NCBI GenBank assembly: GCA_036630325.1
Contig: CP142729.1
Span: 1,054,001-1,118,000 of the forward strand
DNA: 64,000 bases
DNA from: Vairimorpha necatrix
Taxonomy: Eukaryota
Direction of reading: 5' to 3'
Positions 1 through 64,000 of this stretch are shown in pieces. The notes beneath the pieces are model-generated. The model searched no databases and had not been told where the DNA came from. It worked only from the letters and a program-made list of their open reading frames with translations. The position numbers and the translations under genes are program-made. Every line of letters begins with the position of its first letter. Positions within the stretch are counted from its first letter, which is position 1.

Positions 1-15
1 TTAAAAGGAATGCCT

Positions 16-263
16 ATTTGTAATTATATTTTTGATTCTATAAAATTAAGGACAAAGAAAATTAAATTTGTTTAAACTTCAACATATTGATTATTTACTT
101 TTTCCCCTTAGACATACCCATTGAATAATACCCACTTAATAAAAGGATTTTGTTAAAAATTTGCCAAAAATTTAAATTACTGAAAATGAGTTTTATTATT
201 TATTTGTTTATATGTTTTAAAGAGTCGCACTCAGACAGGAGAAGTTTAAAATATGAATGTATG
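16..263. repeat. Dispersed direct repeat, copy 1 (copy 2 at ~3010-3259)
   Basis: Shared blocks such as tttgtttaaacttcaacatattgattatttac and cttaataaaagga..ttgttaaaaatttg are colinear over ~250 bp. Confidence 0.85.
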
Positions 264-715
264 ATTTTTACAAAAAGAAAATACCATATGAATAGATGTA
301 AATTTAGGGACGACTTTGTAATAAAATTCATAAAATAAATTTTAAACAAGTTTATTTTTACACACTTGATTTTTTTATATCAGATTATTGTTCTCAAATT
401 CAATTGTTTTTCTCTTGTATCTTTCAATTAGATAATCTAGCGACTTAAAGAATATATACAAAAAATACGTAGAATCCTACGTTGTTTCTATTTAGATATA
501 TTATCCGACATCTTTGACTAAAGAGTAATATTATTTATTTGTCAAACACATCAATGAACTTTCTAAAAAATAATTTTTTTTAGCCCCTGCTTTTCGATTG
601 GAAAAGGACAAAATAAAATAATTGCTATAAAAATTACAAACGACGACTATTAACCATAGTACTGGTTAATAAATACCAAATGTTCATAAAGACACCTAAT
701 TGACCGCTCTTTATT

Positions 716-1395
716 ATGAAGGAAGCCAATTACTTACAAATGGAAATGGCATTCGAAAAAAGTAAGAAGGTTTGAAGCCATAGAAACAAGATAAATCTAA
801 ACATGTGGGAGTCCACTAAATGTTGTAATGAAGCATTATTGGTCAACCCCAAGAACATTATTTCTCTAACGTTCTTGGGAAATGCTTCTTGCAACAGGAC
901 AATTTAGAATTGACAAAAGAGATAGTAGATAAAATTAGATCCATGGACCCGAAACAAAGATGTGCCACTATTTTAGAAAGGCATATTTTTTTAGAGAGAG
1001 GTCGTAACGTAGAAGCCTACGATGATTTTTTATCGTATTTATATGCATCATCGTATTATTTATTCTTCTTGTACAGTCTAGGATAAATTTACGATCTATA
1101 AAAATTTTGAATGGGGCGGGAGTGGTTTACCCCAATCCTATCTGCCGACTTGGAACTCCCAAAAGTACTCGAAATTATGTACTGAATTTGGATCTGTTAC
1201 AAAAAGGAGAGTAAATTTACAGATGCGCTTGGAGTTTTCAAATTTTTAGGACCATTAGTAAAGTTTGATTTTTATAAAGATGATGTTAACCTTCAGATTG
1301 CGCATATCTATGAGATCACAGAGAACACAGAAATGTGTTCAAAGATCTCAAATAAATTTATGATTCATAGCAAGCAAAATAATTCTTTATTCTAG
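716..1395 (+). pseudogene. TPR-protein pseudogene, Ssn6/Cyc8-like
   Basis: Reading ORF 889-1086 through its stops gives FLYSLG*IYDL*KF*MGREWFTPILSADLELPKVLEIMY*IWICYKKESKFTDALGVFKFL...DVNLQIAHIYE, the TPR pattern of Ssn6/Cyc8. Multiple in-frame stops. Confidence 0.55.
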
Positions 1396-2122
1396 ATTAT
1401 ACAACTAGCTCAATCTTAAAGAAAAAATCCCGAAGCAATATAATTTATTTATTAAGCTATTAAGGTGGTTTTTTATCTAATTTGCCTCAACTGCCGCGTA
1501 CTCTATCTGGTCGCACCACCTTCTAGCTCCTCTACTATGTACTTATTCCAGATCCTCCTTCCCGAGTCCTGCCGGTTTCAAAGGAGATGCTCTCTGTTGC
1601 CTTCTTTATAAATCTCATTTGGATGTAAGCTTCTGTACTATTTGATGGGCTGATAACGCTAATATAATTGCTATGGTATTTTGTCACAATTTCGGCTTAT
1701 GTTATGACGTATGGTAAATAAACTGACGCAATAAAAAATATTTAAAATGTAATAACGACCAGTTGCCATCTAACTCTCCTTTAAGATTGTTTTGAAGAAT
1801 TGGAGTGTTGCAATTGTGATCTTATAACGAAGTTTTTGATCCATATATAATTTACATTGTAGTAAGAGTTATGGCTAAAGAAGTTTTGTATGAAGAAGCG
1901 CGTAATATTTATTTGCTCTGTTTTGACACCGATCCCGCCTTGTATATATCTTACAATTTGACAGAGTGTCTGAAGAATTTTGGAATACAAACAACTATGA
2001 CAAGCATAGAAACTGTTTCAACTGGAGCAAATTAAAAAGCTAATTTTGAAAGGCTCTTAATAAAAAAAATGTAGATTATATGATTTCCAAATTGATCCGT
2101 TTTTAATGGTAAAAATTCTAAA

Positions 2123-2883
2123 GGTGCGGTTAGGCAGTAGTATAATGTGATGCTCCAATTCAAAATTGTCTTTGTTTGAATCCCCGGGGGCACCGAAATT
2201 GATTCTCTTTTCTATGATGCAGTTGAAACAACTCAGACGCCTTTAATATTTAGGAATATCATTAAATTGATTCAATGAAACTTGTATGTGCCCAGCAAAG
2301 AGATAATTAATATATAGAGTAGAAACGCATCTCAGGGCCAGAAACATTATCACCCTCGTTGACTAAGTATTACATAAAAGTGCATGATTGATACGAGCTA
2401 TTTGGACTTATGGCCAATACACTCAAGAGTAAAAATCTAGAGCTACTAAGAAATTAGACGAAATGAGGCAATCGAAGCTCTAATAGTTTCTATTCTAATG
2501 TTCTGTAACGCGATGGCCGTATCTAGTGTACGTTTTGGATCAAAGCAGCACAATTAAAATGTTGAGCTAGTGATGTAGTGGTGTAAGTAGTCGCAAGTGT
2601 GATTTGGATGAATGAAAAGACCTTTGATTTAGTACAATGATGTCTCCTCTCGGGTTCATAAACTCATGGCCTTAAGAATATCCGCTGTGAAATCACTTTC
2701 GACGTTATTTAAGGTATATTTTAAAATATTCTCTTGTTCCGTAGTCCATGAATACGGCGTGGCATCCTACACCGATAACTTTTTTGGTAAATTATAGTGA
2801 GTAAAAATCTCACTAAATCTGTTGAGATAAGGATCACACTTAAATACTTATGATCCCTACGCCTTACTTGCAAAGAAAAAAAA
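2123..2883 (+). mobile_element. tRNA-derived SINE, full-length degenerate copy
   Basis: Decayed tRNA head (ggtgc...gaatccccgggggcacc), body colinear with the reverse complement of 26350-27138, tail tagtgagtaaaaatctcac...ttacttgcaaagaaaaaaaa. Confidence 0.85.
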
Positions 2884-3009
2884 TTAACAAAAATTTTTAC
2901 GAACAAAGATCGGATTTTAATTCTACATAAAAACTTTTTTAATTATTTACTTATTTTGAATAAAATCAAACTGTATGAAGCATTGGTTAAATATAAGAAG
3001 AAGAACATC

Positions 3010-3259
3010 TGTTCGTAATTATATTTGTGACTCTGGATATTTAAGGACAAAAAAAATAATATTTGTTTAAACTTCAACATATTGATTATTTACCTTTTCT
3101 CCTTAGACATACCCTTTGAATATAAAACCCTCTTAATAAAAGGAATTTGTTAAAAATTTGTCAAAAATTTACATTACTGAGAATGAGTTTTATGTTTATT
3201 AGTTCATATGTTTTAAAAAGATATACTCTGACAGGAAGAGTTTAAAAAATTAATGTATG
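3010..3259. repeat. Dispersed direct repeat, copy 2; ends at an LTR insertion
   Basis: Colinear with 16-263. Confidence 0.85.
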
Positions 3260-6200
3260 TTAGTCTCTTTATTCATGAGAGTTTTAAACCCAACATCACC
3301 TACTCGAGACGGTTAGTCCTATTACCATAATTCCTTTAAGATCATAATGTCTCTTTTTAAGAATCCCATCCTTAAATTTTACTAAATAAGAATCTTCCCC
3401 ACAATTTTCAAGAATAACGCCTTTTCTGTCGAATCTAGTACTTATTTGATTGGTAACATTGCCAAGATTTTCTCTCTTCGCAATTCTTACAGCCTGGTCA
3501 CTGAAAACTTTTATCTCGCCCTTTTGATAGGTTTTTGGCATAGTCCATCATCCGAGTTTTCACACTTTACCTCTAAATGTTTATTGCTTTCGTTACAGCC
3601 TCCAAGGGGGTACACTTAAGTCCGCTATGATACGTGCTATTGTACATCACCGTTGTCTTATTCACTGTAGCTTCAGTGTCATCCATACGCCGATTAAATA
3701 CGCTTTCCTGTATCGTTCTTATCGCCTTTTCGATACGGCCGTTGTTTCTATGAACTTCCATGCTAAGTTTCCTATGCTCAATCTATTTTCTGAAACACCA
3801 CTTCCCAAAGTCTTCTCCTACAAACTCTTTGGGGTTATCGCTTATAATCATTTCACGAGTTATCTCCCTCTTTAAACCAATCCTGTAGAGCACTAATAAT
3901 CATCTTTGTACTTTTATCTTTTATAACACTAGCATACAAATATCAAGTACAATAGTCAATTCCTATCAAAACCAATTTTCGAGGGTCAACAACCTTCATG
4001 ATATCAATTGCAAATTTCTCGCCTTTATAACTCGATATAACATAATCAACACCGCCCTTATTCTTCCTATTGCCTATCTGACACATCACGCATGCTCTTA
4101 TTTCACAAATTGCTTGATCTTTTATTCCCGGCCGAAAACAATGTTTCTTTAGTTCATAATATGTTCCTTTTACCCCTCTATGGTATAACCCATCATGTAT
4201 GTCCTTTGTAATTTTTGATCTCTCTTCTAATTTTGGGATTTCCCTTTGTAATCCTCTATCAAATTCCCAAACTCTTTATTATCTGTTGAAAGTATAACAT
4301 GTCAAATGTCATACAATTATTTATCAAATGACATTCGACACAAGATATTTGACATGTGACATTTGGACTATAAATTCAGTAAATAAATAACCCCATGTTT
4401 TCTAATTACAATTTTGCGTACAACATTATCTCTGATCACTGTGTGTTTTTCAATTTTTCATTTCATTTGTGCAGTAACTTTTTTCTTTAGTAAAAATTCA
4501 GGGTCAAGGATACATTAGACACCCCCTTTTTAAGCGCTTCGAATTTTTTTTCGAACCACAAAATTGAAGTGCAAAAAAAAGGAGCAAGAAAATGACAAAA
4601 ATTTCTTATTACTTTAAACATTAAAAATACAAAATATTAATTTCAACCGACTTAAAATTAAATTTATAACCCAGATATGTTTGACAAAATAATTTCTTAC
4701 GATAATTTTGAAGGTTTGTAAAGATATTCTTCTTCTAAAAGTAAACATATTGAGAAATAGATTTACATCTTTTTCAGTCCGATATCTTGCAGGAATCGCT
4801 CTTTTTATACCAGCCCATGTTCCTTCAATTGTGTTAGTATGAACACTATTCTCTGGATTTATAAAACTAAGGGAATGGTTTACGGTATGGCGTTCGTATA
4901 TGCCTAAGTGATTTTAATTCATATACCCTCTCCAATAATCAGTATATAAAATACTTCCGGGATGTACATATTCTTTTATGAATCTTTCGAGAGTCACGGC
5001 TTTTCTATTTCTAACTTTAAGTAAGACTAAACCTCGTTCTGTCGTCCTTTCCACCATCCCAAGAACCCATACGCCGTCAACTTTGTGGCCTTCGTTGTAT
5101 TTTCTCTTTCCAAATTTAGATTCATCAATCTCTACAATTATACCTAGCCCTCGTGTTTTTTTGTTACCAGGTATATGCTTACTAAAGTTTTTGATACATC
5201 TATAATTTGTTTTTCGATTAATACTTTGATTTTTTTAATTGTTTTTCGATTAAAACTATGAATTTTTTTAATTGTTTTTATGGCCGTATTTTCAACAAAA
5301 AGAAATATGACCTGACATATTATCAGCCATGGCAATTTAGATCCATGAAAAGGTTTCTTTTTTGTTGTACATCTCATTTGATTTTGTATTTCTATACCTT
5401 TGTGTACATTCCCACTAAAAGTATACAAAACCTTGAATTTAAAGTAGATTTTAAAATTTTCTCAACGTCCTTGTAGATTTTTTCATCTTTATGAGGGAAA
5501 AAAATAAAAATTATCATAAAATAAATGAATTTAAATTTAGTTTAAATCCTTAAGTATACACTTTTTATTTTTAGATCTTGGTTTAAAATTTAATTTTAGG
5601 CCGTCTATATTATTATTTTGTATTTTTAATGTTTAAAGAGGCAAGAAATTTTGTCCCTTTCTTGTCCTCTTTTTTTTGCACTTCAATTTTGGAGTTCGAA
5701 AAAAAAATCGAAGCGCTTCAAAGGGGGGGGGGGTATAATGTACCCACCTCCAAAGATTTTTTTTTATCATCTTGATATTGTCTACTTAAAGCGCCCGCAT
5801 CAGCCATTAATTCACCTTTTACATATTGCACGTTGAAGCCTTACTCCTGTATTCTTATAATCCACCGATTCACCTTGTTATAAATATTGAAGGGGTTGTT
5901 TCTGATTTCTTCCAAGGCTTTATGGTCCGTCAAAACTCAAATTTCTTTCCTCTCAACTCGTAAAAAACCTTTTCTATGCACAATAAAACCGCTAACATCT
6001 TCTTTTCAGTTATAGCATATCTTCTCCTTGTTGGTGTAATTTTTTTTTGAGGCCCATTGTATAGGCATCCACATCCATTCTTTATTTTTCTGTAAGGACT
6101 ACCCCCAGGCCCGTATCCGACGCATCTGTACGTAACCTAAATTCTTTACTATAGTCTGGTATCTTTGGTGGCTGTAAATTGCTTAACTCTTGTTTTACTA

Positions 6201-7920
6201 AAATCATTTCTCTCATTATGTCGGTCCACTTCCATTTTCTGCTAGTTTTTAAAGCCTCAAATAGGTTTAATGTTATTGTCGCAAAATTCTTAATAAATTC
6301 TCTAAACCAGCCGGCTACCCCCCAAAATATCCGCAATTCTCTCACTCACTCCGGCCACTTATATTCTAACGCTTTATTTCTCGTCATTTCTGAAGGCTTT
6401 TTTTTACTACCATCGATTGACACTCACAATAAATTAACTTCTCCTTTCTTATATGTATATCTTTAGGATTAACCTTGAGACGTGCGTTTAACTTTTCAAC
6501 ACACCCAAAAATAACTCGTCGTGTCGCTCGCCATCTTTAGCGTGAATAACTATATTGTCTAAATATACCTCCACGCCCTTTCTTCTAAAATTCTCAAAAA
6601 TCCCATCCATTGTTTTCTGCATTATCTATGGTGCGTTCTTAAATCCCATCACAATGCTGTTCCACTCGTACACATTCCCATCAAATTCAAACGCTGTTTT
6701 ATATCTGTGTTTCTCTTCAATTGCTATGTGGTAGAACCAATCTTTAAGATCAATCACATTAAATACCGAGAATCTTTAAGGTGCTGAATAATGTCTCTTA
6801 TTGTGGGTAACATATAAGGGTCTTTTTCAACCAATCAATTAACCCCATAAGATTCCTCACAATTCGTATCCCGCCACTATTAGGCTTCTCAATCGCTCGT
6901 ATCGGACTTTTCCAATCAGAATAATAATTCCTTATCACTACTCTGCTTTAAAAATTTGGAAAGTTTCTTTCGTCTCTTCTTTTGCACTCCGAGAAAATAT
7001 TTGGCCTCTTCTCACGACCTTAGCAACTTAGGTATCCTTCTAAAACATTTTACTTCAGTGAGACGCTATCTTTTCCTCTGATAAGTTTATTACATCTGCA
7101 AACTGATCTGCAATTTCCTCTGATTGTAAGCTATTTTGTCTCTTTTAATATTATAATCAAAAATTTTTACACTCCTAAACCACAGACATATTTGTCTTGC
7201 TTCCATAATTAAGTCCTTCCTACTATTATCAGTAGAATTGCTAATCATATCTTACCTCTCCGAGCCTCTCCTTGTATTTTCTCTTCCACCCACTGATGGT
7301 ATTTATAATTTATAATCGTTTTCCTCCATAAATTATTCTTGTATGACACGTTATTATCATAAATACCAATACGGAAAATTTTATTCACATCTTCTTCTTT
7401 ATGTTTTTATATACGCATCACACAGCCTCTAGCTATATGTCCTACTTTTCCACATACGAAACATATCTTCTTTTCTTTTACATTGATATTGTTTTCCTGG
7501 AGTTGCTACTCTTCTTACCAGTTTCCATTTGATCTCATTTCTTAAGTTTTCTTTAATACCTTTGACTAACTCTTCCAATTCTTTCTTCCTCAATTTTTCT
7601 TTTTCTTCTTTTTCTTCTTTCTCTTTTTTCTCTTCTTAATTTTTAACCAACTTACCGATTTCCTCAATTATTTCACTCCAACTATTTAAATTTACTAAAT
7701 TTTCTTCTATGGCAAATCCTGCAGTTCGACACTTCCTTGTCCTAATGCCTGTTTTGAAGATACTTCTTATACCTCTTCCATTATTCTCGTCATTGCTCCT
7801 ATTCTTTTCGCCTCTTTATACAAGTTTCTGGCCACTTGACCACGGTTCTCACTTGTTACCCCCTTTTCTCTTGTGTTCGCCATAAAAGTCTTTTTATATA
7901 TAAAGGTTTTAACCCCAACA
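3258..7920 (-). mobile_element. Degenerate Ty3/Gypsy LTR retrotransposon (short-LTR lineage, no protease seen), interrupted by a Merlin
   Basis: 3' LTR 3258-3295 (TG...CA, 38 bp), diverged 5' LTR ~7884-7920, then TGGCGAACAC; gag knuckle CFVCGKVGHIARGC; RT fragments; RNase H RTDASDTGLG (6082-6345); integrase fragments (3296-4260). Confidence 0.85.
4502..5751 (-). mobile_element. Merlin (IS1016/ISXO2-like DDE) DNA transposon with ~175-bp TIRs, transposase broken
   Basis: TIRs ~4502-4677 and ~5573-5751 begin with GG. Minus strand reads VEIDESKFGKRKYNEG..WVLGMVER..LYTDYWRGY..HTVNHS..HTNTIEGTW. Confidence 0.9.
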
Positions 7921-8954
7921 AATAATAAATAAAAACTATATAAATTATATTCATATATAATATCAAAATTGATTTAGTCTTTTTTGCTAGACACAGAGAG
8001 TTGTTAAATACAATTTTTAATCATCCTATGATTTCGTTTTATATTTTTGAAAATATGTGCGGTTAATTTAGATTCTCCAATGTTCTGCTTTTTTTGCACA
8101 TCATTTTCGGGTATAAAAATAAAATGAACGATTTCTGTGGCATAGTTTGGCATCTCAACTTCGAAAGATCATTATACAATGATCAGGAAAATGCAATACT
8201 TTATAAGAATTAACAATTTTCATCCTCAAAGTAAATTTATAAAATTGAAAAGAAAATTAATTTTGAACATACAATTTTTAACTGCCAATAAGGCGCTATA
8301 AATATGTTACATTTTTAATTTATAAATTTTCCCTTTTTGGAAATGGACCATTCGACCGGCCTATTCCAAAAATAAACTATTTATTTATTCTCAACCCTTA
8401 CCCTCAAAACATCACGAGTAACAGACACGAAACAATCAATACCCTTAGGACTCAAGACCAAGGTGGTCTTACGGCCAGATACCCGGCACAATATTAGAAA
8501 GGAAGATATTCACAAAATAAATATAGAAACATATGGGTATATACAGTTTTGTTCGGCCTGAGCTAGCTCCTCTGAACCGAATATTCACTTATAGACCTAT
8601 TTATTTGTTGAATAAAAATTTAGCATATAAATCGTTTTTTATTTATTAATGTCTATCCAAAAAAACGAAGATGAAAAATTGAGGTATCTCACAAGTAATT
8701 CATTTTTTTTGTTCTTTGTTTGTTTGATCTGAACGAATTGTTTACAAACAAACAAAGAAAACTATAAATATAAATTTTGCCCTTACCCAGACCAAAAGAA
8801 ATACAGACTAACGATGAATATGAGAAAACAAAGAAAAAACATTGTAAATATTAAAAATTAGTTTAAACGACCACGACAACATGCTGGAGCATTTTTACCA
8901 GCATGGAAACGTCAAAAATTTGAGAAGCTTTTGGGGGTCTGTTAAATATTCTAC

Positions 8955-9040
8955 AAGAGAAACTGTTTGCGTAGAAGTGTTTATTCTACAAATATCCAAA
9001 TTCCTGTAAGATAAACACTTCTACGCAAACATTTTATCTT
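8955..9040. repeat. Inverted repeat / hairpin
   Basis: tgtttgcgtagaagtgtttat (8964-8984) is the exact reverse complement of 9011-9031, with imperfect extension on both sides. Confidence 0.85.
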
Positions 9041-11078
9041 CATAAACTATTAAACAACATCGCATCGATACTAAATTTAAGCACTTGTTCGATTGATGAC
9101 TGGTTTGTAAATGAGTGAAAGTTGAGTTTACGACAAGCTACAACGAATAAATTATTCGTAATAATCACGGCAAAAGAGCTACTGAAAATATACAATGATG
9201 CATTGTATATTATATTTACAATAAGGCGGAAGATTTTTGCTGCTATACACACTTCCTGTATCCGATCTGAAATCTTCCATGAGCTTTTAACAATTATAAA
9301 AAAATCAAATCCTTAGTTTGTTCTTACTCTATAATCCTTTATATTGCATAACACAAATATACCCTTTAATTGTCAATATAAAAATTAAAAGAGCGTTTTT
9401 ATATTTGTTTATATTCAATAGAAGTGTTATATAATGCAAAAACTATCTTTTTAAAAGTTTTTTAGAATAAAGGCACGCCTTCTTACAAAACGGGGACCTT
9501 TTTAGAATGTTCGTATCAGGCCATTTATATCTTAGTATTTTGTATTTACTAGATACATTATTTAATCTTAATATATAGGAAACCTTAAGATAACTTCCTT
9601 TGGAAAAAAATTCGCATAGTAATTCTTGTAAATAAACTCTTCAGACATATAAAATTTAGTATCCCCAATTCTTATAAAGTTTGAAACTAAATTCTTCAAT
9701 GTTCTCATTTTTTTATCTGCATCATATTTGCACGAGGATATTCTTAAAAATTACCTTTGGTATAAGTTAGTATCCGCTAAATTTAGGCACACTCAAGTCC
9801 CATGTAGTATCTTTTTTTGTTTTTTGGCAGTCTCTGTTGACGGATCCTTAAATTATTTTTGTTGATTTTCGCATAACTCGAGAATGTATCTCCGAGTAAA
9901 TGACATTGTATTTAATTATTGTATTTATATTTAAGTTATAGACATACGGACGATAAAATGAACAAGATGGCCTTAATTATGGAGCGTAGTTGTTCTTATG
10001 CTCCAAGTGAATTGTTGTTGAATAGTCTGCTCATGATATCGTCAAAGTTTAGCTTGAAAATCATTAATTTTATAATTAATGAAATATCACGCCATATGGA
10101 CAATTACCAAAAAAAGAAACACTATATAGAAAAAAAAAGAAGTGGTATTTATAATACGATATCATTAAACATATGTGTTATTTTTTTCTAGCGGTTATTT
10201 CTACTTTGCAGTTTTTGTAATATAACTTAATCAAAAAAAATTGTTCAATGTTCAAATTTAAATTTTAACCCCAAATGTCGGGTTTAGATTCTCTGCAGAT
10301 ATTTGACAGTCTTTCAGCTAACTTAACTTTAGCACAGATATTTTAGAATTTACTATTCTTGTACCTTTGTTGTTGGACAATTCAAATCCAGTTTTCGACT
10401 TGGCTTGTATCAGTTACCTTTGTCAAACTGTTTTGTCTTTGGATTAATTAAGTCAATCACTTTCTCTTGCAGGACCTATTTGTACGCATAAAAAAATCCG
10501 TTACACATCTTTCATTGTATTTCTGGCACATATGCCGTTTTTAAATTCATTTTCGAACTGCTGTATAAAACCTTCTTCTTATATATTCTATCTAGAAAGT
10601 GAAATACATAATAACCACTTTGACACAACTTTCATGTCCTTTTATAGTTTTTTCGAATATATCTTCTTCCATTGGTATGAAGCTAAATTACGTTATCAAA
10701 TGTCATAAATCTAGATGATATCTTTTTACATGCTTTATAACTGACTTATTCCCTCTGATTCTACGTTAATTAATGCCATTTCTTAATGTATGTGTGCAAA
10801 ATTTACTTGAAACACACTTTTGATCTTATATCATAATGGAGGTAATAAACCTTAATTATTCTTCTTGTATATAATATCTACTAAATACAGATTACAATTT
10901 GTCTATTCTTATTTTCTGTATTCAACTTCGAAAAAAAAACTTTTGTTTCTTTAAATAACAAGCCAAGAGAAGAAGAAGATTATGTAATTACAAGATAAAA
11001 CTATTCTCGCAGAGAAAATCTAAGACCCTCTCCATCAGAAAGATAAATTTAATTAAAGTATGGCTACTTGGTATGATA

Positions 11079-14000
11079 TGAATTTATTTTCCATTATAGG
11101 GTTAAAAAATATAAAAATATAAAACATCCCCCCAAGACGGTTAGTCTCCTACGTCATCATCAACCCTAAGCAGATTTTTTATGTCATAATGCCCATTCTT
11201 TACTAATCGTCCATTCATTAATTTCAATATATAAGAATTCCCTGTTCAAACAATCCTAATCGTCCCAATATCCAAAAACCTGCCCTTTTTATACTTATTG
11301 CACCTTTTAAATTTTCACTCTTTGCAACTTGCACTCTTCGTCCTTCACGAACTTTTCTCTATATATTTTTTTATATCGCTTGCTATAATCATCTTCTGAT
11401 TCATTTCTAAGCATTACATTGCCCGTATTATCTTTAACTGCCATAAATGGCGTGCATCTTAGACCTTCATGGTAACTATTATTATATATCTTGAGCGACT
11501 TATAACCCTTTATTCAGAGATATTTCTGGGATTAATTTCTCAAACCGATTCTCTCAACGTACCAATGGCTCTTCAACTCTTACATTACTTCTATGTGATT
11601 CAATACTGATCTTCCTGTGGGTTATATCCAACTTTCTGAATAACTCTTTAAATTCCTTATTTGCAAATTCTCTTCCCTTGTCAGATATGATTTCTTCTGG
11701 TCTTTTCCCATTACTACACAAATATTCTATAAATCCAGTTATCGAGGTAGCACGCTTATCTTTCAACACGCAACCCCACGCGACTTTCGTATAGTAATCA
11801 ATTTACATCGGTACAAATTTATTTTAAATTTCTATAATCAATTAGATCTATTGCCATCTTTTCTAGGTATCTACTTGTTGCAATAAAATCTCACCCCCTA
11901 ATTTTTTCGATTATATTTTTGGCACTCATCACATTCTTTTGTCATAATCTTTATATCTTCTTTATTTTTCGTCCAATAGTAGTTAAATTTTATAGCATAA
12001 TAGACACTTCCTAGTCCTCTGTGGGCCTGTTATTAGTGGGACCTCTTCATTAACTCTACCTATAAACTAATAAAAGGATTTCCGCCCTACGACCAGAATC
12101 AAATTCCAGTACTCTTTGTCCCCGACCTTCTCAACGTGCTTTAATCATTTTCCCGCTATCTGTTTCTCTGGTCTATGTCTAATCATTTCTCTCTTCGGTT
12201 CATTTTTCTCATGGATTCTGCTCAATGCATCACAACATGCATCTGATCGAGTTGCCTGTATTCAATCTCAAAATCGAACTCTTGAATCGTCTTTATCCAC
12301 CTGTTAATCTCATTATTATTAAAACATGGCTTTCTAATTACTTCTGCTAAAGCCTTATGAACAGTTTTAACCTTAAACCTTCTTCCTCTTAATTCATACT
12401 CATGCTTCATTTTGCTCCAATATACAGTATATATCTCTTTCTTGCTAATTCCGTATCTAGATTTAGTCAGGTTAAATTTCTTTGATGCCCATTGTACAGG
12501 CACTCATTTTTCTTGCATACATACAGCTCCCATACCAATATTACTCGCATCCGTTTTTTATAAAAATTCTTTCTCGTAATTAAAAATCCTCAATTTTCTC
12601 TTTTTCTTGAGCACTTTTTGCATATTCTCAAATTCAATATCCAACTCCTCAGTCCAATGTTAACTTTTGTTTTTCCCTCTTCGGCAATTTGTCATGTGAA
12701 TCGATTGCTCTGCGTAGTTCTTTATAAATTCTGTGAACTAACCACTTAATCCTAAAAAATCTTCTTACGTCCGTTTCATTTTGCGGCTTCGGGAACTCTA
12801 ATGCTTCATTCTTTTTTATCTTAAATGGCATCATATCCTATCCATTCAATGTTACTCCCAATAATTTAGCTTCTGATTGACAATGCTATATCTTCTTCGA
12901 GTTTAATCTCATGTTATGTTCTTCTAACAGCCTCATTGTCGCTAAGAACAATCTGTCGTGTTCTTTTCTGGTTTTGGCGTGAATCACAATATCATCCATG
13001 TAAACTTCTATACCTCTTTGCAAATATTTTCCGTAAATCTTATTCATAATCTTTTGCATGATCTGTGGCAAATTTTCAAACCCCATGACCATGCCGTTCC
13101 ACTCGTTTACTTTCTTATTAACTCAAACGCGGTCTTGTGCTTATCAGCTTTTTCTATCTCAACACCCATAAAGGCTTCTTTAAGGTCAATGACGCTCATA
13201 ATCTGTATGACTTGCGTAAACCTAATGATATCCCTGATGTTGCATAGCTCATATGATCCTTCTCTACTAAATCGTTCAGTGCGATAAGATTACCGAATAA
13301 ACATATGCTTCCATCCAGCTTAACTAAAGCGTTTATCGAATTCCTCCATTTAGAAGTTGATCTTTTAATCACATTTCTTTATTCTAAATTCTCAATAAGT
13401 TTCAGTAATTCGGTTTTATTCGCTTTGGAAATCATCTGTCGCTTCCTAACAACTTTTTTTCCTACTTCAATTTTAATTTTACATTTCTCTATTCTACAAT
13501 ACTTGATTCTTCCCTTGTTTTTCATCAATAACGTTGTAAATTTCTTCTTAAAATCTTCTAAAGTTAGCCCCTTCCTGCTGTCGTCTCAGAATTTCTCTTC
13601 TTGATCTCTTTTACTTTTCTTGATCGTTCCCATAGGGATACTACTATCTTTCTGTTTCTTTTGCCTATTACCAGCCCACGTATTCCTGTAATATCTTCCA
13701 TCGCAGCTGCTACTATCCTCTTGATATATCTTCTCCCATTCTTGTTTATTCCTCTCCTCTCTGTATCTATAATAACATCTATTACTTTTATGTCCTAACC
13801 TTTCACAAATAAAACATCTCACATACCGTCTCCTACGCTCTATCTTCCCTGTAGATATTTCGTTTGTCAACTTCTTTGTGACCTCTTCAATCATTCTAAA
13901 TTTTTCTTCTCCTTTCTTATTTTTTTATTAGTTTATTAACCTCTTTTTGTATTTCTTCAATAATTAAGGACCAGCTATTTTCCTATTTAATTCTTTCTAC

Positions 14001-14222
14001 AATAAAGTTCTTTACTTCTTCCAAACCCATTTCAAAAATTCTTGCCTTCATAAAGACACATATACTCCATCAAGCTCTAGCTTATAAACTTTTCTCTTAC
14101 TTTCTTGTAACATTTTCCTGGCCTTTTGACCACAGCTCATACTTGTTAACTCACTATTTGGCATCACACCCATGTATTTATTTTCCACAATTGGGGGTTC
14201 AGAAATATGAGAATATATAACA
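11079..14222 (-). mobile_element. Degenerate Ty3/Gypsy LTR retrotransposon, ~3.1 kb, 48-50 bp LTRs, no protease seen
   Basis: 5' LTR 14173-14222 followed by TGG; 3' LTR 11079-11126 preceded by a G-run PPT; knuckle CFICERLGHKSNRC; RT YMDD (12886-13092); RNase H; integrase ISDKGREF (11554-11769). Confidence 0.88.
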
Positions 14223-14992
14223 ATGGATACTACCACATATTCTATAATTAACCAATGAAATCTTAAACGCGGATGCTACGCTAGAAAGATCAATGATGGG
14301 CAACTATTATTGATTAGATATATCACCATTGCTTCATTGGTTAATTTATACTACAAATAAAGAAAATCCATCAACGACATCCGAACACTAATAAACGCTC
14401 TTTCTTCTGTAATTCTGATAAGATAAACTTTTGGAAAACAAAAAATAATCTTTTCCTTCAAACTATAAAAATCGGGTTTCACGGCTTTCCAAACCAAAGC
14501 ATCATTGAATGCTTCCTTGCTCCTAGGTAAAGACGCCAACTAGCGATTAAGAATCTACATATCGGCGAGACTGAGAAAAAAACACAAATTTGACATACCT
14601 GCTAATCGCACTTAAGTATGCATAAATTAAAGTCATGTATTATTAAGTATTATTACATTGGATATGTTGTAATAACTTACTACTATTTAATGATTATCTA
14701 AGTTTAGAGGCCAGCGCTGAACATATATATTGACAAGTATCCCGAATCCGGCTGGCGAAAAATATACGATGACAAGGCGCCATAGTAGTGAACCCCAATC
14801 GGGCCGCAAAAGTAGAGGTCTAGATAAAAAGGTTTAAGAAACTAGATCATAGAGGTTGTTAATATATTCATAAGAAAAGACAAAGAATAATTCTGATATT
14901 AAAAACTAGTGTATGCACACCCGTTCTGAGAACGGGTTGTTTGTGTTTGCATGGGTACATGTTTTAATTTTATCACATTAAATTTATTCTTT

Positions 14993-15097
14993 AAAAAAAT
15001 GGCATAGTTTCTGTACGCTCACGGCGCATTTTATCATCTTTTATCTTGTTTTTGTTGAAAAAAAATGGCATAGTGCTTGTACGCTCACGGCGCATTT
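14993..15097. repeat. Two ~38-bp direct repeats in the Helitron 3' region
   Basis: aaaaaatggcatagt...tgtacgctcacggcgcattt at ~14993-15030 and ~15060-15097. Confidence 0.85.
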
Positions 15098-15113
15098 CTT
15101 AATCTCTTGGCTC

Positions 15114-16637
15114 TTATGGGCCAATTAGTTCACGTAGAACTACATTTTTGACATTGCCCCTGTTTTCCCCCAACTTGACTCTCAAGTTTTCACTCTTCTT
15201 CACTCTTGACAAAGCTACGTATAATTGACCATGAGAAAATACATCCTCAGGCAAATACACTCCCACTTTGTCAAAAGACTGTCCCTGTGCTTTATGTATT
15301 GTCATCGCATATGACAATACCACAGGAAACTGTCTTCTTTTAAGTACAAACGGAAGAAGAGTGTCACTTGGCATCATGTCTATCTTTGGTATAACAGCAA
15401 GGGTGCCGCTTCCCCTTCCTGTTATTATTTCACCTAAGATGTAATTATCTTTAAGACCTTTTATCTTCAATCTGGTCCCATTTAATAATCCATTCTTAGG
15501 ATCAATATTGCGTAACAACATCACTATTGCCCCTATCTTCAATACTAACTTATGTGGAGGAAGTCCTGATGGCTGTTGCATGTTCAAGAACTCAAGAGGA
15601 AATCTCAGTTGTTCTTCGATATCCTCTGATTCTATAGCATCAGAACTCACATATACCCTCGAAGATCCATTAAGTAGGTTTAACACTTTGGCATTCAATT
15701 CATTTGCATGTTCATTTTTGCTCGTTAAGATAATCTTATCAAACAAAGAATCATCACCTGCTTCAATTTTGATTGTTCCAAAAATGCTATCGACTATGTC
15801 CCCTTCTTCAAGATATTCTTTGGGTATCTCCACACATCCTTTACTATCTCTAGTACGCCCCTCACCTATATCTAACAACCACTTATTAAACTCCAATTGA
15901 TTATAAGATCTCATGTTCGTTTCAAGCTTTAGTACACAGACATGTACCCAAAGTCTTGAACTAATTAATGAGTTCTCGATGATATCATTTGGAGTACCCT
16001 TCATTACAATGGTTGATGTCTGTCTAAAGTCACCACCCAACAATAGAGTTTTCCCTCCAAAGATATCATCATTGTCACAGAGTCTTTTAAGCACCTCATC
16101 TATTGCGTTCAATGCATGTTTTGACATCATTGAAACTTCATCTATTAGCAATAAAGAGGCCTTTATTATTTTCTCTGCTTCAGGAGTATTTCTTTTTAAT
16201 CTAGATACGCTGGTCTCTGTCAAAGGAACAGGAAGTTTCATACAGCTATGCATTGTTCTTCCTTTCTTTAGCAGATCTGCAGCAATACCTGTGGTTGCCA
16301 TTTGAATTGAAGATTTCCCATTCTTACTTAGATACTCAATCAGGACATTGTATAAATACGTCTTCCCCGATCCAGCTGGTCCATCTAAAAAGAATAAATT
16401 GCCCTTTTTATCAATATTATCTGTTATTTTATCAAAAGCATCCCTCTGCTTTGCATTTAGAGAGGAGATCATCTGATCTAGATCTTTTCCATTATCAGAG
16501 ATAGTTTTTGCCTTCACGATATAGTTAATCGGCTCATCTAAACCCAGAGCATTTAGACTCCATCCATGAGCATTGACAATATCTTTTAATCTACTTAATA
16601 TTTCGTCTCTACTATTCTGATCTAGATCTTCAGACAT
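15114..16637 (-). CDS. Helitron PIF1-family SF1 helicase domain (C-terminal part of RepHel)
   Basis: GPAGSGKT, LLIDEVSM, LGGDFRQ, RRQFP..YAMTIHKAQGQS, HGQLYVALSR. Confidence 0.95.
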   Translation of the reverse strand: MSEDLDQNSRDEILSRLKDIVNAHGWSLNALGLDEPINYIVKAKTISDNGKDLDQMISSLNAKQRDAFDKITDNIDKKGNLFFLDGPAGSGKTYLYNVLIEYLSKNGKSSIQMATTGIAADLLKKGRTMHSCMKLPVPLTETSVSRLKRNTPEAEKIIKASLLLIDEVSMMSKHALNAIDEVLKRLCDNDDIFGGKTLLLGGDFRQTSTIVMKGTPNDIIENSLISSRLWVHVCVLKLETNMRSYNQLEFNKWLLDIGEGRTRDSKGCVEIPKEYLEEGDIVDSIFGTIKIEAGDDSLFDKIILTSKNEHANELNAKVLNLLNGSSRVYVSSDAIESEDIEEQLRFPLEFLNMQQPSGLPPHKLVLKIGAIVMLLRNIDPKNGLLNGTRLKIKGLKDNYILGEIITGRGSGTLAVIPKIDMMPSDTLLPFVLKRRQFPVVLSYAMTIHKAQGQSFDKVGVYLPEDVFSHGQLYVALSRVKKSENLRVKLGENRGNVKNVVLRELIGP

Positions 16638-16652
16638 ATCTTCAAGAAACTT

Positions 16653-19418
16653 CTAAAAGAGCTCTTTGGTATTTTTTGGCTTATTAAAAGCACAAATATA
16701 TCCAAACAATGCTCTTATTATTGATGGGGACTCGGTTGCCACTGCCTCATCCAAAGCCCTTTCCCATTCTTTATCATCTTGAAGAAGTCCTCTCTCTTCC
16801 ACTGCTTCTGCAAAATAACTGTAAACTACACCATTTACAGTTCTCAAATCCTCATATGATTTAGCCCCCTTTACATTGATCAATAGGACTCTGAGGCTAA
16901 ATCTTTCCTTCTCTATTGGAGATACAGAATAAAGTCTAGTAATTATCTTACTATACTTATTCTTTCTCCTAATCCATTCTCCCTTTTTATATGTATAGTG
17001 ATAGGGTATCTCACTATACGAAAATTGACGTGCCCCTTCATCAACTTCATTTAATTTGAAGTAGGCTAAAAGAGGAGTCTGTCTAAGATCAGACAATCTA
17101 ACAGCTTCCTCTTCTCTGCCTTCTTCGAAAGTGATCAATTGTTCTTGTGGAAGATGCACAGGAAGTCTATGGATCTTATGAGATCTTCCATGCATCTTGT
17201 ATTCCATTAATCTCCAGGTAGCCTCTGGTGCTGAGACATATCTGGAATTCACAAAATGATCAATTTCATTGTTGTCGGTTATTCTCATTTCTGCACAATC
17301 AAATCCCTTGTAAATATACTTGAAAATATACTTTACTGAAATGATAGAAGTACAAACTTCTACATTGATATGACAGTTGTATTTTTCAAGCAAATAAGCA
17401 TTATAGGGGACCACGTTAGCATTAGTAACAATGTTTCCCCTTACATTGTACTCGGTCCCTCTTATTCTTCGGTATTCAGGATATCCGTCATTATTTATCT
17501 TTGTTTCAAAGTTATATTCTTTGGGATATTCTTTCGTGCAGACACCATTTTCCATGCATGGACTTGTCAAGTAACTTAGTCCACATGGTCCATGAATCAT
17601 ATGTTTTGTTACACAGTTGTGTAACATCTCATTTTCCATGGGAGATGGTATTTCTGCACTCACATACTTATCTATTCTTTCTTCATCCCGAATCTTATCC
17701 TTTAACATTATCAATATGTGAGCATGAGGAAGTCCACGTTTTTGAAACTCAATAGAATAGACATGAGCCACAACTTCCCCAAATACTCTTCCTGACAAAA
17801 TCTCCTCCATCATGCTTTTTAATTTCAAGTTAAAGACCTTTGCTACCAAATCAGGCCTATCAACTGCTGTCTGTCCCTCAAATAGATTCTCCTTTATCTC
17901 CTTCCAATTTGGATTGCAAGTCATAGTAATGAAAAGATCGGGCTTTCCGAAATTTCTTACAATTGACATTGCATCATGGTATCTCTCTCTCATATTTCTT
18001 GGAGATCCTTGGAAACTTGATGGTAAGATCACGGGCTTGGCAGAACTTTCTGACCCATTATTTACATAATCTACCAAACCTTTGTAAAGATCTACCCTCA
18101 ACTTCTTTTGATTTAATTTTATGAAGTTTAAATTATTTGCTTCTACTTGTAGATATGAATCTACAATCCATTGTTGAAACAACTTTCCTCCATAAAGCAA
18201 AGGGTTGAATCTATCTTTTCTTATGGATATCTGTGCTACTTTGTATTGTAACAAAGATATCTTCTGTGCCTCTCCTAGATAAGACTCCAGCCTCAAATTT
18301 GCATTCCATCCAGCTTCGCCATGTGGATAGAACAAAGTATATGTCATTGGATCTAAATGTGGACTTAAAATATCCAAGTGTAAATTATCAGAATTAAAAC
18401 CCTTGCTATATACTTTAATGTCCCTCTCAAATGGGGGTTCTCCATTTGGATCAGTGAAAATCATTGCGATTTCACTTGTAGAGGGAGCATTATATCTTCT
18501 CTGATCTCTATCTAAATTCTTATTAAAGACCATAGAAATGTCTTTAACTTCTTTCCCCACTTCCTTTTGCTCCTTTATTATTTCAGACATATTTTTATAC
18601 GCATTGGAATATGGATTGGCTGATCTTATAAATCCATCTAATTTGCTCATGATATATATATCACAATTTCTATTAGATGGATTCGTCATTCTTTGTGAGT
18701 TTGCCATATCACTATCCACTACATATAATTGGGCATATTTCTTTGGTGTATTAGATTCCATATTATTTACATTATAAGTGTTATGATACACTTGTCCATG
18801 TATTTTGAATACATATGGACCATTAGACACAGTTTCTATTTGAGCACCAAGAGAAGCAAAAGAAAGAGCAGCATTGTAAGATCTAATATTTTCTTTGAAG
18901 TTCTTTCCATCTTTATCTTTTCCAATGAATAAATTCTTAATCTCATTTGGGAAGTTTCTAGTTCTTTGTAATTTGACTTTCCCAAAATGACAGCAGCTTT
19001 TGTATAATCCATTACTGCTTGCTTCTCCAGCAAAATGTAATGCACCACAAAAGGCACATTCTTCTTTCAGATCTCCACAATAATGTTCGGCGTGGTTTCT
19101 GCTAGTAATTCTGCAAGCTAGATCTAGTTTTTCTGTCAAAGTTTGCATTGTTGTGTTATCTGTTAATCTAGCTGTTTTTTCTGTGCTGTTTGTTGGATTA
19201 AGAATTGTTTTGTTTTCGCCAGAGAAACTGAATATGAAATTCCTTTTTTTTGTTTCTCTGACATTTGTTTTTTTATTTTTTGTGTTATGTACAGAGGCAT
19301 TGGCCCCATAGAAAATAACATTGTCATTTTCAGTATTACTACATATCTCCTGAGAGATAGTGATAGTTGCTTTTGGTTGTTCACTAAAATCGCAATTTGT
19401 TTGATTTTTCGTAAACAT
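16653..19418 (-). CDS. Helitron Rep HUH endonuclease (N-terminal part of RepHel)
   Basis: PDLFITMTCNP, YSIEFQKRGLPHAH, KYIFKYIYKG and an N-terminal CxxC..CC motif. In frame with the helicase across a single TAG. CCCC precedes the ATG. Confidence 0.95.
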   Translation of the reverse strand: MFTKNQTNCDFSEQPKATITISQEICSNTENDNVIFYGANASVHNTKNKKTNVRETKKRNFIFSFSGENKTILNPTNSTEKTARLTDNTTMQTLTEKLDLACRITSRNHAEHYCGDLKEECAFCGALHFAGEASSNGLYKSCCHFGKVKLQRTRNFPNEIKNLFIGKDKDGKNFKENIRSYNAALSFASLGAQIETVSNGPYVFKIHGQVYHNTYNVNNMESNTPKKYAQLYVVDSDMANSQRMTNPSNRNCDIYIMSKLDGFIRSANPYSNAYKNMSEIIKEQKEVGKEVKDISMVFNKNLDRDQRRYNAPSTSEIAMIFTDPNGEPPFERDIKVYSKGFNSDNLHLDILSPHLDPMTYTLFYPHGEAGWNANLRLESYLGEAQKISLLQYKVAQISIRKDRFNPLLYGGKLFQQWIVDSYLQVEANNLNFIKLNQKKLRVDLYKGLVDYVNNGSESSAKPVILPSSFQGSPRNMRERYHDAMSIVRNFGKPDLFITMTCNPNWKEIKENLFEGQTAVDRPDLVAKVFNLKLKSMMEEILSGRVFGEVVAHVYSIEFQKRGLPHAHILIMLKDKIRDEERIDKYVSAEIPSPMENEMLHNCVTKHMIHGPCGLSYLTSPCMENGVCTKEYPKEYNFETKINNDGYPEYRRIRGTEYNVRGNIVTNANVVPYNAYLLEKYNCHINVEVCTSIISVKYIFKYIYKGFDCAEMRITDNNEIDHFVNSRYVSAPEATWRLMEYKMHGRSHKIHRLPVHLPQEQLITFEEGREEEAVRLSDLRQTPLLAYFKLNEVDEGARQFSYSEIPYHYTYKKGEWIRRKNKYSKIITRLYSVSPIEKERFSLRVLLINVKGAKSYEDLRTVNGVVYSYFAEAVEERGLLQDDKEWERALDEAVATESPSIIRALFGYICAFNKPKNTKELF

Positions 19419-20286
19419 AATGGGGGTAAAGAAAAAAAAAAGTATTTATAGTTTTTAAAATTAAAATTCCATTTTGGGAAAGAAGAAAACAAAAATGAGA
19501 AAATGATTTTTTATAAATAGCTTTGATATTAGTCTAAATATTAATTAATTGAGTTTGTTATTCAGTTGATAAATTTCTAATGTTTGTAAATCAACTTTAT
19601 TATGTTTGTTTCTTGTTTTGATTTTTGAATTTCCATTTCTGGTAGGAAGAATTAAAAAGGAGCAAATGTGATTTTTAGAAGTTAAGTATTATTATTGAAT
19701 CAACATAGCAGTGGTAAAGTTAATTCAGTAACAAATTTTAATCCAATTGAGTTAATTTCACACATTAGTAACAAATTTTTTCTACATTTTGTTTCATATT
19801 GTTTTTGTTTTCTTTTTCTAAAAGGAAGAAATTATAAAGGAGAAAATCATATTTCTAATAATTTCAAAAATGATTTATATACAAAATATAAATAATGTAT
19901 CTGGTCTAAAATTGTCTATAAAATACAGTGAAAGCATTTAATTTTGTTTTAAAACAAAAATTTTACCATTTTAAATTTTCTCTTTTTTTGAGTTTTAGGG
20001 GTAAAAAATTAAATAAAATTCTTTTATATATATGATTTATTTTATTCGCTTATCTTTTATAGTATTTTTCTTTGTACAACATCTCACCTATAATGCATAA
20101 AAAAGAAAACAAGTCAATTTAACATCTTAGAAGATGATTTTCAAAAAAAATTTAACAACAAGATACCGGACATTATAAATGTAAGTATGTTTTAAAAATT
20201 CTGTCAATTAAACAAAATATAAAGAACCATTGTAGTTCTAAAGAATTTTTATTCTATTTCCTAATGTCTTTAATACTAAAATTTAT

Positions 20287-20855
20287 GGTACATGATCGTT
20301 TTGAACCCGCTTTGAAAATTTAAAGGACCCCTTTCAAAAAATGGCAAAAGCAATGTTTGTTGAGACAAATGAACTTTTTAGTAATGAAATGAATTTAAAC
20401 TTGGAAATAAAATGAGTTTTTTTGGAAACATTCGATGCTGAATCATCGTGCGCCTTGGTCGTTCCTGAAACTATTAGAAATATCTATAGCCTTAGGTAAT
20501 ACAAGATTATGTATGGCCTGTTTCGATTATGATCACTAATCAATGGGTAATATATGAGGCAACATTAGACAAGTAAAGGTATGGAGCACAGAACTCTGAA
20601 TTACTCCATCAACTATGTAAATCCTAGCGATCCTAAGAAACAATACCAAATTATTTAGTTGTTTTAGCTCAATTTTAAAAGAACAAGTCATTCTATGCAT
20701 GGAATAAACCAGAACGAACACTATGAGTACCTTTACATATCCCTGGCCATTCAAATCATTCAAAATCAACGAATAAATCGGTAAGTCTTTTTTTATAATT
20801 TTTTTATTATAACCTTTTTTGAAATTTTAAAAGCGGGTTAAAACGGGCATGTACC
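20287..20855. mobile_element. Non-autonomous Merlin-type element (MITE-like)
   Basis: TIRs GGTACATGATCGTTTTGAACCCGC / GCGGGTTAAAACGGGCATGTACC; perfect 8-bp TSD AAATTTAT (20279-20286 and 20856-20863). Confidence 0.85.
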
Positions 20856-21497
20856 AAATTTATTAGTGATTTTTGTAGTTTTGCTTATTTATACTGGAAA
20901 TTATTGTTTGTAAAATAATTTCGGGACTGCAAACCCATGCCTTTACACACTCTTTTTTTCTGTAAAGTCTTTTTAGAATCCGGGGCTGTGTATTTCCCAT
21001 ACAAAAATAATCTACAGACTTTCCGCTGTTGTTAACTGAACCTGTTTGTTATTCCAAGGGGAATTGCTTATTGTAAATAGCATCACAAATGAACCTTCAT
21101 GCAAAAATATTTTGCCTATAAGTAGTTTATTTGCACCGAGCTATATGTATAGATGATGTGAGATGTAGATATATGTTCTGTTGTTGCTCGTCAATACTTT
21201 TCCTTTTTTATTCTTTAATAAATTATCTTGGGTATAATGAATATTTATTAATTGTACACTTTATAACTCAACTCCAAGATATCTTAAAGAAATAGCAGAT
21301 AAAAAAAATATAATGAGTAAATATTGTTAATAAAGAATATTTGTGTGAAGATAAAATGAGTAATAAGCAAAAGAATAACACATACTTTTCTCTCCAGAAA
21401 CGCTGATTACTTTGAACAAGTTCTCTTGCCTAATCGACAAATGTACTCTTTAATTTTTTTGTATTTGTTTCTTAAGACATTTTCACTCCAAACCAGG

Positions 21498-23858
21498 GGT
21501 GTCCGGAGAATTCACCGACCATCAATTCACCGACATCAATTCACCGAAAATCAATTCACCGACAACAAATTCACCGACAACAAATTCACCGACCAACAAA
21601 TTCACCGACAACAAATTCACCGACAACAAATTCACCGAAAAATTGAAATATGTATTTTTTATGAGTATATTTATGATATACATATTTAATTTAAATTTTT
21701 TTTTTGTATGGATCATAAATATTGTGCAATATAGCATTTGAATATTACTATATTTATATAACTAAATAAATTAAAAAATAGGAAAAGTATCAAAATGATC
21801 ATAAACATAAAAAACTAATTAAAAATAATAGAAAACATAAAAATCTAATAATTTATTATTAAAATGTCAGATTATGGGCAATGGCACGAATATATTCTAT
21901 AATATTTTCTCGATTAAAATTGGACACTATATTTAGAAGTCTCGTTCTACAATCGCGATATTTTTTTTTAGACGTAGGAGCATTAAAACCAGACAAAAAT
22001 TGTTCTATTCGAACTTCATTTTGAGATTGTTCCTTTTTTAAGCAATTGATAAACTTCCAAATATTCAGGTGAGTACCACCAGCTTGCGACTCGAACCCAC
22101 GATGCCAACCTTCGACCGAGTTGTTAGTCCTCGGTAGACCATCTATTGTTCTGGAGTACATATTCCATATCTCTGATGCAAATTTCGGGGCTCGACGCTG
22201 TCTTCGGTTTGGGCGGCCAATCCAAGTATCTTCAAAATAATCTAAGACGGGCAGAGCTTCGATGGGCAGTATTCTGTAAGACAATTCTTCAAAAACTTCA
22301 ACAACAAAATTGGAAGGTACAAATGCTATGGCGGCCAGCGATCTTATTTGCAGTGCAAATTCTGGATCTGTATTGTACAGTAGTTTGAGTCCATGATTTT
22401 GAACGGCTCGAAAAATGCACTGTGAGAAATGAAAAAAGCATCCTTTTACACTTGCACCAGGAAACTGTACTGAAATAGCATTCATCATGGCTTTTTCAAA
22501 ATCTACAGTTATGGATTGCGGATTTAATGATAGTTCCAACTCTTTTAAAGTGCAAAGAAATTTAGAATACGTTTGCTCTAATTTATTTGGCAATAAAGCG
22601 AAGACCAAGGGAATAGAAGCACTTTGTTTTAGCCCGTGAATTGTGTACAGTTGATGAAATAATAATGGTACGGTTTTAAAGGTGCCATCTGCGTACCAGT
22701 GTTGACTATCTGCCAAAAGCCGTAAATTGTGAGTCGTCGAAAAAATTAAAATTCTTTTTTTATCTGGTCCAGAATCATATAGCAAAAAGGGTTCCCCTCT
22801 TGTCGTTTCTTTGAATTCGTCTGTGAATGTAATTTCTTGCCGCGAATTTAAGGAGTGCGGGGCTAGTTTCTGCAATTTGTCGAATTTACCGAACGCTACG
22901 CTTCATATTGTCAATCGATGGCAATTTTGGAGCTGCAGCATGGCTGCATAGAGATAAACAATCTGATATAATAGATTGTGGCGCTTCTCTAGAGCTTTTT
23001 GCCAAGGCTAGAACATTAGCATATATTTTATCGGCTTCGACTTTAGCAGCATCTCCCGAATGGTTGTGTTCGCCAAACACTTTAATTTCCCCATTAGACA
23101 TTGTAATCACTCTACACTTGCACTTGTACTTTTGATAGTATTCACATTTCCAATATATTTTGGATAGTTCCCAAACATCTTTTTTTTTAAAGAAAAGATG
23201 ACCTTCTAAAATTAATTTTTTCTTCCCCTTTTCTGAGAGTAAATATTCGATCTGCATTATTGAAATTAGGGGTTTAGAATTAAAAAGTTAAAATATTTAA
23301 AAAGAGTTGTGCCATTTTAAGTAAAGTATAGATCTTTCTTCGCAAACCTGCGCCTTACCAATTGTGCCTAGGATACCTTCATTGCACTTTGGTATCGAAT
23401 TGGATGAGACTTTATTACAATATGTCTAGATAGAACATTACACCCCAATGCAATGTAAAAACATTAATGTTACAAGTATACTAGTACATTTTATGTCATA
23501 ATTTTGAGGAATTGTTGTCGCGTTGTTTCATAATCTTTCTTTTCAGATTAATTTTTAATGAACATTTTGATACTTTTTCTATTTTTTAATTTATTTAGTG
23601 ATATAAATATAGTAATATTCAAATGCTATATTGCACAATATTTATGATCCATACAAAAAAAAAATTAAATTAAATATGTATATCATAAATATACCCATAA
23701 AAAATACATATTTCAATTTTTCGGTGAATTTGTTGTCGGTGAATTGCTGTCGGTGAATTTGTTGTCGGTGAATTTGTTGTCGGTGAATTGATTTTCGGTG
23801 AATTGATGTCGGTGAATTGATGTCGGTGAATTGATGGTCGGTGAATTTTCCTAGAACC
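21498..23858 (-). mobile_element. Mutator-like element (MULE) with ~300-bp TIRs containing 15-bp tandem repeats
   Basis: 9-bp TSD CAAACCAGG (21489-21497 and 23859-23867); TIRs ~21498-21802 and ~23558-23858; AATTCACCGACA(T/A)CA arrays at both ends. Confidence 0.93.
21859..23257 (-). pseudogene. FLYWCH + MULE DDE transposase, broken by one stop and one frameshift near 22850-22890
   Basis: YWKCEYYQKYKCKC..HNH (FLYWCH); WYADGTFK, ITVDFEKA, GCFFHFSQ, RTNNSVEGWH. Confidence 0.9.
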
Positions 23859-25412
23859 CAAACCAGGTAAGTTTATTTATATATATCTATTGGGGTTATA
23901 GATTAGACATCTCCCTGCATACAAACTTTTGTCAAATAGTCTTGCTGCCCATTTTTTTTTAAGCAATATGTCCCAAAAGCGCCGCGATTGTATTTATTTT
24001 TTATTTTATATTGTTCATATTAAGGTTCAAGCAAGCTTTTACATGTTGCACACAATTTATATTTAATTAGTGGTTTGTATATTTATTTTATAATCACCTT
24101 ATCATTTATTGAATACATGGCCTTATTGGCAATATGGTCCCATCCTATTCACATAGATATTATAAATTATGATTTTAGAAGTGGAATTATCTGTTTTTTG
24201 TTAAATTATCTTTATTAGTACTATTTGCATCATTTTTTCTTTTATTTAATTTTTTTTAATCTATCATTATTTTCTTTTGCATTTAATTTATACAGCAATT
24301 AGAGATGCTATGTTTATCATTTATTTTAACATAGGGAATTATAGAGAATGTAAATAGTTTTCGGTGCTTTTGATTTATATTTATTATTCTTAGATTTTTC
24401 TCAGTAGCATATTGTGTATTATGAGACTTTATACTATGTATCGAACACCATTTACTTTTTCTAAGATGCCTGCTCATATTTCTCTATTTCTTGATCATCA
24501 TATTATGAAGTCCTCATAGATATGCGCTAAAGCTTTTTACATTATAATACCTTAAATTTTTATGAAAAAAAACAAGTTCTGTCGTATAGTAATATACCAT
24601 CTAATCTTTTAAGTTTTATCAAAGTATAGTTTCTTGGCCATCTACTAAAACACTCGTATTATTTTTAATCCGACTCTTTCTTATTATAAACAAGCATCAC
24701 ATCATAGATTTTTTAATAGAATCTCTTCATAATAGTCAATAATTCATGACAAATCGACCTGCTTTATTTTTCTAATTTTAATACAAGTAATCTGAACTCT
24801 AGGTTAAAATATAAAATTCTCTTAATTTCCTTTCTCATGGTTTATAGTTGGTGCTTGTAAACGCATTTTCAAAACTTCTATCTACATTTTCAGAACGGTT
24901 AAAATTCACTTCTGTTCATCATTAACTCATTGTCAAATAACAATGCTTAAAATCGCAATCTCTATGTACATTTCTAATTTTTTTTATTTTTTCTTCAATT
25001 ATTATTGATGTTCTAAATTTTTTAACCAAAACAAATATGGATATAAATAGTCTCCATTTGTTAGTCCACTAATATATCTAAATTTCTGTAGATCATATAA
25101 ATGACTATTAGCGCTTAATGAGCTCATTCTATGATAGTAAGAGAAAAAAGTTTTCTACGAAATATCAACCAAAAAAATTGTTCTTATATAAGAAACAAAT
25201 AGCAAGACTATTTTTTCGTTTAAGTCAATTTATTTTTCTTGTGATATCATCTGCATTTTATTATGTAACATTTTGTTGTAGACTAGATAGATTTCCACAA
25301 TATGTCGATTTTCTCATTCTTTAAAAATGAATTTTCTTAAAGTGAGGAGTTCGACAAAAAGGGACAAGATCAGAGGATCGTTCGAGAAAGGAGATAAAGA
25401 AGTTTAAGATAA

Positions 25413-26348
25413 TTTTATATTCTGTAATATGATTGACCCCAATTTATGATAAATAAAGACATGGCGAACACAAGAAACAAAAAGTCAGCTAGTGAGGACG
25501 GTGGTCAGGTGATCAGAACGATATGGAATGAGTTTAGTATTATTATGTTTGGATTGAGATTGAAGAAACAGAAAGAGATCGAATTGAAAGATATTTATAG
25601 TTTGAGTATAGAGATTTTGAGAAATTTTATGGTAGAATATGTGAGGAAGGAGGACGGAATTGAGAAAATTGAGAAAATTTTAGAAGAGATGTATAGAGTA
25701 GAGGAAGAGCAGAGAGGAGAGATTGAACAGCAGAGGCGTTGGGCTGTGAGAAGAAGAGTTATAAGATGTTATGAGTGTCGGAGAATGGGACATAAGAGTG
25801 ATAGATGTTATTACAATTATAAAGTAACAGAAAATAAAAAGGAGTACAATGCAGTCTACGAAGATGATAGTAGTGTTAGTGAGCGGGGGGGGGATATAGG
25901 ACGACAGCAGACGCGAAGAGGCAAAAGAAGCCTAAAAGTAGAGAACTTTCAAAAAGAAAAAATGAAGTTAGGCAGCTGGAAGCGTTTTGGACTTGAAGAA
26001 CTGAAGACAAAATATAGGAAAGTGTTTAGTTCAGGAGACGAGGTTATAAATATTGTACGATTGAGAAATGTAAGATAAAAACACAAGAGGGTGCTAAAGT
26101 AGTGGAGAAAGGGCAGTGTATACCTCAAGCATTAATGGAGAATACTGAAAATTTTATTAAAAGACTGGAAAAGAGGAAGGTAATAAGAAGGTCGAATTCG
26201 GAATGGAGAAATCCAAAAAGAACATTAAGAAAGCCAGATGGCGGAATAAGGTTAGTGAGTAATTTGATGGCCTTGAATGATTTGGTTGAAAAGGATCCTT
26301 ATGAGTTAGTAAATATAAGAGACATAATTAGGAATACACATGGTTAAA
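25413..26348 (+). mobile_element. 5' part of a Ty3/Gypsy element (short-LTR lineage, no protease), truncated at a SINE
   Basis: LTR ~25413-25461 ending ATGATAAATAAAGACA|TGGCGAACAC; gag 25446-26078 with CYECRRMGHKSDRC; RT start SEWRNP..KPDGGIRLV. Confidence 0.85.
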
Positions 26349-26349
26349 C

Positions 26350-27138
26350 TTTTTTTTTCTTGCAAGTAAAAGGTAGGAGAAACCTTACATGGGGACCAGA
26401 GGGATTTGGGTGTGATTCTCATCCAACTGGTACTGTGAGATTCTTACTCACTAAAACTCCCTCCATACAACTTGCCGGTGCAGCAAGCTCTGCCGTATTC
26501 ATTGGACTTTGGCTCCGGGAGAACACTTTCCATCTATACCTCAAATCGCGTCCAGAGTGACCTCACAGCGGATATACTTAACGGGCATGGTTATCTATAA
26601 CCCGAGGAGAGACATCATCGTACTGACTCAAAGGACCAAACAATCATCCGTATTGCACACACGGCTCCTTACACGACCACATCACCAGCCCGGCGTTTTT
26701 ATTGGGCTGCGTTGACCACCAGTCTCCCACTAGTTTCGGCACCGTGTTACAAAATCATGTAGGATAGGGACCACGAGACCTTCTATTGCCCTACTTCGTC
26801 TAGTCTCTTAGTTGGCTCCAGGATCCCACTCTAGAGTGCACCAGCCATGGGCTCCAACTAGGCCGTACCCATTAGATACTTTTATGTATCATTAAGTCAC
26901 CAAAGAGTGATACTGCTTTTTGGCCTTGAGGTGCGTTTCTACACTAGATGCTAATCCCCTTGTGGCTGGACACACACAAGTTTCATTGAATCAACTTAAT
27001 GATTATCGTGGACATTTTCATCATCTGAGTTGTTCCAACTGCATCATAGAAAGTAGAAACAATTTTGGTGCCCCTGGGAATCGAACCCAGCCATTGCTCA
27101 ATGGAAGCATTGCATTCAACCACTGTGCTAAGGGCACC
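26350..27138 (-). mobile_element. tRNA-derived SINE, best-preserved copy (~790 bp)
   Basis: tRNA-like head 27066-27138 with A box TAGCACAGTGG and B box GGTTCGATTCC; GC-rich body; A-tail at 26350; three other copies in the window. Confidence 0.9.
27066..27138 (-). ncRNA. tRNA-like cloverleaf / Pol III promoter heading the SINE (probably not a functional tRNA)
   Basis: Acceptor stem GGTGCCC/GGGCACC+A, T-stem CTGGG/CCCAG with TTCGATT loop, anticodon loop TCCATTG (C33 and T37 non-canonical). Confidence 0.8.
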
Positions 27139-28138
27139 TTAATTTTAATCCACTTCTTTTTCTATAATAGTGTTTTAAGTGGGACCGTAAATTTTCAATC
27201 TGATTTGTATGTCCTCCCTCGTTGTTTACAAACCCTATGCTATGATTTACTAACTCATGCTCAGATCCAAAATTGGCCACTGCTTTGGAGTATGATGTGT
27301 ATCCAACAGTAACAATAATAGTTCCAGGAAGTAAATGTTTTTTAAACGCTTCTAGTAAAGTTTCATGCTTTCTGTTAGGAATTAATGAAACAAAAAAATT
27401 AGTTCCATCACCTTCTACAACTCCTCCAAGTATCCACTGTATATTAGGAGTATCGTCGTGTAGAGATGACGGAATTTCAATCACTAAGCCATTGCATATT
27501 GCAGTTTCATCGACTTGTACCCTTGTGTTTTCTCCCCCTATCTGTTCTATATCGGAAGGAGTCTCGCTTATAATGTCAATTAGAATGTTTTAAAATTCAA
27601 TGTACGTGGACTCGGCTATTTTACAAAAATTGATAGCTTGATAATTTGAGTAAGAAAAGATCCAACAATATAAACACCTCAGAATCTTTTTGAATTCGAT
27701 AGTCAATTTATTAAATTTTGTGCTTTTTTCAAACTACATTTTCTTTTGCACTTTTTTATTTTACATCTGTACCCCTTCCCATCAATAAAGGAAGAAACAC
27801 TAGCAATTGACATGTTATCATGACATGATTTTGAGACACATGGAATGGTAGGCTTTATTATTCCCAATTCTACCAAAAGGGCAATTGCGAGATCATTATC
27901 TTGGAATATAGGATTCCAAGGATCGAGTTCTCCTACCTTTTCCAGTATTCTTCCTAACATGAAGGATAAGAAAAATGTGAAAGAAAAGTGAAAAAAATAC
28001 CATTGCTTTGAAAATCGCCCCCCCCCCCTAGAAAAAAAATATGCAAGAAAGTACAAAATCGAGAGGTTTTTTAATTTTAAAGAAATAAATTTTTTTTCTA
28101 TGCGCGTTTTACTAGGGGGCGATTTTCCTAGTAGCGCC
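27139..28138 (-). mobile_element. Merlin transposon, 3'-truncated at the SINE
   Basis: Terminus GGCGCTACTAGGAAAATCGCCCCC at 28138; transposase from ATG ~27960 reads VQVDETAI..QWILGGV..VNHSIGF..HTNQIEN with a frameshift and stop. Confidence 0.85.
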
Positions 28139-28760
28139 AAAACGACAATTATAGAAGTAATGTCCAAAGATAATAAGACAACATGGAAGAAATTGGGGCC
28201 AAGCACTTATAACAAAGTGGATAAGAGTGTTATCATTAAAGAAAAACTTATAAAGCCTCCATTGAAATGTACGATTTAATTAGTAAAGCTACTTGGATAA
28301 TTGGTGCAGTTGAAGAAAAAACCAGAAATCTAGTTCATAAAGTTTTATCCTAAATAAAAAAAAGAAACTTTCTTTGACTTTTCTCAAAAAATATTAATCC
28401 TAAGTCTGTAGTAAAAGCTGATGGGCACAGATCTTACCCATACGCTGTTGCTGGGATTGGTGGAGTACATGAAATTCTAATCATGAGGAAGAAGTTATTA
28501 TTGCTGATGGATACTACATTAATTCAATAGAGTTGAGAGTTTAATTGAAAACGGACATATAAACTAGGAAAGGAATGCCGTATCCAATGCCAGGGTATAT
28601 GGAAGAATATGTTTGGAGGGGGAGAAATATTAGACGCATGATTCTAAGGCTTATAAAGAAGCTTTTTGACTCTATTAAAGCTATTATATCAAAGATAATA
28701 ATCAAAAAAAAATTTAAAAGGATTCCAAACCCCCCACCCCCGGGAATAGGCCCTAAAGCC
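28139..28760 (+). mobile_element. Merlin transposon 3' remnant
   Basis: Degenerate VDKSVII..TWIIGAVEE..KADGHRSY..YMEEYVWR; candidate CC terminus at 28760. Confidence 0.7.
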
Positions 28761-29578
28761 GTATAGAAAGTAAACTAGTATTAAATTATATAGTTTTTAT
28801 GCATTTTCTGTTTAAAAGCATTTTAATGTGCCTCGTAGAACTTTATTCTGCAATATTTATTCTCTTTTTTATCAATACTTATTTGTTGTGGTGCACAATC
28901 TATAGTTTTCAAATCTCAAAAGCAAAAAAAAATATTTTTTAAGTTTTCAGTTAAATTGTATATACATATAAAATGTATTAAGTTATTTAGATTTAAATGT
29001 TTTCGTAGCAAATATACAAACAAAAATAATTTTTGATTATGTTGTTTATTGAATAAGACATTTAACATCGCTTGCGTCAAACCTTTACGTAATCTTCTGT
29101 TTCTGCTTAATAAATTATATTATAACTTAATTCTTCCTTTTAATTGCGTTATTTTTTATTTTGTAAGGTTATATAATACACGTAAAGATTATTAGGAGCT
29201 TTGGGCCACTGTGGTAAAAAGGGGCATTTAAGCAAATTTGTCATTTTTTCATCAATGATGAAACGTCTAGAGATAAGGCATATGAATAATTTTACAACAG
29301 CGATCGTGAAGAAGACTTTAAAGTGTTCAATATGCGATGCCGAAGCAAGAAAACCACAAAAAATAAGCTTCATTTCTATAAGTGTTTGGATAGCTTGTTT
29401 AATCAAAGTGCCATTCAAAAGATATGTGTTTGATTAAAAAAACAAGTGTTTTTTAAATTTTGTTAGTAATAAAACTATGGTCTGTAAAGTTAAACACCTC
29501 GCCATAAAAAAATCTCGTTTTGTTTATAAATAACAGACGTATGAGGGTGAATTGGGCCCTTAAATAGAAGTACTAACA

Positions 29579-32172
29579 CAGGGGTCGGCAACCTTTTGAA
29601 ATAAAGTATGAAATGTGCAATTTCAAAATCTTTAAACGAAAAACGGGCCCAAGCTCAAAAAATATTTAAGAAAATTAAAAAAAATGCTCTGGAAATCTTT
29701 TTAAAAAAAAAACAATTCGTAGCGAATAATACGATTATGATTTTTTTCAGTATTTTTTTGAAGATAGGCATCTTTAACAAGTAATAATTTTTTATATTAA
29801 AACGAAAATTATAATTGAATTTTTTTTTACAAGAGTTTTCTTAAGTGATTAAAAGAATCGAAAAAAAATAAATTTAATGGTTTTATATAGATTTAATAGT
29901 TATTGTTTTGACAAGAATGCGAAGCAAATTTCTTATTAATTACTCTGAAAAGAGGTTTAATTTGTTTTCGATTAATTCTCTAAAAAATATCAAAAAATAT
30001 ATCGTGTAGAGAAATACTAAGAAACAATACTTTTTAACGAGAAACTTGATTTTGCATGTCATCTGCAATTTGGTCATAATTTATGATATAAGATGAATTG
30101 GCAGCTCTTAAACAGTTTTCTTAAATTTTATCCGTAAGTTGTTGATGATTTGATTTTAAATACGTCATATTCGAAAAATGAGCTTCACAATTATTTGGTT
30201 CTAATATGAAAATATTTTGAGTGCACATTTTCTTAAAATAGGATAACTATTATCTGAAACCAACCAAAAGTCCTGTCTAAATAATGAGATTTTAGAAAAA
30301 TATCATTCTTCAAATTAATAATTTCGATTTTTACGTCGTCCATGTTAAATATATGAAAAAACTTAGAAATTTTTACTGGTAAATCAAAATCAAAAACATT
30401 AAAAGGATTAACAAAAAATGGAATTATTTCCTCTAATGATCGAAAATCATAAAATCTTTTAGAAAACTCAATCAGTAATAAATCTATTGCGCCTATGTAC
30501 GATGTAGGATCGAATCAAAAATACATAAATTAGTTTTTTATTATTAACTTAGTATTTTGAAAATGAGATAAGGATTTCTTCATTGAATGTATTTTAAAAA
30601 GTTCAACTTATTTGCAAAAGAATTAATTAAGCTTATCATATCTGCAATATTAGAATTCTTTTGTTGTAATTTTAAATTTAGTTTTTTAAATTTCATTGTG
30701 ATATCCGCTAAAAATCCAAAATCTAATAACCCACTTTTGTTTTCTAATTCTATATAAGTTTCATTTCTCATTGCAATAAATTCCTTTATTTGAAGTAAAA
30801 GCTTAATAAAGAGTTCAAGAACTTTGCCTCGACTAAGCCTTTTCACCTTTGTATGAAGAACTAAATCTTTAAAATTCTTTTTTTCAATTTAAAGCAAAAC
30901 AGCCTATGTGAGTTGCTTTGGCTCTTATCGAATTTATAATTCTAGTAACAATTAATAAAATATGATTAAATTTAACACTTTTTGGAAATAATATTTGTTG
31001 ATGAATTATACAGTGATATGAAATAAACTTTGGAAACAAAGAATCTTTTCTACATAAACCAATAAATCCGTTTTCTTTTCCGACCATTGCTCGTGCACCA
31101 TCGTAGTTATAAAAGAAAGTTTTTGAAGTGGTATATTTTTATCGACAATAAATTTTTTAAACAAAGAAAAAATGTCTTTTTGTTGTAAGAGCAGTTATAG
31201 GTAGAATTTTCAAGAATTTCTCTTTAGTTAAAAAGTCATCAAACACCGTTTTTTAGAAACAATTAGTTGTGCTGTGTCAAATACATCGGTAGATTTATCA
31301 AGCTGAAAAGGGAAATACATGCAATTTCTTAAGTCTTTATCTAATTATGATTCTAAATTATTAGCAATTAATTTTATTCTTCTTGATGCAGTTCTAGCTG
31401 ATACTGCAACATATTAATAGCTTTTAAAATTTTTGTCTTGTTACCATAATCTTAAAAAAAGAATCCACCGCTGTTATCATGGCCTCTTTTATAATTTCTG
31501 CATCAGTAAAGGGGGTTTTTCTTAACCAACAGATGCGCAACTTTTATTGAAGCTACAGTGGCCGTCTTCGAAAGCTCTTTTGGCTTTGTAAAATATCTCT
31601 GCTGTTTTAATTGCTGATTTTAAAGTATCAACTTACTTTTTCGCAGTTCGGACTTCAGTGGGTATTCAATATTTATACTTTCATGCAAACCATTAAAGTT
31701 CGTTCTAAATTATTTTTTTTGCAAATTGCAATGCTTTTGTTGCACAAAAAACAAACACACCTATCTTGAAATTCTATAAAGAATAAATCTTCTTCCCATG
31801 GATTATTGAATTAATAATTTCTTTTTTTTTTGAAGGTTCCATAAAGGGGCAAAAAATTTTATTGAATGTTGCGTTAGCATATTTTATGGCCTAATTATTG
31901 TCAAAATGAATTTTAAAGGATTTTTTAATTGGAATAAATAATTTTATTGTTATATCATCATATGTAAGAAAATTTTTGTTGAAAGGTCTTTTTGCGAAAC
32001 GGAAAGTACATCAGCTCCTTTTAATGTACACGCAATATTTAGCATTAAAAATGTAATTGACCAAATTTTTTTTAATAAAATAGAATATTAAATTTTTAAA
32101 GTTTTTTCTCAATGTGAAAAATAAATTCGGACGCACAAATTATTGAATAGGGCGCACCCGCGCCGACCCCTG
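29579..32172 (-). mobile_element. hAT DNA transposon (Buster/SPIN/GTF2IRD2-like), degenerate transposase ~30040-31842
   Basis: TIRs CAGGGGTCGGC at both ends; LDKSTDVFDTAQL, AMVGKENGFIG, YHCIIHQQ, LSRGKVL, FLADIT. No matching TSD. Confidence 0.88.
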
Positions 32173-33597
32173 GTCACGAGATTCTCGGCTTCTTCTTGTT
32201 CGAATTTCCTTTTGTCTAGACTCAAGGGTAATTTCGTTCACATACAACTTTAGGTACCGTTAGTGTATTTAGTGTTCCACTGTTGTTCTCGTTCCTTTGT
32301 GCTTAGATTCTCGTGTCTTATAATGGTCTATGAGCTTAGTAGTAAAGTTTGCTTCACTTTAGGGTTCTCATCAAAAGTTGATAGTTTAGTTCGCCTCGTG
32401 CTCAACGAAAAGTGGAGTTAATAATTTATTTTATATATCTATTGTCTGGCTTTATGATCTATTTTGACCCTGTGTATTATCATAAAGTCGCGGCATAAGA
32501 ATAATGCTATCATTCAGTGTTGGTATTACAAGCAATGTTATCTTGAATCGTTACCCACTGTTATTGCTTTTCGCTTCCAATGAATCGTTTATTACAGTAC
32601 TGTAAATTGCAGTTCAGAGTGTGAATCCTTTAACCTTACTTAGTTCCTCTCTGCTAACTAAGTTTTCAACAAAAAATGAGATAGATGCACCTGAATCATA
32701 AAGTTTCTGACTACGTCGCCAAAAAGATCCTTCGACCGTAGTGAAATTTGTGTATCTCAATATAGGTTCTGCTTCAACTAATGACACATTCTATCCTTCT
32801 TGTTTCTTGCAGTCCTTAAATAAGTGCTCACCTCTGAACTTGTAGCATACTAGCTTTCTTGGACTCTCATTCGTCCTTGTGGTATCTGTTCTTAAAGTCC
32901 TCATTTCATTTGGCCTACTTTGTTCAATTCACTGCTTTAAACTTTTGGATAAGTTTATGACTTCCCTCATAAATCTTTAAAAAAACGTCCCATGACGTTG
33001 CCTCTTCCATCTTTTCATTGAGTGATGGTAAAAAGGTCTATCCAGTTCCCTAATGATTCCCGACATGCTGATCATTGCTTTCTTGTTTAGCTTTACTAGG
33101 ATATAAATGAAGTCATCAATCCTCAAATCTTTGGGTCCGGGGTATAGTTTCTTGTAAAGCATTCTAGTATGGTTGGTTCCTTCCTGGAACTCTTCTTTCC
33201 CATACTTTCTTCCAAATATTTGTTTTTAATTTCATGGATTCTTTAACCTCGTCTTCAATCATTCTTCATACCTTCGGAGAGCTGATTCCCCTAGGTATCC
33301 CTATGTACAATTCAGTAATTTTATATCACTTCATTCTCCATCGAGGTATTTGAATTGAATAATTCGAATCCATGCATTCTTGCTTTGGGTTGCAATAAAT
33401 TTCACCATATGTTAGTCGATCTTCCTAACTTTTCTATTAGATGGCCCAATTCGTTAATTTCTAATAGTTGTGCCACTGTTACCTGAAGGAGAGCTGGTTA
33501 TTTAAGAAGGCATTAAATTTAAACTTGGGCTATATTTTATTAGAATATTTATTCTAGTAAAGATCATTTAAATAGTTTTAGTTTTGGATCTGTAACA
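32173..33597 (-). mobile_element. Truncated Ty3/Gypsy element (LTR-gag-protease), cut at the hAT
   Basis: LTR 33477-33597 (TGTTAC...GTAACA) followed by GTGGCACAAC; decayed knuckle CYKFRGEHLFKDC; protease YDSGAS. Confidence 0.7.
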
Positions 33598-33635
33598 AGT
33601 ATGTTTCAAATAATTATCTTTGTTTCAGAATATAG

Positions 33636-36600
33636 TTTGATATATTTGTATAATTTCTATCCCCCATTATGATAAATAAAGACATGGGGGCGATACCGAA
33701 TCGTCAATTTACAAGTGTGGACTGTGGTCTGAAGGCCAAAAAGCTATTAAAGGAAGTTAGAAGAATCATGTATAGGTTAGAGATGGAGGAAGTAGAATCC
33801 AGTTTGTGGAAACAGAGAATATTTATGGAAGGAAGTGAAGAAATAAAAAATTTCATGGTAGAAAGAATTAGTAAAGAGGACAAATATTATAAAATAATTG
33901 AGAAATTAGAGGAGGAAATATGTAGAGAAGAAAGAACTAAAAAAAAAGAAGAAGAAAATAGGAGAGAACTTATGGAGGTCATAGCCGAGAATGTTAGAGA
34001 AACTGTGAGAAAAGAAATTCAAGAGAAAGATTTAGTTTTAAGGAGTACAGTACAAGAAATAAGAAATAATAGGAATTGTTTTAATTGTGGTAAATTTGGC
34101 CATATGGCTAGGAACTGCTATGTAGGAAGGAACAATAATCAGGAAAATAATAAAAAGTTTAATAAGTACTAAAATTTAGACGAAAACCAAAGTTGTAGTA
34201 GCAGTAATGATAATAAATGATATAAACCAAGTGGAAAGACAAAATGAGTTAAGTTAAAGGAATGTAGTAATAGTGATAGAAGACAGAAAGAATATATGTT
34301 TGCAATAAAGAGACGAAAAGAAGATTACTCAAGAGGGAATTTACGTTGGAAGATCTAAAAGCGAAATATGAAGAAGTTTTTAAACAAGGAGATGAGGTTA
34401 TAAGTTATTGTACATTAGAGAAGTGTAAGAAAGATACTCCAGAGGGTAAGAAGATAGTCAGAAAGGGACAGACGATCCCACAGGCTTTTATAAAACAGAA
34501 AGAAGAATATAATCATGATTTAGAAAATAGAAAGATTATAAGAAGATCGTCATCTTAATTAACAAAACTCAATAAGAGCGATACTTAACCCCAAGGTATA
34601 GTAAGAGTAGTTAGTAACTTTATAAATTGAATGATTTAGTCGAGAAAGACCCGTATGAGCTAACGAATATGAGAGAAATAATAATAGCTACGCAAGGGTC
34701 GATAATATTTACTGTTGTTGATTGCAAAGAAGCATTTTACCATTTTGAAATCGAAGAAAAAGATAAACATAAGACGGCGTTTGAATTTAATAAAAAAGTT
34801 TACGAATGGAATAGTATGGTAATGGGATACAAAAATTCCCCACAGATACTACAGCGAACGATTAATAAGATTTTTGAGGATTTGCGAGGAAATGGTGTGG
34901 AGGTATTCATGGACGATATAGTAATACATGCTAACAATTAACGTAAACACGATATACTAGTTTTAGAGGTTTTAGAAAGAATTAGGAGATTAAATGAAAT
35001 TAAATAGTGGGAAAATACAGTTTAGACAAGCAGAAGTAAAACTATTAGTGTGACGCGGAATGGAACAGACATGACGGCCGACGAAATAAAAAAAATGATG
35101 CCTTGGAGTATCCAGATCCCAAAACTTTGACGGAATTGAGGAGATTCTAGGATTGACTGGATGGTTCAGACCATTTATGAAAGATTATGCCGGGTTGACG
35201 TTGAAAATGACAGATAGTTTGATGAAAAATGGCAATTTATGGAAATTAACGGAAGAGATGAAAGCGGAATTCACTGAAATGAAAAATGTGTTACGAAATA
35301 TGGGAAGATTAAGATTGCCGGACTATAATAAGGAGTTCATACTAAGAACAGACGCTAGCAATTTGAAATTGAGTGCGGTGTTACTTCAGAAGAATGAGAA
35401 TGGAGAATGGGTTGCTATACAATGGGCATCTAAAAAGTTAACACCGACAGAAGTAAGATATGGTACATCAGAAAAGGAAATGCTTGCGATATATTGGGCC
35501 ATTGATAAATTTAAATACGAGTTAAGAGGTAGGAAATTCAAGATATAAACGGATCACAAAGCACTGGTGGAGATAAGAAATAAACCGTTTTTTAATAATA
35601 ACAGAATAAATCGCTTAATCGAGAAGATACAGGAATATGATTTTATCGTGGAATATAAAAAACCTGATGAGATGATGGTAGCAGATGCGTTGAGTCGAAT
35701 AAATATGGAAGAGGATATTAAATAAATGAAAAATAAAGAGCGAACAATCAAGCAAACAGAAGGTAAATGGAAAGCAATATTGGCAATTTGACTCAGGACG
35801 TAAAGTTGAAATACCACCTGAGAATATAAGGAGACAATTAATCCAAGAATATCATGAAAAAGTAGGCCACAGATGCATGACAAGTGTTTATTATGCAATG
35901 AGAGAAGAATACTATTGGCCAGGAGTAAAAAAAGAAATAAACGAGGTTATAAAACAGTGTCAGAATTGTCAGATATATAACAGGAAAAATATGGGTGGTT
36001 GTGAATTTGTAGATACGTCGAGATACTTAGAGAAGGTTGCATTAGATTTGATAGACTTTAGAAATGAGAAGAAATATGTTTTAGTTGCTATCGATTATTT
36101 TACACGAAGAGTATGGGGAGTAGTTGTAAATAACAAGTCAAGTAATAATGTTGTTGGATTTTTAAAAAAATTATGTGAGCAAGGGAGGAAATCGGAAGAA
36201 ATTATTACAGATAACGGCAAAGAGTTTATTAACGTGGAATTTAGAAAATTTTGTAGAGATCTGGATATAATACACCGACAAGTAAGTATAGAAGCGCATA
36301 TAAGTAACGGAAGAGTAGGGCGTGTCATAGGAACTTTGAGAGAAAATATTTTAAAGTCGGATGCGAAAACCTTTGAATGTAAGTTGTATAAAAGTATCGA
36401 GATATATAATCAGAGCTATCATACAGGAATAAAATGTACACCAATAGAAGCGACTGAAGATAAAATTGGTGACGTAATGCTTGAAAATAGCCACATAAGG
36501 AAATATTGTAATAGGTTTAGAAAAAGGAAAAATTGAAAAATTTAGTAAAAGTCAATTGGTAAGAATAGCTAAACGAGAAAATTTGGCAGGTTTTAATAAG

Positions 36601-36822
36601 TATGAAAAACGAAAGATTTTTTGATACAGGGAATATTGTTGAAAAGTGTGGAAAAGATTCTTATATTGTAAAACTTAGTAATGGTAGGCTTGTGAAGAAG
36701 AGACATTATGACCCGAAGAGTATGCTTGGGGTAGATGTGAAAATTGGATGAGACTAACCGTCTTGAGGGGGGATGTGATATATTTGTATAATTTCTATCC
36801 CCCATTATGATAAATAAAGACA
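33636..36822 (+). mobile_element. Full-length Ty3/Gypsy element, 3187 bp, 49-bp LTRs, no protease; ORF disrupted
   Basis: LTRs 33636-33684 and 36774-36822 differ at 1 base; TSD tatag/tataa; PPT gagggggga; knuckle CFNCGKFGHMARNC; RT FMDD; RNase H TDAS; integrase ITDNGKEF. Confidence 0.93.
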
Positions 36823-37148
36823 TATAATTTAAGTTGGATTATTGGCGTAGACAACAAAGCCGGTAACAGAGTTTATGTTTTTTTCGTTATTTTTAATATA
36901 TAAATCAGAAGTTATGTGACATTTACATGCGTCATAAAAAATTATTCAAAAGAGCCGAAAGATAAAAATACTTTTTTTACTATAGTCTCGTTTCAATTCA
37001 CATTTATTATTATTTAGTAGCAATTAGGAGTTTGTTTTAAATATAAAGGGAATTCATGAATAAATATTAATGGTAAATAAAGTAAACAATGATCATAGAA
37101 TTCTTTTATTATAGATGATACTAAAAGTATTTTGGTATTGAATGTTTC

Positions 37149-40100
37149 TGTTACAGGATGATAATCTAGTTACTGAGATTATCCTGTAATTACTTTATTG
37201 TAGATACTTACCCAAAGTATCTACTGTAAAATATTTACTATAAATAATAAATAAATATTTTACCCATCTAAAAATATTATGAAAAGGAAGGAGAAACTTT
37301 ATTTAACAAATGGCGACAACGAAGATGATAAGGAACCAGTAGAGAAACAAAAGACAAGGAATACAGTGGAGATGTTAGAAAAACAATTAGCTGCAATGAA
37401 GATCAACATCAGGGGTACATACAACTTCAGAAAATTTGATGGTAAAAGGACGGAAGCAGAAGAGTTCTTACTACAATTTAAACCATTTAGAGAATCTTGG
37501 ACTGAAGAAGAATATTTTGGTTTTGTAGAAACTAATCTCACTGGAAAAGCCCGACTCTGGTTTGAAGGCTCAAGATATAATGTGTTTGAAAGTGTAGTCG
37601 AGTTTGAACAACATTTCTTAGAATACTTCAGTCCCGAAGAAGTTTCTGGCAACAGTAAATTGTTGAATATACTATTACATAAGAAGCTGAGAGAATGTAA
37701 TAACGAGATATTATGGTTAGAAATTTACTCGATACACAAAAACATTACTATACCACTAAAAGATGTTATTAATACGGTAGTTATGAATATACCAGTTGGG
37801 AATGCAAATCGATACAGGGATTGTAAGAGTTGGATGGCAGTTTTGAAATTGGCAGTTAAGATAGATTCTGAGAATGAGAGTAAAGAACAATCTAAGATGC
37901 AAATTAGCAAGAATAAATCGGAAGATGCGAGAAGTAGTTTTCAAAAGAAATTGATTAGCTGTTATAATTGCAAAGGTCAACATTATAGAAGTAATTGTCC
38001 AGAACTATTAAAGAACAAATCGAACAATAAAATACAAACCAATACGGGTAACAGAAATGATTATAAGAAGTGTTCAGATAAGAAACTGATGACATTAACA
38101 TGTAGTAGTAAAGCAGCCAATGTCCCTAGATTTTTGGTGAAAATTGGCGGAGGAAAAGTACCAGCACTACTAGACTATGGAGCTGACATTAATTATATTA
38201 GTTACGACCTGGTGAAGATGTTAAATATCCCAATAGATATGGAAAATAGAATTTCGGTCAATTTAGCAACTAGAAAAGATAGCTCGGTTGGCATGTTAAA
38301 AGCGTTATTGCGTGATAAAAATAATCAGCACGCATACGAAACAGAATTTGCGGTAATGGAAGATCTTAATGAAAATATACTCATCGGTAGCATAACAAGT
38401 AGACATTTAGGCATTAAAGTTCATTGGGAAGAAAATGAAATTGAAATCTTTAATGATGGAACAAGGCTCAAATTGGAAACAGAAGAGTACAGTTTAAAAT
38501 CAGTAATAAGCGAGGAAATACCCATGGAAATAGAGGCATTAGAATGCAAGTTTGGTGAACATGAAGAAGTCAATAAAAATATTAAGTACTTACTGTATAA
38601 ATATATGAAAGAATCCGATAATAAGAAAGCCCTACCTTTTAGACATGATATTAAACTTAAAGATCAAAGTAAAACTATATGTTGTAAACCATATAGAAGA
38701 AATCCGCAACAGAATCTCATAATTAAAAATAAAATAGATGAGATGTTACAGAATGGATTGATACGAGAGAGCACGAGTAATTATGTTTCCCCTGTAGTGC
38801 TTGCACCTAAAAAAGACGGTGGTATGAGAATGTGTATTGACTATAGAAAGTTGAATGAAAACACAATCAGTACGCCATACCCGATCCCTCACATGGATGA
38901 AGCAATAGATGCTATCCAAGGGACAGATATGTACTCTACTTTAGATTTGGAGATGGGTTACCATCAGATCGAAATGAACCCAAGAGATATTCATAAAACT
39001 GCATTTATTGTAAAGCAAGGTGTATATGAATGGACTAAGATGCCATTTGGCTTAGTCAATGCCCCTTTTACGTTTCAGAAGATTATGAATTGGATATTTA
39101 AAGATATACTTTGGAGGAAAGTAGTTGTATACCTTGATGATATTTTAATATTCTCAAGAGGGAAAGACAAACATGTCGACGATGTGAGAGAAGTCCTGGA
39201 AATTTTGTCAAAATTTGGACTCAGACTTAACATGAAGAAATGTGCATTCGCAGTGAGTAAAATTGATTTTTTAGGACACACTGTAGAGAATGGAGAACTT
39301 AAAATTAAATCGGACCAATTGGATAAGGTTAACACCCTAGAAAATCCAAAGAACGTCAGCGACTTAAGAAAACTTTTAGGATTTATAGTATATTTTAAAC
39401 GATTTATACCATCATATACCATGAAGGCTATGCCGTTATTAAAAAGGTTAAAGAAAGGTAATTTTATATTTGGAGACGAAGAAGAAAAGGCTTTAGAGCT
39501 CCTGAAACAAGAAATATTAAATGCCAAACCTTTACTTTTACCAGATATGAATAAGACATTTTATTTATATACGGATGCCTCAGACATTGGAATTGCGGGA
39601 GTACTTACACAATTTACAGATACGGGAAAAGAAATGCCTATAACCTGGATAAGTAGAACGCTAAATAGCGCCGAAATTAATTACACTACAACTGAGAAAG
39701 AGTGTTTAGCTATTGTATGGTCTATTGAAAAACTTAAAGTATATTTGTTTAACAATTTTATCATCAGGACAGATCATAGTTCCTTAATATGGTTAATGAA
39801 ACAGAAAACACCTATAGGAAGATTGGCAAGATGGATAATGAAACTGCAAAACTATAAATATGAAATCGAACATATAAAAGGTTCAGATAACGTTTTGGCT
39901 GATGTACTTTCACGTGGTGTATTAGAAAATAGCCAATTAAGAAAGTGTCAAACAGTGGTTAAAAATGAAGAAAGAATAAATGTTGAAGAAGACAATGAAA
40001 CAATAATAAAACTGATACAGAGAGCACACTTAGAGCTTGGCCATGGAGGTATAGATTCTACTATAATGTACATCAGAAATATTGCGAGTGTACCAAATAT

Positions 40101-41216
40101 AAGAAACAGAGTAGTTGAATACATTCGTAACTGTGAAACTTGTAGAAGATTTAGAGACAAGACGTTGCAAAATAATATTAGACGTGTGGAAATAAAAAGT
40201 TCGTTCTATATGATTGGGTTGGATATAGTTGGTCCTTTACCCCCAACAGACGGTGGAAATAAATTTATTCTGGTAGGAACAGACTACCTAACTAAATGGG
40301 CAGAAGTGAGAGCTTTAAAAAGAAAAGATGCGGAATCTGTAGCGAAATTTATTTATGAAGAATTTTTATTGAGACATGGACCTCCGGAAGTAATCTTGAC
40401 TGATCAAGGACTTGAGTTTAACAATAAAATCATAAAGAAACTGTGTTTAATGATAAATACTAGAAAGTCGTTTACAAGCGCCTACCATCCAAGATGTAAT
40501 GGACAAACGGAGAGACTAAACCGTACACTTATTGCAAGGTTGGCTAAGATATGCAATGGAAGATGGTCAGAGTGGGATATGTTCCTACCAATCGCGCTAT
40601 ACGCATATAGGATAACACCACTAATAAAATTCAAGAGTAGTCCTTTTAGATTGTTATATGGGAGAGAGCCTAAGGATATAACTACGGAGAAAGAAGATGG
40701 TGGAGCAGCATTTATAGAAGAAAACGATACACTTAAGAAGATCGATTTGTTACGGAAAAAGTTACACGAAAAGGTTATAGAAGATAGAAATAGAGACATA
40801 CAACGCGCGAATGATAGAGTTAAAGGCAAAAATATTCAAGTAGGAGATGCGGTTATGAAGAAAAAGGAATCATTTGAAAAACTGAATAAGCTTGATGATA
40901 AATGGACAGGACCTTATCTGGTAAGAAGAAAGTTTGACTCTGGTGGTTTCGAGATCGAGGACATGTATGGAAAACTATTTCGGTATAATGAAAAAGACTT
41001 ACAACTAATTGAGAATTCAGATCCCACGGATTGGGAGAGTTTAAAGAAAGGGAGTATGTTACAGGATGATAATCTAGTTACTGAGATTATCCTGTAATTA
41101 CTTTATTGTAGATACTTACCCAAAGTATCTACTGTAAAATATTTACTATAAATAATAAATAAATATTTTACCCATCTAAAAATATTATGAAAAGGAAGGA
41201 GAAACTTTATTTAACA
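37149..41216 (+). mobile_element. Intact Ty3/Gypsy LTR retrotransposon with identical 160-bp LTRs
   Basis: LTRs 37149-37308 and 41057-41216 (TG..CA); TSD GTTTC; PBS-like TGGCGACAAC; PPT aaagaaagggag. Confidence 0.97.
37279..41097 (+). CDS. Single-ORF Gag-Pol polyprotein (gag, CCHC, PR, RT, RNase H, IN)
   Basis: CYNCKGQHYRSNC; LLDYGAD; YLDD; TDASD; HHCC motif with D..TDQG..E; GPY. Starts in the 5' LTR and stops in the 3' LTR. Confidence 0.95.
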   Translation: MKRKEKLYLTNGDNEDDKEPVEKQKTRNTVEMLEKQLAAMKINIRGTYNFRKFDGKRTEAEEFLLQFKPFRESWTEEEYFGFVETNLTGKARLWFEGSRYNVFESVVEFEQHFLEYFSPEEVSGNSKLLNILLHKKLRECNNEILWLEIYSIHKNITIPLKDVINTVVMNIPVGNANRYRDCKSWMAVLKLAVKIDSENESKEQSKMQISKNKSEDARSSFQKKLISCYNCKGQHYRSNCPELLKNKSNNKIQTNTGNRNDYKKCSDKKLMTLTCSSKAANVPRFLVKIGGGKVPALLDYGADINYISYDLVKMLNIPIDMENRISVNLATRKDSSVGMLKALLRDKNNQHAYETEFAVMEDLNENILIGSITSRHLGIKVHWEENEIEIFNDGTRLKLETEEYSLKSVISEEIPMEIEALECKFGEHEEVNKNIKYLLYKYMKESDNKKALPFRHDIKLKDQSKTICCKPYRRNPQQNLIIKNKIDEMLQNGLIRESTSNYVSPVVLAPKKDGGMRMCIDYRKLNENTISTPYPIPHMDEAIDAIQGTDMYSTLDLEMGYHQIEMNPRDIHKTAFIVKQGVYEWTKMPFGLVNAPFTFQKIMNWIFKDILWRKVVVYLDDILIFSRGKDKHVDDVREVLEILSKFGLRLNMKKCAFAVSKIDFLGHTVENGELKIKSDQLDKVNTLENPKNVSDLRKLLGFIVYFKRFIPSYTMKAMPLLKRLKKGNFIFGDEEEKALELLKQEILNAKPLLLPDMNKTFYLYTDASDIGIAGVLTQFTDTGKEMPITWISRTLNSAEINYTTTEKECLAIVWSIEKLKVYLFNNFIIRTDHSSLIWLMKQKTPIGRLARWIMKLQNYKYEIEHIKGSDNVLADVLSRGVLENSQLRKCQTVVKNEERINVEEDNETIIKLIQRAHLELGHGGIDSTIMYIRNIASVPNIRNRVVEYIRNCETCRRFRDKTLQNNIRRVEIKSSFYMIGLDIVGPLPPTDGGNKFILVGTDYLTKWAEVRALKRKDAESVAKFIYEEFLLRHGPPEVILTDQGLEFNNKIIKKLCLMINTRKSFTSAYHPRCNGQTERLNRTLIARLAKICNGRWSEWDMFLPIALYAYRITPLIKFKSSPFRLLYGREPKDITTEKEDGGAAFIEENDTLKKIDLLRKKLHEKVIEDRNRDIQRANDRVKGKNIQVGDAVMKKKESFEKLNKLDDKWTGPYLVRRKFDSGGFEIEDMYGKLFRYNEKDLQLIENSDPTDWESLKKGSMLQDDNLVTEIIL

Positions 41217-41323
41217 GTTTCTAAAATAAGATATAAAATAATATTGATTTTAATGATAATATTTCATTTTTTAATTTTGATATTAAAAACAAAATATATA
41301 ATTGAACTATATTTAATCAAGTT

Positions 41324-44300
41324 TGTTGATATTTTTATATTTTTATATTTTTATTACCCCAATTTTTAAGATGAGTAAGGAAGTGGAGGAGAAGAATCTC
41401 ATAAATAAAATGGTGGAGAATATGAAAACAAAGCCAGTTGAAACTACCATCAAAAAGGAAAATTTGATGAGTGAATGTAGAAGGTTAGAAAATATGACCT
41501 TCTTCAGAGAAATGTGCGATGAGAGGAAAATCGAATATTTGATTGGAAGAGCTGACTACTTTATAGTAGATTGGCACCATGAGTTGATGGACACTAAAAG
41601 GAGGTGTTCGTTGGATTACGAAAAATGGAAAGAGTTGGCTAGAACCGAATTTGAAAAGAAAAGGCTTACTATAGGGGAGTTATATCGCATGGTACAACAA
41701 GATGAAGAAACTATACCAACGTTTATAGAAAGAGTTAGAGATTCAGCCAGAGAGTACAAACTTGCAAAAAAGGAAATCATTGATATAATTACAGCTGGAC
41801 TTAAAACAGGAATGGGCGATGTAAAAAGATTTTTATTGGCAAATAGTGATATTACAGATGAAAATCTAGAGACAATCAAGAAATTGGAAAGTGAGTGTAC
41901 AGCTGAATTACACCGAATTAATGATTTAAAATTGATGATTGAAAAAATTGATACTCTTAAATTTCAGGGCAAGAAAACAGTTAAATGTTACAACTGTAAT
42001 AGCTTAGGCCATTATGCTAGAGATTGTCGAAAGCCAAAGAGAAGTGAAAATCTTAGGAGAAACATTAATGAAATTACTGAAGAACTTAGAGATTTATTAA
42101 ATAAAGAAAATTCAGTTTACATTTGTGGAGAGAAGGTTCCAGTATTGTTTGATACAGGTGCAAATTATAATTTTATAAGTAGTGCTAGTGTAGCAAGATT
42201 CAACCTTTTAACACATAATAACACAAGGAAATTAAGATTTTGGACATGTTTGGAAGAATCATTTGTGATAAAAAGACATGTTATATTAAATTATACATAT
42301 AAAGGACATTTATATAGATCAAAGTTTTATATATTGCCAAAAGTACGAACTGAAAAAATCCTATTTGGTAGAGAAACATTAATTAGACTTAATAATATTG
42401 AGAAACTGAGTTATACATGTGAAATCAAAACACCTGAAGGCTCAAAAGTGATCGAAAAGATATATAATTTACCAAAGAAATTGGAAGCAGGAATTGAAAT
42501 TGCTATTAATAAATTATTAGAAAAGGGATATATACAAAACTCAAAATCAACGTGGGTTAGTAATTTGAGACCCGTGATAAAGCCAGATGGCACTGTAAGG
42601 GTTACAACCAATTTAATAGCACTTAATAGGTTGGTAGAACAGGATAATTATTCTTTACCAAGAATAGATGAAATCCTTTGTAATTTAAGAGACATGACAG
42701 TATTTTCTAAATTGGATTTGAAGGATGGATTTTTTCAAATTCCATTGGCACCGAAAGATAGATATAAAACGGCATTCAGATATAAACATAAATTATATGA
42801 GTGGAAAGTAATGCCACAGGGGTTTAAGAATGCTCCAGCAATATTTCAACGAAAAATGGATAAAGTTTTGAGAGATGAAATTGGTAAAAGTTGTTTCTGC
42901 TACGTAGATGATATTCTAATATTTGGAAAAACTGCAAAAGAGCATGACGAATCATATAATAGAATTCGAAAACTTTTACTAGAAAATGGTCTCAAAATCA
43001 ATGAGGAAAAGTGTGTATTTAGACAATCCGAAGTTCTATTCCTGGGATACAAAATTAAACACAACATCATTATTCCGCTCATAGATAAGATGCAAGCTAT
43101 TGAGGATTTAAAACCACCTAAGGACAAAAAACAGATTCAAGAATTTTTAGGTGCCATAAACTATTATAGAAAATTCATTAAAAACTGTTCAATTGTATGT
43201 GGTCCTTTGTATGAATTATTGAAAAATAAGAAAGAATTCAAATGGACGAATATAGAAGAGAACGCTTTTAAAGAAGTTAAAAGAATTTTTATTAATACGG
43301 TAGGACTATTTCAGCCAGATTGGTCAAAAGAATTTAAACTAGAGACCGACGCTTCAAATGAAGGTATAGCTGCAATACTCTCGCAAAATTTTGATGGAGA
43401 TGAAAAACCAATTGCATTTGCATCGAGAAGGTTATTAGAACATGAGATTAAATATAGTATCAGCGAAAAGGAATGTCTGGCCATGTTATGGGCAATGGAA
43501 CACTTTCGATATTTTTTATACGGTACACATTTTGAAATTATCACAGATCATAAAGCGTTAGAAGCATTAAATAAGGGTCAAATTAAGTCTCTGAGAATAC
43601 AAAGATGGCTAGATAGAATGTCATTGTTTAATTTTAGAATTAGATATAGACGAGGTAAAGAAATTCCTCACGTGGATTGCCTAAGTCGAAATTCTGGATT
43701 GGCAACAAACGACAAGAGATTAAATTTACACGAAGGATCGATAAATCAATGTGAAGAAATGGACGAAAAGAAAATGCTTCAGATGATTCGCGAAATTCAT
43801 AATGAGTTACTTCACCGTGGGATACAATCAGTAAAATATGAGATGTATAAAAGAGGTATTAATATAAAAAATTCACAAAAATTGATTAGAAAAATTATAG
43901 ATTCGTGTGAAACATGCAACGAGTACAATTCTAAAAAATCTAAACAACACATATTTGTTACCTCGTATGCAAAGGGAGAAAAAATTGCTATAGATATAAT
44001 AGGTCCAATAAACACACAATACATTATAACTGGGATTGATTATTTTACGAGAAAAGGATTTGCTAAAGTGATAAATAAGAGAAAAGATGAAAATGTAGTT
44101 AACTTTCTAAAAGAAATAAGTTCATCTATGCCTTTGAAGACATTGATCCTGGATCAATCGAAAGAAAATCTCAGTAGTAAGGTAAAAATGTTTTGCCAAG
44201 CAAATAAAATAGAATTACATTATACCACACCTTTCCATCACCAGTCAAATGGGCGTGTAGAAAGGTTTAATCGTACTTTACAAGATTTAATTTATAAAAA

Positions 44301-44778
44301 TAAAAAGGAAAAATTACTTACTGAAAAGGTTAACAGAGGAATAGAGATATACAATAATAGCTATCATTCGGCTACGAGGATGACGCCAAATGAAGCTTTC
44401 TCGTTAGAAAATACGGATGAATTAAAAAATGTACAAATTAAGAATATTGTTGCATATAATACAGCCCAAATGAGGAAACCAAAAGAAATTAAATTAAATA
44501 TGGGCGATATAGTAATTATCAAAGAAGAAGGAATAATAAAGAAGGGACAACCTAGATTTAAATTAAGGGGTAAAATTCATAAATGTTTAGAGGGTAATAC
44601 GTACATGATAGACACCGGTAAAAGAAAGTTTAAAAGGCATATATCTCAACTCAAACTTGTCATTGATGACCCCATCCTTTAAGCGGAGGGATGTTGATAT
44701 TTTTATATTTTTATATTTTTATTACCCCAATTTTTAAGATGAGTAAGGAAGTGGAGGAGAAGAATCTCATAAATAAAA
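41324..44778 (+). mobile_element. Intact Ty3/Gypsy LTR retrotransposon, 3455 bp, identical 87-bp LTRs
   Basis: LTRs 41324-41410 and 44692-44778 (TG..AA); TSD AAGTT; PBS TGGTGGAGAAT; PPT aagcggaggga. Confidence 0.97.
41371..44682 (+). CDS. Single-ORF Gag-Pol polyprotein
   Basis: Likely start is the ATG at 41371, after CCCC inside the LTR; CYNCNSLGHYARDC; LFDTGA; YVDD; TDAS; HHCC motif; ILDQSKE..NGRVERFN. Confidence 0.93.
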   Translation: MSKEVEEKNLINKMVENMKTKPVETTIKKENLMSECRRLENMTFFREMCDERKIEYLIGRADYFIVDWHHELMDTKRRCSLDYEKWKELARTEFEKKRLTIGELYRMVQQDEETIPTFIERVRDSAREYKLAKKEIIDIITAGLKTGMGDVKRFLLANSDITDENLETIKKLESECTAELHRINDLKLMIEKIDTLKFQGKKTVKCYNCNSLGHYARDCRKPKRSENLRRNINEITEELRDLLNKENSVYICGEKVPVLFDTGANYNFISSASVARFNLLTHNNTRKLRFWTCLEESFVIKRHVILNYTYKGHLYRSKFYILPKVRTEKILFGRETLIRLNNIEKLSYTCEIKTPEGSKVIEKIYNLPKKLEAGIEIAINKLLEKGYIQNSKSTWVSNLRPVIKPDGTVRVTTNLIALNRLVEQDNYSLPRIDEILCNLRDMTVFSKLDLKDGFFQIPLAPKDRYKTAFRYKHKLYEWKVMPQGFKNAPAIFQRKMDKVLRDEIGKSCFCYVDDILIFGKTAKEHDESYNRIRKLLLENGLKINEEKCVFRQSEVLFLGYKIKHNIIIPLIDKMQAIEDLKPPKDKKQIQEFLGAINYYRKFIKNCSIVCGPLYELLKNKKEFKWTNIEENAFKEVKRIFINTVGLFQPDWSKEFKLETDASNEGIAAILSQNFDGDEKPIAFASRRLLEHEIKYSISEKECLAMLWAMEHFRYFLYGTHFEIITDHKALEALNKGQIKSLRIQRWLDRMSLFNFRIRYRRGKEIPHVDCLSRNSGLATNDKRLNLHEGSINQCEEMDEKKMLQMIREIHNELLHRGIQSVKYEMYKRGINIKNSQKLIRKIIDSCETCNEYNSKKSKQHIFVTSYAKGEKIAIDIIGPINTQYIITGIDYFTRKGFAKVINKRKDENVVNFLKEISSSMPLKTLILDQSKENLSSKVKMFCQANKIELHYTTPFHHQSNGRVERFNRTLQDLIYKNKKEKLLTEKVNRGIEIYNNSYHSATRMTPNEAFSLENTDELKNVQIKNIVAYNTAQMRKPKEIKLNMGDIVIIKEEGIIKKGQPRFKLRGKIHKCLEGNTYMIDTGKRKFKRHISQLKLVIDDPIL

Positions 44779-44851
44779 AAGTTTATTGGTAAAATAACTA
44801 CATAAAAATGCTTTTTGTCTGATTTGCATGTAAAAAATAAACGAAATACAA

Positions 44852-45556
44852 TTTTTTTTTCTTTGCAAGTAAAGATAGGGAGATACCTTACATAAACACC
44901 AGTATATGTTGTTGTCTGATATTTAACTAACTGTTACTGTGAAATCTTATTCACAAAATCTCCCTCCTTATAACTTGTTAAGGTTAAACTTCGCCCGTAA
45001 ATGTTGACTAAAGCCATAGAATAATTTTCCATCTATACCCCAATTTGTATCCGGATTGACCTCATAAGAAAAATATTTATGGGAATTGTTTTAATACCCC
45101 GAAAAGCGACATCATTATATAAGTTCAAAGGCCTACAATTATTTTCTATCGCATTCATAACAACTTTAACAAACGGAGCTGTCGTTTTTATTGGACTACG
45201 TTGGGCGCTATTCTGCTGGCAGTTTAGATATCGTGTTACAGAATTCTGTAAAGTAGTGTCACAGGAATTTTTTATTTTTCTACTTAGTCCAGTCTCTCAA
45301 TAAGATCTGGGTTCATACGCCGAGTGTATCAGTCATAAGCTTGAACTAGACCGCTTTAAACTGTTTTTTTATTTATAATAATCATCTCAAAGAAATTTTT
45401 GCCTTTAAATACATCTTTACACTCGATAAGAATCCCAGCATGGCAGAACTATCACAAATATATTAAATTAACTATATTTAATTGGCAACATAAAAGCATC
45501 GAATTATTTTTATTCGCATCATAGAAAGTAGAAACTTTTCTACACCTCTGGGATTC
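44852..45556 (-). mobile_element. tRNA-derived SINE, AT-eroded copy with most of the head lost
   Basis: Colinear with 26350-27080 (ttgcaagtaaa..ccttacat, ttccatctatacc, gtttttattgg.ct.cgttg, gcatcatagaaagtagaaac). Confidence 0.85.
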
Positions 45557-46872
45557 TTCCTAGAAAAGGCAAAAGGGACCTCTGCCTTTGGACAAAATTC
45601 GCAAGCTCATGTATAACTAAATAAACCCAGAAGAGCTACCTTTGAAAAAAAACAAATTAATGATGTAAATTATTTTATTGTTAATTAATTGGCTACGTTA
45701 GACATGAGCGTAAATTGTTAAGTCTTCGTTAACATAATCGCCCTTTCTTGGTATTGAGTCCCAAGGGTAAGGTTTGTTGTGTCTTTTTATAGAGATCATG
45801 GTCTTCTCCGTTTTACGTTCCGAAAAAAAAATGGGCAGCAAAAGCTAATTATAAAATCAATAAAAACTTCCTTTATCTCATTCTTACTTACATTATCTAA
45901 AATTTTTTAAAAATAATTTTTTCGAGCCAAGATTCCATTTTCACAGGGGGTTTCCGTGCTGTTTAGTCATTTCTGGTTTCAACCCAGACGAAAATTTTTA
46001 ATGTTATTAGTATAAAATCTTTCTTCATTAGTAAATCTTTTTGAATGATTATCAATAATGTGTTCAAGATTTAGATTCGTTGCCACATTAGGAGAACTAG
46101 GAAGGCTTTCAGAAATAAGAACCGATCAGGGTAGGACTATATCTCCTATTATCCTTGTTAAAGTATTTATTTTTCGATCTAAAACTAGTACAAATAAAAA
46201 ACTTTTCTATTTACAGCTCTATCGACCCCAAAATTCATACAGTATCTTTTGCTCCATCATCAGTTCTTGATGGAACTCTAATAGTTTTCTATTCTACACA
46301 GTACAGTTTCAATAGCTTGAACTTTAACAAGCGAACCGCCAATTTTGCAATCGGTTTCCAATTTCTCCTTATATTTTCCCCTTAATTTAAGCTTCATTTT
46401 TAAAATAATGTCATTTGACACACCCGTTAAACTAATAATTAATAATAGTTGCTGTTAAAAAAATCAAGAACACAACAAAAAGATAAGTTTTAAATGATGC
46501 CATGATGCAAGGTAAAATTTTATTCTTTGCCCATCATTCTTGTATCGACAACTATAAATTTATCTTTCATTTCCTTTTTCCATAAACATCACAAGCTTTG
46601 CTACAACATGATCACAAGAACCACATCATCTAGTTAAATTGAAGATTTCAGTCTCTTTCATTTAGTCTTTACGCGGGCAAGACAGAAAAACATAGGATGT
46701 CTAAAATTATAAAAATTTCATTTTGTCTTTTTGGGTTCTTTTTAAAAAAAATAAAATCCATAAATTATTGCTTTTCATTGTTTTGTTGTCCCTTTTTTGA
46801 GACCGTCCCGTGAAACGGAGAAGCGTCGAATGAAGAGCTGTTAATATTTTCATATGAGTTGTTTATCGTCGA

Positions 46873-49800
46873 TGTCGTGATCAGTACAGGGGCCACAAAA
46901 TATAATACAATTGTCGCAAGATGATTGGCCAATTAAAATATATAATTTCATGCTGTAAAGAGGGACGGAAAATATTAATAAAAGGTTTAAAGACATGGCG
47001 ACAACGACCAACAACATTAACTTTCTCGCAGGGAACCAGATGGGGGTATAAATTTCTGGAACAGAGATATTGTATCTTGGGTGAAGTGGCAGAATGGTCT
47101 AAAAAAGATTTAAAGAGTGCTTTTTTATGAAAGATGAAAGGAACGGCTTTGTCTTGGGCTTCACAAGTTTTAAGAGGAAAAATGTGGCCCTATTGGAATA
47201 CAATAACTGATTTCTATATTGAAAAAAAGGGTTGGATCTAATAAAAATAATGATATATCACTTAGTAGACTTTTGGAAAATCCACGCCCGAGACCAGGGA
47301 GGACTATTCAAAGATGTTGTATGAAGCAACAATTATATTTGAAAGACACTTAATTAACTTTACAGCTTTATGCCAGATGTTAATAAACAAATCGTTTATA
47401 TAAATTAAAGGATACTTTTAGGCAACTTCTAATGTGGAAACTTGGGAAGATTTCATTCAGAGAGCTGAAGAAATGGCATGGATACCATATCCAAATAAAA
47501 TTCTATTTAGGGTCAAAGTAAGACAGATAAAACTATAAAAAATAACAAAAATTTTGGCAGAAGGCCATACAACTATATAAATTTTAACATAAACCCAAAT
47601 AACAAGAGAAATTACGGCAGAAGGCCAAATAACCGCAAATATTGCATGTTACATGATGAAGGATCTCTTTTTACAAAAGAATGTTTTAGACTCACTAAAA
47701 TGTTAGAAAATGAACGTAAAAGAATCCCGATAAAGAAAGTTAATATTAATTGGAAACAAATTGAAAAGGATAATTACGATTTGGACAATAAAGACAGTTA
47801 GAAACTTGTTTAAGAACATATACCGAAGTAACCCATTTTTCTCGAAGGTGTTCTATATAATAATTAAAGGAAAGTTCTTTTAGACAAGGAAGCAGACGTC
47901 TCGATAAGAGACCATAAAGACATACCATCACATTTAAATAAACAGCATATTAAATTACTCGGAAGCCGTTAAAGGACGGGAAATCAACCCTTAAACTTAA
48001 TAAGCCAAATAAAAAACTGTATTGTCAAGATAAATGGTAGAGATATTACGTTTTCTCCTCTTATAATAAAAAATACAAAATATATAATTATAGAATCAGA
48101 GGTTATCAAAAAACACAGAATTAATTATTGAATTAATCAGAACATTTAAATTAGAACATAGAAAACAAGTCTTACCCGTTATAGAGGAGAATGAGGCTCT
48201 TATTAAGGAAGAATATAAGGATTTATTTAAAACAAGGATAAGCGAATTTAATCTTTATGCTGCAGGAAAACACACATTGCAAACAAATAATAATAAAAGA
48301 AACTGTCAGAGAAATGGCAGGATCCTTATTGCACTAAAGGAGTTAATAGAAACTGAAATAAATAATTTGTTAAAGTTGGGAATTATTTGCGATAGTAAAA
48401 GCCCATGGCGTAACAAGAAATGGTCCCGAAGCCAGATAAAACTTGGAGTATGTAGATAGATTATAGAGGATTAAATGCAATCACCATTAAGGATTCATAT
48501 ATGTCTCCAAGGATCGACGAGATCTTTGGCCGTGTTGCAGTGGCATCGATTTTCACTGTGTTAGACGCTACGTGTGGATACCGACAATTGCTCGTGGAAG
48601 AAGAAGATAAAATGAAGACAGCGTTCTTATTTAAAGGAAGACTTTATGAATACAATAGAATTCCCTTCGGACTATGCAATGCTCCTGCCACCTTTCAAAG
48701 AGCCATGGACAATATTTTTAGAATGGAAAACAGAAAATTTGAAATACCATACCTAGATGAAATAATTTAAACTCTAGAACGAAAGTGGAACACAACTTAC
48801 ACGTAAAAATAGTATTAGGAAAAATAAAAGCTTCAGATTATTATTTTACTTAAAAAAATGTAAATTCTACAGGAATGAAATCAAAATACAAGGAAATTAT
48901 ATTCGGAATGGATGCATTAAAGTAGACCCAGATAAAATCAGTTACATTCGAATGTACTCAATTCCACCATCTATTAAAAAGAGCTCAGAGGTTCTTGAGA
49001 ACAATTAATTTGTGTAAGGACTTAGTGAAGGAGATTTAATCGCTTACTAGTCCATTATATGACATACCTAGGGGAAGAGACAAAACTCGAGTAAAAAAAT
49101 CTCACTTACTGAAGATAAATTGGCTGCTTTTAATAGAACTAAACGCCAAATGGAAAAAAAAACTTGACAACTCAACAGAATTTTAAAAGGATTTTTATAC
49201 TTATGACAGATGTCTCAGAATCGGGTATTGGAGCAGTGTTACTTCAAGAGAATGATTATGGAGAAGTTTAAATGATGTCACATTTTAAAAGATTGAACAT
49301 TTGTCAAAAAAATAATTCAATGACGGATAAAGAATTATTTTTGTTAAGGTTATTGACCACTTTAGACATTACTTATTAGAAAAAAAGTTTATACTTAAAA
49401 CAAACTAGAAAGCTCTCATATACACAATGAGCACAAAAGACCTTTCTAGTAGACTACTCAGGTGGTCCTTAAAACTCGCAGAATACAACTTGAATTGATA
49501 CATATAAAAGAGGAAAACAACATTGCTGATGGATTTAATAGGGTTTATAAGAGTGAAGAAATAAATACATTAACGCCAAAGAACTGGACAACAAAGATAA
49601 AGAGGACATAATAACAGAATACCATAGGATTTCCGGACATGGGTCAGGTAACACAATGAAGTTTACGATTTCCCAAAACTTTAATTGGAAAGGAATGTAT
49701 AAGAATGTAGAAATTTTTGCTCAAAATGTAGTATCTGTCTAAGAGCAGGTGGATTGGAGGTTAAAACAAAAAATAAAATAATCTGCACAGATAAGCCAAA

Positions 49801-50717
49801 CGAATTGTAGGAAATTAAGCAAATTGGCAGAATGTATGAAATCTCGGGTTCAAAATATGTTTTTGTAGCGATAGAATATTACACGAAATGAATAGAAACA
49901 AAAATAATTAAGAATAAAACAGGGCACGAAATATACAAAGCTATCGAAGAACTAATTTAAAAAAACATATAATTTCAGATAGAATTTAGACGGACATTGG
50001 GTTCGAGTTCAACAATAAAAAAGTGCTATCACTCCAAAATAAATACAATATCAAGTGGAAATTTGGGTCCCCATACCATCACCAAACAACAGGAGCAGTG
50101 GAATGAGTAAGCAGACTCTAAAAACGTAATAAGACGGTTATCTTGCTTTGGAGAATTAGATTGGAACCATTTTTAAAGGAAGCAACACTAGCGGTTAATT
50201 TGTATTCAACCGCGCAATAGGAACATTTCCATACATAGTGAAACATGAACACAAACTAATGACAGAATTAGATAAGAGATTAAATATCAAGCTGCAAATG
50301 TATTCAAAACAATATCTCTTAGAAAAGGAAGAAAAAAATTTAATTGAATATAAAAAAAAGCATATTCAAGGGGCATAAAGACGTAAAACCAAAATTTGAT
50401 ATCGGGGAACGCGTGATCATTTTTAGAGATATTTCAGGCAAAGATAAATTAAGCTCCAAATGGACACATGGCCATAAGATATCTGAAATAATCAGCAAAT
50501 ATGCATATATGGTAAAAAGAACCGATAACAACGGAGAATTAAGGGTAAATAAATGTCATATAAAACGGGATACATCTCAAATTAGTTGAGGGGATGTCGT
50601 GGCCAGTACAGGGGCCACAAAATATGGTCAGTTGTTGCAAGATAATTAGTCAATTAAAATATATAATTTCATGCTAGAAAGAGGGGATGGAAAATATTAA
50701 TAAACAATTTAACGACA
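46873..50717 (+). mobile_element. Degenerate full-length Ty3/Gypsy element with 123-bp diverged LTRs
   Basis: LTRs 46873-46995 and 50595-50717; TGGCGACAACGA follows the 5' LTR; PPT gagggga; RT fragment PFGLCNAPATFQR..YLDE; many stops. Confidence 0.9.
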
Positions 50718-50720
50718 GAT

Positions 50721-50864
50721 AGGATACGGCGGAGTTTGATACCACCAAGTTACATGATGGAAGTTTTAGTGAGTAATGATCATATAGTATCAAATGAAAA
50801 GGGAACATTCCTGTCTCTGGTCCTTAGTAAGGAATCTCGCTACCTTTTACTTGCAAATAAAAAA
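50721..50864 (+). mobile_element. SINE 3' tail fragment
   Basis: atacggcggag..gttttagtgagtaa..ctctggtcc..ctaccttttacttgcaaataaaaaa matches the SINE tail. Confidence 0.8.
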
Positions 50865-53689
50865 TGTATTAAAGTTGTTACAGTCATTATAGTGTATAAT
50901 TTTCGTTCTTTTAGTCATACGATGGCAGGATAGAGTAAAACAGGTCTCAAACATAGAACTTTTTTTTGTAGTACAAAATGCAAACATTTTCGTCAGATTT
51001 ATCTTACTTATTAAGCCGATTAGTTGATAGTAATTTCTTATGATGAATAAATACCAATTATAAATAGTTTTATTAGGGAAGAAGTGCTAAACCATTATAA
51101 ATTATTACTATACTATGTAAAAAACATATGAATACACATAAGAGATATAACAGACTAAAAAGTTGTTTTATTTAGCATTGAGTTAATGAATTATAAATAT
51201 TAAACAACTATTTTATAATATAATCGTCAGTGCAGTGCATAATGTCTCTATAAAACAAACTACCGTTACAAAACTACATATATAAAGTTCATAGAGATTA
51301 TTAAATTTAATTACGTTTACTTATGAATTTTGAAGAAATAAAAATAGAGACGATTGATTATGATTATAAGATATGTAATGTTTAAAAACAATGCTAAACA
51401 TGAAGATTTAAAACTATTTTGATGGTCTAATCGGTGTACTGAACTCAGATATCTTCTATTCTAATAGCTCATAATTTTAATCAAAAGTGTCAAAAACATC
51501 GAGGGTTGAAAAAGTTGACGTTGACATTTGTGTATATGTGTGACAATAAAGAGTTTATGCCATCTAAAGTACATCATTATTACATAATTATACAACTCTA
51601 CCAAACATTATTTACTTTTTATTAGAATTGAACAGCTGTTACTTTTTTTGAAGAAATTGTTTATGTCACTGTGACGAGTTTGATGGGAACGTTGTTTGCC
51701 AAATTTACTATATATGACCCATGCCAAACAAAAAGTACAGATAAATATTAATACACAAGCTAAGAGGTAAATCGATATTTGTATATGAAGAATCAAACAC
51801 AAGATTTTTTTTTTGATCTTGTTTGTATAAATATTTTTTTTTACTCCTCCCCCTAAATAATTACCATGGTTTGAAGTTATTTTAAATTTGTTATGAATTT
51901 CGTGGTCCGATACAAGTTGTACTTTCGCGAAATTCCCACCATTTTTACCTTAAAAAAGATGGGGATTTCATGTAGATGTATGAACATGGGTTTAATATCA
52001 TATTTTAGTGGTGTGTAAAATTATGAAAAATGGTTTTTTTCATTGATAAACAGTACATTTGCCCATTTGTATAAATGCAGCAAATATTTGCAATCTATTT
52101 CGTTGCAGCAATTTTCTTTTCTGCTCCTAAATTGAAATTTTTCCCCCTTTGAAACCACCACTAATTGAATTGATATTTAGTTCAAGAAGCGCGCTCAAGT
52201 CTTCTACTAAATTCAATGATGGGCGTTGAACACTCTGAATGTGCCATAGAGCACATACTGCTTAGCAGATGTATAGCCTCCTTATTGTTTTTTTTTGTTT
52301 CTTTTTCTGTTAGTTTGCTCTTCTGTGGTAGTGATTCTACCCGCTTTCGCTATTTATTTAATTTATATTCACCTTCCGTACAAAAATAAAATTCGTTTTT
52401 TATACAAAATTTATTACACTCAAAAAATTCATATTTTCTTTTTTACTAATTTTAATAGTTCACGATAACTACATTATTTAATTAAACATACAATTCCAAC
52501 CTTTGTAGATTAACTTCTTCCACAATATAACCTTGAGCTATAGACAGAATATGCTAAATTATAGTGTGTTTTAGATTACTATTGTTATAAAAGAATTTTA
52601 CGCTATAGATATTCATTTAAGTACCTAAACAGTACTTGGAGTTTTTATCTGCATACAAAACTTGTTTTATTTGTTTGAGACGAAGCAATGATTTGCATAT
52701 TTATTTTTACCATCTTTAAAAAAATATTATTAATAATTCACTTTTAATATTTATAAATTCTTTGAGAGTCTATTACATGGATTTCAGAAGTAACTCCGGA
52801 AACTGTCAGAAGAGATTGTAAGCGTATCTTGGGAAAATTCATTAGTAAGTAGATATTATATGATATCCGAATAATGTTTTTTTAATATAATAAAAAAACA
52901 TCATATTTCTCTCTTAAATTTTTCAAGTAAGGAATTATTAAAACCAAAATAACTTATTGTAATGATGTTTCTTGTTTATATGTTATATATTTTGGCCAAC
53001 CATACAACAAACATATGGGGGTTTCAGAACACATAGCCTAATTAATCCATTTCCTTTAACTATGATATCCGGTTGGAGGTAGCGGAATTTTACAAGAAGA
53101 ATCTATGATATGAAAATTCACATTATTTATAATGATCAAATCTATGTCACGAAACACAAGAGGACTTATATCTTTGTAATTATACATGAAGGCATGGCCA
53201 GGCTGCATGCTCGGGGCTAAAATAAGCTATAAGGTACTTGAGTTATTGAAAAATACCAGCTAAATAAGAAGTGAACAAGGAATTAAGGTAAAAAATTATG
53301 CAGAGATAGCAAGAAAAGATTATACATATTATAAAAAAGTATTTGGAACTTAATATCAGAGCCATTTGATAAATATGCGATGATTAAAGTCTACAGAATG
53401 ATACTAATAATATATAGTATTTTATAAAAATAGTAATCAAATAATTAAATTTCAGTAAATCATTTAAAGTATATGCATGAGCATCGAATCCTAATAGATC
53501 ACATCTTTATACTTTAGTTATTGATGATGTTAAAAACGAGAATAAAATACTTTATTTGGATATAATATTAAAAACTTACTTACTAATTACTTTTCACAAG
53601 ATACGCTTACATTCTCTTGGACAGTTTTCGAAGTCTCTTCTAGAATCTACACAATGGACTCTCAAATACTCCTTCCTGTTCAGTATCAA

Positions 53690-54790
53690 GCCCATGTATT
53701 ATTGACATTGTTAGGCTTTCTAAAGTCATTTTAAGGACTCTTGTCTGTATATATGCTTCCGTTATTGGTTCTAATCGGAGCTCTTTGATATGCGAGCGGT
53801 GGAAATTAGTTACTATTTCATCCTAAGTCATCACATAAGTAAAAATTTCCGGCTTTTATTTATAGAGAAAGGCAACATGATTAGCAAGCATTATTTATGT
53901 TTCTTTTCTGCTTCTACCGCATGAAGGTTGTTAAAGCTTGTGATTTCAACTTCAACAACGAGTAATTCTTTCGTCAACTTGTCCACAGTTAGTATTTCGG
54001 ACTTTTTATACTATATTTTGATACTTGAATGTATCCTACTGTCAACTCATATCTCAACATACTATTAGATACACATTACGGGACCGAATGATTTTTGATT
54101 CTTTTAGCATAAAAATATCCGCACGTCTTACATAACTGCAGGTGTATGCATCGCAATACCTCATTGTGCCGTCTTATGTGATCATGTGAAAGCATCCGAT
54201 CACATTGGGCTGCCATATGATCTACTGTATTTGAAAATTTATGACAATGTGGGCATTTTATCTGTTTTTCTAAGAATATGTTTCGGCCCTGGAATGCGCA
54301 TAAATTGCCTTCCTCTCTTGGACTTATATTTCCTTTTTGTAAGCCTCATAGCAGTCTGCTTTATTTCAATATGAACCGTCTCGCGGTCTAAATGGCTTTA
54401 GCTGGTTTGTTTGGGATTTATATCAATAAAAGAGTATAGGTTTACGCCTCAAAAATGTGCGAAGAATACTATTAGAATAGTATTTTCAGTTCTTCGAATA
54501 ATTTCAGGACCACTTTCATCTGCCCCTTTACAATTAGTTTAGATATTTGCATCATAGACCGTCATGATACGCGTGTGTGGTCTTCCACTACATCTGATTT
54601 TTTTTTGTATTAGTTTTTGAAAACTCAAAGTTGTTTAGTATCACAAAAATCTTCACCCCTCCCCTCTTTGAAAGTCATCTTCATATTTGCGCAGTTACAT
54701 CTCTAGCGATTTATTTATCTCCCTTGTAATTTTAATAATGTTTCCGTCGTCGTAGTCCTAAAAGTTGGACTCGGGTCTTCTTCGGTTAAT
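53690..54790 (-). mobile_element. Non-LTR retrotransposon 3' remnant with CCHC and restriction-like endonuclease (R4/Dong-like)
   Basis: KCPHCHKFSNTVDHMAAQC..IRRHNEVLRCIH..LVVEVEITS..EAEKK..YVMT*DEIVT..EAYIQTRVLK; many lesions. Confidence 0.75.
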
Positions 54791-55137
54791 AGGTTAGATG
54801 TATGCTAAGATCGAGATGGATTTTAAATGCCCCGATGTTTATACAGTATATTAAATAAACATACCATCTTGTGTCATTAGATAAAAACTATTATTCCCGC
54901 TATTTATGTATAAGTTCTAGTTCATTTTCAAGAAGATATGTTCTCAAGACTTTAATTATCATAGAAGCTTGAATCTGATGGACTATACCCCATATACTAT
55001 TAATATTTATTTTTGATTCTTGTCATTTCAAGAACAACAGCTTTCCTAAGTCGTTTTTTTAATTGAAATACATCCTTTCTACTTTCTATAATAAATTTAG
55101 ACGAAATAAAAATGAAAAATATTAACAAAAATTTTAA

Positions 55138-56979
55138 TTATTTTTTTAAAAACGTTTTGATCTTTTCCATTACTTTACCAGGTGTAAACCCAGCTTCATC
55201 AAATACATCTGTATATTTACCACTCCATCCAAACCTATCTAGTCCAATTTGATAATCACTATATTTATTCCATCCGAAAGTAGTCAAAGCTTCAATGCTA
55301 ATTTTTGGTATTTCCTCAATTAAAATGCTTTTTTTATATTCAGTAGGTTGCATTTCGAATATTTCCCAAGAAAAAAATGAAATTACTGATATATTAAAAT
55401 CCTTGAACTCATTAACAATTTTTATACAGAGTTCTATTTCTGATCCAGTTCCCATTAAAATGAAATCAGGAGAATCATGTTTTATAAGATAATATGCTCC
55501 AAGTTGACATTTGTCTTTACAAGAATATTCAATAAATGGAAGTTTCTGACGACTTAAAACCACTGCTTTTGGACCATTAAGTTTTAAACAAGCAGATAAA
55601 GCACCTCTACATTCTTTAATATCACATGGGCGCATGACGATTAAATTTGGAGTAGCTCTCATAGTAGCCAATACTTCTATTGGTTGATGTGTTGGTCCAT
55701 CTTCGCCCAACCCGATTGAGTCATGTGTTAAAACATAGATATTATTTAATTTATCCAGCGACGCGAGTCTTACTGAAGGATATCCATAAGTAACAAAGTT
55801 TAAAAACGTGCTGAAAACTGGTATAAAATAGCCATGTCCTGATATACCATTCATAATACCAAACATCGCATGTTCTCTTATACCAAAATTTATATAATTA
55901 CCTGTTCTGTTTTCACAAGTAAAATCTGTACCATCTTCAAATTTATTCAAACACGACCCGACCAAATCAGCACTGCCACAAATAAATTTTGATTTGCATT
56001 TTAATTTGTTCAACATCATTGAAAATGTTTTACGAGTAGCCAATGTCCCATTGTCAAATATATCATCTACAAATAGAGAGTTTAAATCAAATTCATTTAC
56101 ATCAATTTTGATTTCCATTTGTTTCGATTTTTCAATTTTATTTTGTTTAATTTCGCGCCAATCGTTGACAAGTTCGTCTGAGATATAAAAATCTTCTAGA
56201 GGTATTTCATATTTTTGTTTTAAAAGTTTCACTCCTTCTTCGCCTATTGGACTACCGTGTACTTTCGCTTTTCCTTCAAGAATACTGTCTCTGCCTATTT
56301 TAGTATGTAAAATTATCATTTTAATTTTTTCAGTTTTTACATCTAAAGCTTTTTTTATTTCTTCAATGTTTTCTCCATCAACTTCTAATACTTCGTAATT
56401 TAGACTTTCGAATCTCATAACGACATTCTCATTCATTGATAAAGATGTTGGACCATCAATTGTTATTTGATTAAAATCGTATATAAAAGTTATATTGTTT
56501 AAATTTAGATTAGCCGCTATAGAAAATGATTCCTGAGAGATGCCTTCCATATAGCATCCATCTCCGAAGATACAATACACTTTATTATCAAGATTTAATT
56601 TTTTTAAGGATATCGCGAATCCTACAGAATTTGCGAGGCCTTGTCCTAGTGGGCCTGTGGTGGTTTCTATGCCTCGAGATTTTCGTTCTGGATGTCCTGG
56701 CGTATAACTATTTACTTGCCTAAAATTTTTTAGATCATCGATGTTATTAAATCCTAGCAGATAGTTCATCACATATTGTAAACCACACGCATGTCCATTT
56801 GACAATATAAATATATCTCGGCCGACCCAGGTATCATCTAAAGGATTAATGTTTAGGTAATCTTTAAAAAGTGTGTACACAAAAGGTGCCAATCCAAGTG
56901 GAGCACCGGGATGGCCACTATTAGCTTTTTGAACCATTTCGACTACAAGAGTTCTAACATTGTTGATTTTTTTATTCAT
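55138..56979 (-). CDS. TKL1: Transketolase
   Basis: SGHPGAPLG, GHPE, TTGPLGQG, GDGCYMEG (TPP motif), FGIREHAM, THDSIGLGEDGPTHQP; CCCC a few nt upstream of the ATG. Confidence 0.98.
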   Translation of the reverse strand: MNKKINNVRTLVVEMVQKANSGHPGAPLGLAPFVYTLFKDYLNINPLDDTWVGRDIFILSNGHACGLQYVMNYLLGFNNIDDLKNFRQVNSYTPGHPERKSRGIETTTGPLGQGLANSVGFAISLKKLNLDNKVYCIFGDGCYMEGISQESFSIAANLNLNNITFIYDFNQITIDGPTSLSMNENVVMRFESLNYEVLEVDGENIEEIKKALDVKTEKIKMIILHTKIGRDSILEGKAKVHGSPIGEEGVKLLKQKYEIPLEDFYISDELVNDWREIKQNKIEKSKQMEIKIDVNEFDLNSLFVDDIFDNGTLATRKTFSMMLNKLKCKSKFICGSADLVGSCLNKFEDGTDFTCENRTGNYINFGIREHAMFGIMNGISGHGYFIPVFSTFLNFVTYGYPSVRLASLDKLNNIYVLTHDSIGLGEDGPTHQPIEVLATMRATPNLIVMRPCDIKECRGALSACLKLNGPKAVVLSRQKLPFIEYSCKDKCQLGAYYLIKHDSPDFILMGTGSEIELCIKIVNEFKDFNISVISFFSWEIFEMQPTEYKKSILIEEIPKISIEALTTFGWNKYSDYQIGLDRFGWSGKYTDVFDEAGFTPGKVMEKIKTFLKK

Positions 56980-57189
56980 ATAAGTGGGGTATTTTTTCGT
57001 ATATAAACAAAATAACGTTTTATTAATTAACTAATCATATTGCAATATCAAATGTTTTATAATTTGTTTTAGATGTTTTCTGTAAAAAAATATATAACTT
57101 GAGTGTTTTAAGTAAGTATTATGGAAATATTCCAAATTTTTAATGTTATTATAGAATTATGAGGTTGATTTAATATTAATTTTTTTTAC

Positions 57190-57303
57190 TTGAAGTTTGA
57201 AATTTAAAATTTATGACATTCTCTTCAAAAACTTTTAATCTCCTAATTGAAGTTTGAGAATTAAAATTTATGACATTCTCATCAAAAAGTTTTGATCTCC
57301 CAA
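57190..57303. repeat. Two-copy ~57-bp tandem repeat upstream of transketolase
   Basis: tgaagtttga...ttaaaatttatgacattctc.tcaaaaa.tttt.atctcc.aa occurs twice. Confidence 0.85.
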
Positions 57304-59602
57304 TTTTGTATCAACACCATAAAATTACAAAATCTGTCGAAAAGACATATTTTTGACAGTAAAATGTCGACTTTTATACTGTAAGAGATTTTATAAATAT
57401 TATGGCATGTCAAAAGTGTCATTCTATTGTTGAATATTTTTTTGACATCTTGATGACACAATGAAAATTATGAACAATGTTTGTAAAAATGAGGCAAAAA
57501 ACCAAATTTTGCTATATGCTTAAAGATGGTTAGTTTATCTTTGTTTAAATTACAGTATTAGTACTAATCAAAGAACAATAAACAATCAAATACTGTTTAA
57601 TGTCGAGATTGTGCCTTTACGGGCATATTAAAAGTCTAAGAAACCTCAATTTGAATCTTTTTTTGCAAAATATAATGCATTTTTTGCTGAATAATTAATA
57701 ATATATAATAAAAAAAGCCGATTTTAAAGGTAAGAAAGTCGTGTAATTGTTGACGATGTAGACATAGAAGACAATAACATATATGATCATTTTTTATGAA
57801 ATATTATTATTTACTTTCTTACCATAAAAGGAAACAAAGGAATATCTACGAGGAAATTAAAGTCTTTTATGATACCGCATGCGAATATCTATATGTTTAT
57901 GAGTATCTATTGATTTAATTAAGTAAAATAAAATAACAAAAAGTGATTCGTGTGTTTGCGTAGCAGATTGCCACGCAAATTCAAGGCGTTTTAAAATAAA
58001 AAAAGCTAGTATATTAGTCCAGAAGCAGACAAAAAATATTTTTATATTTCTTTTTTGTTTTCCAGACAAAGAATGAAAAAGTTGACATGCCAAAAAAATA
58101 TTCATTCGTCTTACTTCACCAAGTAATATTATAAAATATATGTAGAAAGTATATGCTATTTTTTTCACCAACTATTCCCCAAGATAGATGTCTGTTTTTT
58201 AATTGTTTAATGCTGTACCAAGTCATTCCTTCCTTTTTAATATTCTTTTTTTAATAATTTTTCCGTTGCTCGCCATATACATTTTTCACTTGAGCCTTTA
58301 AAATAGGATATTGTGCTCACAATACAATTGATAAGTTAAATTAGTAAATTTTAAATAATTTCTTGTTTAATATTGTAATCTATCTTATATTCCTACTTTA
58401 AACATTAATTTTCTCTCATATTAAAGAATAAATTTAATTTAATAACAATAAATTGATATTCATATGTTTTTTATATTTGTGGCTTTTCTTTAAAAAGGTT
58501 TTATTTTTTTTGGGAAAAATATAGCTTCGTTGGTTTTTTTTCATTAATTGTTTGAAATTGATTTTTGAGGGTGTTTAAAAATGAAAACGACTTTCTTTAA
58601 TCGACGCATACTCCGGCCCAACATAAGTTCTTACATTCGATGGCACTTATAGCTTTTGTGGAGAATATTTCGAATCATTTTGAATTGTTGTTTTGTAAAT
58701 GGCTTACATTAAAAATATTCAATAAAATTTTGTCCTGCTTATCTCCTTGGATTCAAACAAAGTTTTTTTTGTTAGGGATTTTTTCAACAACAATTATCTC
58801 AATAATATATCATAACATTCTGTAAAAGCTATCATACTTATTAACTAGAGATTATAATTTTATGTACTTTGTGCAATCAAACAAATTTCGTTGTACTAAA
58901 CATTTATTAAAACATATTTTTTTTAACAACACAACTGATTAAATTTGCTCTATTGTTACAGATACTTTTACTGATGCCATTAATAATTATCTCTTTACCC
59001 CTTATGAGGCTATCTTTCAAATTTTTATTAAAATTTTTTCAAATGAAATAGATTTGAATTAAATTTTATCAATAATCAAATTATAGTTCAAGAAATGGTG
59101 GCTCTTATACGGGCGTATATTTAAAATATTGTTGCCAAAATATAAGCACAAAAAAATTGGAATATTTTTTATTGTTTTTAATAGTTTAAATTCTATAAGT
59201 TTAACGTGCCTACAAAAAGAATGTATAATAGGTCTTCAAATTTATGCCTTGAACTTTGCAATTTTTAAAATGTAAAGCACTCAAGTTTTAAATATTATTC
59301 TATTATAAATACGAAGAATCCGTCATGTAACTAACTTAGTGTATAAAATTCTTGAAATTTCAATATCAAATTGTCATGTCAAATTTTCATTATAACAAAT
59401 TTATATTGTATTTATAGATAATAAAAAAGTATCTTTAGAAAATTTATAGATTTTAACATAAAAAATAAAATATCTCTTTTCCGCTTTTTGTTTATTGAAT
59501 TGGAGGGAAAATTAATGATAAAAATATTTATTAATTATTATTATAATTTGGTGATATATCAACTTTTTTTTTTGCTATAAATATTTTTTCATCAATTAAC
59601 CC

Positions 59603-60181
59603 ATGGTAGATTTTTACACTGGCAGTGTTTTATCCGGTAAAAGTAAGCTATTATCTGATTTTCTAAATATTCTAAATGAAAAACAATTTTGGTTATTACA
59701 AAGAGATATTCCAAATCACAAAGGTGAATTCAAAATTCATTCAAGAGTTCCCGGAACTCAAGAATTTACACCTAATTTGATAGTGACTAAAAATACTAAT
59801 TTATTTGAGAAATTTGAAGAGCTTGAAAACAAATCAGAAATCAAATTAGTGTGCTGCGATGAAATACAGTTTTTTACAGAAAACCATGTCGACCAACTAA
59901 TAGAAATACAAGAAAAGTATGGAGTTGTGGTTAAATGTTTCGGGATTTCTGAGACTCACGATAATAAGACGTGGGATACGATTAAATATCTTAAGACTAA
60001 AGTTAATTACACTTGTAGAATTCAATCGGGATGTCATTATTGTGATAAACCAGCTGTCACCAATATTAGAGCAGATTTAAATTCAGAAACACAACTTATA
60101 GATTCGATAAATGATGGAGAATCAGAAAAATATTATGGATGTTGTCTAGAATGTCATAATAAGAAGTATAAAAATATTTAA
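59603..60181 (+). CDS. Thymidine kinase-like protein (TK1/Tdk type), divergent
   Basis: P-loop GSVLSGKS, IHSR, Walker B CCDEIQFF, zinc pairs CHYC and CLEC; CCC immediately before the ATG. Confidence 0.8.
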   Translation: MVDFYTGSVLSGKSKLLSDFLNILNEKQFWLLQRDIPNHKGEFKIHSRVPGTQEFTPNLIVTKNTNLFEKFEELENKSEIKLVCCDEIQFFTENHVDQLIEIQEKYGVVVKCFGISETHDNKTWDTIKYLKTKVNYTCRIQSGCHYCDKPAVTNIRADLNSETQLIDSINDGESEKYYGCCLECHNKKYKNI

Positions 60182-60777
60182 TAAATTTTATAAGTTTGAT
60201 TTTAGACAGCTTAATTGTTTGACATTTTGTTATAATTAATTTTTTCAATGTTTAAACGTCAAAGAACAATTTAGTTAGGCTATAAATTTAATGGTAGGTA
60301 GAGATGGTCGTGTGTGTAGCTTTTTATGTATTTGTATACACTTATAGGCTGTAAAAGCGTATAAGAAAATAATTGCGCAATCAATACGAATTAAATGTCT
60401 ATACATGATTTTCTATGATACACTAATGTTACAAATATTGAACAACGTCAAAGAATCAGGATTTAATTATACAAAACAATAAAAAATTTTAAAACGATTA
60501 GTAATTTATGAAATAAAAGTAAGTAAACATTCATATATTTTTTAAAAAACAAACATTGAAAATTTTTACTTAATTTTATTAAAAATTGATGTGACATAAT
60601 GGGTCTAAATTAAGATCATTAATCAAAATCTGAACTTATTCCTTATTTTTTCACAATAGAAAACTTTATTAAATATAAAATGCTTATAATCATTTAATCA
60701 CTAGAGTATTTCCATATGTTTTATAGATCCACATTAACAAAATAAAATAAAAAATTTTTTTTTTTTTTTGATATTTT

Positions 60778-61968
60778 TTACATTTTTTTAATAAGCTCAA
60801 CACGTCTCTTTAAACAAGGATGCGTAAAGTACATGAAATTAAATAATAAAGACGAATCAAAATTCGCCTTATTTTCTACTGTGAATTTTATAAGAGCGCT
60901 TATAAGATGTTTTCTATCAAAGTTTTTCACACTAAATAGGTCTGCCTTACTTTCATCAATAAATGAATAAATATTATTAATCATATTTATAAATGGACTA
61001 ATCGAAATGCAAAGAATTACATACAAACATATAATATTCTTAATTTCTATATCTCTATCCTCATCTATATTAGATGTATTATCTTGCTTTAATAAACTTC
61101 TATTCTTATAAATCATAAAGAATTCGATTACATACATAAATATATCTAAAGCTTTAGAAATTAACATCCTGCTCAATAAACTTTTGTTTACTACATGACC
61201 TATTTCATGATACAACACGCTTGTAAATTCGTCATCTGTAAATATTTCCCATATATTACCAAATATAAATATAGATACATTTTTCATAGCTTCGATAACT
61301 CCTACATTGTAAACATCAGATTCTATATTGAATGTAACAACTTCATAACCATTTTTTATCAAGTATCGCATTATTTCTTTCGGCAACTTATCATTTTCAA
61401 TAATTTGTGATTTACTTTTTTTATGAGCTAAAAACTTGTATAAAGCAGCTGCGATAGTAGAAATAGCAGACCAAAAAAATATTTTAGTATATTTGTGTCT
61501 ATTATATAATTTATATAGAATTTTATACATGAGATAAGGAGCTATTACATATAAAATGGGATTGAATGTATCAAGATTAATAGATATTAAATACAAATAT
61601 ACTGATAATAAAGCTCTATTAGATTTGATAAATCGTGATATTCTTTCCCATCTATCATTATATGATGACTGTACACTTTCATTAAGATTTTGCAAATCTA
61701 ATATAACTGAATCTTCAGATATATTTGGATCTTTAACGTGTTCATCTTTAGATTTTAAGTTTACAATAAACATAATCAAATAAAACGACAATAGTTTTAG
61801 CATTTTACAAATGACAAATTTAATGTATTGTAGCTTATTATATGATAAATCATAAGGTATAAGATACTTAGGTATAGATGTGAAAAATATACGAACGAGT
61901 TCATATGAGACTATAGAAAAATGAATGGTCAGGCAAGAATATACGAAATATTTTAAAAGCTTATTCAT
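60778..61968 (-). CDS. Peptidase M48 (Ste24/CAAX prenyl protease-like) membrane metalloprotease
   Basis: Several hydrophobic segments, HEIGH, ESKAD, C-terminal THP..RR. Confidence 0.85.
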   Translation of the reverse strand: MNKLLKYFVYSCLTIHFSIVSYELVRIFFTSIPKYLIPYDLSYNKLQYIKFVICKMLKLLSFYLIMFIVNLKSKDEHVKDPNISEDSVILDLQNLNESVQSSYNDRWERISRFIKSNRALLSVYLYLISINLDTFNPILYVIAPYLMYKILYKLYNRHKYTKIFFWSAISTIAAALYKFLAHKKSKSQIIENDKLPKEIMRYLIKNGYEVVTFNIESDVYNVGVIEAMKNVSIFIFGNIWEIFTDDEFTSVLYHEIGHVVNKSLLSRMLISKALDIFMYVIEFFMIYKNRSLLKQDNTSNIDEDRDIEIKNIICLYVILCISISPFINMINNIYSFIDESKADLFSVKNFDRKHLISALIKFTVENKANFDSSLLFNFMYFTHPCLKRRVELIKKM

Positions 61969-63204
61969 TTGTTTATATTGTCTATTATTTTTTATTGGAT
62001 TTGTTTGTTTATAAACAAAATTATATATGAAAAAAAATAAAATGCAGGAAATATAATTTGATTATTATTGTTGAGATGCATACTTTGCTGGATATTATGT
62101 AATGATTCTTTATTTTGTCCATATATGGTCTAAAGTTTCTACACATACCACGCGATTTGTGTTGTTTGTAAATGATTTTTTGATATTGACAGATTTGTAT
62201 TGCTTTTATATTTTTTTTGCTCTATATGACTTTTAATCTCATTTTTTTTCTTGATCTCTCTTTTTTTAGTTATTATTTGTTTTTTATCAATTATTGTTAA
62301 AATTCTCTATTTATTATATATATATACTTTTCACAAAATGTAAAAAAATAAATGTTTCCATATGCTTATTTTCATACTTCGTATAGTTAAAAAAATCTAA
62401 TTTTATTTTTTTACTTTGATTTTGTCTTAATATTCTTCTACTATTGTTTATATAAGGCATTTTTATGATATTAGATTTGTTTGTTGCTCATATTAAATTT
62501 TTTTAGTACTTTTTTTTAACATTGTAAGGTTTTTTTATTTTACTCCAAGAATATGTTGCAATCTCATATTTACATGTCAGAAAATTCTCAGTCCGCTTAT
62601 AATTATTTTTTTTAACAATGATGTTTTTTTTTATCACGTGAATACAATAAACATTTTCTATGGGTTCTTGAATATATGGCAGTATCAAGACCATTTTTAT
62701 GCAGTGCGATTTATTCATTTTAAATTTCTTATCTGTTTTTATTTAGTTTTAAGCTTCAATATATATTTTTTATATTACTTTTTATAGTTTGCAAATTTAA
62801 TTCTAGTATAAATGTATTAGTCGCAATAAAAAATTTGTTTTTTATAAGATATATTGTAGTTCGACACTATATTCTTTTATAGGTCGAATTTAGTAAAGCG
62901 TTATTTTTTAAATTTTTATTGTACAAGCTAATTAAACATGTTTACTTTATTAATAATTGTAATTAAGATTCCGTAGGTATATTTTTTTATATGATCTTAT
63001 ATTAGTCCCAGTGTAATGATTTATTTTTCTAGTAAATATTAAACACAAAATGTATAAAATATTAATTATATTTCCTTAAGCTTTATTAAATACAGGTCTT
63101 AGTTAATATTTAAGTCTTTTTTGTATTTATAACTTTCTTATTATATGTATTTTAACTTTCTTATGTTTTATATATTTATCTCATATAAAATATACTTTCT
63201 AGTA

Positions 63205-64000
63205 TTATGACTCTTTATCTTGAAATATCTCCATGAAGTTATATCCACTATAAAATTCCCCTGGTATTCCCAGTTCCATTTTATATTTCATCTTATCATC
63301 ATATTCTTTTATACTCATATTATAGTTCCATTTCTCTACTGTATAAATATACCCTTCTTCTTTTATATATTTAATATTCCCTTTATTTATATTTATTTCT
63401 TCTGTTACTTTTATTATTAGTGGATCTTGTATTTTATATTTCTCTACTAGTGAGTTTATAATACTTTCTATATTTGTATTTATTATTATTCCTAGTATTT
63501 TATTAGAGATGAAGTCTACTGAGTGGACTTGTACATCTGAAGAGAATTGGGGGAGAAAACACATGGAGATGACGTCAGTGTCTTTTATAAGGAGAGTGAA
63601 AGAAATAGTATTTATATCTGTACATCTCTTGAATATCTTAATAAGATTACGGGGGATTTTTATATACTCATCTGGAATAATGTTATTATTATCTTCATTA
63701 TTATATGTATACTTTGTTTGTTTCTCAATAGTACTTACTTCTTTATTATATTTCTTATTACATATTTCTTCTTCTGTATTATCTTTATTATTATATTTCT
63801 TATTTGTACATATTTCACTTAGATCTCTAGTACATATTTCTTCTTTAATAGTATATTTCTTTTGTAGTAGGTAGTCACTCATTATTAAATATTTCTCTTC
63901 CCATGTATTTCTTCTATATCTTATTTCTTCTCTATTATCACTAAACCCGAATATTATATCTCTTATATCTGTACTCAGTAGTGTATATTTATTTATACAT
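63205..64000 (-). CDS. PRP8: PRP8 spliceosomal protein, C-terminal part (gene continues beyond the window)
   Basis: Frame is open to the window edge: TLLSTDIRDIIFG, YIKIPRNLIKIF..TD, FLPQ, KWNYNM....DDKMKYKMELGIPGEFY match Prp8 Jab1/MPN and C-terminal motifs. Confidence 0.75.
   Translation of the reverse strand, partial: CINKYTLLSTDIRDIIFGFSDNREEIRYRRNTWEEKYLIMSDYLLQKKYTIKEEICTRDLSEICTNKKYNNKDNTEEEICNKKYNKEVSTIEKQTKYTYNNEDNNNIIPDEYIKIPRNLIKIFKRCTDINTISFTLLIKDTDVISMCFLPQFSSDVQVHSVDFISNKILGIIINTNIESIINSLVEKYKIQDPLIIKVTEEININKGNIKYIKEEGYIYTVEKWNYNMSIKEYDDKMKYKMELGIPGEFYSGYNFMEIFQDKES

What the first reader, a model, noticed from the sequence alone, without database searches (positions are those of the whole stretch)
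26350..27138. tRNA-headed SINE family in a putative microsporidian genome, GC-rich and possibly host-derived
Seen: a ~790-bp non-coding element with a 73-nt cloverleaf head, A and B boxes and an A-tail, in four copies (2123, 26350, 44852, 50721). This copy is visibly much more GC-rich than its surroundings. From memory, the tail motif GTTTTAGTGAGTAAGAATCTCAC resembles the 3' ends of insect R1-clade LINEs and lepidopteran SINEs; I could not verify this. Inference: the SINE was acquired from an arthropod host or depends on an R1-like LINE. I am not aware of SINEs being well described in microsporidia.
Basis: partly seen in the sequence, partly recalled or inferred. Interest (0 to 1): 0.75.

Follow-up and report, generated by a model that had tools for sequence, protein, structure and literature searches.

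The report
Microsporidian SINE with shared RNA tail
This is one copy of an abundant, recently active non-coding jumping element (a SINE) of a microsporidian parasite; its tail comes from a retrotransposon of the parasite itself rather than from an insect host, and it carries a folded RNA module that also turns up in unrelated retrotransposons.

Summary
Confirmed: a 789-bp tRNA-headed, A-tailed retroposon. It has at least 147-179 copies in the 15-Mb genome, target-site duplications in 44 of 68 copies examined and a subfamily 99.6-100% identical. The scan had already noted this family on other DNA of this genome. New here is the tail's donor: a resident A-tailed APE-RT LINE. The SINE keeps that LINE's last 16 codons (13 of 16 residues match a V. 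ceranae-labelled homologue). No intact copy of the LINE was found, so the present enzyme source is open. Host or R1 origin is not supported, and GC content tracks copy age. The 'R1-like' motif is one arm of a four-way-junction RNA module found in 87 metagenome stretches, often just after Ty3 or Ty1 pol genes and in two circular permutations. Its helices covary and its two facing U-runs match in length. It weakly resembles the Drosophila R2 3'UTR model, below threshold. My best guess is an ENE-like poly(A) clamp; this is untested. The SINE is an ordinary kind of element; the module is the interesting part.

The parts
27066..27138 (-). tRNA-derived head (7-bp acceptor stem, D arm, T arm; anticodon arm decayed); parent isotype unresolved, best Ala(TGC) or Leu(TAA) of the same genome
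   Evidence: compensatory D-stem change between subfamilies visible
27120..27130 (-). A box of the internal Pol III promoter
   Evidence: sequence, Rfam alignment; function inferred
27077..27087 (-). B box of the internal Pol III promoter
   Evidence: sequence, Rfam alignment; function inferred
26524..27065 (-). ~540-nt non-coding body of unknown origin; no Rfam family, no unusual folding of the whole element (z -0.07)
27029..27058 (-). most conserved body block, directly behind the head (0.90 against a mean of 0.74 over 13 diverged copies)
26476..26523 (-). remnant of the last 16 codons of the donor LINE ORF
26360..26473 (-).
26350..26358 (-). A-tail (9 nt); no target-site duplication at this copy
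2123..2883 (+). old near-full-length copy, 72% identical, GC 0.36 (end approximate)
44852..45556 (-). old copy, 64% identical, head not recognisable, GC 0.33
50721..50872 (+). 3'-terminal fragment only (~150 nt, 72%)

Best explanation
A home-grown tRNA-derived SINE of a Vairimorpha microsporidian. (1) Pol III reads it from the A and B boxes in the head (boxes shown; transcription inferred). (2) The last ~165 nt were taken from a resident A-tailed APE-RT LINE ('LINE D', G000:C6:721036-724444), including its final codons and 3'UTR (shown by homology). (3) That tail folds into a four-way junction closing next to the A-tail (supported by covariation). (4) A LINE-D-type protein reverse-transcribes the RNA at a nick, leaving an A-tail, 12-18-bp duplications and some 5'-truncated copies (products shown; enzyme inferred). 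(5) New copies start at ~47-48% GC like the LINE and drift towards the AT-rich genome (shown). For the module itself I favour an ENE-like clamp on the element's own poly(A) tail (about 40%; inferred).
For: TSDs in 44 of 68 copies with an intact 3' end against 2 of 204 swapped-flank controls; 39 of the 44 are 12-18 nt with at most one mismatch. Nine copies are 99.6-100% identical to their nearest neighbour, 8 of them with a TSD of their own, and have tails of 21-30 nt against a median of 12. LINE D matches element positions 629-723 at 77%, E 1.7e-14; the translated SINE tail matches 13 of 16 C-terminal residues of P0003/P0125. LINE D ends in an A-tail and one short copy has a ~13-nt duplication. 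The three other non-LTR families found end in T- or TA-rich tails and share no 3' sequence with the SINE. Of 120 homologues listed, 18 carry an organism label: 5 Vairimorpha, 9 Smittium, 1 Amphiamblys, 1 Ectocarpus, 2 lizards at 28-30%, no insect. GC runs from 0.48 to 0.33 as identity falls from 1.0 to 0.57.
Against: No intact LINE D was found. The best copy lacks residues 1-379 of the 1521-aa relative, including the start of the endonuclease, and the second is decayed (31 of 108 candidates scored), yet the SINE is very young. The last ~70 nt of SINE and LINE D agree in structure more than in sequence (127 of 210 aligned columns identical over the whole compared stretch). 102 of the 120 homologues are unlabelled, and the nearest ESM Atlas cluster by features is mostly Arthropoda where known (7 of 56 members; no alignment). 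The head is only ~67% identical to the best of 48 distinct genomic tRNAs. One T4 run lies inside the tail, and T-run depletion is not significant (P~0.3). This copy has no TSD.
Confidence: 0.8

Rival explanations
1. The SINE was imported from an arthropod host, or relies on an insect R1-type LINE.
For: Microsporidia do exchange transposons with animals (PMC4202319 passages; PMC3614468 passages). The tail module weakly matches the Drosophila R2 3'UTR model. The Atlas neighbour cluster is arthropod-leaning.
Against: The tail carries the codons of a LINE shared with V. ceranae. No PF14529 match at E<=0.001 among 21 candidates. The motif is absent from Drosophila R1 conserved blocks and occurs in Ty1 and Ty3 elements. 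Copies span 57-100% identity, which points to long residence. The two runs with most of the element also hold pieces of flanking single-copy parasite DNA.
Confidence: 0.07
2. The tail came from LINE D, but today's copies are made by another resident enzyme acting on the A-tail: the T-tailed LINE with many intact 1242-aa ORFs, or the 1199-aa single-ORF family. Not exclusive of the main origin story.
For: No intact LINE D in the assembly, while intact ORFs of the other families exist. The 1199-aa family also shows ~12-15-nt duplications.
Against: Those families end in T or TA tails and share no 3' sequence with the SINE. The LINE-D-derived module is still intact in the youngest SINEs. An intact LINE D may sit on a haplotype not in this assembly (inference).
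Confidence: 0.2
3. Function of the module: a recognition signal for the element's own reverse transcriptase, as the R2 3' end is for R2 protein.
For: R2 3' sequences are needed for protein binding and TPRT, and their structure is conserved in non-autonomous derivatives (PMC3414825 abstract and passages). The SINE kept exactly this part of the LINE.
Against: The same module lies after pol in Ty1 and Ty3 elements, which do not use target-primed reverse transcription (established knowledge); unrelated RTs are unlikely to share one ligand.
Confidence: 0.25
4. Function of the module: a tRNA-elbow mimic (T-loop docking on the small hairpin loop) that recruits a host factor, or a self-cleaving ribozyme of an undescribed class.
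For: The conserved arm is a 5-bp stem with a 7-nt loop that in LINE D and L276 has the tRNA T-loop form. One permutation has cloverleaf order. Circular permutation is common among small ribozymes (own knowledge).
Against: No Rfam ribozyme family matched the module. Cleavage between pol and the polypurine tract would cut an LTR element's genomic RNA (inference). No clear covariation between the two loops. Neither idea explains the matched U-run lengths.
Confidence: 0.2

Closest known systems
tRNA-derived SINEs with LINE-derived 3' tails (stringent type, as described in PMC5786205, passages read)
   Same: tRNA head with A and B boxes, non-coding body, tail homologous to a LINE 3' end, A-tail, TSDs, age-structured subfamilies.
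   Different: Long (~780 nt); host is a microsporidian; the tail keeps the LINE's last codons; the partner seems nearly extinct in the assembly while the SINE is young.
Drosophila R2 3'UTR element (Rfam RF00524)
   Same: Model positions ~91-206 align block for block: G-rich helix, U4A linker, hairpin, variable arm, small hairpin, U-run; both sit just before an A-tail.
   Different: Scores of 16.5-26 bits are below the gathering score of 38; 1 of 15 and 0 of 20 further loci hit. R2 has a ~32-nt insert where this module has a 7-nt loop. Homology is not established.
ENE elements of transposon RNAs (Evade; PMC12501189 passages read; Tycowski 2016 recalled, not held)
   Same: U-runs on facing strands next to G-C pairs; position in the 3'UTR of LTR retrotransposons; poly(A) nearby.
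   Different: The U-runs here border a four-way junction with two conserved hairpins, not a simple internal loop; 4 against 3 U is short; found also in a LINE and a SINE; triple helix not shown.
Insect R1-clade LINEs and lepidopteran PxSE/HaSE SINEs
   Different: Drosophila R1 conserved 3' blocks lack the motif; HaSE tails are assigned to RTE in PMC5786205; LINE D relatives appear to have one long ORF of ~1465 aa.

Membership tests
tRNA-derived SINE | 5' head related to tRNA with A and B boxes | tested here: met
tRNA-derived SINE | Non-coding, non-autonomous | tested here: met
   longest stop-free frame 86-91 codons in two young copies; only a 16-codon LINE remnant
tRNA-derived SINE | Dispersed copies with A-tail and TSDs, no TIRs or LTRs | tested here: met
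   44 of 68 against 2 of 204; hits on all 12 contigs; not met at this particular copy
tRNA-derived SINE | 3' tail shared with a LINE | tested here: met
tRNA-derived SINE | Transcription by RNA polymerase III | not testable with these tools
   only promoter boxes seen; T-run depletion not significant
tRNA-derived SINE | Mobilisation in trans by the partner LINE | not testable with these tools
   inferred from tail homology; no intact partner found
R1-clade-dependent or insect-derived SINE | Tail matches conserved R1 3'UTR blocks | tested here: not met
   Drosophila R1 blocks only; lepidopteran R1 not available
R1-clade-dependent or insect-derived SINE | Tail donor most closely related to insect elements | tested here: not met
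   labelled nearest homologues are Vairimorpha and Smittium; 102 of 120 unlabelled; no tree with R1 references could be built
R1-clade-dependent or insect-derived SINE | Whole-element homologue in arthropod genomes | not testable with these tools
   no Dfam, Repbase or insect genomes
RF00524 R2 RNA element | Score at or above gathering (38 bits) | tested here: not met
   16.5-26 bits; none
ENE (poly(A)-binding triple helix) | U-rich strands facing each other next to G-C pairs | tested here: met
   27 of 38 loci have 5' run = 3' run + 1, permutation mean 12.7; G-C-rich helix
ENE (poly(A)-binding triple helix) | Simple internal loop flanked by two helices | tested here: not met
   upper side is a multi-helix junction
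ENE (poly(A)-binding triple helix) | Binds poly(A) and slows deadenylation | not testable with these tools
   needs bench assays

The most novel reading that the evidence does not exclude
The tail holds an undescribed, circularly permutable four-way-junction RNA that Ty1/copia, Ty3/gypsy, an APE-LINE, this SINE and perhaps Drosophila R2 all use at their 3' ends for one RT-independent job, most likely clamping their own poly(A) tail. Such a portable module could be swapped between retroelement classes, and it would suggest a second role for the long-studied R2 3'UTR structure.
Probability: 0.35. Interest if true: 0.82.

Novelty: new variant of a known kind. Interest (0 to 1): 0.58.

Why it matters
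The SINE itself is a new member of a familiar class in a group where I found SINEs only as a line in an annotation table (N. bombycis, 0.18%). It makes up roughly 1% of this parasite genome (estimate from 147-179 copies), was active very recently and gives insertion markers. A young SINE without a visible intact partner is a testable puzzle. The larger point is the tail module: one RNA fold recurring in LTR and non-LTR elements in two permutations points to a shared, unexplained requirement of retroelement RNAs and can be tested with a ~110-nt transcript.

Tried and rejected
Looking for the partner through the exact tail motif failed: 40 of 40 fetched loci (the 40 of 74 exact hits not already) were SINE copies. 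The abundant T-tailed LINE was rejected as tail donor (local score 25 against shuffles 32+/-5), as were two T/TA-ended single-ORF families. A composite 'SINE plus T-LINE tail' element at 9 loci was rejected because the loci share flanks, up to 1.5 kb or more, i.e. they are parts of a larger duplicated unit. No viral contig holds the motif. No Rfam family fits the body and whole-element folding is unremarkable. My strict junction test passed 38 of 80 metagenome loci against 1-5 of 80 shuffled, but the SINE and LINE D tails failed it because their small hairpin or registers are imperfect; unconstrained folding gives the junction for both. One search held one copy in the wrong orientation and is disregarded. 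The module model found no hit in the other G000 LINE families or in the 9 LTR-type loci tested (those loci may stop short of the 3'UTR). RF00524 over the genome gave nothing, and neither did its control. Expression: no RNA holder listed. In run X3 (kind guessed as DNA) depth on the element is far above the flanking gene and higher at the 3' end, but contig depth cannot show expression, so I do not count it. No empty-site joint was listed. The tRNA parent could not be fixed.

Full report
1. Observation. The element lies at 27138->26350 on the minus strand. It starts with a 73-nt cloverleaf (Rfam tRNA 29.9 bits) with A and B boxes and ends in 9 A. Its GC is 0.465 against 0.308 for the window. 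The three other copies are real but decayed: 72% (2123), 64% without a recognisable head (44852) and a ~150-nt 3' piece (50721). This copy has no target-site duplication. It joins an IS1595/Merlin-type transposase fragment upstream to what looks by eye like a Ty3 pol fragment downstream (no Pfam hit), so it was probably rearranged after insertion (inference).

2. Family. The genome is 15.0 Mb in 12 contigs. A DNA search scored 40 of 356 candidates and gave 45 matches, 41 of them near full length at 92-100%, this copy included. A tail 22-mer hits 147 places and a body 25-mer 179, against 0 for reversed controls. Of 68 fetched copies with an intact 3' end, 44 have a TSD (39 of them 12-18 nt, at most one mismatch) against 2 of 204 swapped-flank controls. 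A few 5'-truncated copies keep a TSD (L039, L050). Nine copies form a very young subfamily, 99.6-100% identical, two of them identical with different flanks, with tails of 21-30 nt against a median of 12. GC falls from 0.48 to 0.33 as identity falls to 0.57, and private changes favour GC>AT 212 to 142. These are the products of target-primed retroposition, so the family is a SINE in every respect testable here. Earlier notes of this scan report the same family on other DNA of this genome (8 shown of 32 that fit the look-up).

3. The tail donor. The exact motif led only to SINE copies (40 of 40). RT searches gave four non-LTR families. Three end in T- or TA-rich tails and share nothing with the SINE 3' end. 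The fourth, LINE D (G000:C6:721036-724444; 1092-aa open frame with partial APE, RT and zinc finger), ends in an A-tail and matches element positions 629-723 at 77%, E 1.7e-14. The shared stretch starts inside the ORF: the SINE tail translates to 13 of the last 16 residues of the V. ceranae-labelled homologue. The protein is identical to a V. necatrix-labelled record and 79% identical to V. ceranae; of 120 homologues listed, 18 are labelled (5 Vairimorpha, 9 Smittium, Amphiamblys, Ectocarpus, 2 lizards), none insect. Against this, most homologues are unlabelled and the nearest Atlas cluster by features is arthropod-leaning on 7 of 56 members. LINE D is 45% GC, which accounts for the SINE's GC without a host. 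It is nearly gone from this assembly: one 5'-truncated open copy, one decayed copy and four short 3' pieces; nothing covers residues 1-379 of the 1521-aa relative (31 of 108 candidates scored). What drives the young subfamily is therefore open.

4. Host or R1 origin. The conserved 3' blocks of Drosophila R1 (supplement 1 of PMC3414825, read) do not contain the motif. It was not found in the 12 supplementary files of PMC8010984 (two main-text sections read) or in main texts of the library. The HaSE supplements could not be read and may bear on this. The two runs holding most of the element also hold pieces of flanking single-copy DNA (for X3 a 579-nt contig with 7 differences), so they contain the parasite or a close relative and do not show a host-borne copy. 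Insect genomes and Repbase were not searchable.

5. The motif is an arm of a widespread RNA module. A degenerate pattern hit 87 metagenome stretches (80 fetched, 51 non-redundant) and no viral contig. Two positions left free in the pattern pair Watson-Crick in 80 of 80. Of 115 ORFs of 150 aa or more, 78 were scanned; 30 of the 80 loci carry Ty3- or Ty1-type pol domains and none matches LINE D. In 24 of 28 measurable cases the module lies 11-383 nt behind the pol stop, and in 10 of 30 a purine tract plus TG follows. The fold is a four-way junction: closing helix, U4A linker, 5-bp stem with a 7-nt T-loop-like loop, 3-nt linker, variable arm, 3-4-bp hairpin, U-run. It occurs in two circular permutations, 17 and 21 of the 38 non-redundant loci with a small-hairpin call (13 of 51 had none). 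On 20 sequences of the SINE-like permutation 83.7% of cells pair against 73.9+/-1.3 in shuffles, with 14 of 18 pairs changed on both sides (0 of 500 shuffles). The structure was derived from these sequences and one helix was selected by the pattern, so this leans in its favour. A strict test passed 38 of 80 loci against 1-5 of 80 shuffled, but not the SINE or LINE D tails. The two facing U-runs match: 27 of 38 have the 5' run one longer than the 3' run, permutation mean 12.7, none of 100,000 reaching it (loci are not fully independent). Rfam RF00524 (Drosophila R2 3'UTR) aligns block for block but below its cut-off (16.5-26 bits against 38) and misses most loci.

6. Mechanism. Shown: head, boxes, LINE-derived tail, TSDs, recent amplification, GC decay, module structure by covariation. 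Inferred: Pol III transcription, mobilisation by a LINE-D-type protein, and the module's job. For that job I put about 40% on an ENE-like poly(A) clamp: matched U-runs beside G-C pairs, position in LTR 3'UTRs and next to A-tails, compared with the Evade ENE (PMC12501189, passages). I put about 25% on RT recognition as for R2 (PMC3414825), about 20% on a tRNA mimic or ribozyme, and the rest on something else.

7. Literature. N. bombycis has a 'SINE' row of 28,669 bp with no description in the passages seen (PMC3614468). The main texts of PMC4202319 and PMC7313128 do not contain the word; PMC11585130 reports none. Searches (listings only) showed no characterised microsporidian SINE, and no paper describing this module across retroelement classes. 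Subscription papers are not covered, the TE ENE survey of 2016 was not held (recalled), and the original R2 3'UTR structure paper was not read, so prior description is possible.

8. Verdict. The SINE is a new member of a known kind, already seen by this scan; the host-transfer idea is unlikely (about 7%). The resident, nearly extinct tail donor and the permutable tail module raise the finding to a new variant of a known kind. Interest 0.58.

Noticed in passing
G000 clusters, e.g. C1:488-497k, C3:840-862k, C6:552-584k and 704-724k, C11:613-675k, C12:499-545k (L101-L120): A two-ORF APE-RT LINE ending in poly(T) forms head-to-tail arrays of full and 5'-truncated copies in a few clusters per contig; possibly centromeric. 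Both long LINE D copies are followed directly by pieces of it.
   Followed up: partly
L193:1501, L194:1841, L196:1501: Three short LINE D copies (77-92%) begin at the same position ~350 nt from the 3' end: an RT stop site or a small non-autonomous family.
   Followed up: no
L030, L019, L018: SINE inserted into the B box of another SINE head with a clean TSD (L030); tandem heads upstream of a full copy (L019).
   Followed up: no
L293-L301: A duplicated unit holding an old SINE plus T-LINE 3' pieces occurs at 9 loci; in L295 the SINE part is young-type (90%) in the same 3' context, suggesting gene conversion or recombination.
   Followed up: partly
L245:925-1012 and 239-261 (-): A metagenome contig has an HDV-like ribozyme (sub-threshold, E 0.004) ~660 nt upstream of the module and an A-tail: the layout of an R2 SIDE.
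   Followed up: no
window 27029-27058; L033:1504-1535: The block behind the head is nearly unchanged even in a copy only 57% identical overall; function unknown.
   Followed up: partly
window 21505-23851: MULE transposon with long terminal inverted repeats built of 15-bp tandem units.
   Followed up: no
window 15114-19445: Helitron Rep and Pif1 helicase frames, adjacent, separated by one stop.
   Followed up: no
window 37149-41216 and 41324-44778: Two adjacent LTR retrotransposons with identical terminal repeats (160 and 87 nt) and open 1280- and 1121-aa frames: recent insertions.
   Followed up: no
L169; L193:2557-2660: Intron-containing tRNA called Leu(AAG) by ARAGORN; the Rfam alignment suggests anticodon UAU (Ile).
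   Followed up: no
L171:2420-6054: Single-ORF non-LTR family (1199 aa, intact in one fetched copy) with T/TA tails and ~12-15-nt duplications.
   Followed up: partly

Follow-up and report, generated by a model that had tools for sequence, protein, structure and literature searches.

Positions 33636-36822 of the window, that is, of the whole 64-kb stretch of DNA analysed, hold an LTR retrotransposon (copy C) with LTRs of 49 nt, a G-rich polypurine tract and a primer-binding-like site (Table 1). It reads from a short helical N-terminal domain (the mini-Gag) through a CCHC knuckle and a hydrophilic linker into reverse transcriptase (RT), RNase H and integrase, and its Pfam content is zf-CCHC, RVT_1, RT_RNaseH_2, Integrase_H2C2 and rve. 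The copy is dead, with at least 11 stops and at least 6 frame changes; the RT region is interrupted by both, and the integrase, 61% identical to the relative P0001, has its final part in other frames. Copy C is, with good confidence, a dead member of a Ty3/Gypsy-type LTR retrotransposon clade that lacks a protease.

Table 1. Features of copy C and positions of the other copies and neighbouring elements in the window
Feature	Position	Strand	Remarks
Copy A	about 3249-7916	-	strongly decayed, longer; extra DNA between RNase H and integrase
Copy B	11079-14222	-	full length, decayed; LTRs about 48-50 nt, roughly 80% alike
Copy D	25413-26356	+	5' fragment: LTR, mini-Gag, knuckle, linker, start of RT
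Copy C: 5' flank, putative target-site duplication	33631-33635	+	TATAG; 4/5 match to 36823-36827
5' LTR	33636-33684	+	49 nt, CA end; exact 48-nt repeat
Mini-Gag, helical N-terminal domain	33684-34073	+	~130 aa; ORF; helices modelled in the homologous region of copy D
Primer-binding-like site	33685-33697	+	begins TGG directly after the LTR; also translated
CCHC zinc knuckle, nucleocapsid-like	34074-34118	+	zf-CCHC E=1.7e-05, residues 141-155 of the ORF starting at 33654
Hydrophilic linker	34119-34345	+	decayed here (stop and frame change); position expected for a protease
RT lead-in and reverse transcriptase	34346-35098	+	RVT_1 E=1.9e-18; tblastn with P0001 residues 209-470
RNase H and RNase H-integrase connection	35099-35729	+	RT_RNaseH_2 E=2e-28
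Integrase: HHCC zinc domain, DDE core, C-terminal domain	35730-36751	+	Integrase_H2C2 E=6.4e-16, rve E=4.6e-15
Conserved 3' block	36750-36773	+	hairpin-like GAGAC..GTCTT, then polypurine tract GAGGGGGGA
3' LTR	36774-36822	+	49 nt, TG..CA
3' flank, putative target-site duplication	36823-36827	+	TATAA
Neighbour N1	37149-41216		160-nt LTRs
Neighbour N2	41324-44778		87-nt LTRs

Termini and 5' region of copy C

The LTRs of copy C are identical at 48 of 49 positions, run from TG to CA and overlap an exact direct repeat of 48 nt (33638-33685 and 36776-36823); the limits given for the element by an earlier sequence-only reading agree with the LTR positions of Table 1. For the LTR start, the junctions of copies A and B and of the loci L003 and L005 served as the model: there the polypurine tract ends in GA right before TGT. 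The tract of copy C lies at 36765-36773, and the same 3' block precedes the 3' LTR at these four other junctions. LTR and target-site hallmarks of normal integration had also been claimed for this copy: the LTRs bear this out, and the target-site duplication is imperfect, a 4/5 match of this kind being weak in AT-rich DNA.

The 5' LTR holds a TATAAT-like box, an A/T-rich stretch with a CCCCC motif, an ATG and AATAAA. CCC-like motifs upstream of the ATG are a described microsporidian signal (PMC2803860). On its 3' side the LTR is directly adjoined by TGGGGGCGATACC. The primer-binding-like site is translated because the ATG of the ORF (33684-33686) straddles its junction with the LTR; residue 1 of P0001 aligns at 33684, and the relatives begin with M-G/A, matching the expectation from ATG followed by G.

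Other copies and neighbouring elements

Similarity among the four copies A-D is 64-78% at the DNA level and about 30-60% at the protein level. All four are dead, and the window contains no intact protease-less copy. The LTR, mini-Gag, knuckle and linker of copy D share one open frame of 213 aa, with 90 aa between the knuckle and the end of the ORF; the frame stays open to just before the lead-in cysteines, where it shifts. In copy B the knuckle, linker and RT lead-in lie in a single frame with one in-frame stop. The residues preceding the knuckle number about 130 in copy C and about 105-110 in copy D. The order of short Gag, knuckle, short linker and RT lead-in described by the sequence-only reading is seen in the window copies, none of the four has a D[ST]G motif in the knuckle-RT linker, and the linker of the decayed copy A is longer, as that reading had noted (about 120 aa, also without D[ST]G). 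No solo LTR was detected in the window with blastn-short. Contigs from X1-X4 are at most 811 nt long and 85-99% alike, and none spans the element. The 8 sequencing runs listed include no RNA run containing it.

Two intact elements, N1 and N2, lie directly beside copy C. A protease motif had been ascribed to these neighbours and to a third element near 32173. This holds for N2, which has DTG and an RVP_2 match, and in part for N1, which matches Asp_protease_2 but reads D-Y-G. It does not hold near 32173, where a protease motif scan was blank and where there is no sign of a retroelement: tblastn with 10 polyproteins against 28300-33640 at E<=1 returned a chance match at 0.71 alone.

Relatives of copy C and traits of the clade

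The integrase ORF of copy C gave 37 matches, 27 of them close (E<=5e-48). Among the close relatives, 11 public-database entries have intact ORFs of 976-1039 aa; they share the layout, lack a protease and come mostly from contigs of 3.05-3.5 kb. Intact-ORF copies had been proposed earlier as something to look for, and intact relatives do exist. Close relatives with a named source come from Vairimorpha necatrix, Nosema granulosis and V. apis; Nematocida sp. is the source of a deeper member (P0056), and all named members of the clade are microsporidian. A homology search with the Gag-linker ORF of copy D in 'longer' mode gave no match.

An element of the clade measures about 3.1 kb, and its one ORF codes for about 1000 aa. 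The LTRs are 39-50 nt long, run from TG to CA, and carry a host-type A/T-rich stretch with a CCC motif just upstream of an ATG as well as AATAAA; such micro-LTRs are a trait of the lineage. Throughout the clade the primer-binding-like site adjoins the LTR and is translated, a G-rich polypurine tract borders the 3' LTR, and the target duplication made on integration is 5 bp long. The metagenomic member L003 has a 41-nt repeat spaced 3124 nt apart, LTRs of 39 nt (TG..CA) and a perfect 5-bp target duplication (TTATA on both flanks), and the LTR of L005 is about 49 nt. The sole pair of loci with an intact ORF, L001 and L002, is 100% identical.

Alignment A1 shows no variation in the aspartates of the RT YxDD motif, in the catalytic residues of RNase H and integrase or in the HHCC ligands, and the four CCHC zinc ligands are invariant in both A1 and A2; zf-CCHC was matched in 10 of 14 relatives at E<=10. 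By Pfam, the order RT, RNase H and, last, integrase is found in the pieces of copy C and in all 14 relatives. The assignment to Ty3/Gypsy draws on matches to RT_RNaseH, RT_RNaseH_2 and Integrase_H2C2 and on the nesting of the clade among RVP_2- or chromodomain-bearing proteins, in a tree that includes no Copia or Bel/Pao outgroup. The TG..CA LTRs, primer-binding-like site, polypurine tract and target duplication (4-6 bp in Ty3/Gypsy elements) are Ty3/Gypsy traits as well, the LTRs being far shorter than usual.

Three types of primer-binding-like site occur in the clade: one starting TGGGGGCGA, one starting TGGCGAACA, and one with TGGC followed by a stretch encoding Thr/Ala-rich residues. Two sources of the primer were considered and rejected. 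Complementarity between LTR and primer-binding-like site, as in Tf1-like self-priming, is partial and was seen in copy C but not in B, D or L003. Nor do any of the sites match the single tRNA of the window (tRNA-Met, 27066-27138).

Absence of a protease

No protease family matches copy C at E<=0.1 (Pfam), and its linker contains neither D[ST]G nor any Pfam match. Three antisense ORFs checked for a hidden protease had no Pfam match at E<=1. Precomputed Pfam annotation lists a protease in none of the 27 close relatives; the distant P0029 and P0032 do have one. Fourteen members searched at E<=10 gave no RVP, RVP_2, gag-asp_proteas, Asp_protease or Asp_protease_2 among the 25 of 37 families listed, and P0039, P0044, P0056 and P0061 have no protease Pfam match at E<=0.01. 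All 15 rows labelled protease-bearing have protease-family matches at E<=0.02.

Knuckle and RT lie 50-128 aa apart in those 15 of the 27 relatives where both anchors are present, and the linkers span 50-189 aa in 16 protease-less members versus 120-136 aa in four protease-bearing ones. The earlier statement that there is too little room for a protease is borne out by three members with a linker of 50-51 aa and is not universal: a protease would fit into the linkers of P0010 (128 aa) and P0039 (189 aa), and in these two its absence is a Pfam result. A D[ST]G triplet occurs in the linker of two of 15 relatives (P0008 and P0010, in the latter 33 aa before the RT lead-in), unconserved and without hydrophobic context.

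When N-termini were compared by hhalign, the knuckle alone aligned (28 columns); the control, two protease-bearing groups, aligned with 97.9% probability over 232 columns. The 213-aa ORF of copy D was modelled with AlphaFold from a 19-row alignment (mean pLDDT 72.6), giving helices at residues 21-108 with pLDDT above 90, disorder at 134-166 and no strand of 3 or more residues; Foldseek returned no match to this model at E<=0.001. Residues 200-380 of N2, modelled from 9 alignment rows, formed a beta domain (pLDDT about 90), for which Foldseek gave 52 matches at E<=0.001 with Ddi1 and retroviral proteases at the top. The alignments under both models are shallow. The profile and structure checks proposed with the sequence-only reading, and the profile-profile comparison, have uncovered no retropepsin fold, with positive controls recovered, and no intact clade member with a protease between knuckle and RT was found. 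The clade has no aspartic protease between Gag and RT.

That a protease is present in the linker or the N-terminal domain, too diverged for its motif to be recognised, is largely refuted and now very improbable. Retropepsins are poorly detected by profiles (PMC3248453), most Pfam matches in protease-bearing relatives fall below the curated cut-offs, and two linkers reach at least 128 aa. However, three intact members have no more than 50-51 aa between knuckle and RT, and in the control Foldseek aligned about 95-110 columns to retropepsin chains of 99-130 residues; in the model the N-terminal domain is confidently all-helical and the linker disordered; and Foldseek recovered the N2 control from fewer alignment rows yet found nothing in copy D, just as hhalign found no match beyond the knuckle. 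Even less credit, next to none, is left for decay as the cause, in which dead copies of ordinary elements would have lost the protease by independent deletions. Such decay would fit the broken state of all four window copies, but it is refuted because intact relatives elsewhere share the layout; in addition, the region from knuckle to lead-in stays in one frame in copy B (one stop) and, to just before the lead-in cysteines, in copy D, and the protease-less proteins form one group in the tree.

Mini-Gag

Neither copy C nor the 14 relatives scanned match Retrotrans_gag or Ty3_capsid among the Pfam families listed, and in the mini-Gag region of copy C no Pfam family besides the knuckle was found. 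In the copy D model about 90 residues of the mini-Gag form a helical hairpin or bundle. A wide VIA-align search with it listed generic helical proteins (best Z 6.0) and no capsid or retropepsin, and Atlas gave weak leads (0.85-0.88) to knuckle and Gag clusters. As modelled, the clade appears to have no recognisable capsid domain.

Phylogeny and loss of the protease

The RT-RNase H-integrase tree comprises 35 rows and 980 columns, namely 34 proteins chosen from much larger match lists and the integrase of copy C, with the root assumed among the distant rows. All 19 protease-less proteins sampled fall on one side of a branch (UFBoot 98 / SH-aLRT 94), so that the monophyly which the sequence-only reading had put forward for testing is recovered; the integrase of copy C lies inside the group (100/100), and the sister of the group is a protease-bearing trio (99/97). 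One change suffices in 98% of 200 bootstrap trees. Because the protease-less proteins form one group nested among protease-bearing lineages, the loss is single and old. The tree and the intact protease-less relatives of ~1000 aa support the ancestral loss proposed at the outset: the protease disappeared a single time, where the clade began, in a compact protease-bearing ancestor like N2.

Proposed mode of replication

The best guess, held at not far short of an even chance, is that the polyprotein works without self-processing, with proteolysis in trans or by the host as its rival. The helical domain and the knuckle would hold the template RNA, and RT/RNase H and integrase would act either joined through flexible linkers or once cell proteases have cut the protein incidentally, in an RNP-style cycle instead of within a matured capsid. 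The further-reaching version, in which fully autonomous elements without proteolytic maturation or a capsid shell use one uncleaved protein to copy and integrate their own RNA as an RNP, is possible, with probability leaning against it.

Copy C itself probably arrived already broken, since it has at least 11 stops and 6 frame changes, yet its LTRs differ at one of 49 positions. About 6% of random substitutions create stops; by a rough calculation the stops of copy C imply ~6% divergence and ~5.7 expected LTR differences, and the probability of one or fewer is ~0.02. It was probably copied in trans by the proteins of intact relatives. Mobilisation in trans would mean that family proteins can act on other RNAs, which fits a particle-based cycle too.

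A semi-autonomous clade, with its own RT, RNase H and integrase and with its protease, perhaps also its capsid, supplied by elements like N1 and N2 or replaced by a host aspartic protease, is rather unlikely, though several observations point that way. N1 and N2 adjoin copy C, are intact with LTRs 100% identical and both have protease-family matches, while the protease-less copies of the window are all dead; copy C was seemingly copied when already broken, an instance of action in trans; and the exposed, disordered linker of the model would be an easy substrate. Against a helper of this kind, the linker has no conserved residue or motif and varies in length (50-189 aa), unlike a maintained specific cleavage site; the clade is old, extending from Nematocida to Nosema/Vairimorpha, and a helper would have been needed throughout; and the active-site position of N1 reads D-Y-G.

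Comparison with known systems

The protease counts as a defining and essential gene in LTR retrotransposons and retroviruses, and its presence is read by annotation pipelines as a mark of autonomy. The present clade has no protease and half a Gag, and its RT, RNase H and integrase have stayed intact across a divergence that extends from Nematocida to Nosema/Vairimorpha, which challenges the view that elements of this type depend on cleaving their own proteins in order to multiply. If the further-reaching version is true, the protease and capsid of Metaviridae and retroviruses would be dispensable for the core cycle, and the smallest LTR retroelement known would be one of ~3.1 kb with LTRs of 39-50 nt and an R region no longer than about 20 nt. 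If autonomous, the elements would set a lower bound on what an LTR element needs (length of LTR and R, capsid requirement) and would be a small natural system in which to study how an uncleaved polyprotein reverse-transcribes and integrates. The compaction of microsporidian genomes is seen to reach their own mobile elements as well. LTR finders with a minimum of ~100 bp would probably miss such elements, and the retrotransposon content of microsporidia may be under-counted.

Microsporidian Ty3/Gypsy elements encode a single polyprotein and form microsporidia-specific clades (PMC4202319, Parisot et al. 2014); the word 'protease' is absent from the main text of that paper. Like the present clade, the Nbr families of Nosema bombycis and the Parisot et al. 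groups come from this host phylum and have a single polyprotein, and N1 and N2 are of that general kind. 'Nearly all' N. bombycis elements encode Gag, protease, RT, RNase H and integrase (PMC2474625, citing Xu et al. 2006); the present clade differs from them in having no protease, a Gag of half the size and LTRs of 39-50 nt. No description of a protease-less Ty3/Gypsy element or of LTRs <85 bp was found in the literature searched, a body from which Xu et al. 2006 and the supplements of PMC4202319 are excluded.

Ty3 of Saccharomyces cerevisiae shares with the clade the order RT-RNase H-integrase, the CCHC nucleocapsid, TG..CA LTRs, a primer-binding site at the LTR, a polypurine tract and a 5-bp duplication. 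Ty3 measures about 5.4 kb and its LTRs about 340 bp; its capsid has two domains, its gag and pol occupy separate frames and its maturation requires the protease, whereas the clade has about 3.1 kb, one ORF and neither a protease nor a recognisable capsid fold. Tf1 of Schizosaccharomyces pombe resembles the clade in its one continuous Gag-Pol ORF, an arrangement in which structural and enzymatic parts are made in a 1:1 ratio. It differs in possessing a protease and in using its own 5' end as primer; the clade has no protease, and self-priming is not supported for it.

Very short LTRs are shared with SMART/FRetro129 and with TRIM and LARD elements; FRetro129, with LTRs of 85 bp, was called the smallest LTR retrotransposon in 2012 (PMC3281118). 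Those elements encode nothing, whereas the clade keeps intact RT, RNase H and integrase with LTRs about half as long. Membership in the non-autonomous class (TRIM, LARD, SMART) is ruled out by the intact ORFs of ~1000 aa, whose catalytic residues are invariant.

The hepadnavirus P protein, DIRS, Penelope and LINE ORF1p/ORF2p are examples of RT-based replication that does without maturation by proteolysis, and in its RNA-binding module of coiled coil and zinc knuckle the clade resembles some LINE ORF1 proteins. A DDE integrase together with LTRs, a primer-binding site and a polypurine tract is not known from any of these systems. Their likeness to the clade is one of mechanism, an analogy and not a homology.

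Copy C and the other elements of the window

Copy C, the element under study, is bounded by an exact 48-nt direct repeat at a spacing of 3138 nt. In the remaining copies, as in two relatives from metagenomes, the LTR junction consists of a G-rich tract with a final GA, followed by the TGT that opens the LTR; applied to copy C, this junction sets the LTRs at 33636-33684 and 36774-36822 (49 nt, CA at the end, 48/49 identical), in agreement with the sequence-only reading. The hallmarks of normal integration proposed in that reading hold for the LTRs, but the flanks TATAG and TATAA agree at only four of five positions. The polypurine tract GAGGGGGGA adjoins the 3' LTR, and a site starting with TGG directly follows the 5' LTR. 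The ORF pieces match the Pfam families zf-CCHC, RVT_1, RT_RNaseH_2, Integrase_H2C2 and rve, and no protease family at E<=0.1.

Copies A, B and D, reported earlier as diverged relatives, were found at the expected places. Together with copy C they are separate families of one lineage, since the copies resemble one another by only 64-78% at the DNA level and about 30-60% at the protein level. The CCHC zinc knuckle and the linker, i.e. the stretch from the knuckle to the RT lead-in, lie in one open frame in copy D, which ends at a frame shift just before the RT lead-in cysteines; in copy B knuckle, linker and RT lead-in share one frame with one stop. The linker of copy C is decayed (one stop, one frame change) and that of copy A is about 120 aa long. 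All four linkers lack a D[ST]G motif, as originally noted.

Compared with the database protein P0001, copy C contains at least 11 in-frame stops and at least 6 frame changes, while its LTRs differ at one position. As roughly 6% of substitutions placed at random in these genes yield stops, decay in place predicts about 5-6 LTR differences; the probability of one or fewer is roughly estimated at 0.02. Copy C was thus probably already broken when inserted, from a template mobilised in trans, or else its LTRs were homogenised. The LTRs of copy B are about 80% alike, matching the expectation for decay in place. Contigs of sequencing run X2 have a summed depth over the first ~450 nt (33642-34125) and last ~300 nt (36425-36908) of copy C that is about 50-fold higher than over the RT-IN interior (up to ~50,000 at the element ends versus 35-800 internally). 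This skew might stem from a derivative with an internal deletion that is amplified in the organism of X2; no bridging contig was present among those listed.

The window is AT-rich (G+C 22-39%) and carries intron-free housekeeping ORFs for transketolase, thymidine kinase, an M48 peptidase and Prp8. Among named proteins the transketolase is nearest to those of microsporidia (Nosema granulosis, 63%; Encephalitozoon and Ordospora, 56-58%). The left two thirds form a transposon graveyard with a Helitron, a MULE, an IS1595-like DDE gene and several Ty3/Gypsy elements. A protease motif had been attributed to three neighbours of copy C. It is present in N2 (active site DTG); the active-site triplet of N1 is D-Y-G in place of D-S/T-G, and no third protease-bearing element was found at 32173. 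N2 is the compact protease-bearing counterpart of the lineage of copy C; its start codon and an ACCCC motif both lie within the LTR.

Mobile elements and associated features of the window
Feature	Position	Strand	Remarks
Copy A	3249-7916	-	decayed
Copy B	11079-14222	-
Helitron Rep/helicase gene	15114-19445	-	Helitron_like_N and PIF1; two abutting ORFs (930 and 512 aa), one in-frame stop between
MULE transposase ORF (347 aa) and further putative transposase-like ORF fragments	21859-22902 and 30233-31138	-
Copy D	25413-26356	+	5' fragment
tRNA-Met gene	27066-27138	-	11-nt overlap with end of the DDE transposase ORF
IS1595/ISXO2-like DDE transposase ORF	27128-27589	-	end overlapped by tRNA-Met gene
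Copy C	33636-36822	+	element under study
N1	37149-41216		intact; 1280-aa Ty3/Gypsy polyprotein; identical 160-nt LTRs; protease-family match
N2	41324-44778		intact, 1121 aa, only 3.45 kb; identical 87-nt LTRs; protease-family match

Intact relatives

The 268-aa integrase ORF of copy C matched 37 longer proteins, 27 of which are close relatives (E<=5e-48; identity 39-61%). Those with a named source come from Vairimorpha necatrix, Nosema granulosis and V. apis. A precomputed protease Pfam assignment is absent from all 27, and 11 are 976-1039 aa long, mostly on contigs of 3.05-3.5 kb. Intact family members therefore exist, with the layout previously deduced from dead copies. The zinc ligands and the catalytic residues of all three enzymes (RT, RNase H, integrase) do not vary among 14 proteins that are 41-60% identical. 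A profile of 14 relatives, searched against 1.84 billion representatives, added the deeper protease-less proteins P0039, P0044, P0056 (Nematocida sp.) and P0061, and also retrieved compact protease-bearing relatives. Two metagenome contigs, L001 and L002, hold the same element (100% identity over 3101 nt); upstream, its ORF continues into an RNase H-like fragment that belongs to a different element, which suggests a nested insertion.

Search for a hidden protease

Five tests speak against a hidden protease in the protease-less clade that includes copy C. Among the 25 of 37 Pfam families listed for 14 aligned members at E<=10, the only retropepsin family was Peptidase_A17, matched by one member (E=0.047); a match to this family that could be placed, in P0061, lies in the RT/RH region (residues 506-615). 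Knuckle and RT lead-in are 50-128 aa apart in the 15 of 27 relatives with both anchors; the linker measures 50-189 aa in 16 clade members (50-51 aa in three), compared with 120-136 aa in four relatives that bear a protease. Two of the 15 linkers (P0008 and P0010) contain a D[ST]G triplet, unconserved and in a context that is not protease-like. In profile-profile comparison of N-termini, two protease-bearing groups match each other over 232 columns (97.9% probability), whereas between protease-less and protease-bearing groups only the knuckle aligns, or 54 columns including the preceding helix.

The structure predicted for the 213-aa ORF of copy D (19 alignment rows, mean pLDDT 72.6) comprises helices at residues 21-108 (pLDDT >90), the knuckle and disorder at 134-166; it contains no beta strand as long as three residues and gave no Foldseek match at E<=0.001. 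As a positive control, residues 200-380 of N2 were modelled from only 9 rows as a beta domain (pLDDT ~90), with 52 Foldseek matches at E<=0.001 headed by Ddi1 and retroviral proteases. Downstream of RT box A there is likewise no room for an additional domain, since the protease-less proteins are no longer there than N1 or N2 (~685 aa to the C-terminus vs 658 and 720). Three antisense ORFs gave no Pfam match at E<=1.

Phylogeny and origin of the loss

A tree was calculated with IQ-TREE from 35 rows and 980 columns, comprising 19 protease-less and 15 protease-bearing proteins, the latter all labelled by Pfam matches at E<=0.02, and the integrase of copy C. Rows were picked from the matches of this integrase and of the profile search; partial proteins (P0005, 6, 11, 14, 15, 17, 18, 20, 22, 23, 26, 27), plant proteins (P0031, 33, 35-37) and every giant gene model with multiple copies were excluded. 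Columns less than 60% filled were dropped, which removed the protease columns.

One branch separates all protease-less rows (UFBoot 98, SH-aLRT 94). A trio of protease-bearing rows is sister to them (99/97); the other protease-bearing groups, including N2, lie outside. Of 200 bootstrap trees, 98% require just one change. If the root is placed among the distant rows, the grouping supports a single, ancient loss of the protease, as had been proposed from the window copies. The deeper branches P0061 and P0044 have a longer N-terminal region without a knuckle; the crown group, with copy C inside (100/100), has the mini-Gag, a short helical N-terminal domain plus knuckle.

Element ends

Micro-LTRs are a trait of the lineage. 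The metagenomic locus L003 (52% protein identity) has a 41-nt repeat 3124 nt apart, LTRs of 39 nt (TG..CA), TTATA at both flanks as a 5-bp duplication, the G-rich tract and the TGG site; the LTR of L005 is about 49 nt. In B, C, D, L003 and L005 an A/T-rich stretch, CCC and ATG follow one another within ~25 nt of LTR, a build shared by the 87-nt LTR of N2. An AATAAA-like signal occurs in all LTRs examined; those of the decayed copy A are without clear CCC. We infer that the LTR is hardly more than a host-type core promoter and poly(A) signal, which leaves R and U5 ~20 nt or fewer. The ATG of the ORF spans the LTR/PBS junction, so relatives start with M-G or M-A. At least three PBS types occur. 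Directly 5' of the polypurine tract, a block of ~15 nt (GAGAC, a 3-5 nt loop, GTCTT) is found in five of five elements (C 36750-36764, A, B, L003, L005); it could form a short hairpin and is also coding (integrase C-terminus).

Proposed replication

The elements would be autonomous in carrying out reverse transcription and integration. As they have a single ORF without a protease, Pol and the RNA-binding module at the N-terminus would be synthesised 1:1 and stay joined by the disordered linker, whose sequence and length both vary. The most economical reading, put forward tentatively, is a cis-acting RNP cycle. The main rival, cleavage of the polyprotein by the protease of a co-resident element or of the host, is considered somewhat less likely: intact N1 and N2 adjoin copy C, which was apparently mobilised in trans, but the linker is without any conserved motif and the clade is old.

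Comparison with published elements

The presence of protease-less copies is confirmed, and loss in an ancestor is supported. The literature searched gave no account of Ty3/Gypsy elements without a protease or of LTRs as short as 39-50 nt; if priority holds against earlier literature, the lineage is of interest to retroelement researchers. Ty3/Gypsy groups that are specific to microsporidia and encode a single polyprotein have been described, in a main text without any mention of a protease (PMC4202319). According to a 2008 summary of Xu et al. 2006, 'nearly all' N. bombycis elements have Gag, protease, RT, RNase H and integrase (PMC2474625); given this wording, exceptions may already have been seen. 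The 85-bp LTRs of FRetro129 were termed the smallest in 2012 (PMC3281118).

Follow-up and report, generated by a model that had tools for sequence, protein, structure and literature searches.

In Saccharomyces cerevisiae, whose genome is compact, the primer-binding site (PBS) of the Ty1 retrotransposon is described as lying inside the GAG ORF (PMC4974528), a location shared by Ty2, so that gag starts within the 5ʹ LTR and continues across its end. Both elements belong to another superfamily (Ty1/copia, Pseudoviridae) than those reported below; they have the copia domain order, and a frameshift links their two ORFs. The LTRs of Ty1 measure about 330 bp, and its leader is roughly 50 nt long. The same phylum and superfamily as in our elements are found in the microsporidian Ty3/gypsy elements of Parisot et al. 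2014, which carry gag and pol in one ORF as a single polyprotein and form microsporidia-specific clades (PMC4202319); the main text of that report, in its available part, mentions neither LTR length nor where the start codon lies with respect to the LTR, nor a coding PBS, and its supplement could give LTR lengths. In Anncaliia algerae, GGG precedes the start codon of a POL polyprotein detected by proteomics (Panek et al. 2014, PMC4072689), that is, a host-type motif directly upstream of the start codon of a TE polyprotein. It was read by the authors as one domesticated TE, and the available part of their account gives no LTR placement, PBS or poly(A) signal, whereas in the elements described here the motif is regular in seven families and lies inside the LTR.

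For the mRNAs of E. cuniculi, a 5ʹ UTR shorter than 7 nt was reported, preceded closely by a CCC-like or GGG-like motif, together with the use of AAUAAA (PMC2803860); this short 5ʹ UTR rule comes from RACE data of that species, which is another organism than the host of our elements. As to terminal redundancy, R can be 10-11 bp long (11 bp in MMTV, about 10 bp in Sire; PMC3601003). In such retroviruses and LTR elements a short redundancy is enough for strand transfer and AAUAAA is present at both RNA ends but used at the 3ʹ end only; their R and U5 form an untranslated leader, whereas those of the elements below would be coding. HIV-type elements bypass the promoter-proximal AAUAAA, and the LTR of the silkworm element mag is about 77 bp long. 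A literature search for a gag start codon that lies within the 5ʹ LTR or overlaps the PBS found no paper, one for the shortest LTR returned plant and other unrelated papers only, and one for Nosema bombycis LTR retrotransposons returned nothing relevant; the work of Xu et al. 2006, reportedly the original description of the latter, may give LTR lengths.

The window analysed here is a stretch of 64,000 nucleotides from Vairimorpha necatrix, in which the transketolase is nearest to those of Nosema and Encephalitozoon. A tblastn scan with two intact polyproteins detected seven Ty3/gypsy elements (A to G), and all of them were kept. Elements A, B and C are the three within 33636-44778, the interval flagged in an initial annotation made from the sequence alone. 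The features are as follows:

33636-33684, + strand: 5ʹ LTR of element A, 49 bp, 48/49 identical to 36774-36822
33661-33684, + strand: motifs of that LTR (CCCCC 33661-33665, ATG 33669-33671, AATAAA 33675-33680, last base A 33684)
33685-33701, + strand: putative PBS of A, beginning TGG and coinciding with gag codons; junction ATG 33684-33686
33669-34172, + strand: gag ORF of A from the LTR ATG, 167 aa, CCHC zinc knuckle
36774-36822, + strand: 3ʹ LTR of A, with a G-rich polypurine tract (PPT) directly before it at 36765-36773
37149-37308, + strand: 5ʹ LTR of element B, 160 bp (CCC 37263-37265, ATG 37279-37281)
37144-37148 and 41217-41221, + strand: target site duplication (TSD) GTTTC of B
37279-41097, + strand: single gag-pol ORF of B, 1272 aa, PR-RT-RNaseH-IN
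41057-41216, + strand: 3ʹ LTR of B, 100% identical to the 5ʹ copy; codons of the pol C-terminus occupy its first 38 nt
41324-41410, + strand: 5ʹ LTR of element C, 87 bp (CCCC 41357-41360, ATG 41371-41373, AATAAA 41404-41409)
41319-41323 and 44779-44783, + strand: TSD AAGTT of C
41371-44682, + strand: single gag-pol ORF of C, 1103 aa, CCHC, PR, RT, RNaseH and IN
41410-41412, + strand: junction ATG of C, with the putative PBS from 41411
44683-44778, + strand: PPT (44683-44691) and 3ʹ LTR (44692-44778) of C, the LTR 100% identical to the 5ʹ LTR
25415-26340, + strand: element E, truncated (CCCC 25437, ATG 25446, LTR end 25461)
25461-25463, + strand: junction ATG of E; its gag ORF reaches 26078
11079-14222, − strand: element D, decayed; 5ʹ LTR 14222-14173 (GTG replaces ATG), 3ʹ LTR 11126-11079 (ATG intact)
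3258-7920, − strand: element F, decayed; 38-bp LTRs, 5ʹ 7920-7883 (ATG lost) and 3ʹ 3295-3258
46873-50717, + strand: element G, decayed; 123-bp LTRs 46873-46995 and 50595-50717

The repeats, the PPT, the TSDs and the domain order identify A to G as Ty3/gypsy (Metaviridae) LTR retrotransposons with real LTR boundaries. LTR length across the seven families is 38-160 bp, and LTR pairs were detected for A, B, C, D, F and G. Every LTR begins with TG and ends with CA, except in C (AA) and in the decayed 5ʹ copy of F (TA). The TSDs are perfect and 5 bp long in B and C and match at 4/5 positions in A (TATAG/TATAA); none was recognisable in the decayed D, F and G. A G-rich purine run adjoins every 3ʹ LTR in the window. 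Pfam matches gave the order RVT_1, RT_RNaseH, Integrase_H2C2, rve in B and C, and zf-CCHC in A and C. The pol stop codon lies 9-16 nt ahead of the 3ʹ LTR or, in B, within it; the B ORF begins 30 nt before the 5ʹ LTR end, crosses the putative PBS (37311-37324) and stops 41 nt into the 3ʹ LTR. In A, the pol region after gag (to 36773) is interrupted by stops.

All six arrangements of motif and start codon that the initial annotation had quoted were found in their places (A 33661, E 25437, C 41371, D 11079, F 3258 and B 37279), and G adds a seventh family. In each of the seven, 0-13 nt separate a CCC or GGG triplet from the ATG that follows it in the LTR, which is the only one there downstream of the motif; of the 2370 ATGs in the window as a whole, 284 (12%) have such a triplet within 16 nt upstream. 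In D, F and G only the 3ʹ LTR copy keeps the ATG: that of F carries GGG, ATG, AATAAA and a terminal ACA, and that of G has GGGG immediately before an ATG 30 nt from the junction, with ACG in its place in the 5ʹ copy. The two LTR copies of D, and likewise of G, differ by substitutions only. The D, F and G copies are dead, and the losses of the 5ʹ ATG there add no support for a start at the LTR ATG. The same arrangement before host genes, noted earlier for TKL1 and TK, was confirmed there and also seen in a Helitron Rep gene, with CCC(C) 0-6 nt upstream of ATG; M48, checked in the same way, has no CCC motif before its ATG.

The frame of the LTR ATG is open through the LTR end and the putative PBS into gag in all seven families, so the frame conservation that the annotation had raised holds over the window. 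The distance from ATG to junction is 15 nt in A, D and E, 18 in F, 30 in G and 39 in C, which with B makes five independent spacings, differing between families by multiples of 3. The probability that all five would be in frame and open is about 2e-4 ((1/3)^5 times the chance of no stop), with the qualification that A, D, E and F are related families and the number of independent lineages is thus small. AATAAA is read in frame as Asn-Lys (AAT-AAA) in six of the seven families, and in the same six the last A of the LTR and the TG of the putative PBS form a second in-frame ATG. Both features had been described as recurrent; the exception to both is B, which lacks AATAAA downstream of its ATG and has the junction ATG out of frame. 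The ATG that comes first after the host-type CCC/GGG motif thus lies within the LTR, and its frame runs into gag more often than expected by chance.

A putative PBS beginning with TGG follows every 5ʹ LTR, with a spacer of 0-2 nt, and its sequence is common to unrelated families (B and G, E and F, C and the element L125 introduced below). The first 12 nt are the same in B and G and are read in different frames, which indicates a nucleic-acid signal overlaid with coding. The only tRNA gene of the window, a tRNA-Met at 27066-27138, was considered as the primer and rejected, since only its first 5 nt would pair with the PBS of C. A contig of the DNA run X1 matches the window over the first 13 bases of the PBS of A (to 33697) and diverges beyond.

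Relatives with the same layout were found on unrelated AT-rich contigs of another assembly, in the bacterial bin G001. One (L128) has a 75-bp LTR with CCC immediately before ATG, AATAAA in frame and the junction ATG in frame after 10 codons; another (L129) has a 176-bp LTR with GGG before ATG and the junction ATG after 16 codons, and in both a G-rich purine run adjoins the 3ʹ LTR. A third, L125, has a 58-bp LTR without an ATG, so that the junction ATG comes first; its ORF ends inside the 3ʹ LTR and a PPT-like purine run lies about 20 nt upstream of that LTR. Thus in the seven window families and in all three of these relatives, an ATG located no later than the LTR end opens a frame that is continuous through the putative PBS. 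In the same bin, L132 and L149 have the 3ʹ LTR cut off by the contig end, L130 is on a contig without 3ʹ LTR, and L135 is on a circular-permuted contig with the gag ATG possibly downstream of a PBS. A search of G001 with a Prp8 fragment gave no match. In two relatives with well-defined LTR pairs on GC-richer eukaryotic contigs, gag starts 18 and 35 nt after the LTR end.

At the protein level, the closest relatives begin MPYNN/MVES and MSCFN/MVES, and M[GAVDE] occurs within residues 2-22 in 6/12 relatives, as compared with 12% of internal windows. The contigs exceed the ORF by only 83-430 nt in 8/9 full-length proteins looked up and by 828 nt in the ninth; a tenth relative is a 684-aa fragment. 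Searches of a protein word index with the gag parts of B and C gave zero matches, and scans of viral contigs with B, C and A2 gave nothing or one uninformative locus (L124). A scan of metagenome contigs yielded 80 generic Ty3/gypsy loci (GC 0.31-0.70), which were rejected as a clean control set, their terminal repeats being assembly overlaps or partial LTRs. Amino-acid conservation starts at the junction Met, both among A, D, E and F and among C, P0121, P0126 and L125. The LTR-encoded extension is 0, 5 and 13 residues long in the C lineage and ranges overall from 0 to 16.

We consider it rather probable that these are autonomous single-ORF microsporidian Ty3/gypsy elements, whose LTRs were miniaturised to the integrase ends plus a host-type gene start and end, with the leader nearly absent. 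We infer the transcription start site (TSS), the poly(A) site and the choice of start codon from the sequence. The TSS would lie just downstream of the CCC/GGG motif, as in host genes, leaving the genomic RNA almost without leader, and Gag would be initiated by the LTR ATG, or by the junction ATG where the former is absent. Besides being read as codons, the last 15-45 nt of the LTR would supply the terminal redundancy for first-strand transfer, as an R to which little or no separate U5 is attached; the PBS would be translated; and the cap-proximal AAUAAA would be ignored, its 3ʹ copy directing polyadenylation at or just past the LTR end. AATAAA is 1-13 nt from the LTR end in the six window families that bear it (19 nt in L129), so cleavage is likely at or beyond that end, and U5 may be missing as a separate region; the distance of 1-4 nt in A, C, D and E would imply cleavage in flanking DNA, which is unusual for LTR elements. 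The proposal that the untranslated leader was lost and that R, U5 and PBS all became coding is partly supported, namely as far as the ORF spans the LTR end and the PBS, and is weakened with respect to U5. In B and L125, AATAAA lies upstream of the CCC motif, a placement that does not fit the simple order of promoter, ATG and poly(A) signal; either R would then be very short, or the poly(A) signal would be one that is not recognised.

The strongest alternative, which we nevertheless regard as unlikely, is that Gag begins at the junction ATG or further downstream in all families, the LTR ATG being upstream of the TSS or a tolerated upstream AUG, which selection would only hold in frame and open lest it impair Gag synthesis. 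The start of conservation at the junction Met, the extension of 0 to 16 residues and L125, where the junction ATG comes first, speak for it, and an LTR ending in CA followed by a TGG PBS yields ATG automatically. However, an ATG upstream of the TSS would not need to be in frame and open, yet it is so in every lineage. In A, D, E and F, R and U5 together would have no more than 13-16 nt if the TSS were past the ATG; in C and G, 30-50 nt separate CCC/GGG from the junction ATG, as against the host 5ʹ UTRs of under 7 nt reported in PMC2803860; and in B, where the junction ATG is out of frame, the next in-frame ATG is 31 codons downstream. The model of a leaderless coding LTR is itself qualified: as L125 has no LTR ATG and the extension varies in length, the conserved start would be the junction Met, with the LTR ATG contributing an extension of variable size. 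This extension, which L125 lacks and which is conserved neither in length nor in sequence, may be dispensable.

Less probable still is a conventional U3-R-U5 organisation, applying mainly to B, G and L129, with an AT-rich or TATA-like upstream TSS, an incidental CCC/GGG and the LTR ATG as the first AUG after a leader of tens of nt. B has a second CCC at LTR position 63, AATAAA at 98 and no ATG between 11 and 130, and would fit U3(1-65)/R/U5 with the gag ATG in U5, like Ty1; Metaviridae LTRs in general are described as conserving AATAAA and an AT-rich promoter stretch (PMC3601003). Against such a leader, the 38-58-bp LTRs (F, A, D, L125) are too short to hold it, the proximity of CCC/GGG to ATG (at most 13 nt in every family) far exceeds the background, and the out-of-frame ATGs upstream of GGGG in G would be upstream AUGs. 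Chance extension of open AT-rich frames from gag up into an LTR that includes an ATG is already disfavoured and seems to us highly improbable: the stretches are short (5-13 codons), stops make up just 6.6% of codons and the frames remain open 3-29 codons upstream of the LTR ATG, but the joint probability given above is low, the motif association alone amounts to about 0.12^5 to 0.12^7, and the layout recurs on contigs of another assembly.

Compared with Ty1, the window elements have LTRs of 38-160 bp, a single ORF, a leader of probably a few nt and a coding AATAAA, and B, like L125, has the pol stop inside the 3ʹ LTR. Since Ty1 also has its PBS within the GAG ORF (PMC4974528), the contrast drawn earlier with "typical LTR elements" was overstated, and the coding mini-LTR is a new, extreme form of a layout already known. 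As regards the miniaturised coding LTR that we favour, we advance a broader claim tentatively, at slightly less than even credence: that no other autonomous LTR retrotransposon has functional LTRs as small as these, which measure 38-58 bp in F, A, D and L125; that the RNA is essentially leaderless, R, any U5 and the PBS all being translated; that the gag initiation codon straddles the LTR/PBS boundary in at least some lineages; and that each 3ʹ LTR presents a complete host-type promoter and ATG to the flank. To our knowledge, the window LTRs are several-fold shorter than any other. In L125 the straddling codon would be the start, and in A, C, D, E, F and G it would be the conserved Met; its A would be the last LTR base and its TG the complement of the universal tRNA CCA end, so that this TG would be re-copied from the primer tRNA in each replication cycle.

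Such elements would represent extreme compaction of an LTR retroelement in a genome subject to strong reduction, with a few dozen bases shared by the promoter, the start codon, the poly(A) signal, the integrase ends and the homology for strand transfer, and with the tRNA primer site doubling as codons. The model predicts the TSS, the poly(A) site and the Gag N-terminus, and bears on the minimal length of R and on cap-proximal AUG translation in microsporidia. Standard LTR finders have a default minimum LTR length of about 100 bp, so most such elements would be missed, a possible source of bias in microsporidian TE censuses and gene annotations. Every solo or 3ʹ LTR would be a portable host-type promoter with an ATG and could affect neighbouring genes. 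The summed depth of run-X1 contigs is 14-100 over the elements and 2-3 in the flanks; depth is not copy number, and the contrast is a hint that the elements are multi-copy.

The window is AT-rich, with a GC content of 0.22-0.39 across 2-kb windows, and judged from its sequence it is of microsporidian origin. Its transketolase (55138-56979, minus strand) shared 63% identity with that of Nosema granulosis and 57-58% with those of Encephalitozoon, and only metagenome proteins were closer than N. granulosis (up to 76% identity). A tblastn search with two intact polyproteins revealed seven Ty3/gypsy elements, and all seven matches were retained. LTR lengths were established by direct-repeat searches together with direct reading, and the last value in each line below is the distance from the LTR ATG (the first ATG after the CCC or GGG triplet) to the junction base, that is, the final A of the LTR, which forms a junction ATG with the TG of the PBS.

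Ty3/gypsy elements of the window
33636-36822, plus strand: element A; LTR 49 bp, copies 48/49 identical; 15 nt
37149-41216, plus strand: element B, intact; LTR 160 bp, copies 100% identical
41324-44778, plus strand: element C, intact; LTR 87 bp, copies 100% identical; 39 nt
14222-11079, minus strand: element D; LTRs 50 and 48 bp; 15 nt
25415 to ~26340, plus strand: element E, truncated; 15 nt
7920-3258, minus strand: element F; LTR 38 bp; 18 nt
46873-50717, plus strand: element G, absent from the initial annotation; LTR 123 bp, copies ~87% identical; 30 nt

Elements B and C each carry a single intact ORF (1272 and 1103 aa, or 93.9% and 95.9% of the element), whose PR, RT, RNase H and IN domains follow the gypsy order; Pfam CCHC knuckles were found in A and C, and the pol regions of A, D, F and G are riddled with stops. 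A G-rich purine tract lies immediately 5ʹ of each 3ʹ LTR and a TGG-initiated sequence 0-2 nt past each 5ʹ LTR. All LTRs start with TG and most terminate in ACA, and target duplications flank B (GTTTC) and C (AAGTT) as perfect 5-bp repeats and A as an imperfect one (TATAG/TATAA). These features together indicate that the tiny LTRs are genuine and not truncated alignments. We also noticed that the pol ORF of B stops 41 nt into the 3ʹ LTR (41057-41097) and that of L125, a matching locus from another assembly, 17 nt into it (L125 3535-3552); thus, in these two elements the ORF also takes in the U3 end, which is therefore coding, and the PPT.

The initial annotation had proposed that the CCC motif, the gag ATG and the poly(A) signal are all packed into coding LTRs, and at the level of sequence the main part of this proposal was borne out in 7/7 families. 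Every family has a CCC or GGG triplet in its LTR, with the first downstream ATG 0-13 nt further on, and the frame from this ATG runs without a stop past the LTR end, across the PBS and on into gag. The ATG-to-junction distance was divisible by three wherever it could be measured. AATAAA, claimed to be read in frame as Asn-Lys, is indeed read AAT-AAA in six families, 1-13 nt before the LTR end, whereas in B, as also in L125, it is located upstream of CCC. Likewise, the claimed second in-frame ATG at the LTR/PBS junction is present in A, C, D, E, F and G, whereas in B a 2-nt spacer throws it out of frame, the LTR ATG still being in the gag frame. Elements A, D, E and F are colinear over the LTR-encoded M-x-N-K-x, the junction Met and the adjoining part of gag. 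Elements D, F and G are dead copies that have kept the LTR ATG in the 3ʹ LTR alone; in the 5ʹ LTR it is replaced by GTG in D and by ACG in G, and F has no ATG there. There is one ATG per LTR in A, C, D, E and F, although E, the LTR start of which is uncertain, has a second one upstream of CCCC.

The initial annotation had also named LTR ATGs that are in frame no more often than chance as an observation that would count against the proposal. Stops make up 6.6% of the window triplets, and with A, D and E counted as one lineage, the chance that all five independent spacings are in frame and open is (1/3)^5 x 0.05 = ~2e-4, so that, for the families of the window, the LTR ATGs are in frame above chance. 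As background, 284 of the 2370 ATGs of the window (12%) have CCC or GGG at most 16 nt upstream, the figure for the LTR ATGs being 7/7, and AATAAA occurs at 0.26% of positions. The initial annotation had noted the same arrangement in TKL1 and TK of the host, and we indeed found CCC(C) 0-6 nt upstream of the ATG in both, as well as in the Helitron Rep gene; the M48 gene lacks it.

The PBS itself is best described, on these data, as a nucleic-acid signal on which a coding frame is superimposed. Elements B (37311-37322) and G (46996-47007), although from different families, share an identical 12-nt PBS start, which is translated as N-G-D-N in B and as M-A-T-T in G. A 14-nt PBS start is common to E and F, and one contig of X1, a DNA sequencing run aligned to the window, matches A as far as PBS base 13 and diverges beyond it.

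The TSS must be within the LTR, since otherwise there would be no terminal redundancy for first-strand transfer. The single LTR ATG of A, C, D, E and F is therefore either the first AUG of the mRNA or upstream of the TSS, and in the latter case nothing would hold it in frame. In E. cuniculi, mRNAs are described as using AAUAAA and as having a 5ʹ UTR of <7 nt, closely preceded by a motif of CCC or GGG type (PMC2803860), and an R as short as 10-11 bp is reported to be possible (PMC3601003). We infer that the most economical reading is a leader-poor model in five steps. Transcription would begin directly past the CCC/GGG triplet; Gag would be initiated from the LTR ATG or, in its absence, from the junction ATG; the last 15-45 nt of the LTR would double as R and as codons; the PBS would be translated; and the cap-proximal AAUAAA would be skipped, with the 3ʹ copy directing cleavage to the LTR end or slightly past it. 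Because the LTR-encoded extension varies in the C lineage (0, 5 or 13 residues), the comparison suggests that the junction Met is the conserved start, the LTR ATG contributing a tolerated N-terminal tail.

Genome contigs were scanned with an alignment that combined C with the protein relatives nearest to it. One match, L081, is a 3727-bp AT-rich contig in a bacterial MAG bin (G001), with 41% identity to C over residues 27-1095. A search of this bin gave at least 34 matches to Ty3/gypsy polyproteins, on short AT-rich contigs that evidently represent contamination by eukaryotic (microsporidian-like) repeats; the bin yielded no match to a Prp8 fragment. Complete LTR pairs were present on three contigs, which lend the layout independent support from another assembly. 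L125, on the same contig as L081, has a 58-bp LTR with CCC and without ATG, so the junction A|TG is the first ATG of its 1095-aa frame; its PBS start is identical to that of C, and both read M-V-E-N. In L128 (75-bp LTR, copies 100% identical), the ATG immediately follows CCC, AATAAA is read AAT-AAA, and the in-frame junction ATG comes 10 codons on. In L129 (176-bp LTR), the ATG is preceded by GGG and opens a frame that includes an in-frame AATAAA and reaches the junction ATG after 16 codons. A further locus, L130, resembles these elements on a contig without a 3ʹ LTR; in L132/L149 the 3ʹ LTR is cut off by the contig end, and L135 may have its gag ATG 3ʹ of a PBS. As controls, two relatives with clear LTR pairs on GC-richer eukaryotic contigs, L085 (281-bp LTR) and L119 (216-bp LTR), have the conventional order, their gag starting 18 and 35 nt, respectively, past the LTR end.

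At the protein level, C had 162,972 relatives in an exhaustive HMMER search, the closest full-length ones having the N-termini MPYNN|MVES and MSCFN|MVES. Among 12 relatives picked by length and score, six had M[GAVDE] in residues 2-22, compared to 12% of internal windows (P ~0.0015). For eight of the nine full-length relatives looked up, the contig exceeds the ORF by just 83-430 nt, and for the ninth by 828 nt; a tenth is a 684-aa fragment.

A gag start within the LTR is not new in principle, since the PBS of Ty1 is described as lying inside the GAG ORF (PMC4974528), and in this respect the window elements resemble Ty1. Single-polyprotein Ty3 elements have been described in microsporidia (PMC4202319; also cited in PMC13174016), and a GGG motif preceding the start of a TE polyprotein in A. 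algerae was interpreted as domestication (PMC4072689). In the main texts reached by our literature search, which did not extend to the first description of the Nosema bombycis element, we found no account of coding LTRs as short as 38-90 bp, of AATAAA serving as codons or of a gag that extends across the PBS in Ty3/gypsy. The mini-LTRs, well supported at the level of sequence and predicted to be coding, represent a new, extreme form of an already known layout.

The window also contains other mobile or repeated DNA. In a Helitron (15114-19418, minus strand), the Helitron_like_N Rep ORF spans 16653-19418 and the PIF1-type helicase ORF that comes after it 15114-16637, and the Rep ATG is preceded by CCCCCATT, a context identical to that in the LTR of A. 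A MULE transposase ORF (21859-22875, minus strand) lies between inverted repeats of ~300 bp (21505-21811 and 23548-23851, 94% identical) made of 14-16-bp tandem units. Members of an unclassified short repeat family (26344-26474, 44852-44977 and 50815-50872; 77-84% identical) adjoin the truncated end of E, lie 74 nt past the 3ʹ LTR of C and, inverted, ~100 nt past that of G. One copy of an inverted repeat of ~690 bp (2183-2857 and 26392-27078, 73% identical) overlaps the 3ʹ 13 nt of tRNA-Met (27066-27138, minus strand), the sole tRNA gene of the window. A 250-bp direct repeat (14-263 and 3009-3259, 86% identical) has one copy abutting the 3ʹ LTR of F, which may therefore sit in or beside another repeated element. 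Finally, X1 contig depth was already high 5ʹ of A (33417-33635, bin mean 48 vs 3 in the preceding bin), and a variant at 33585 was present in four X1 contigs; thus, the sequence just 5ʹ of A seems to be genomically repeated too.
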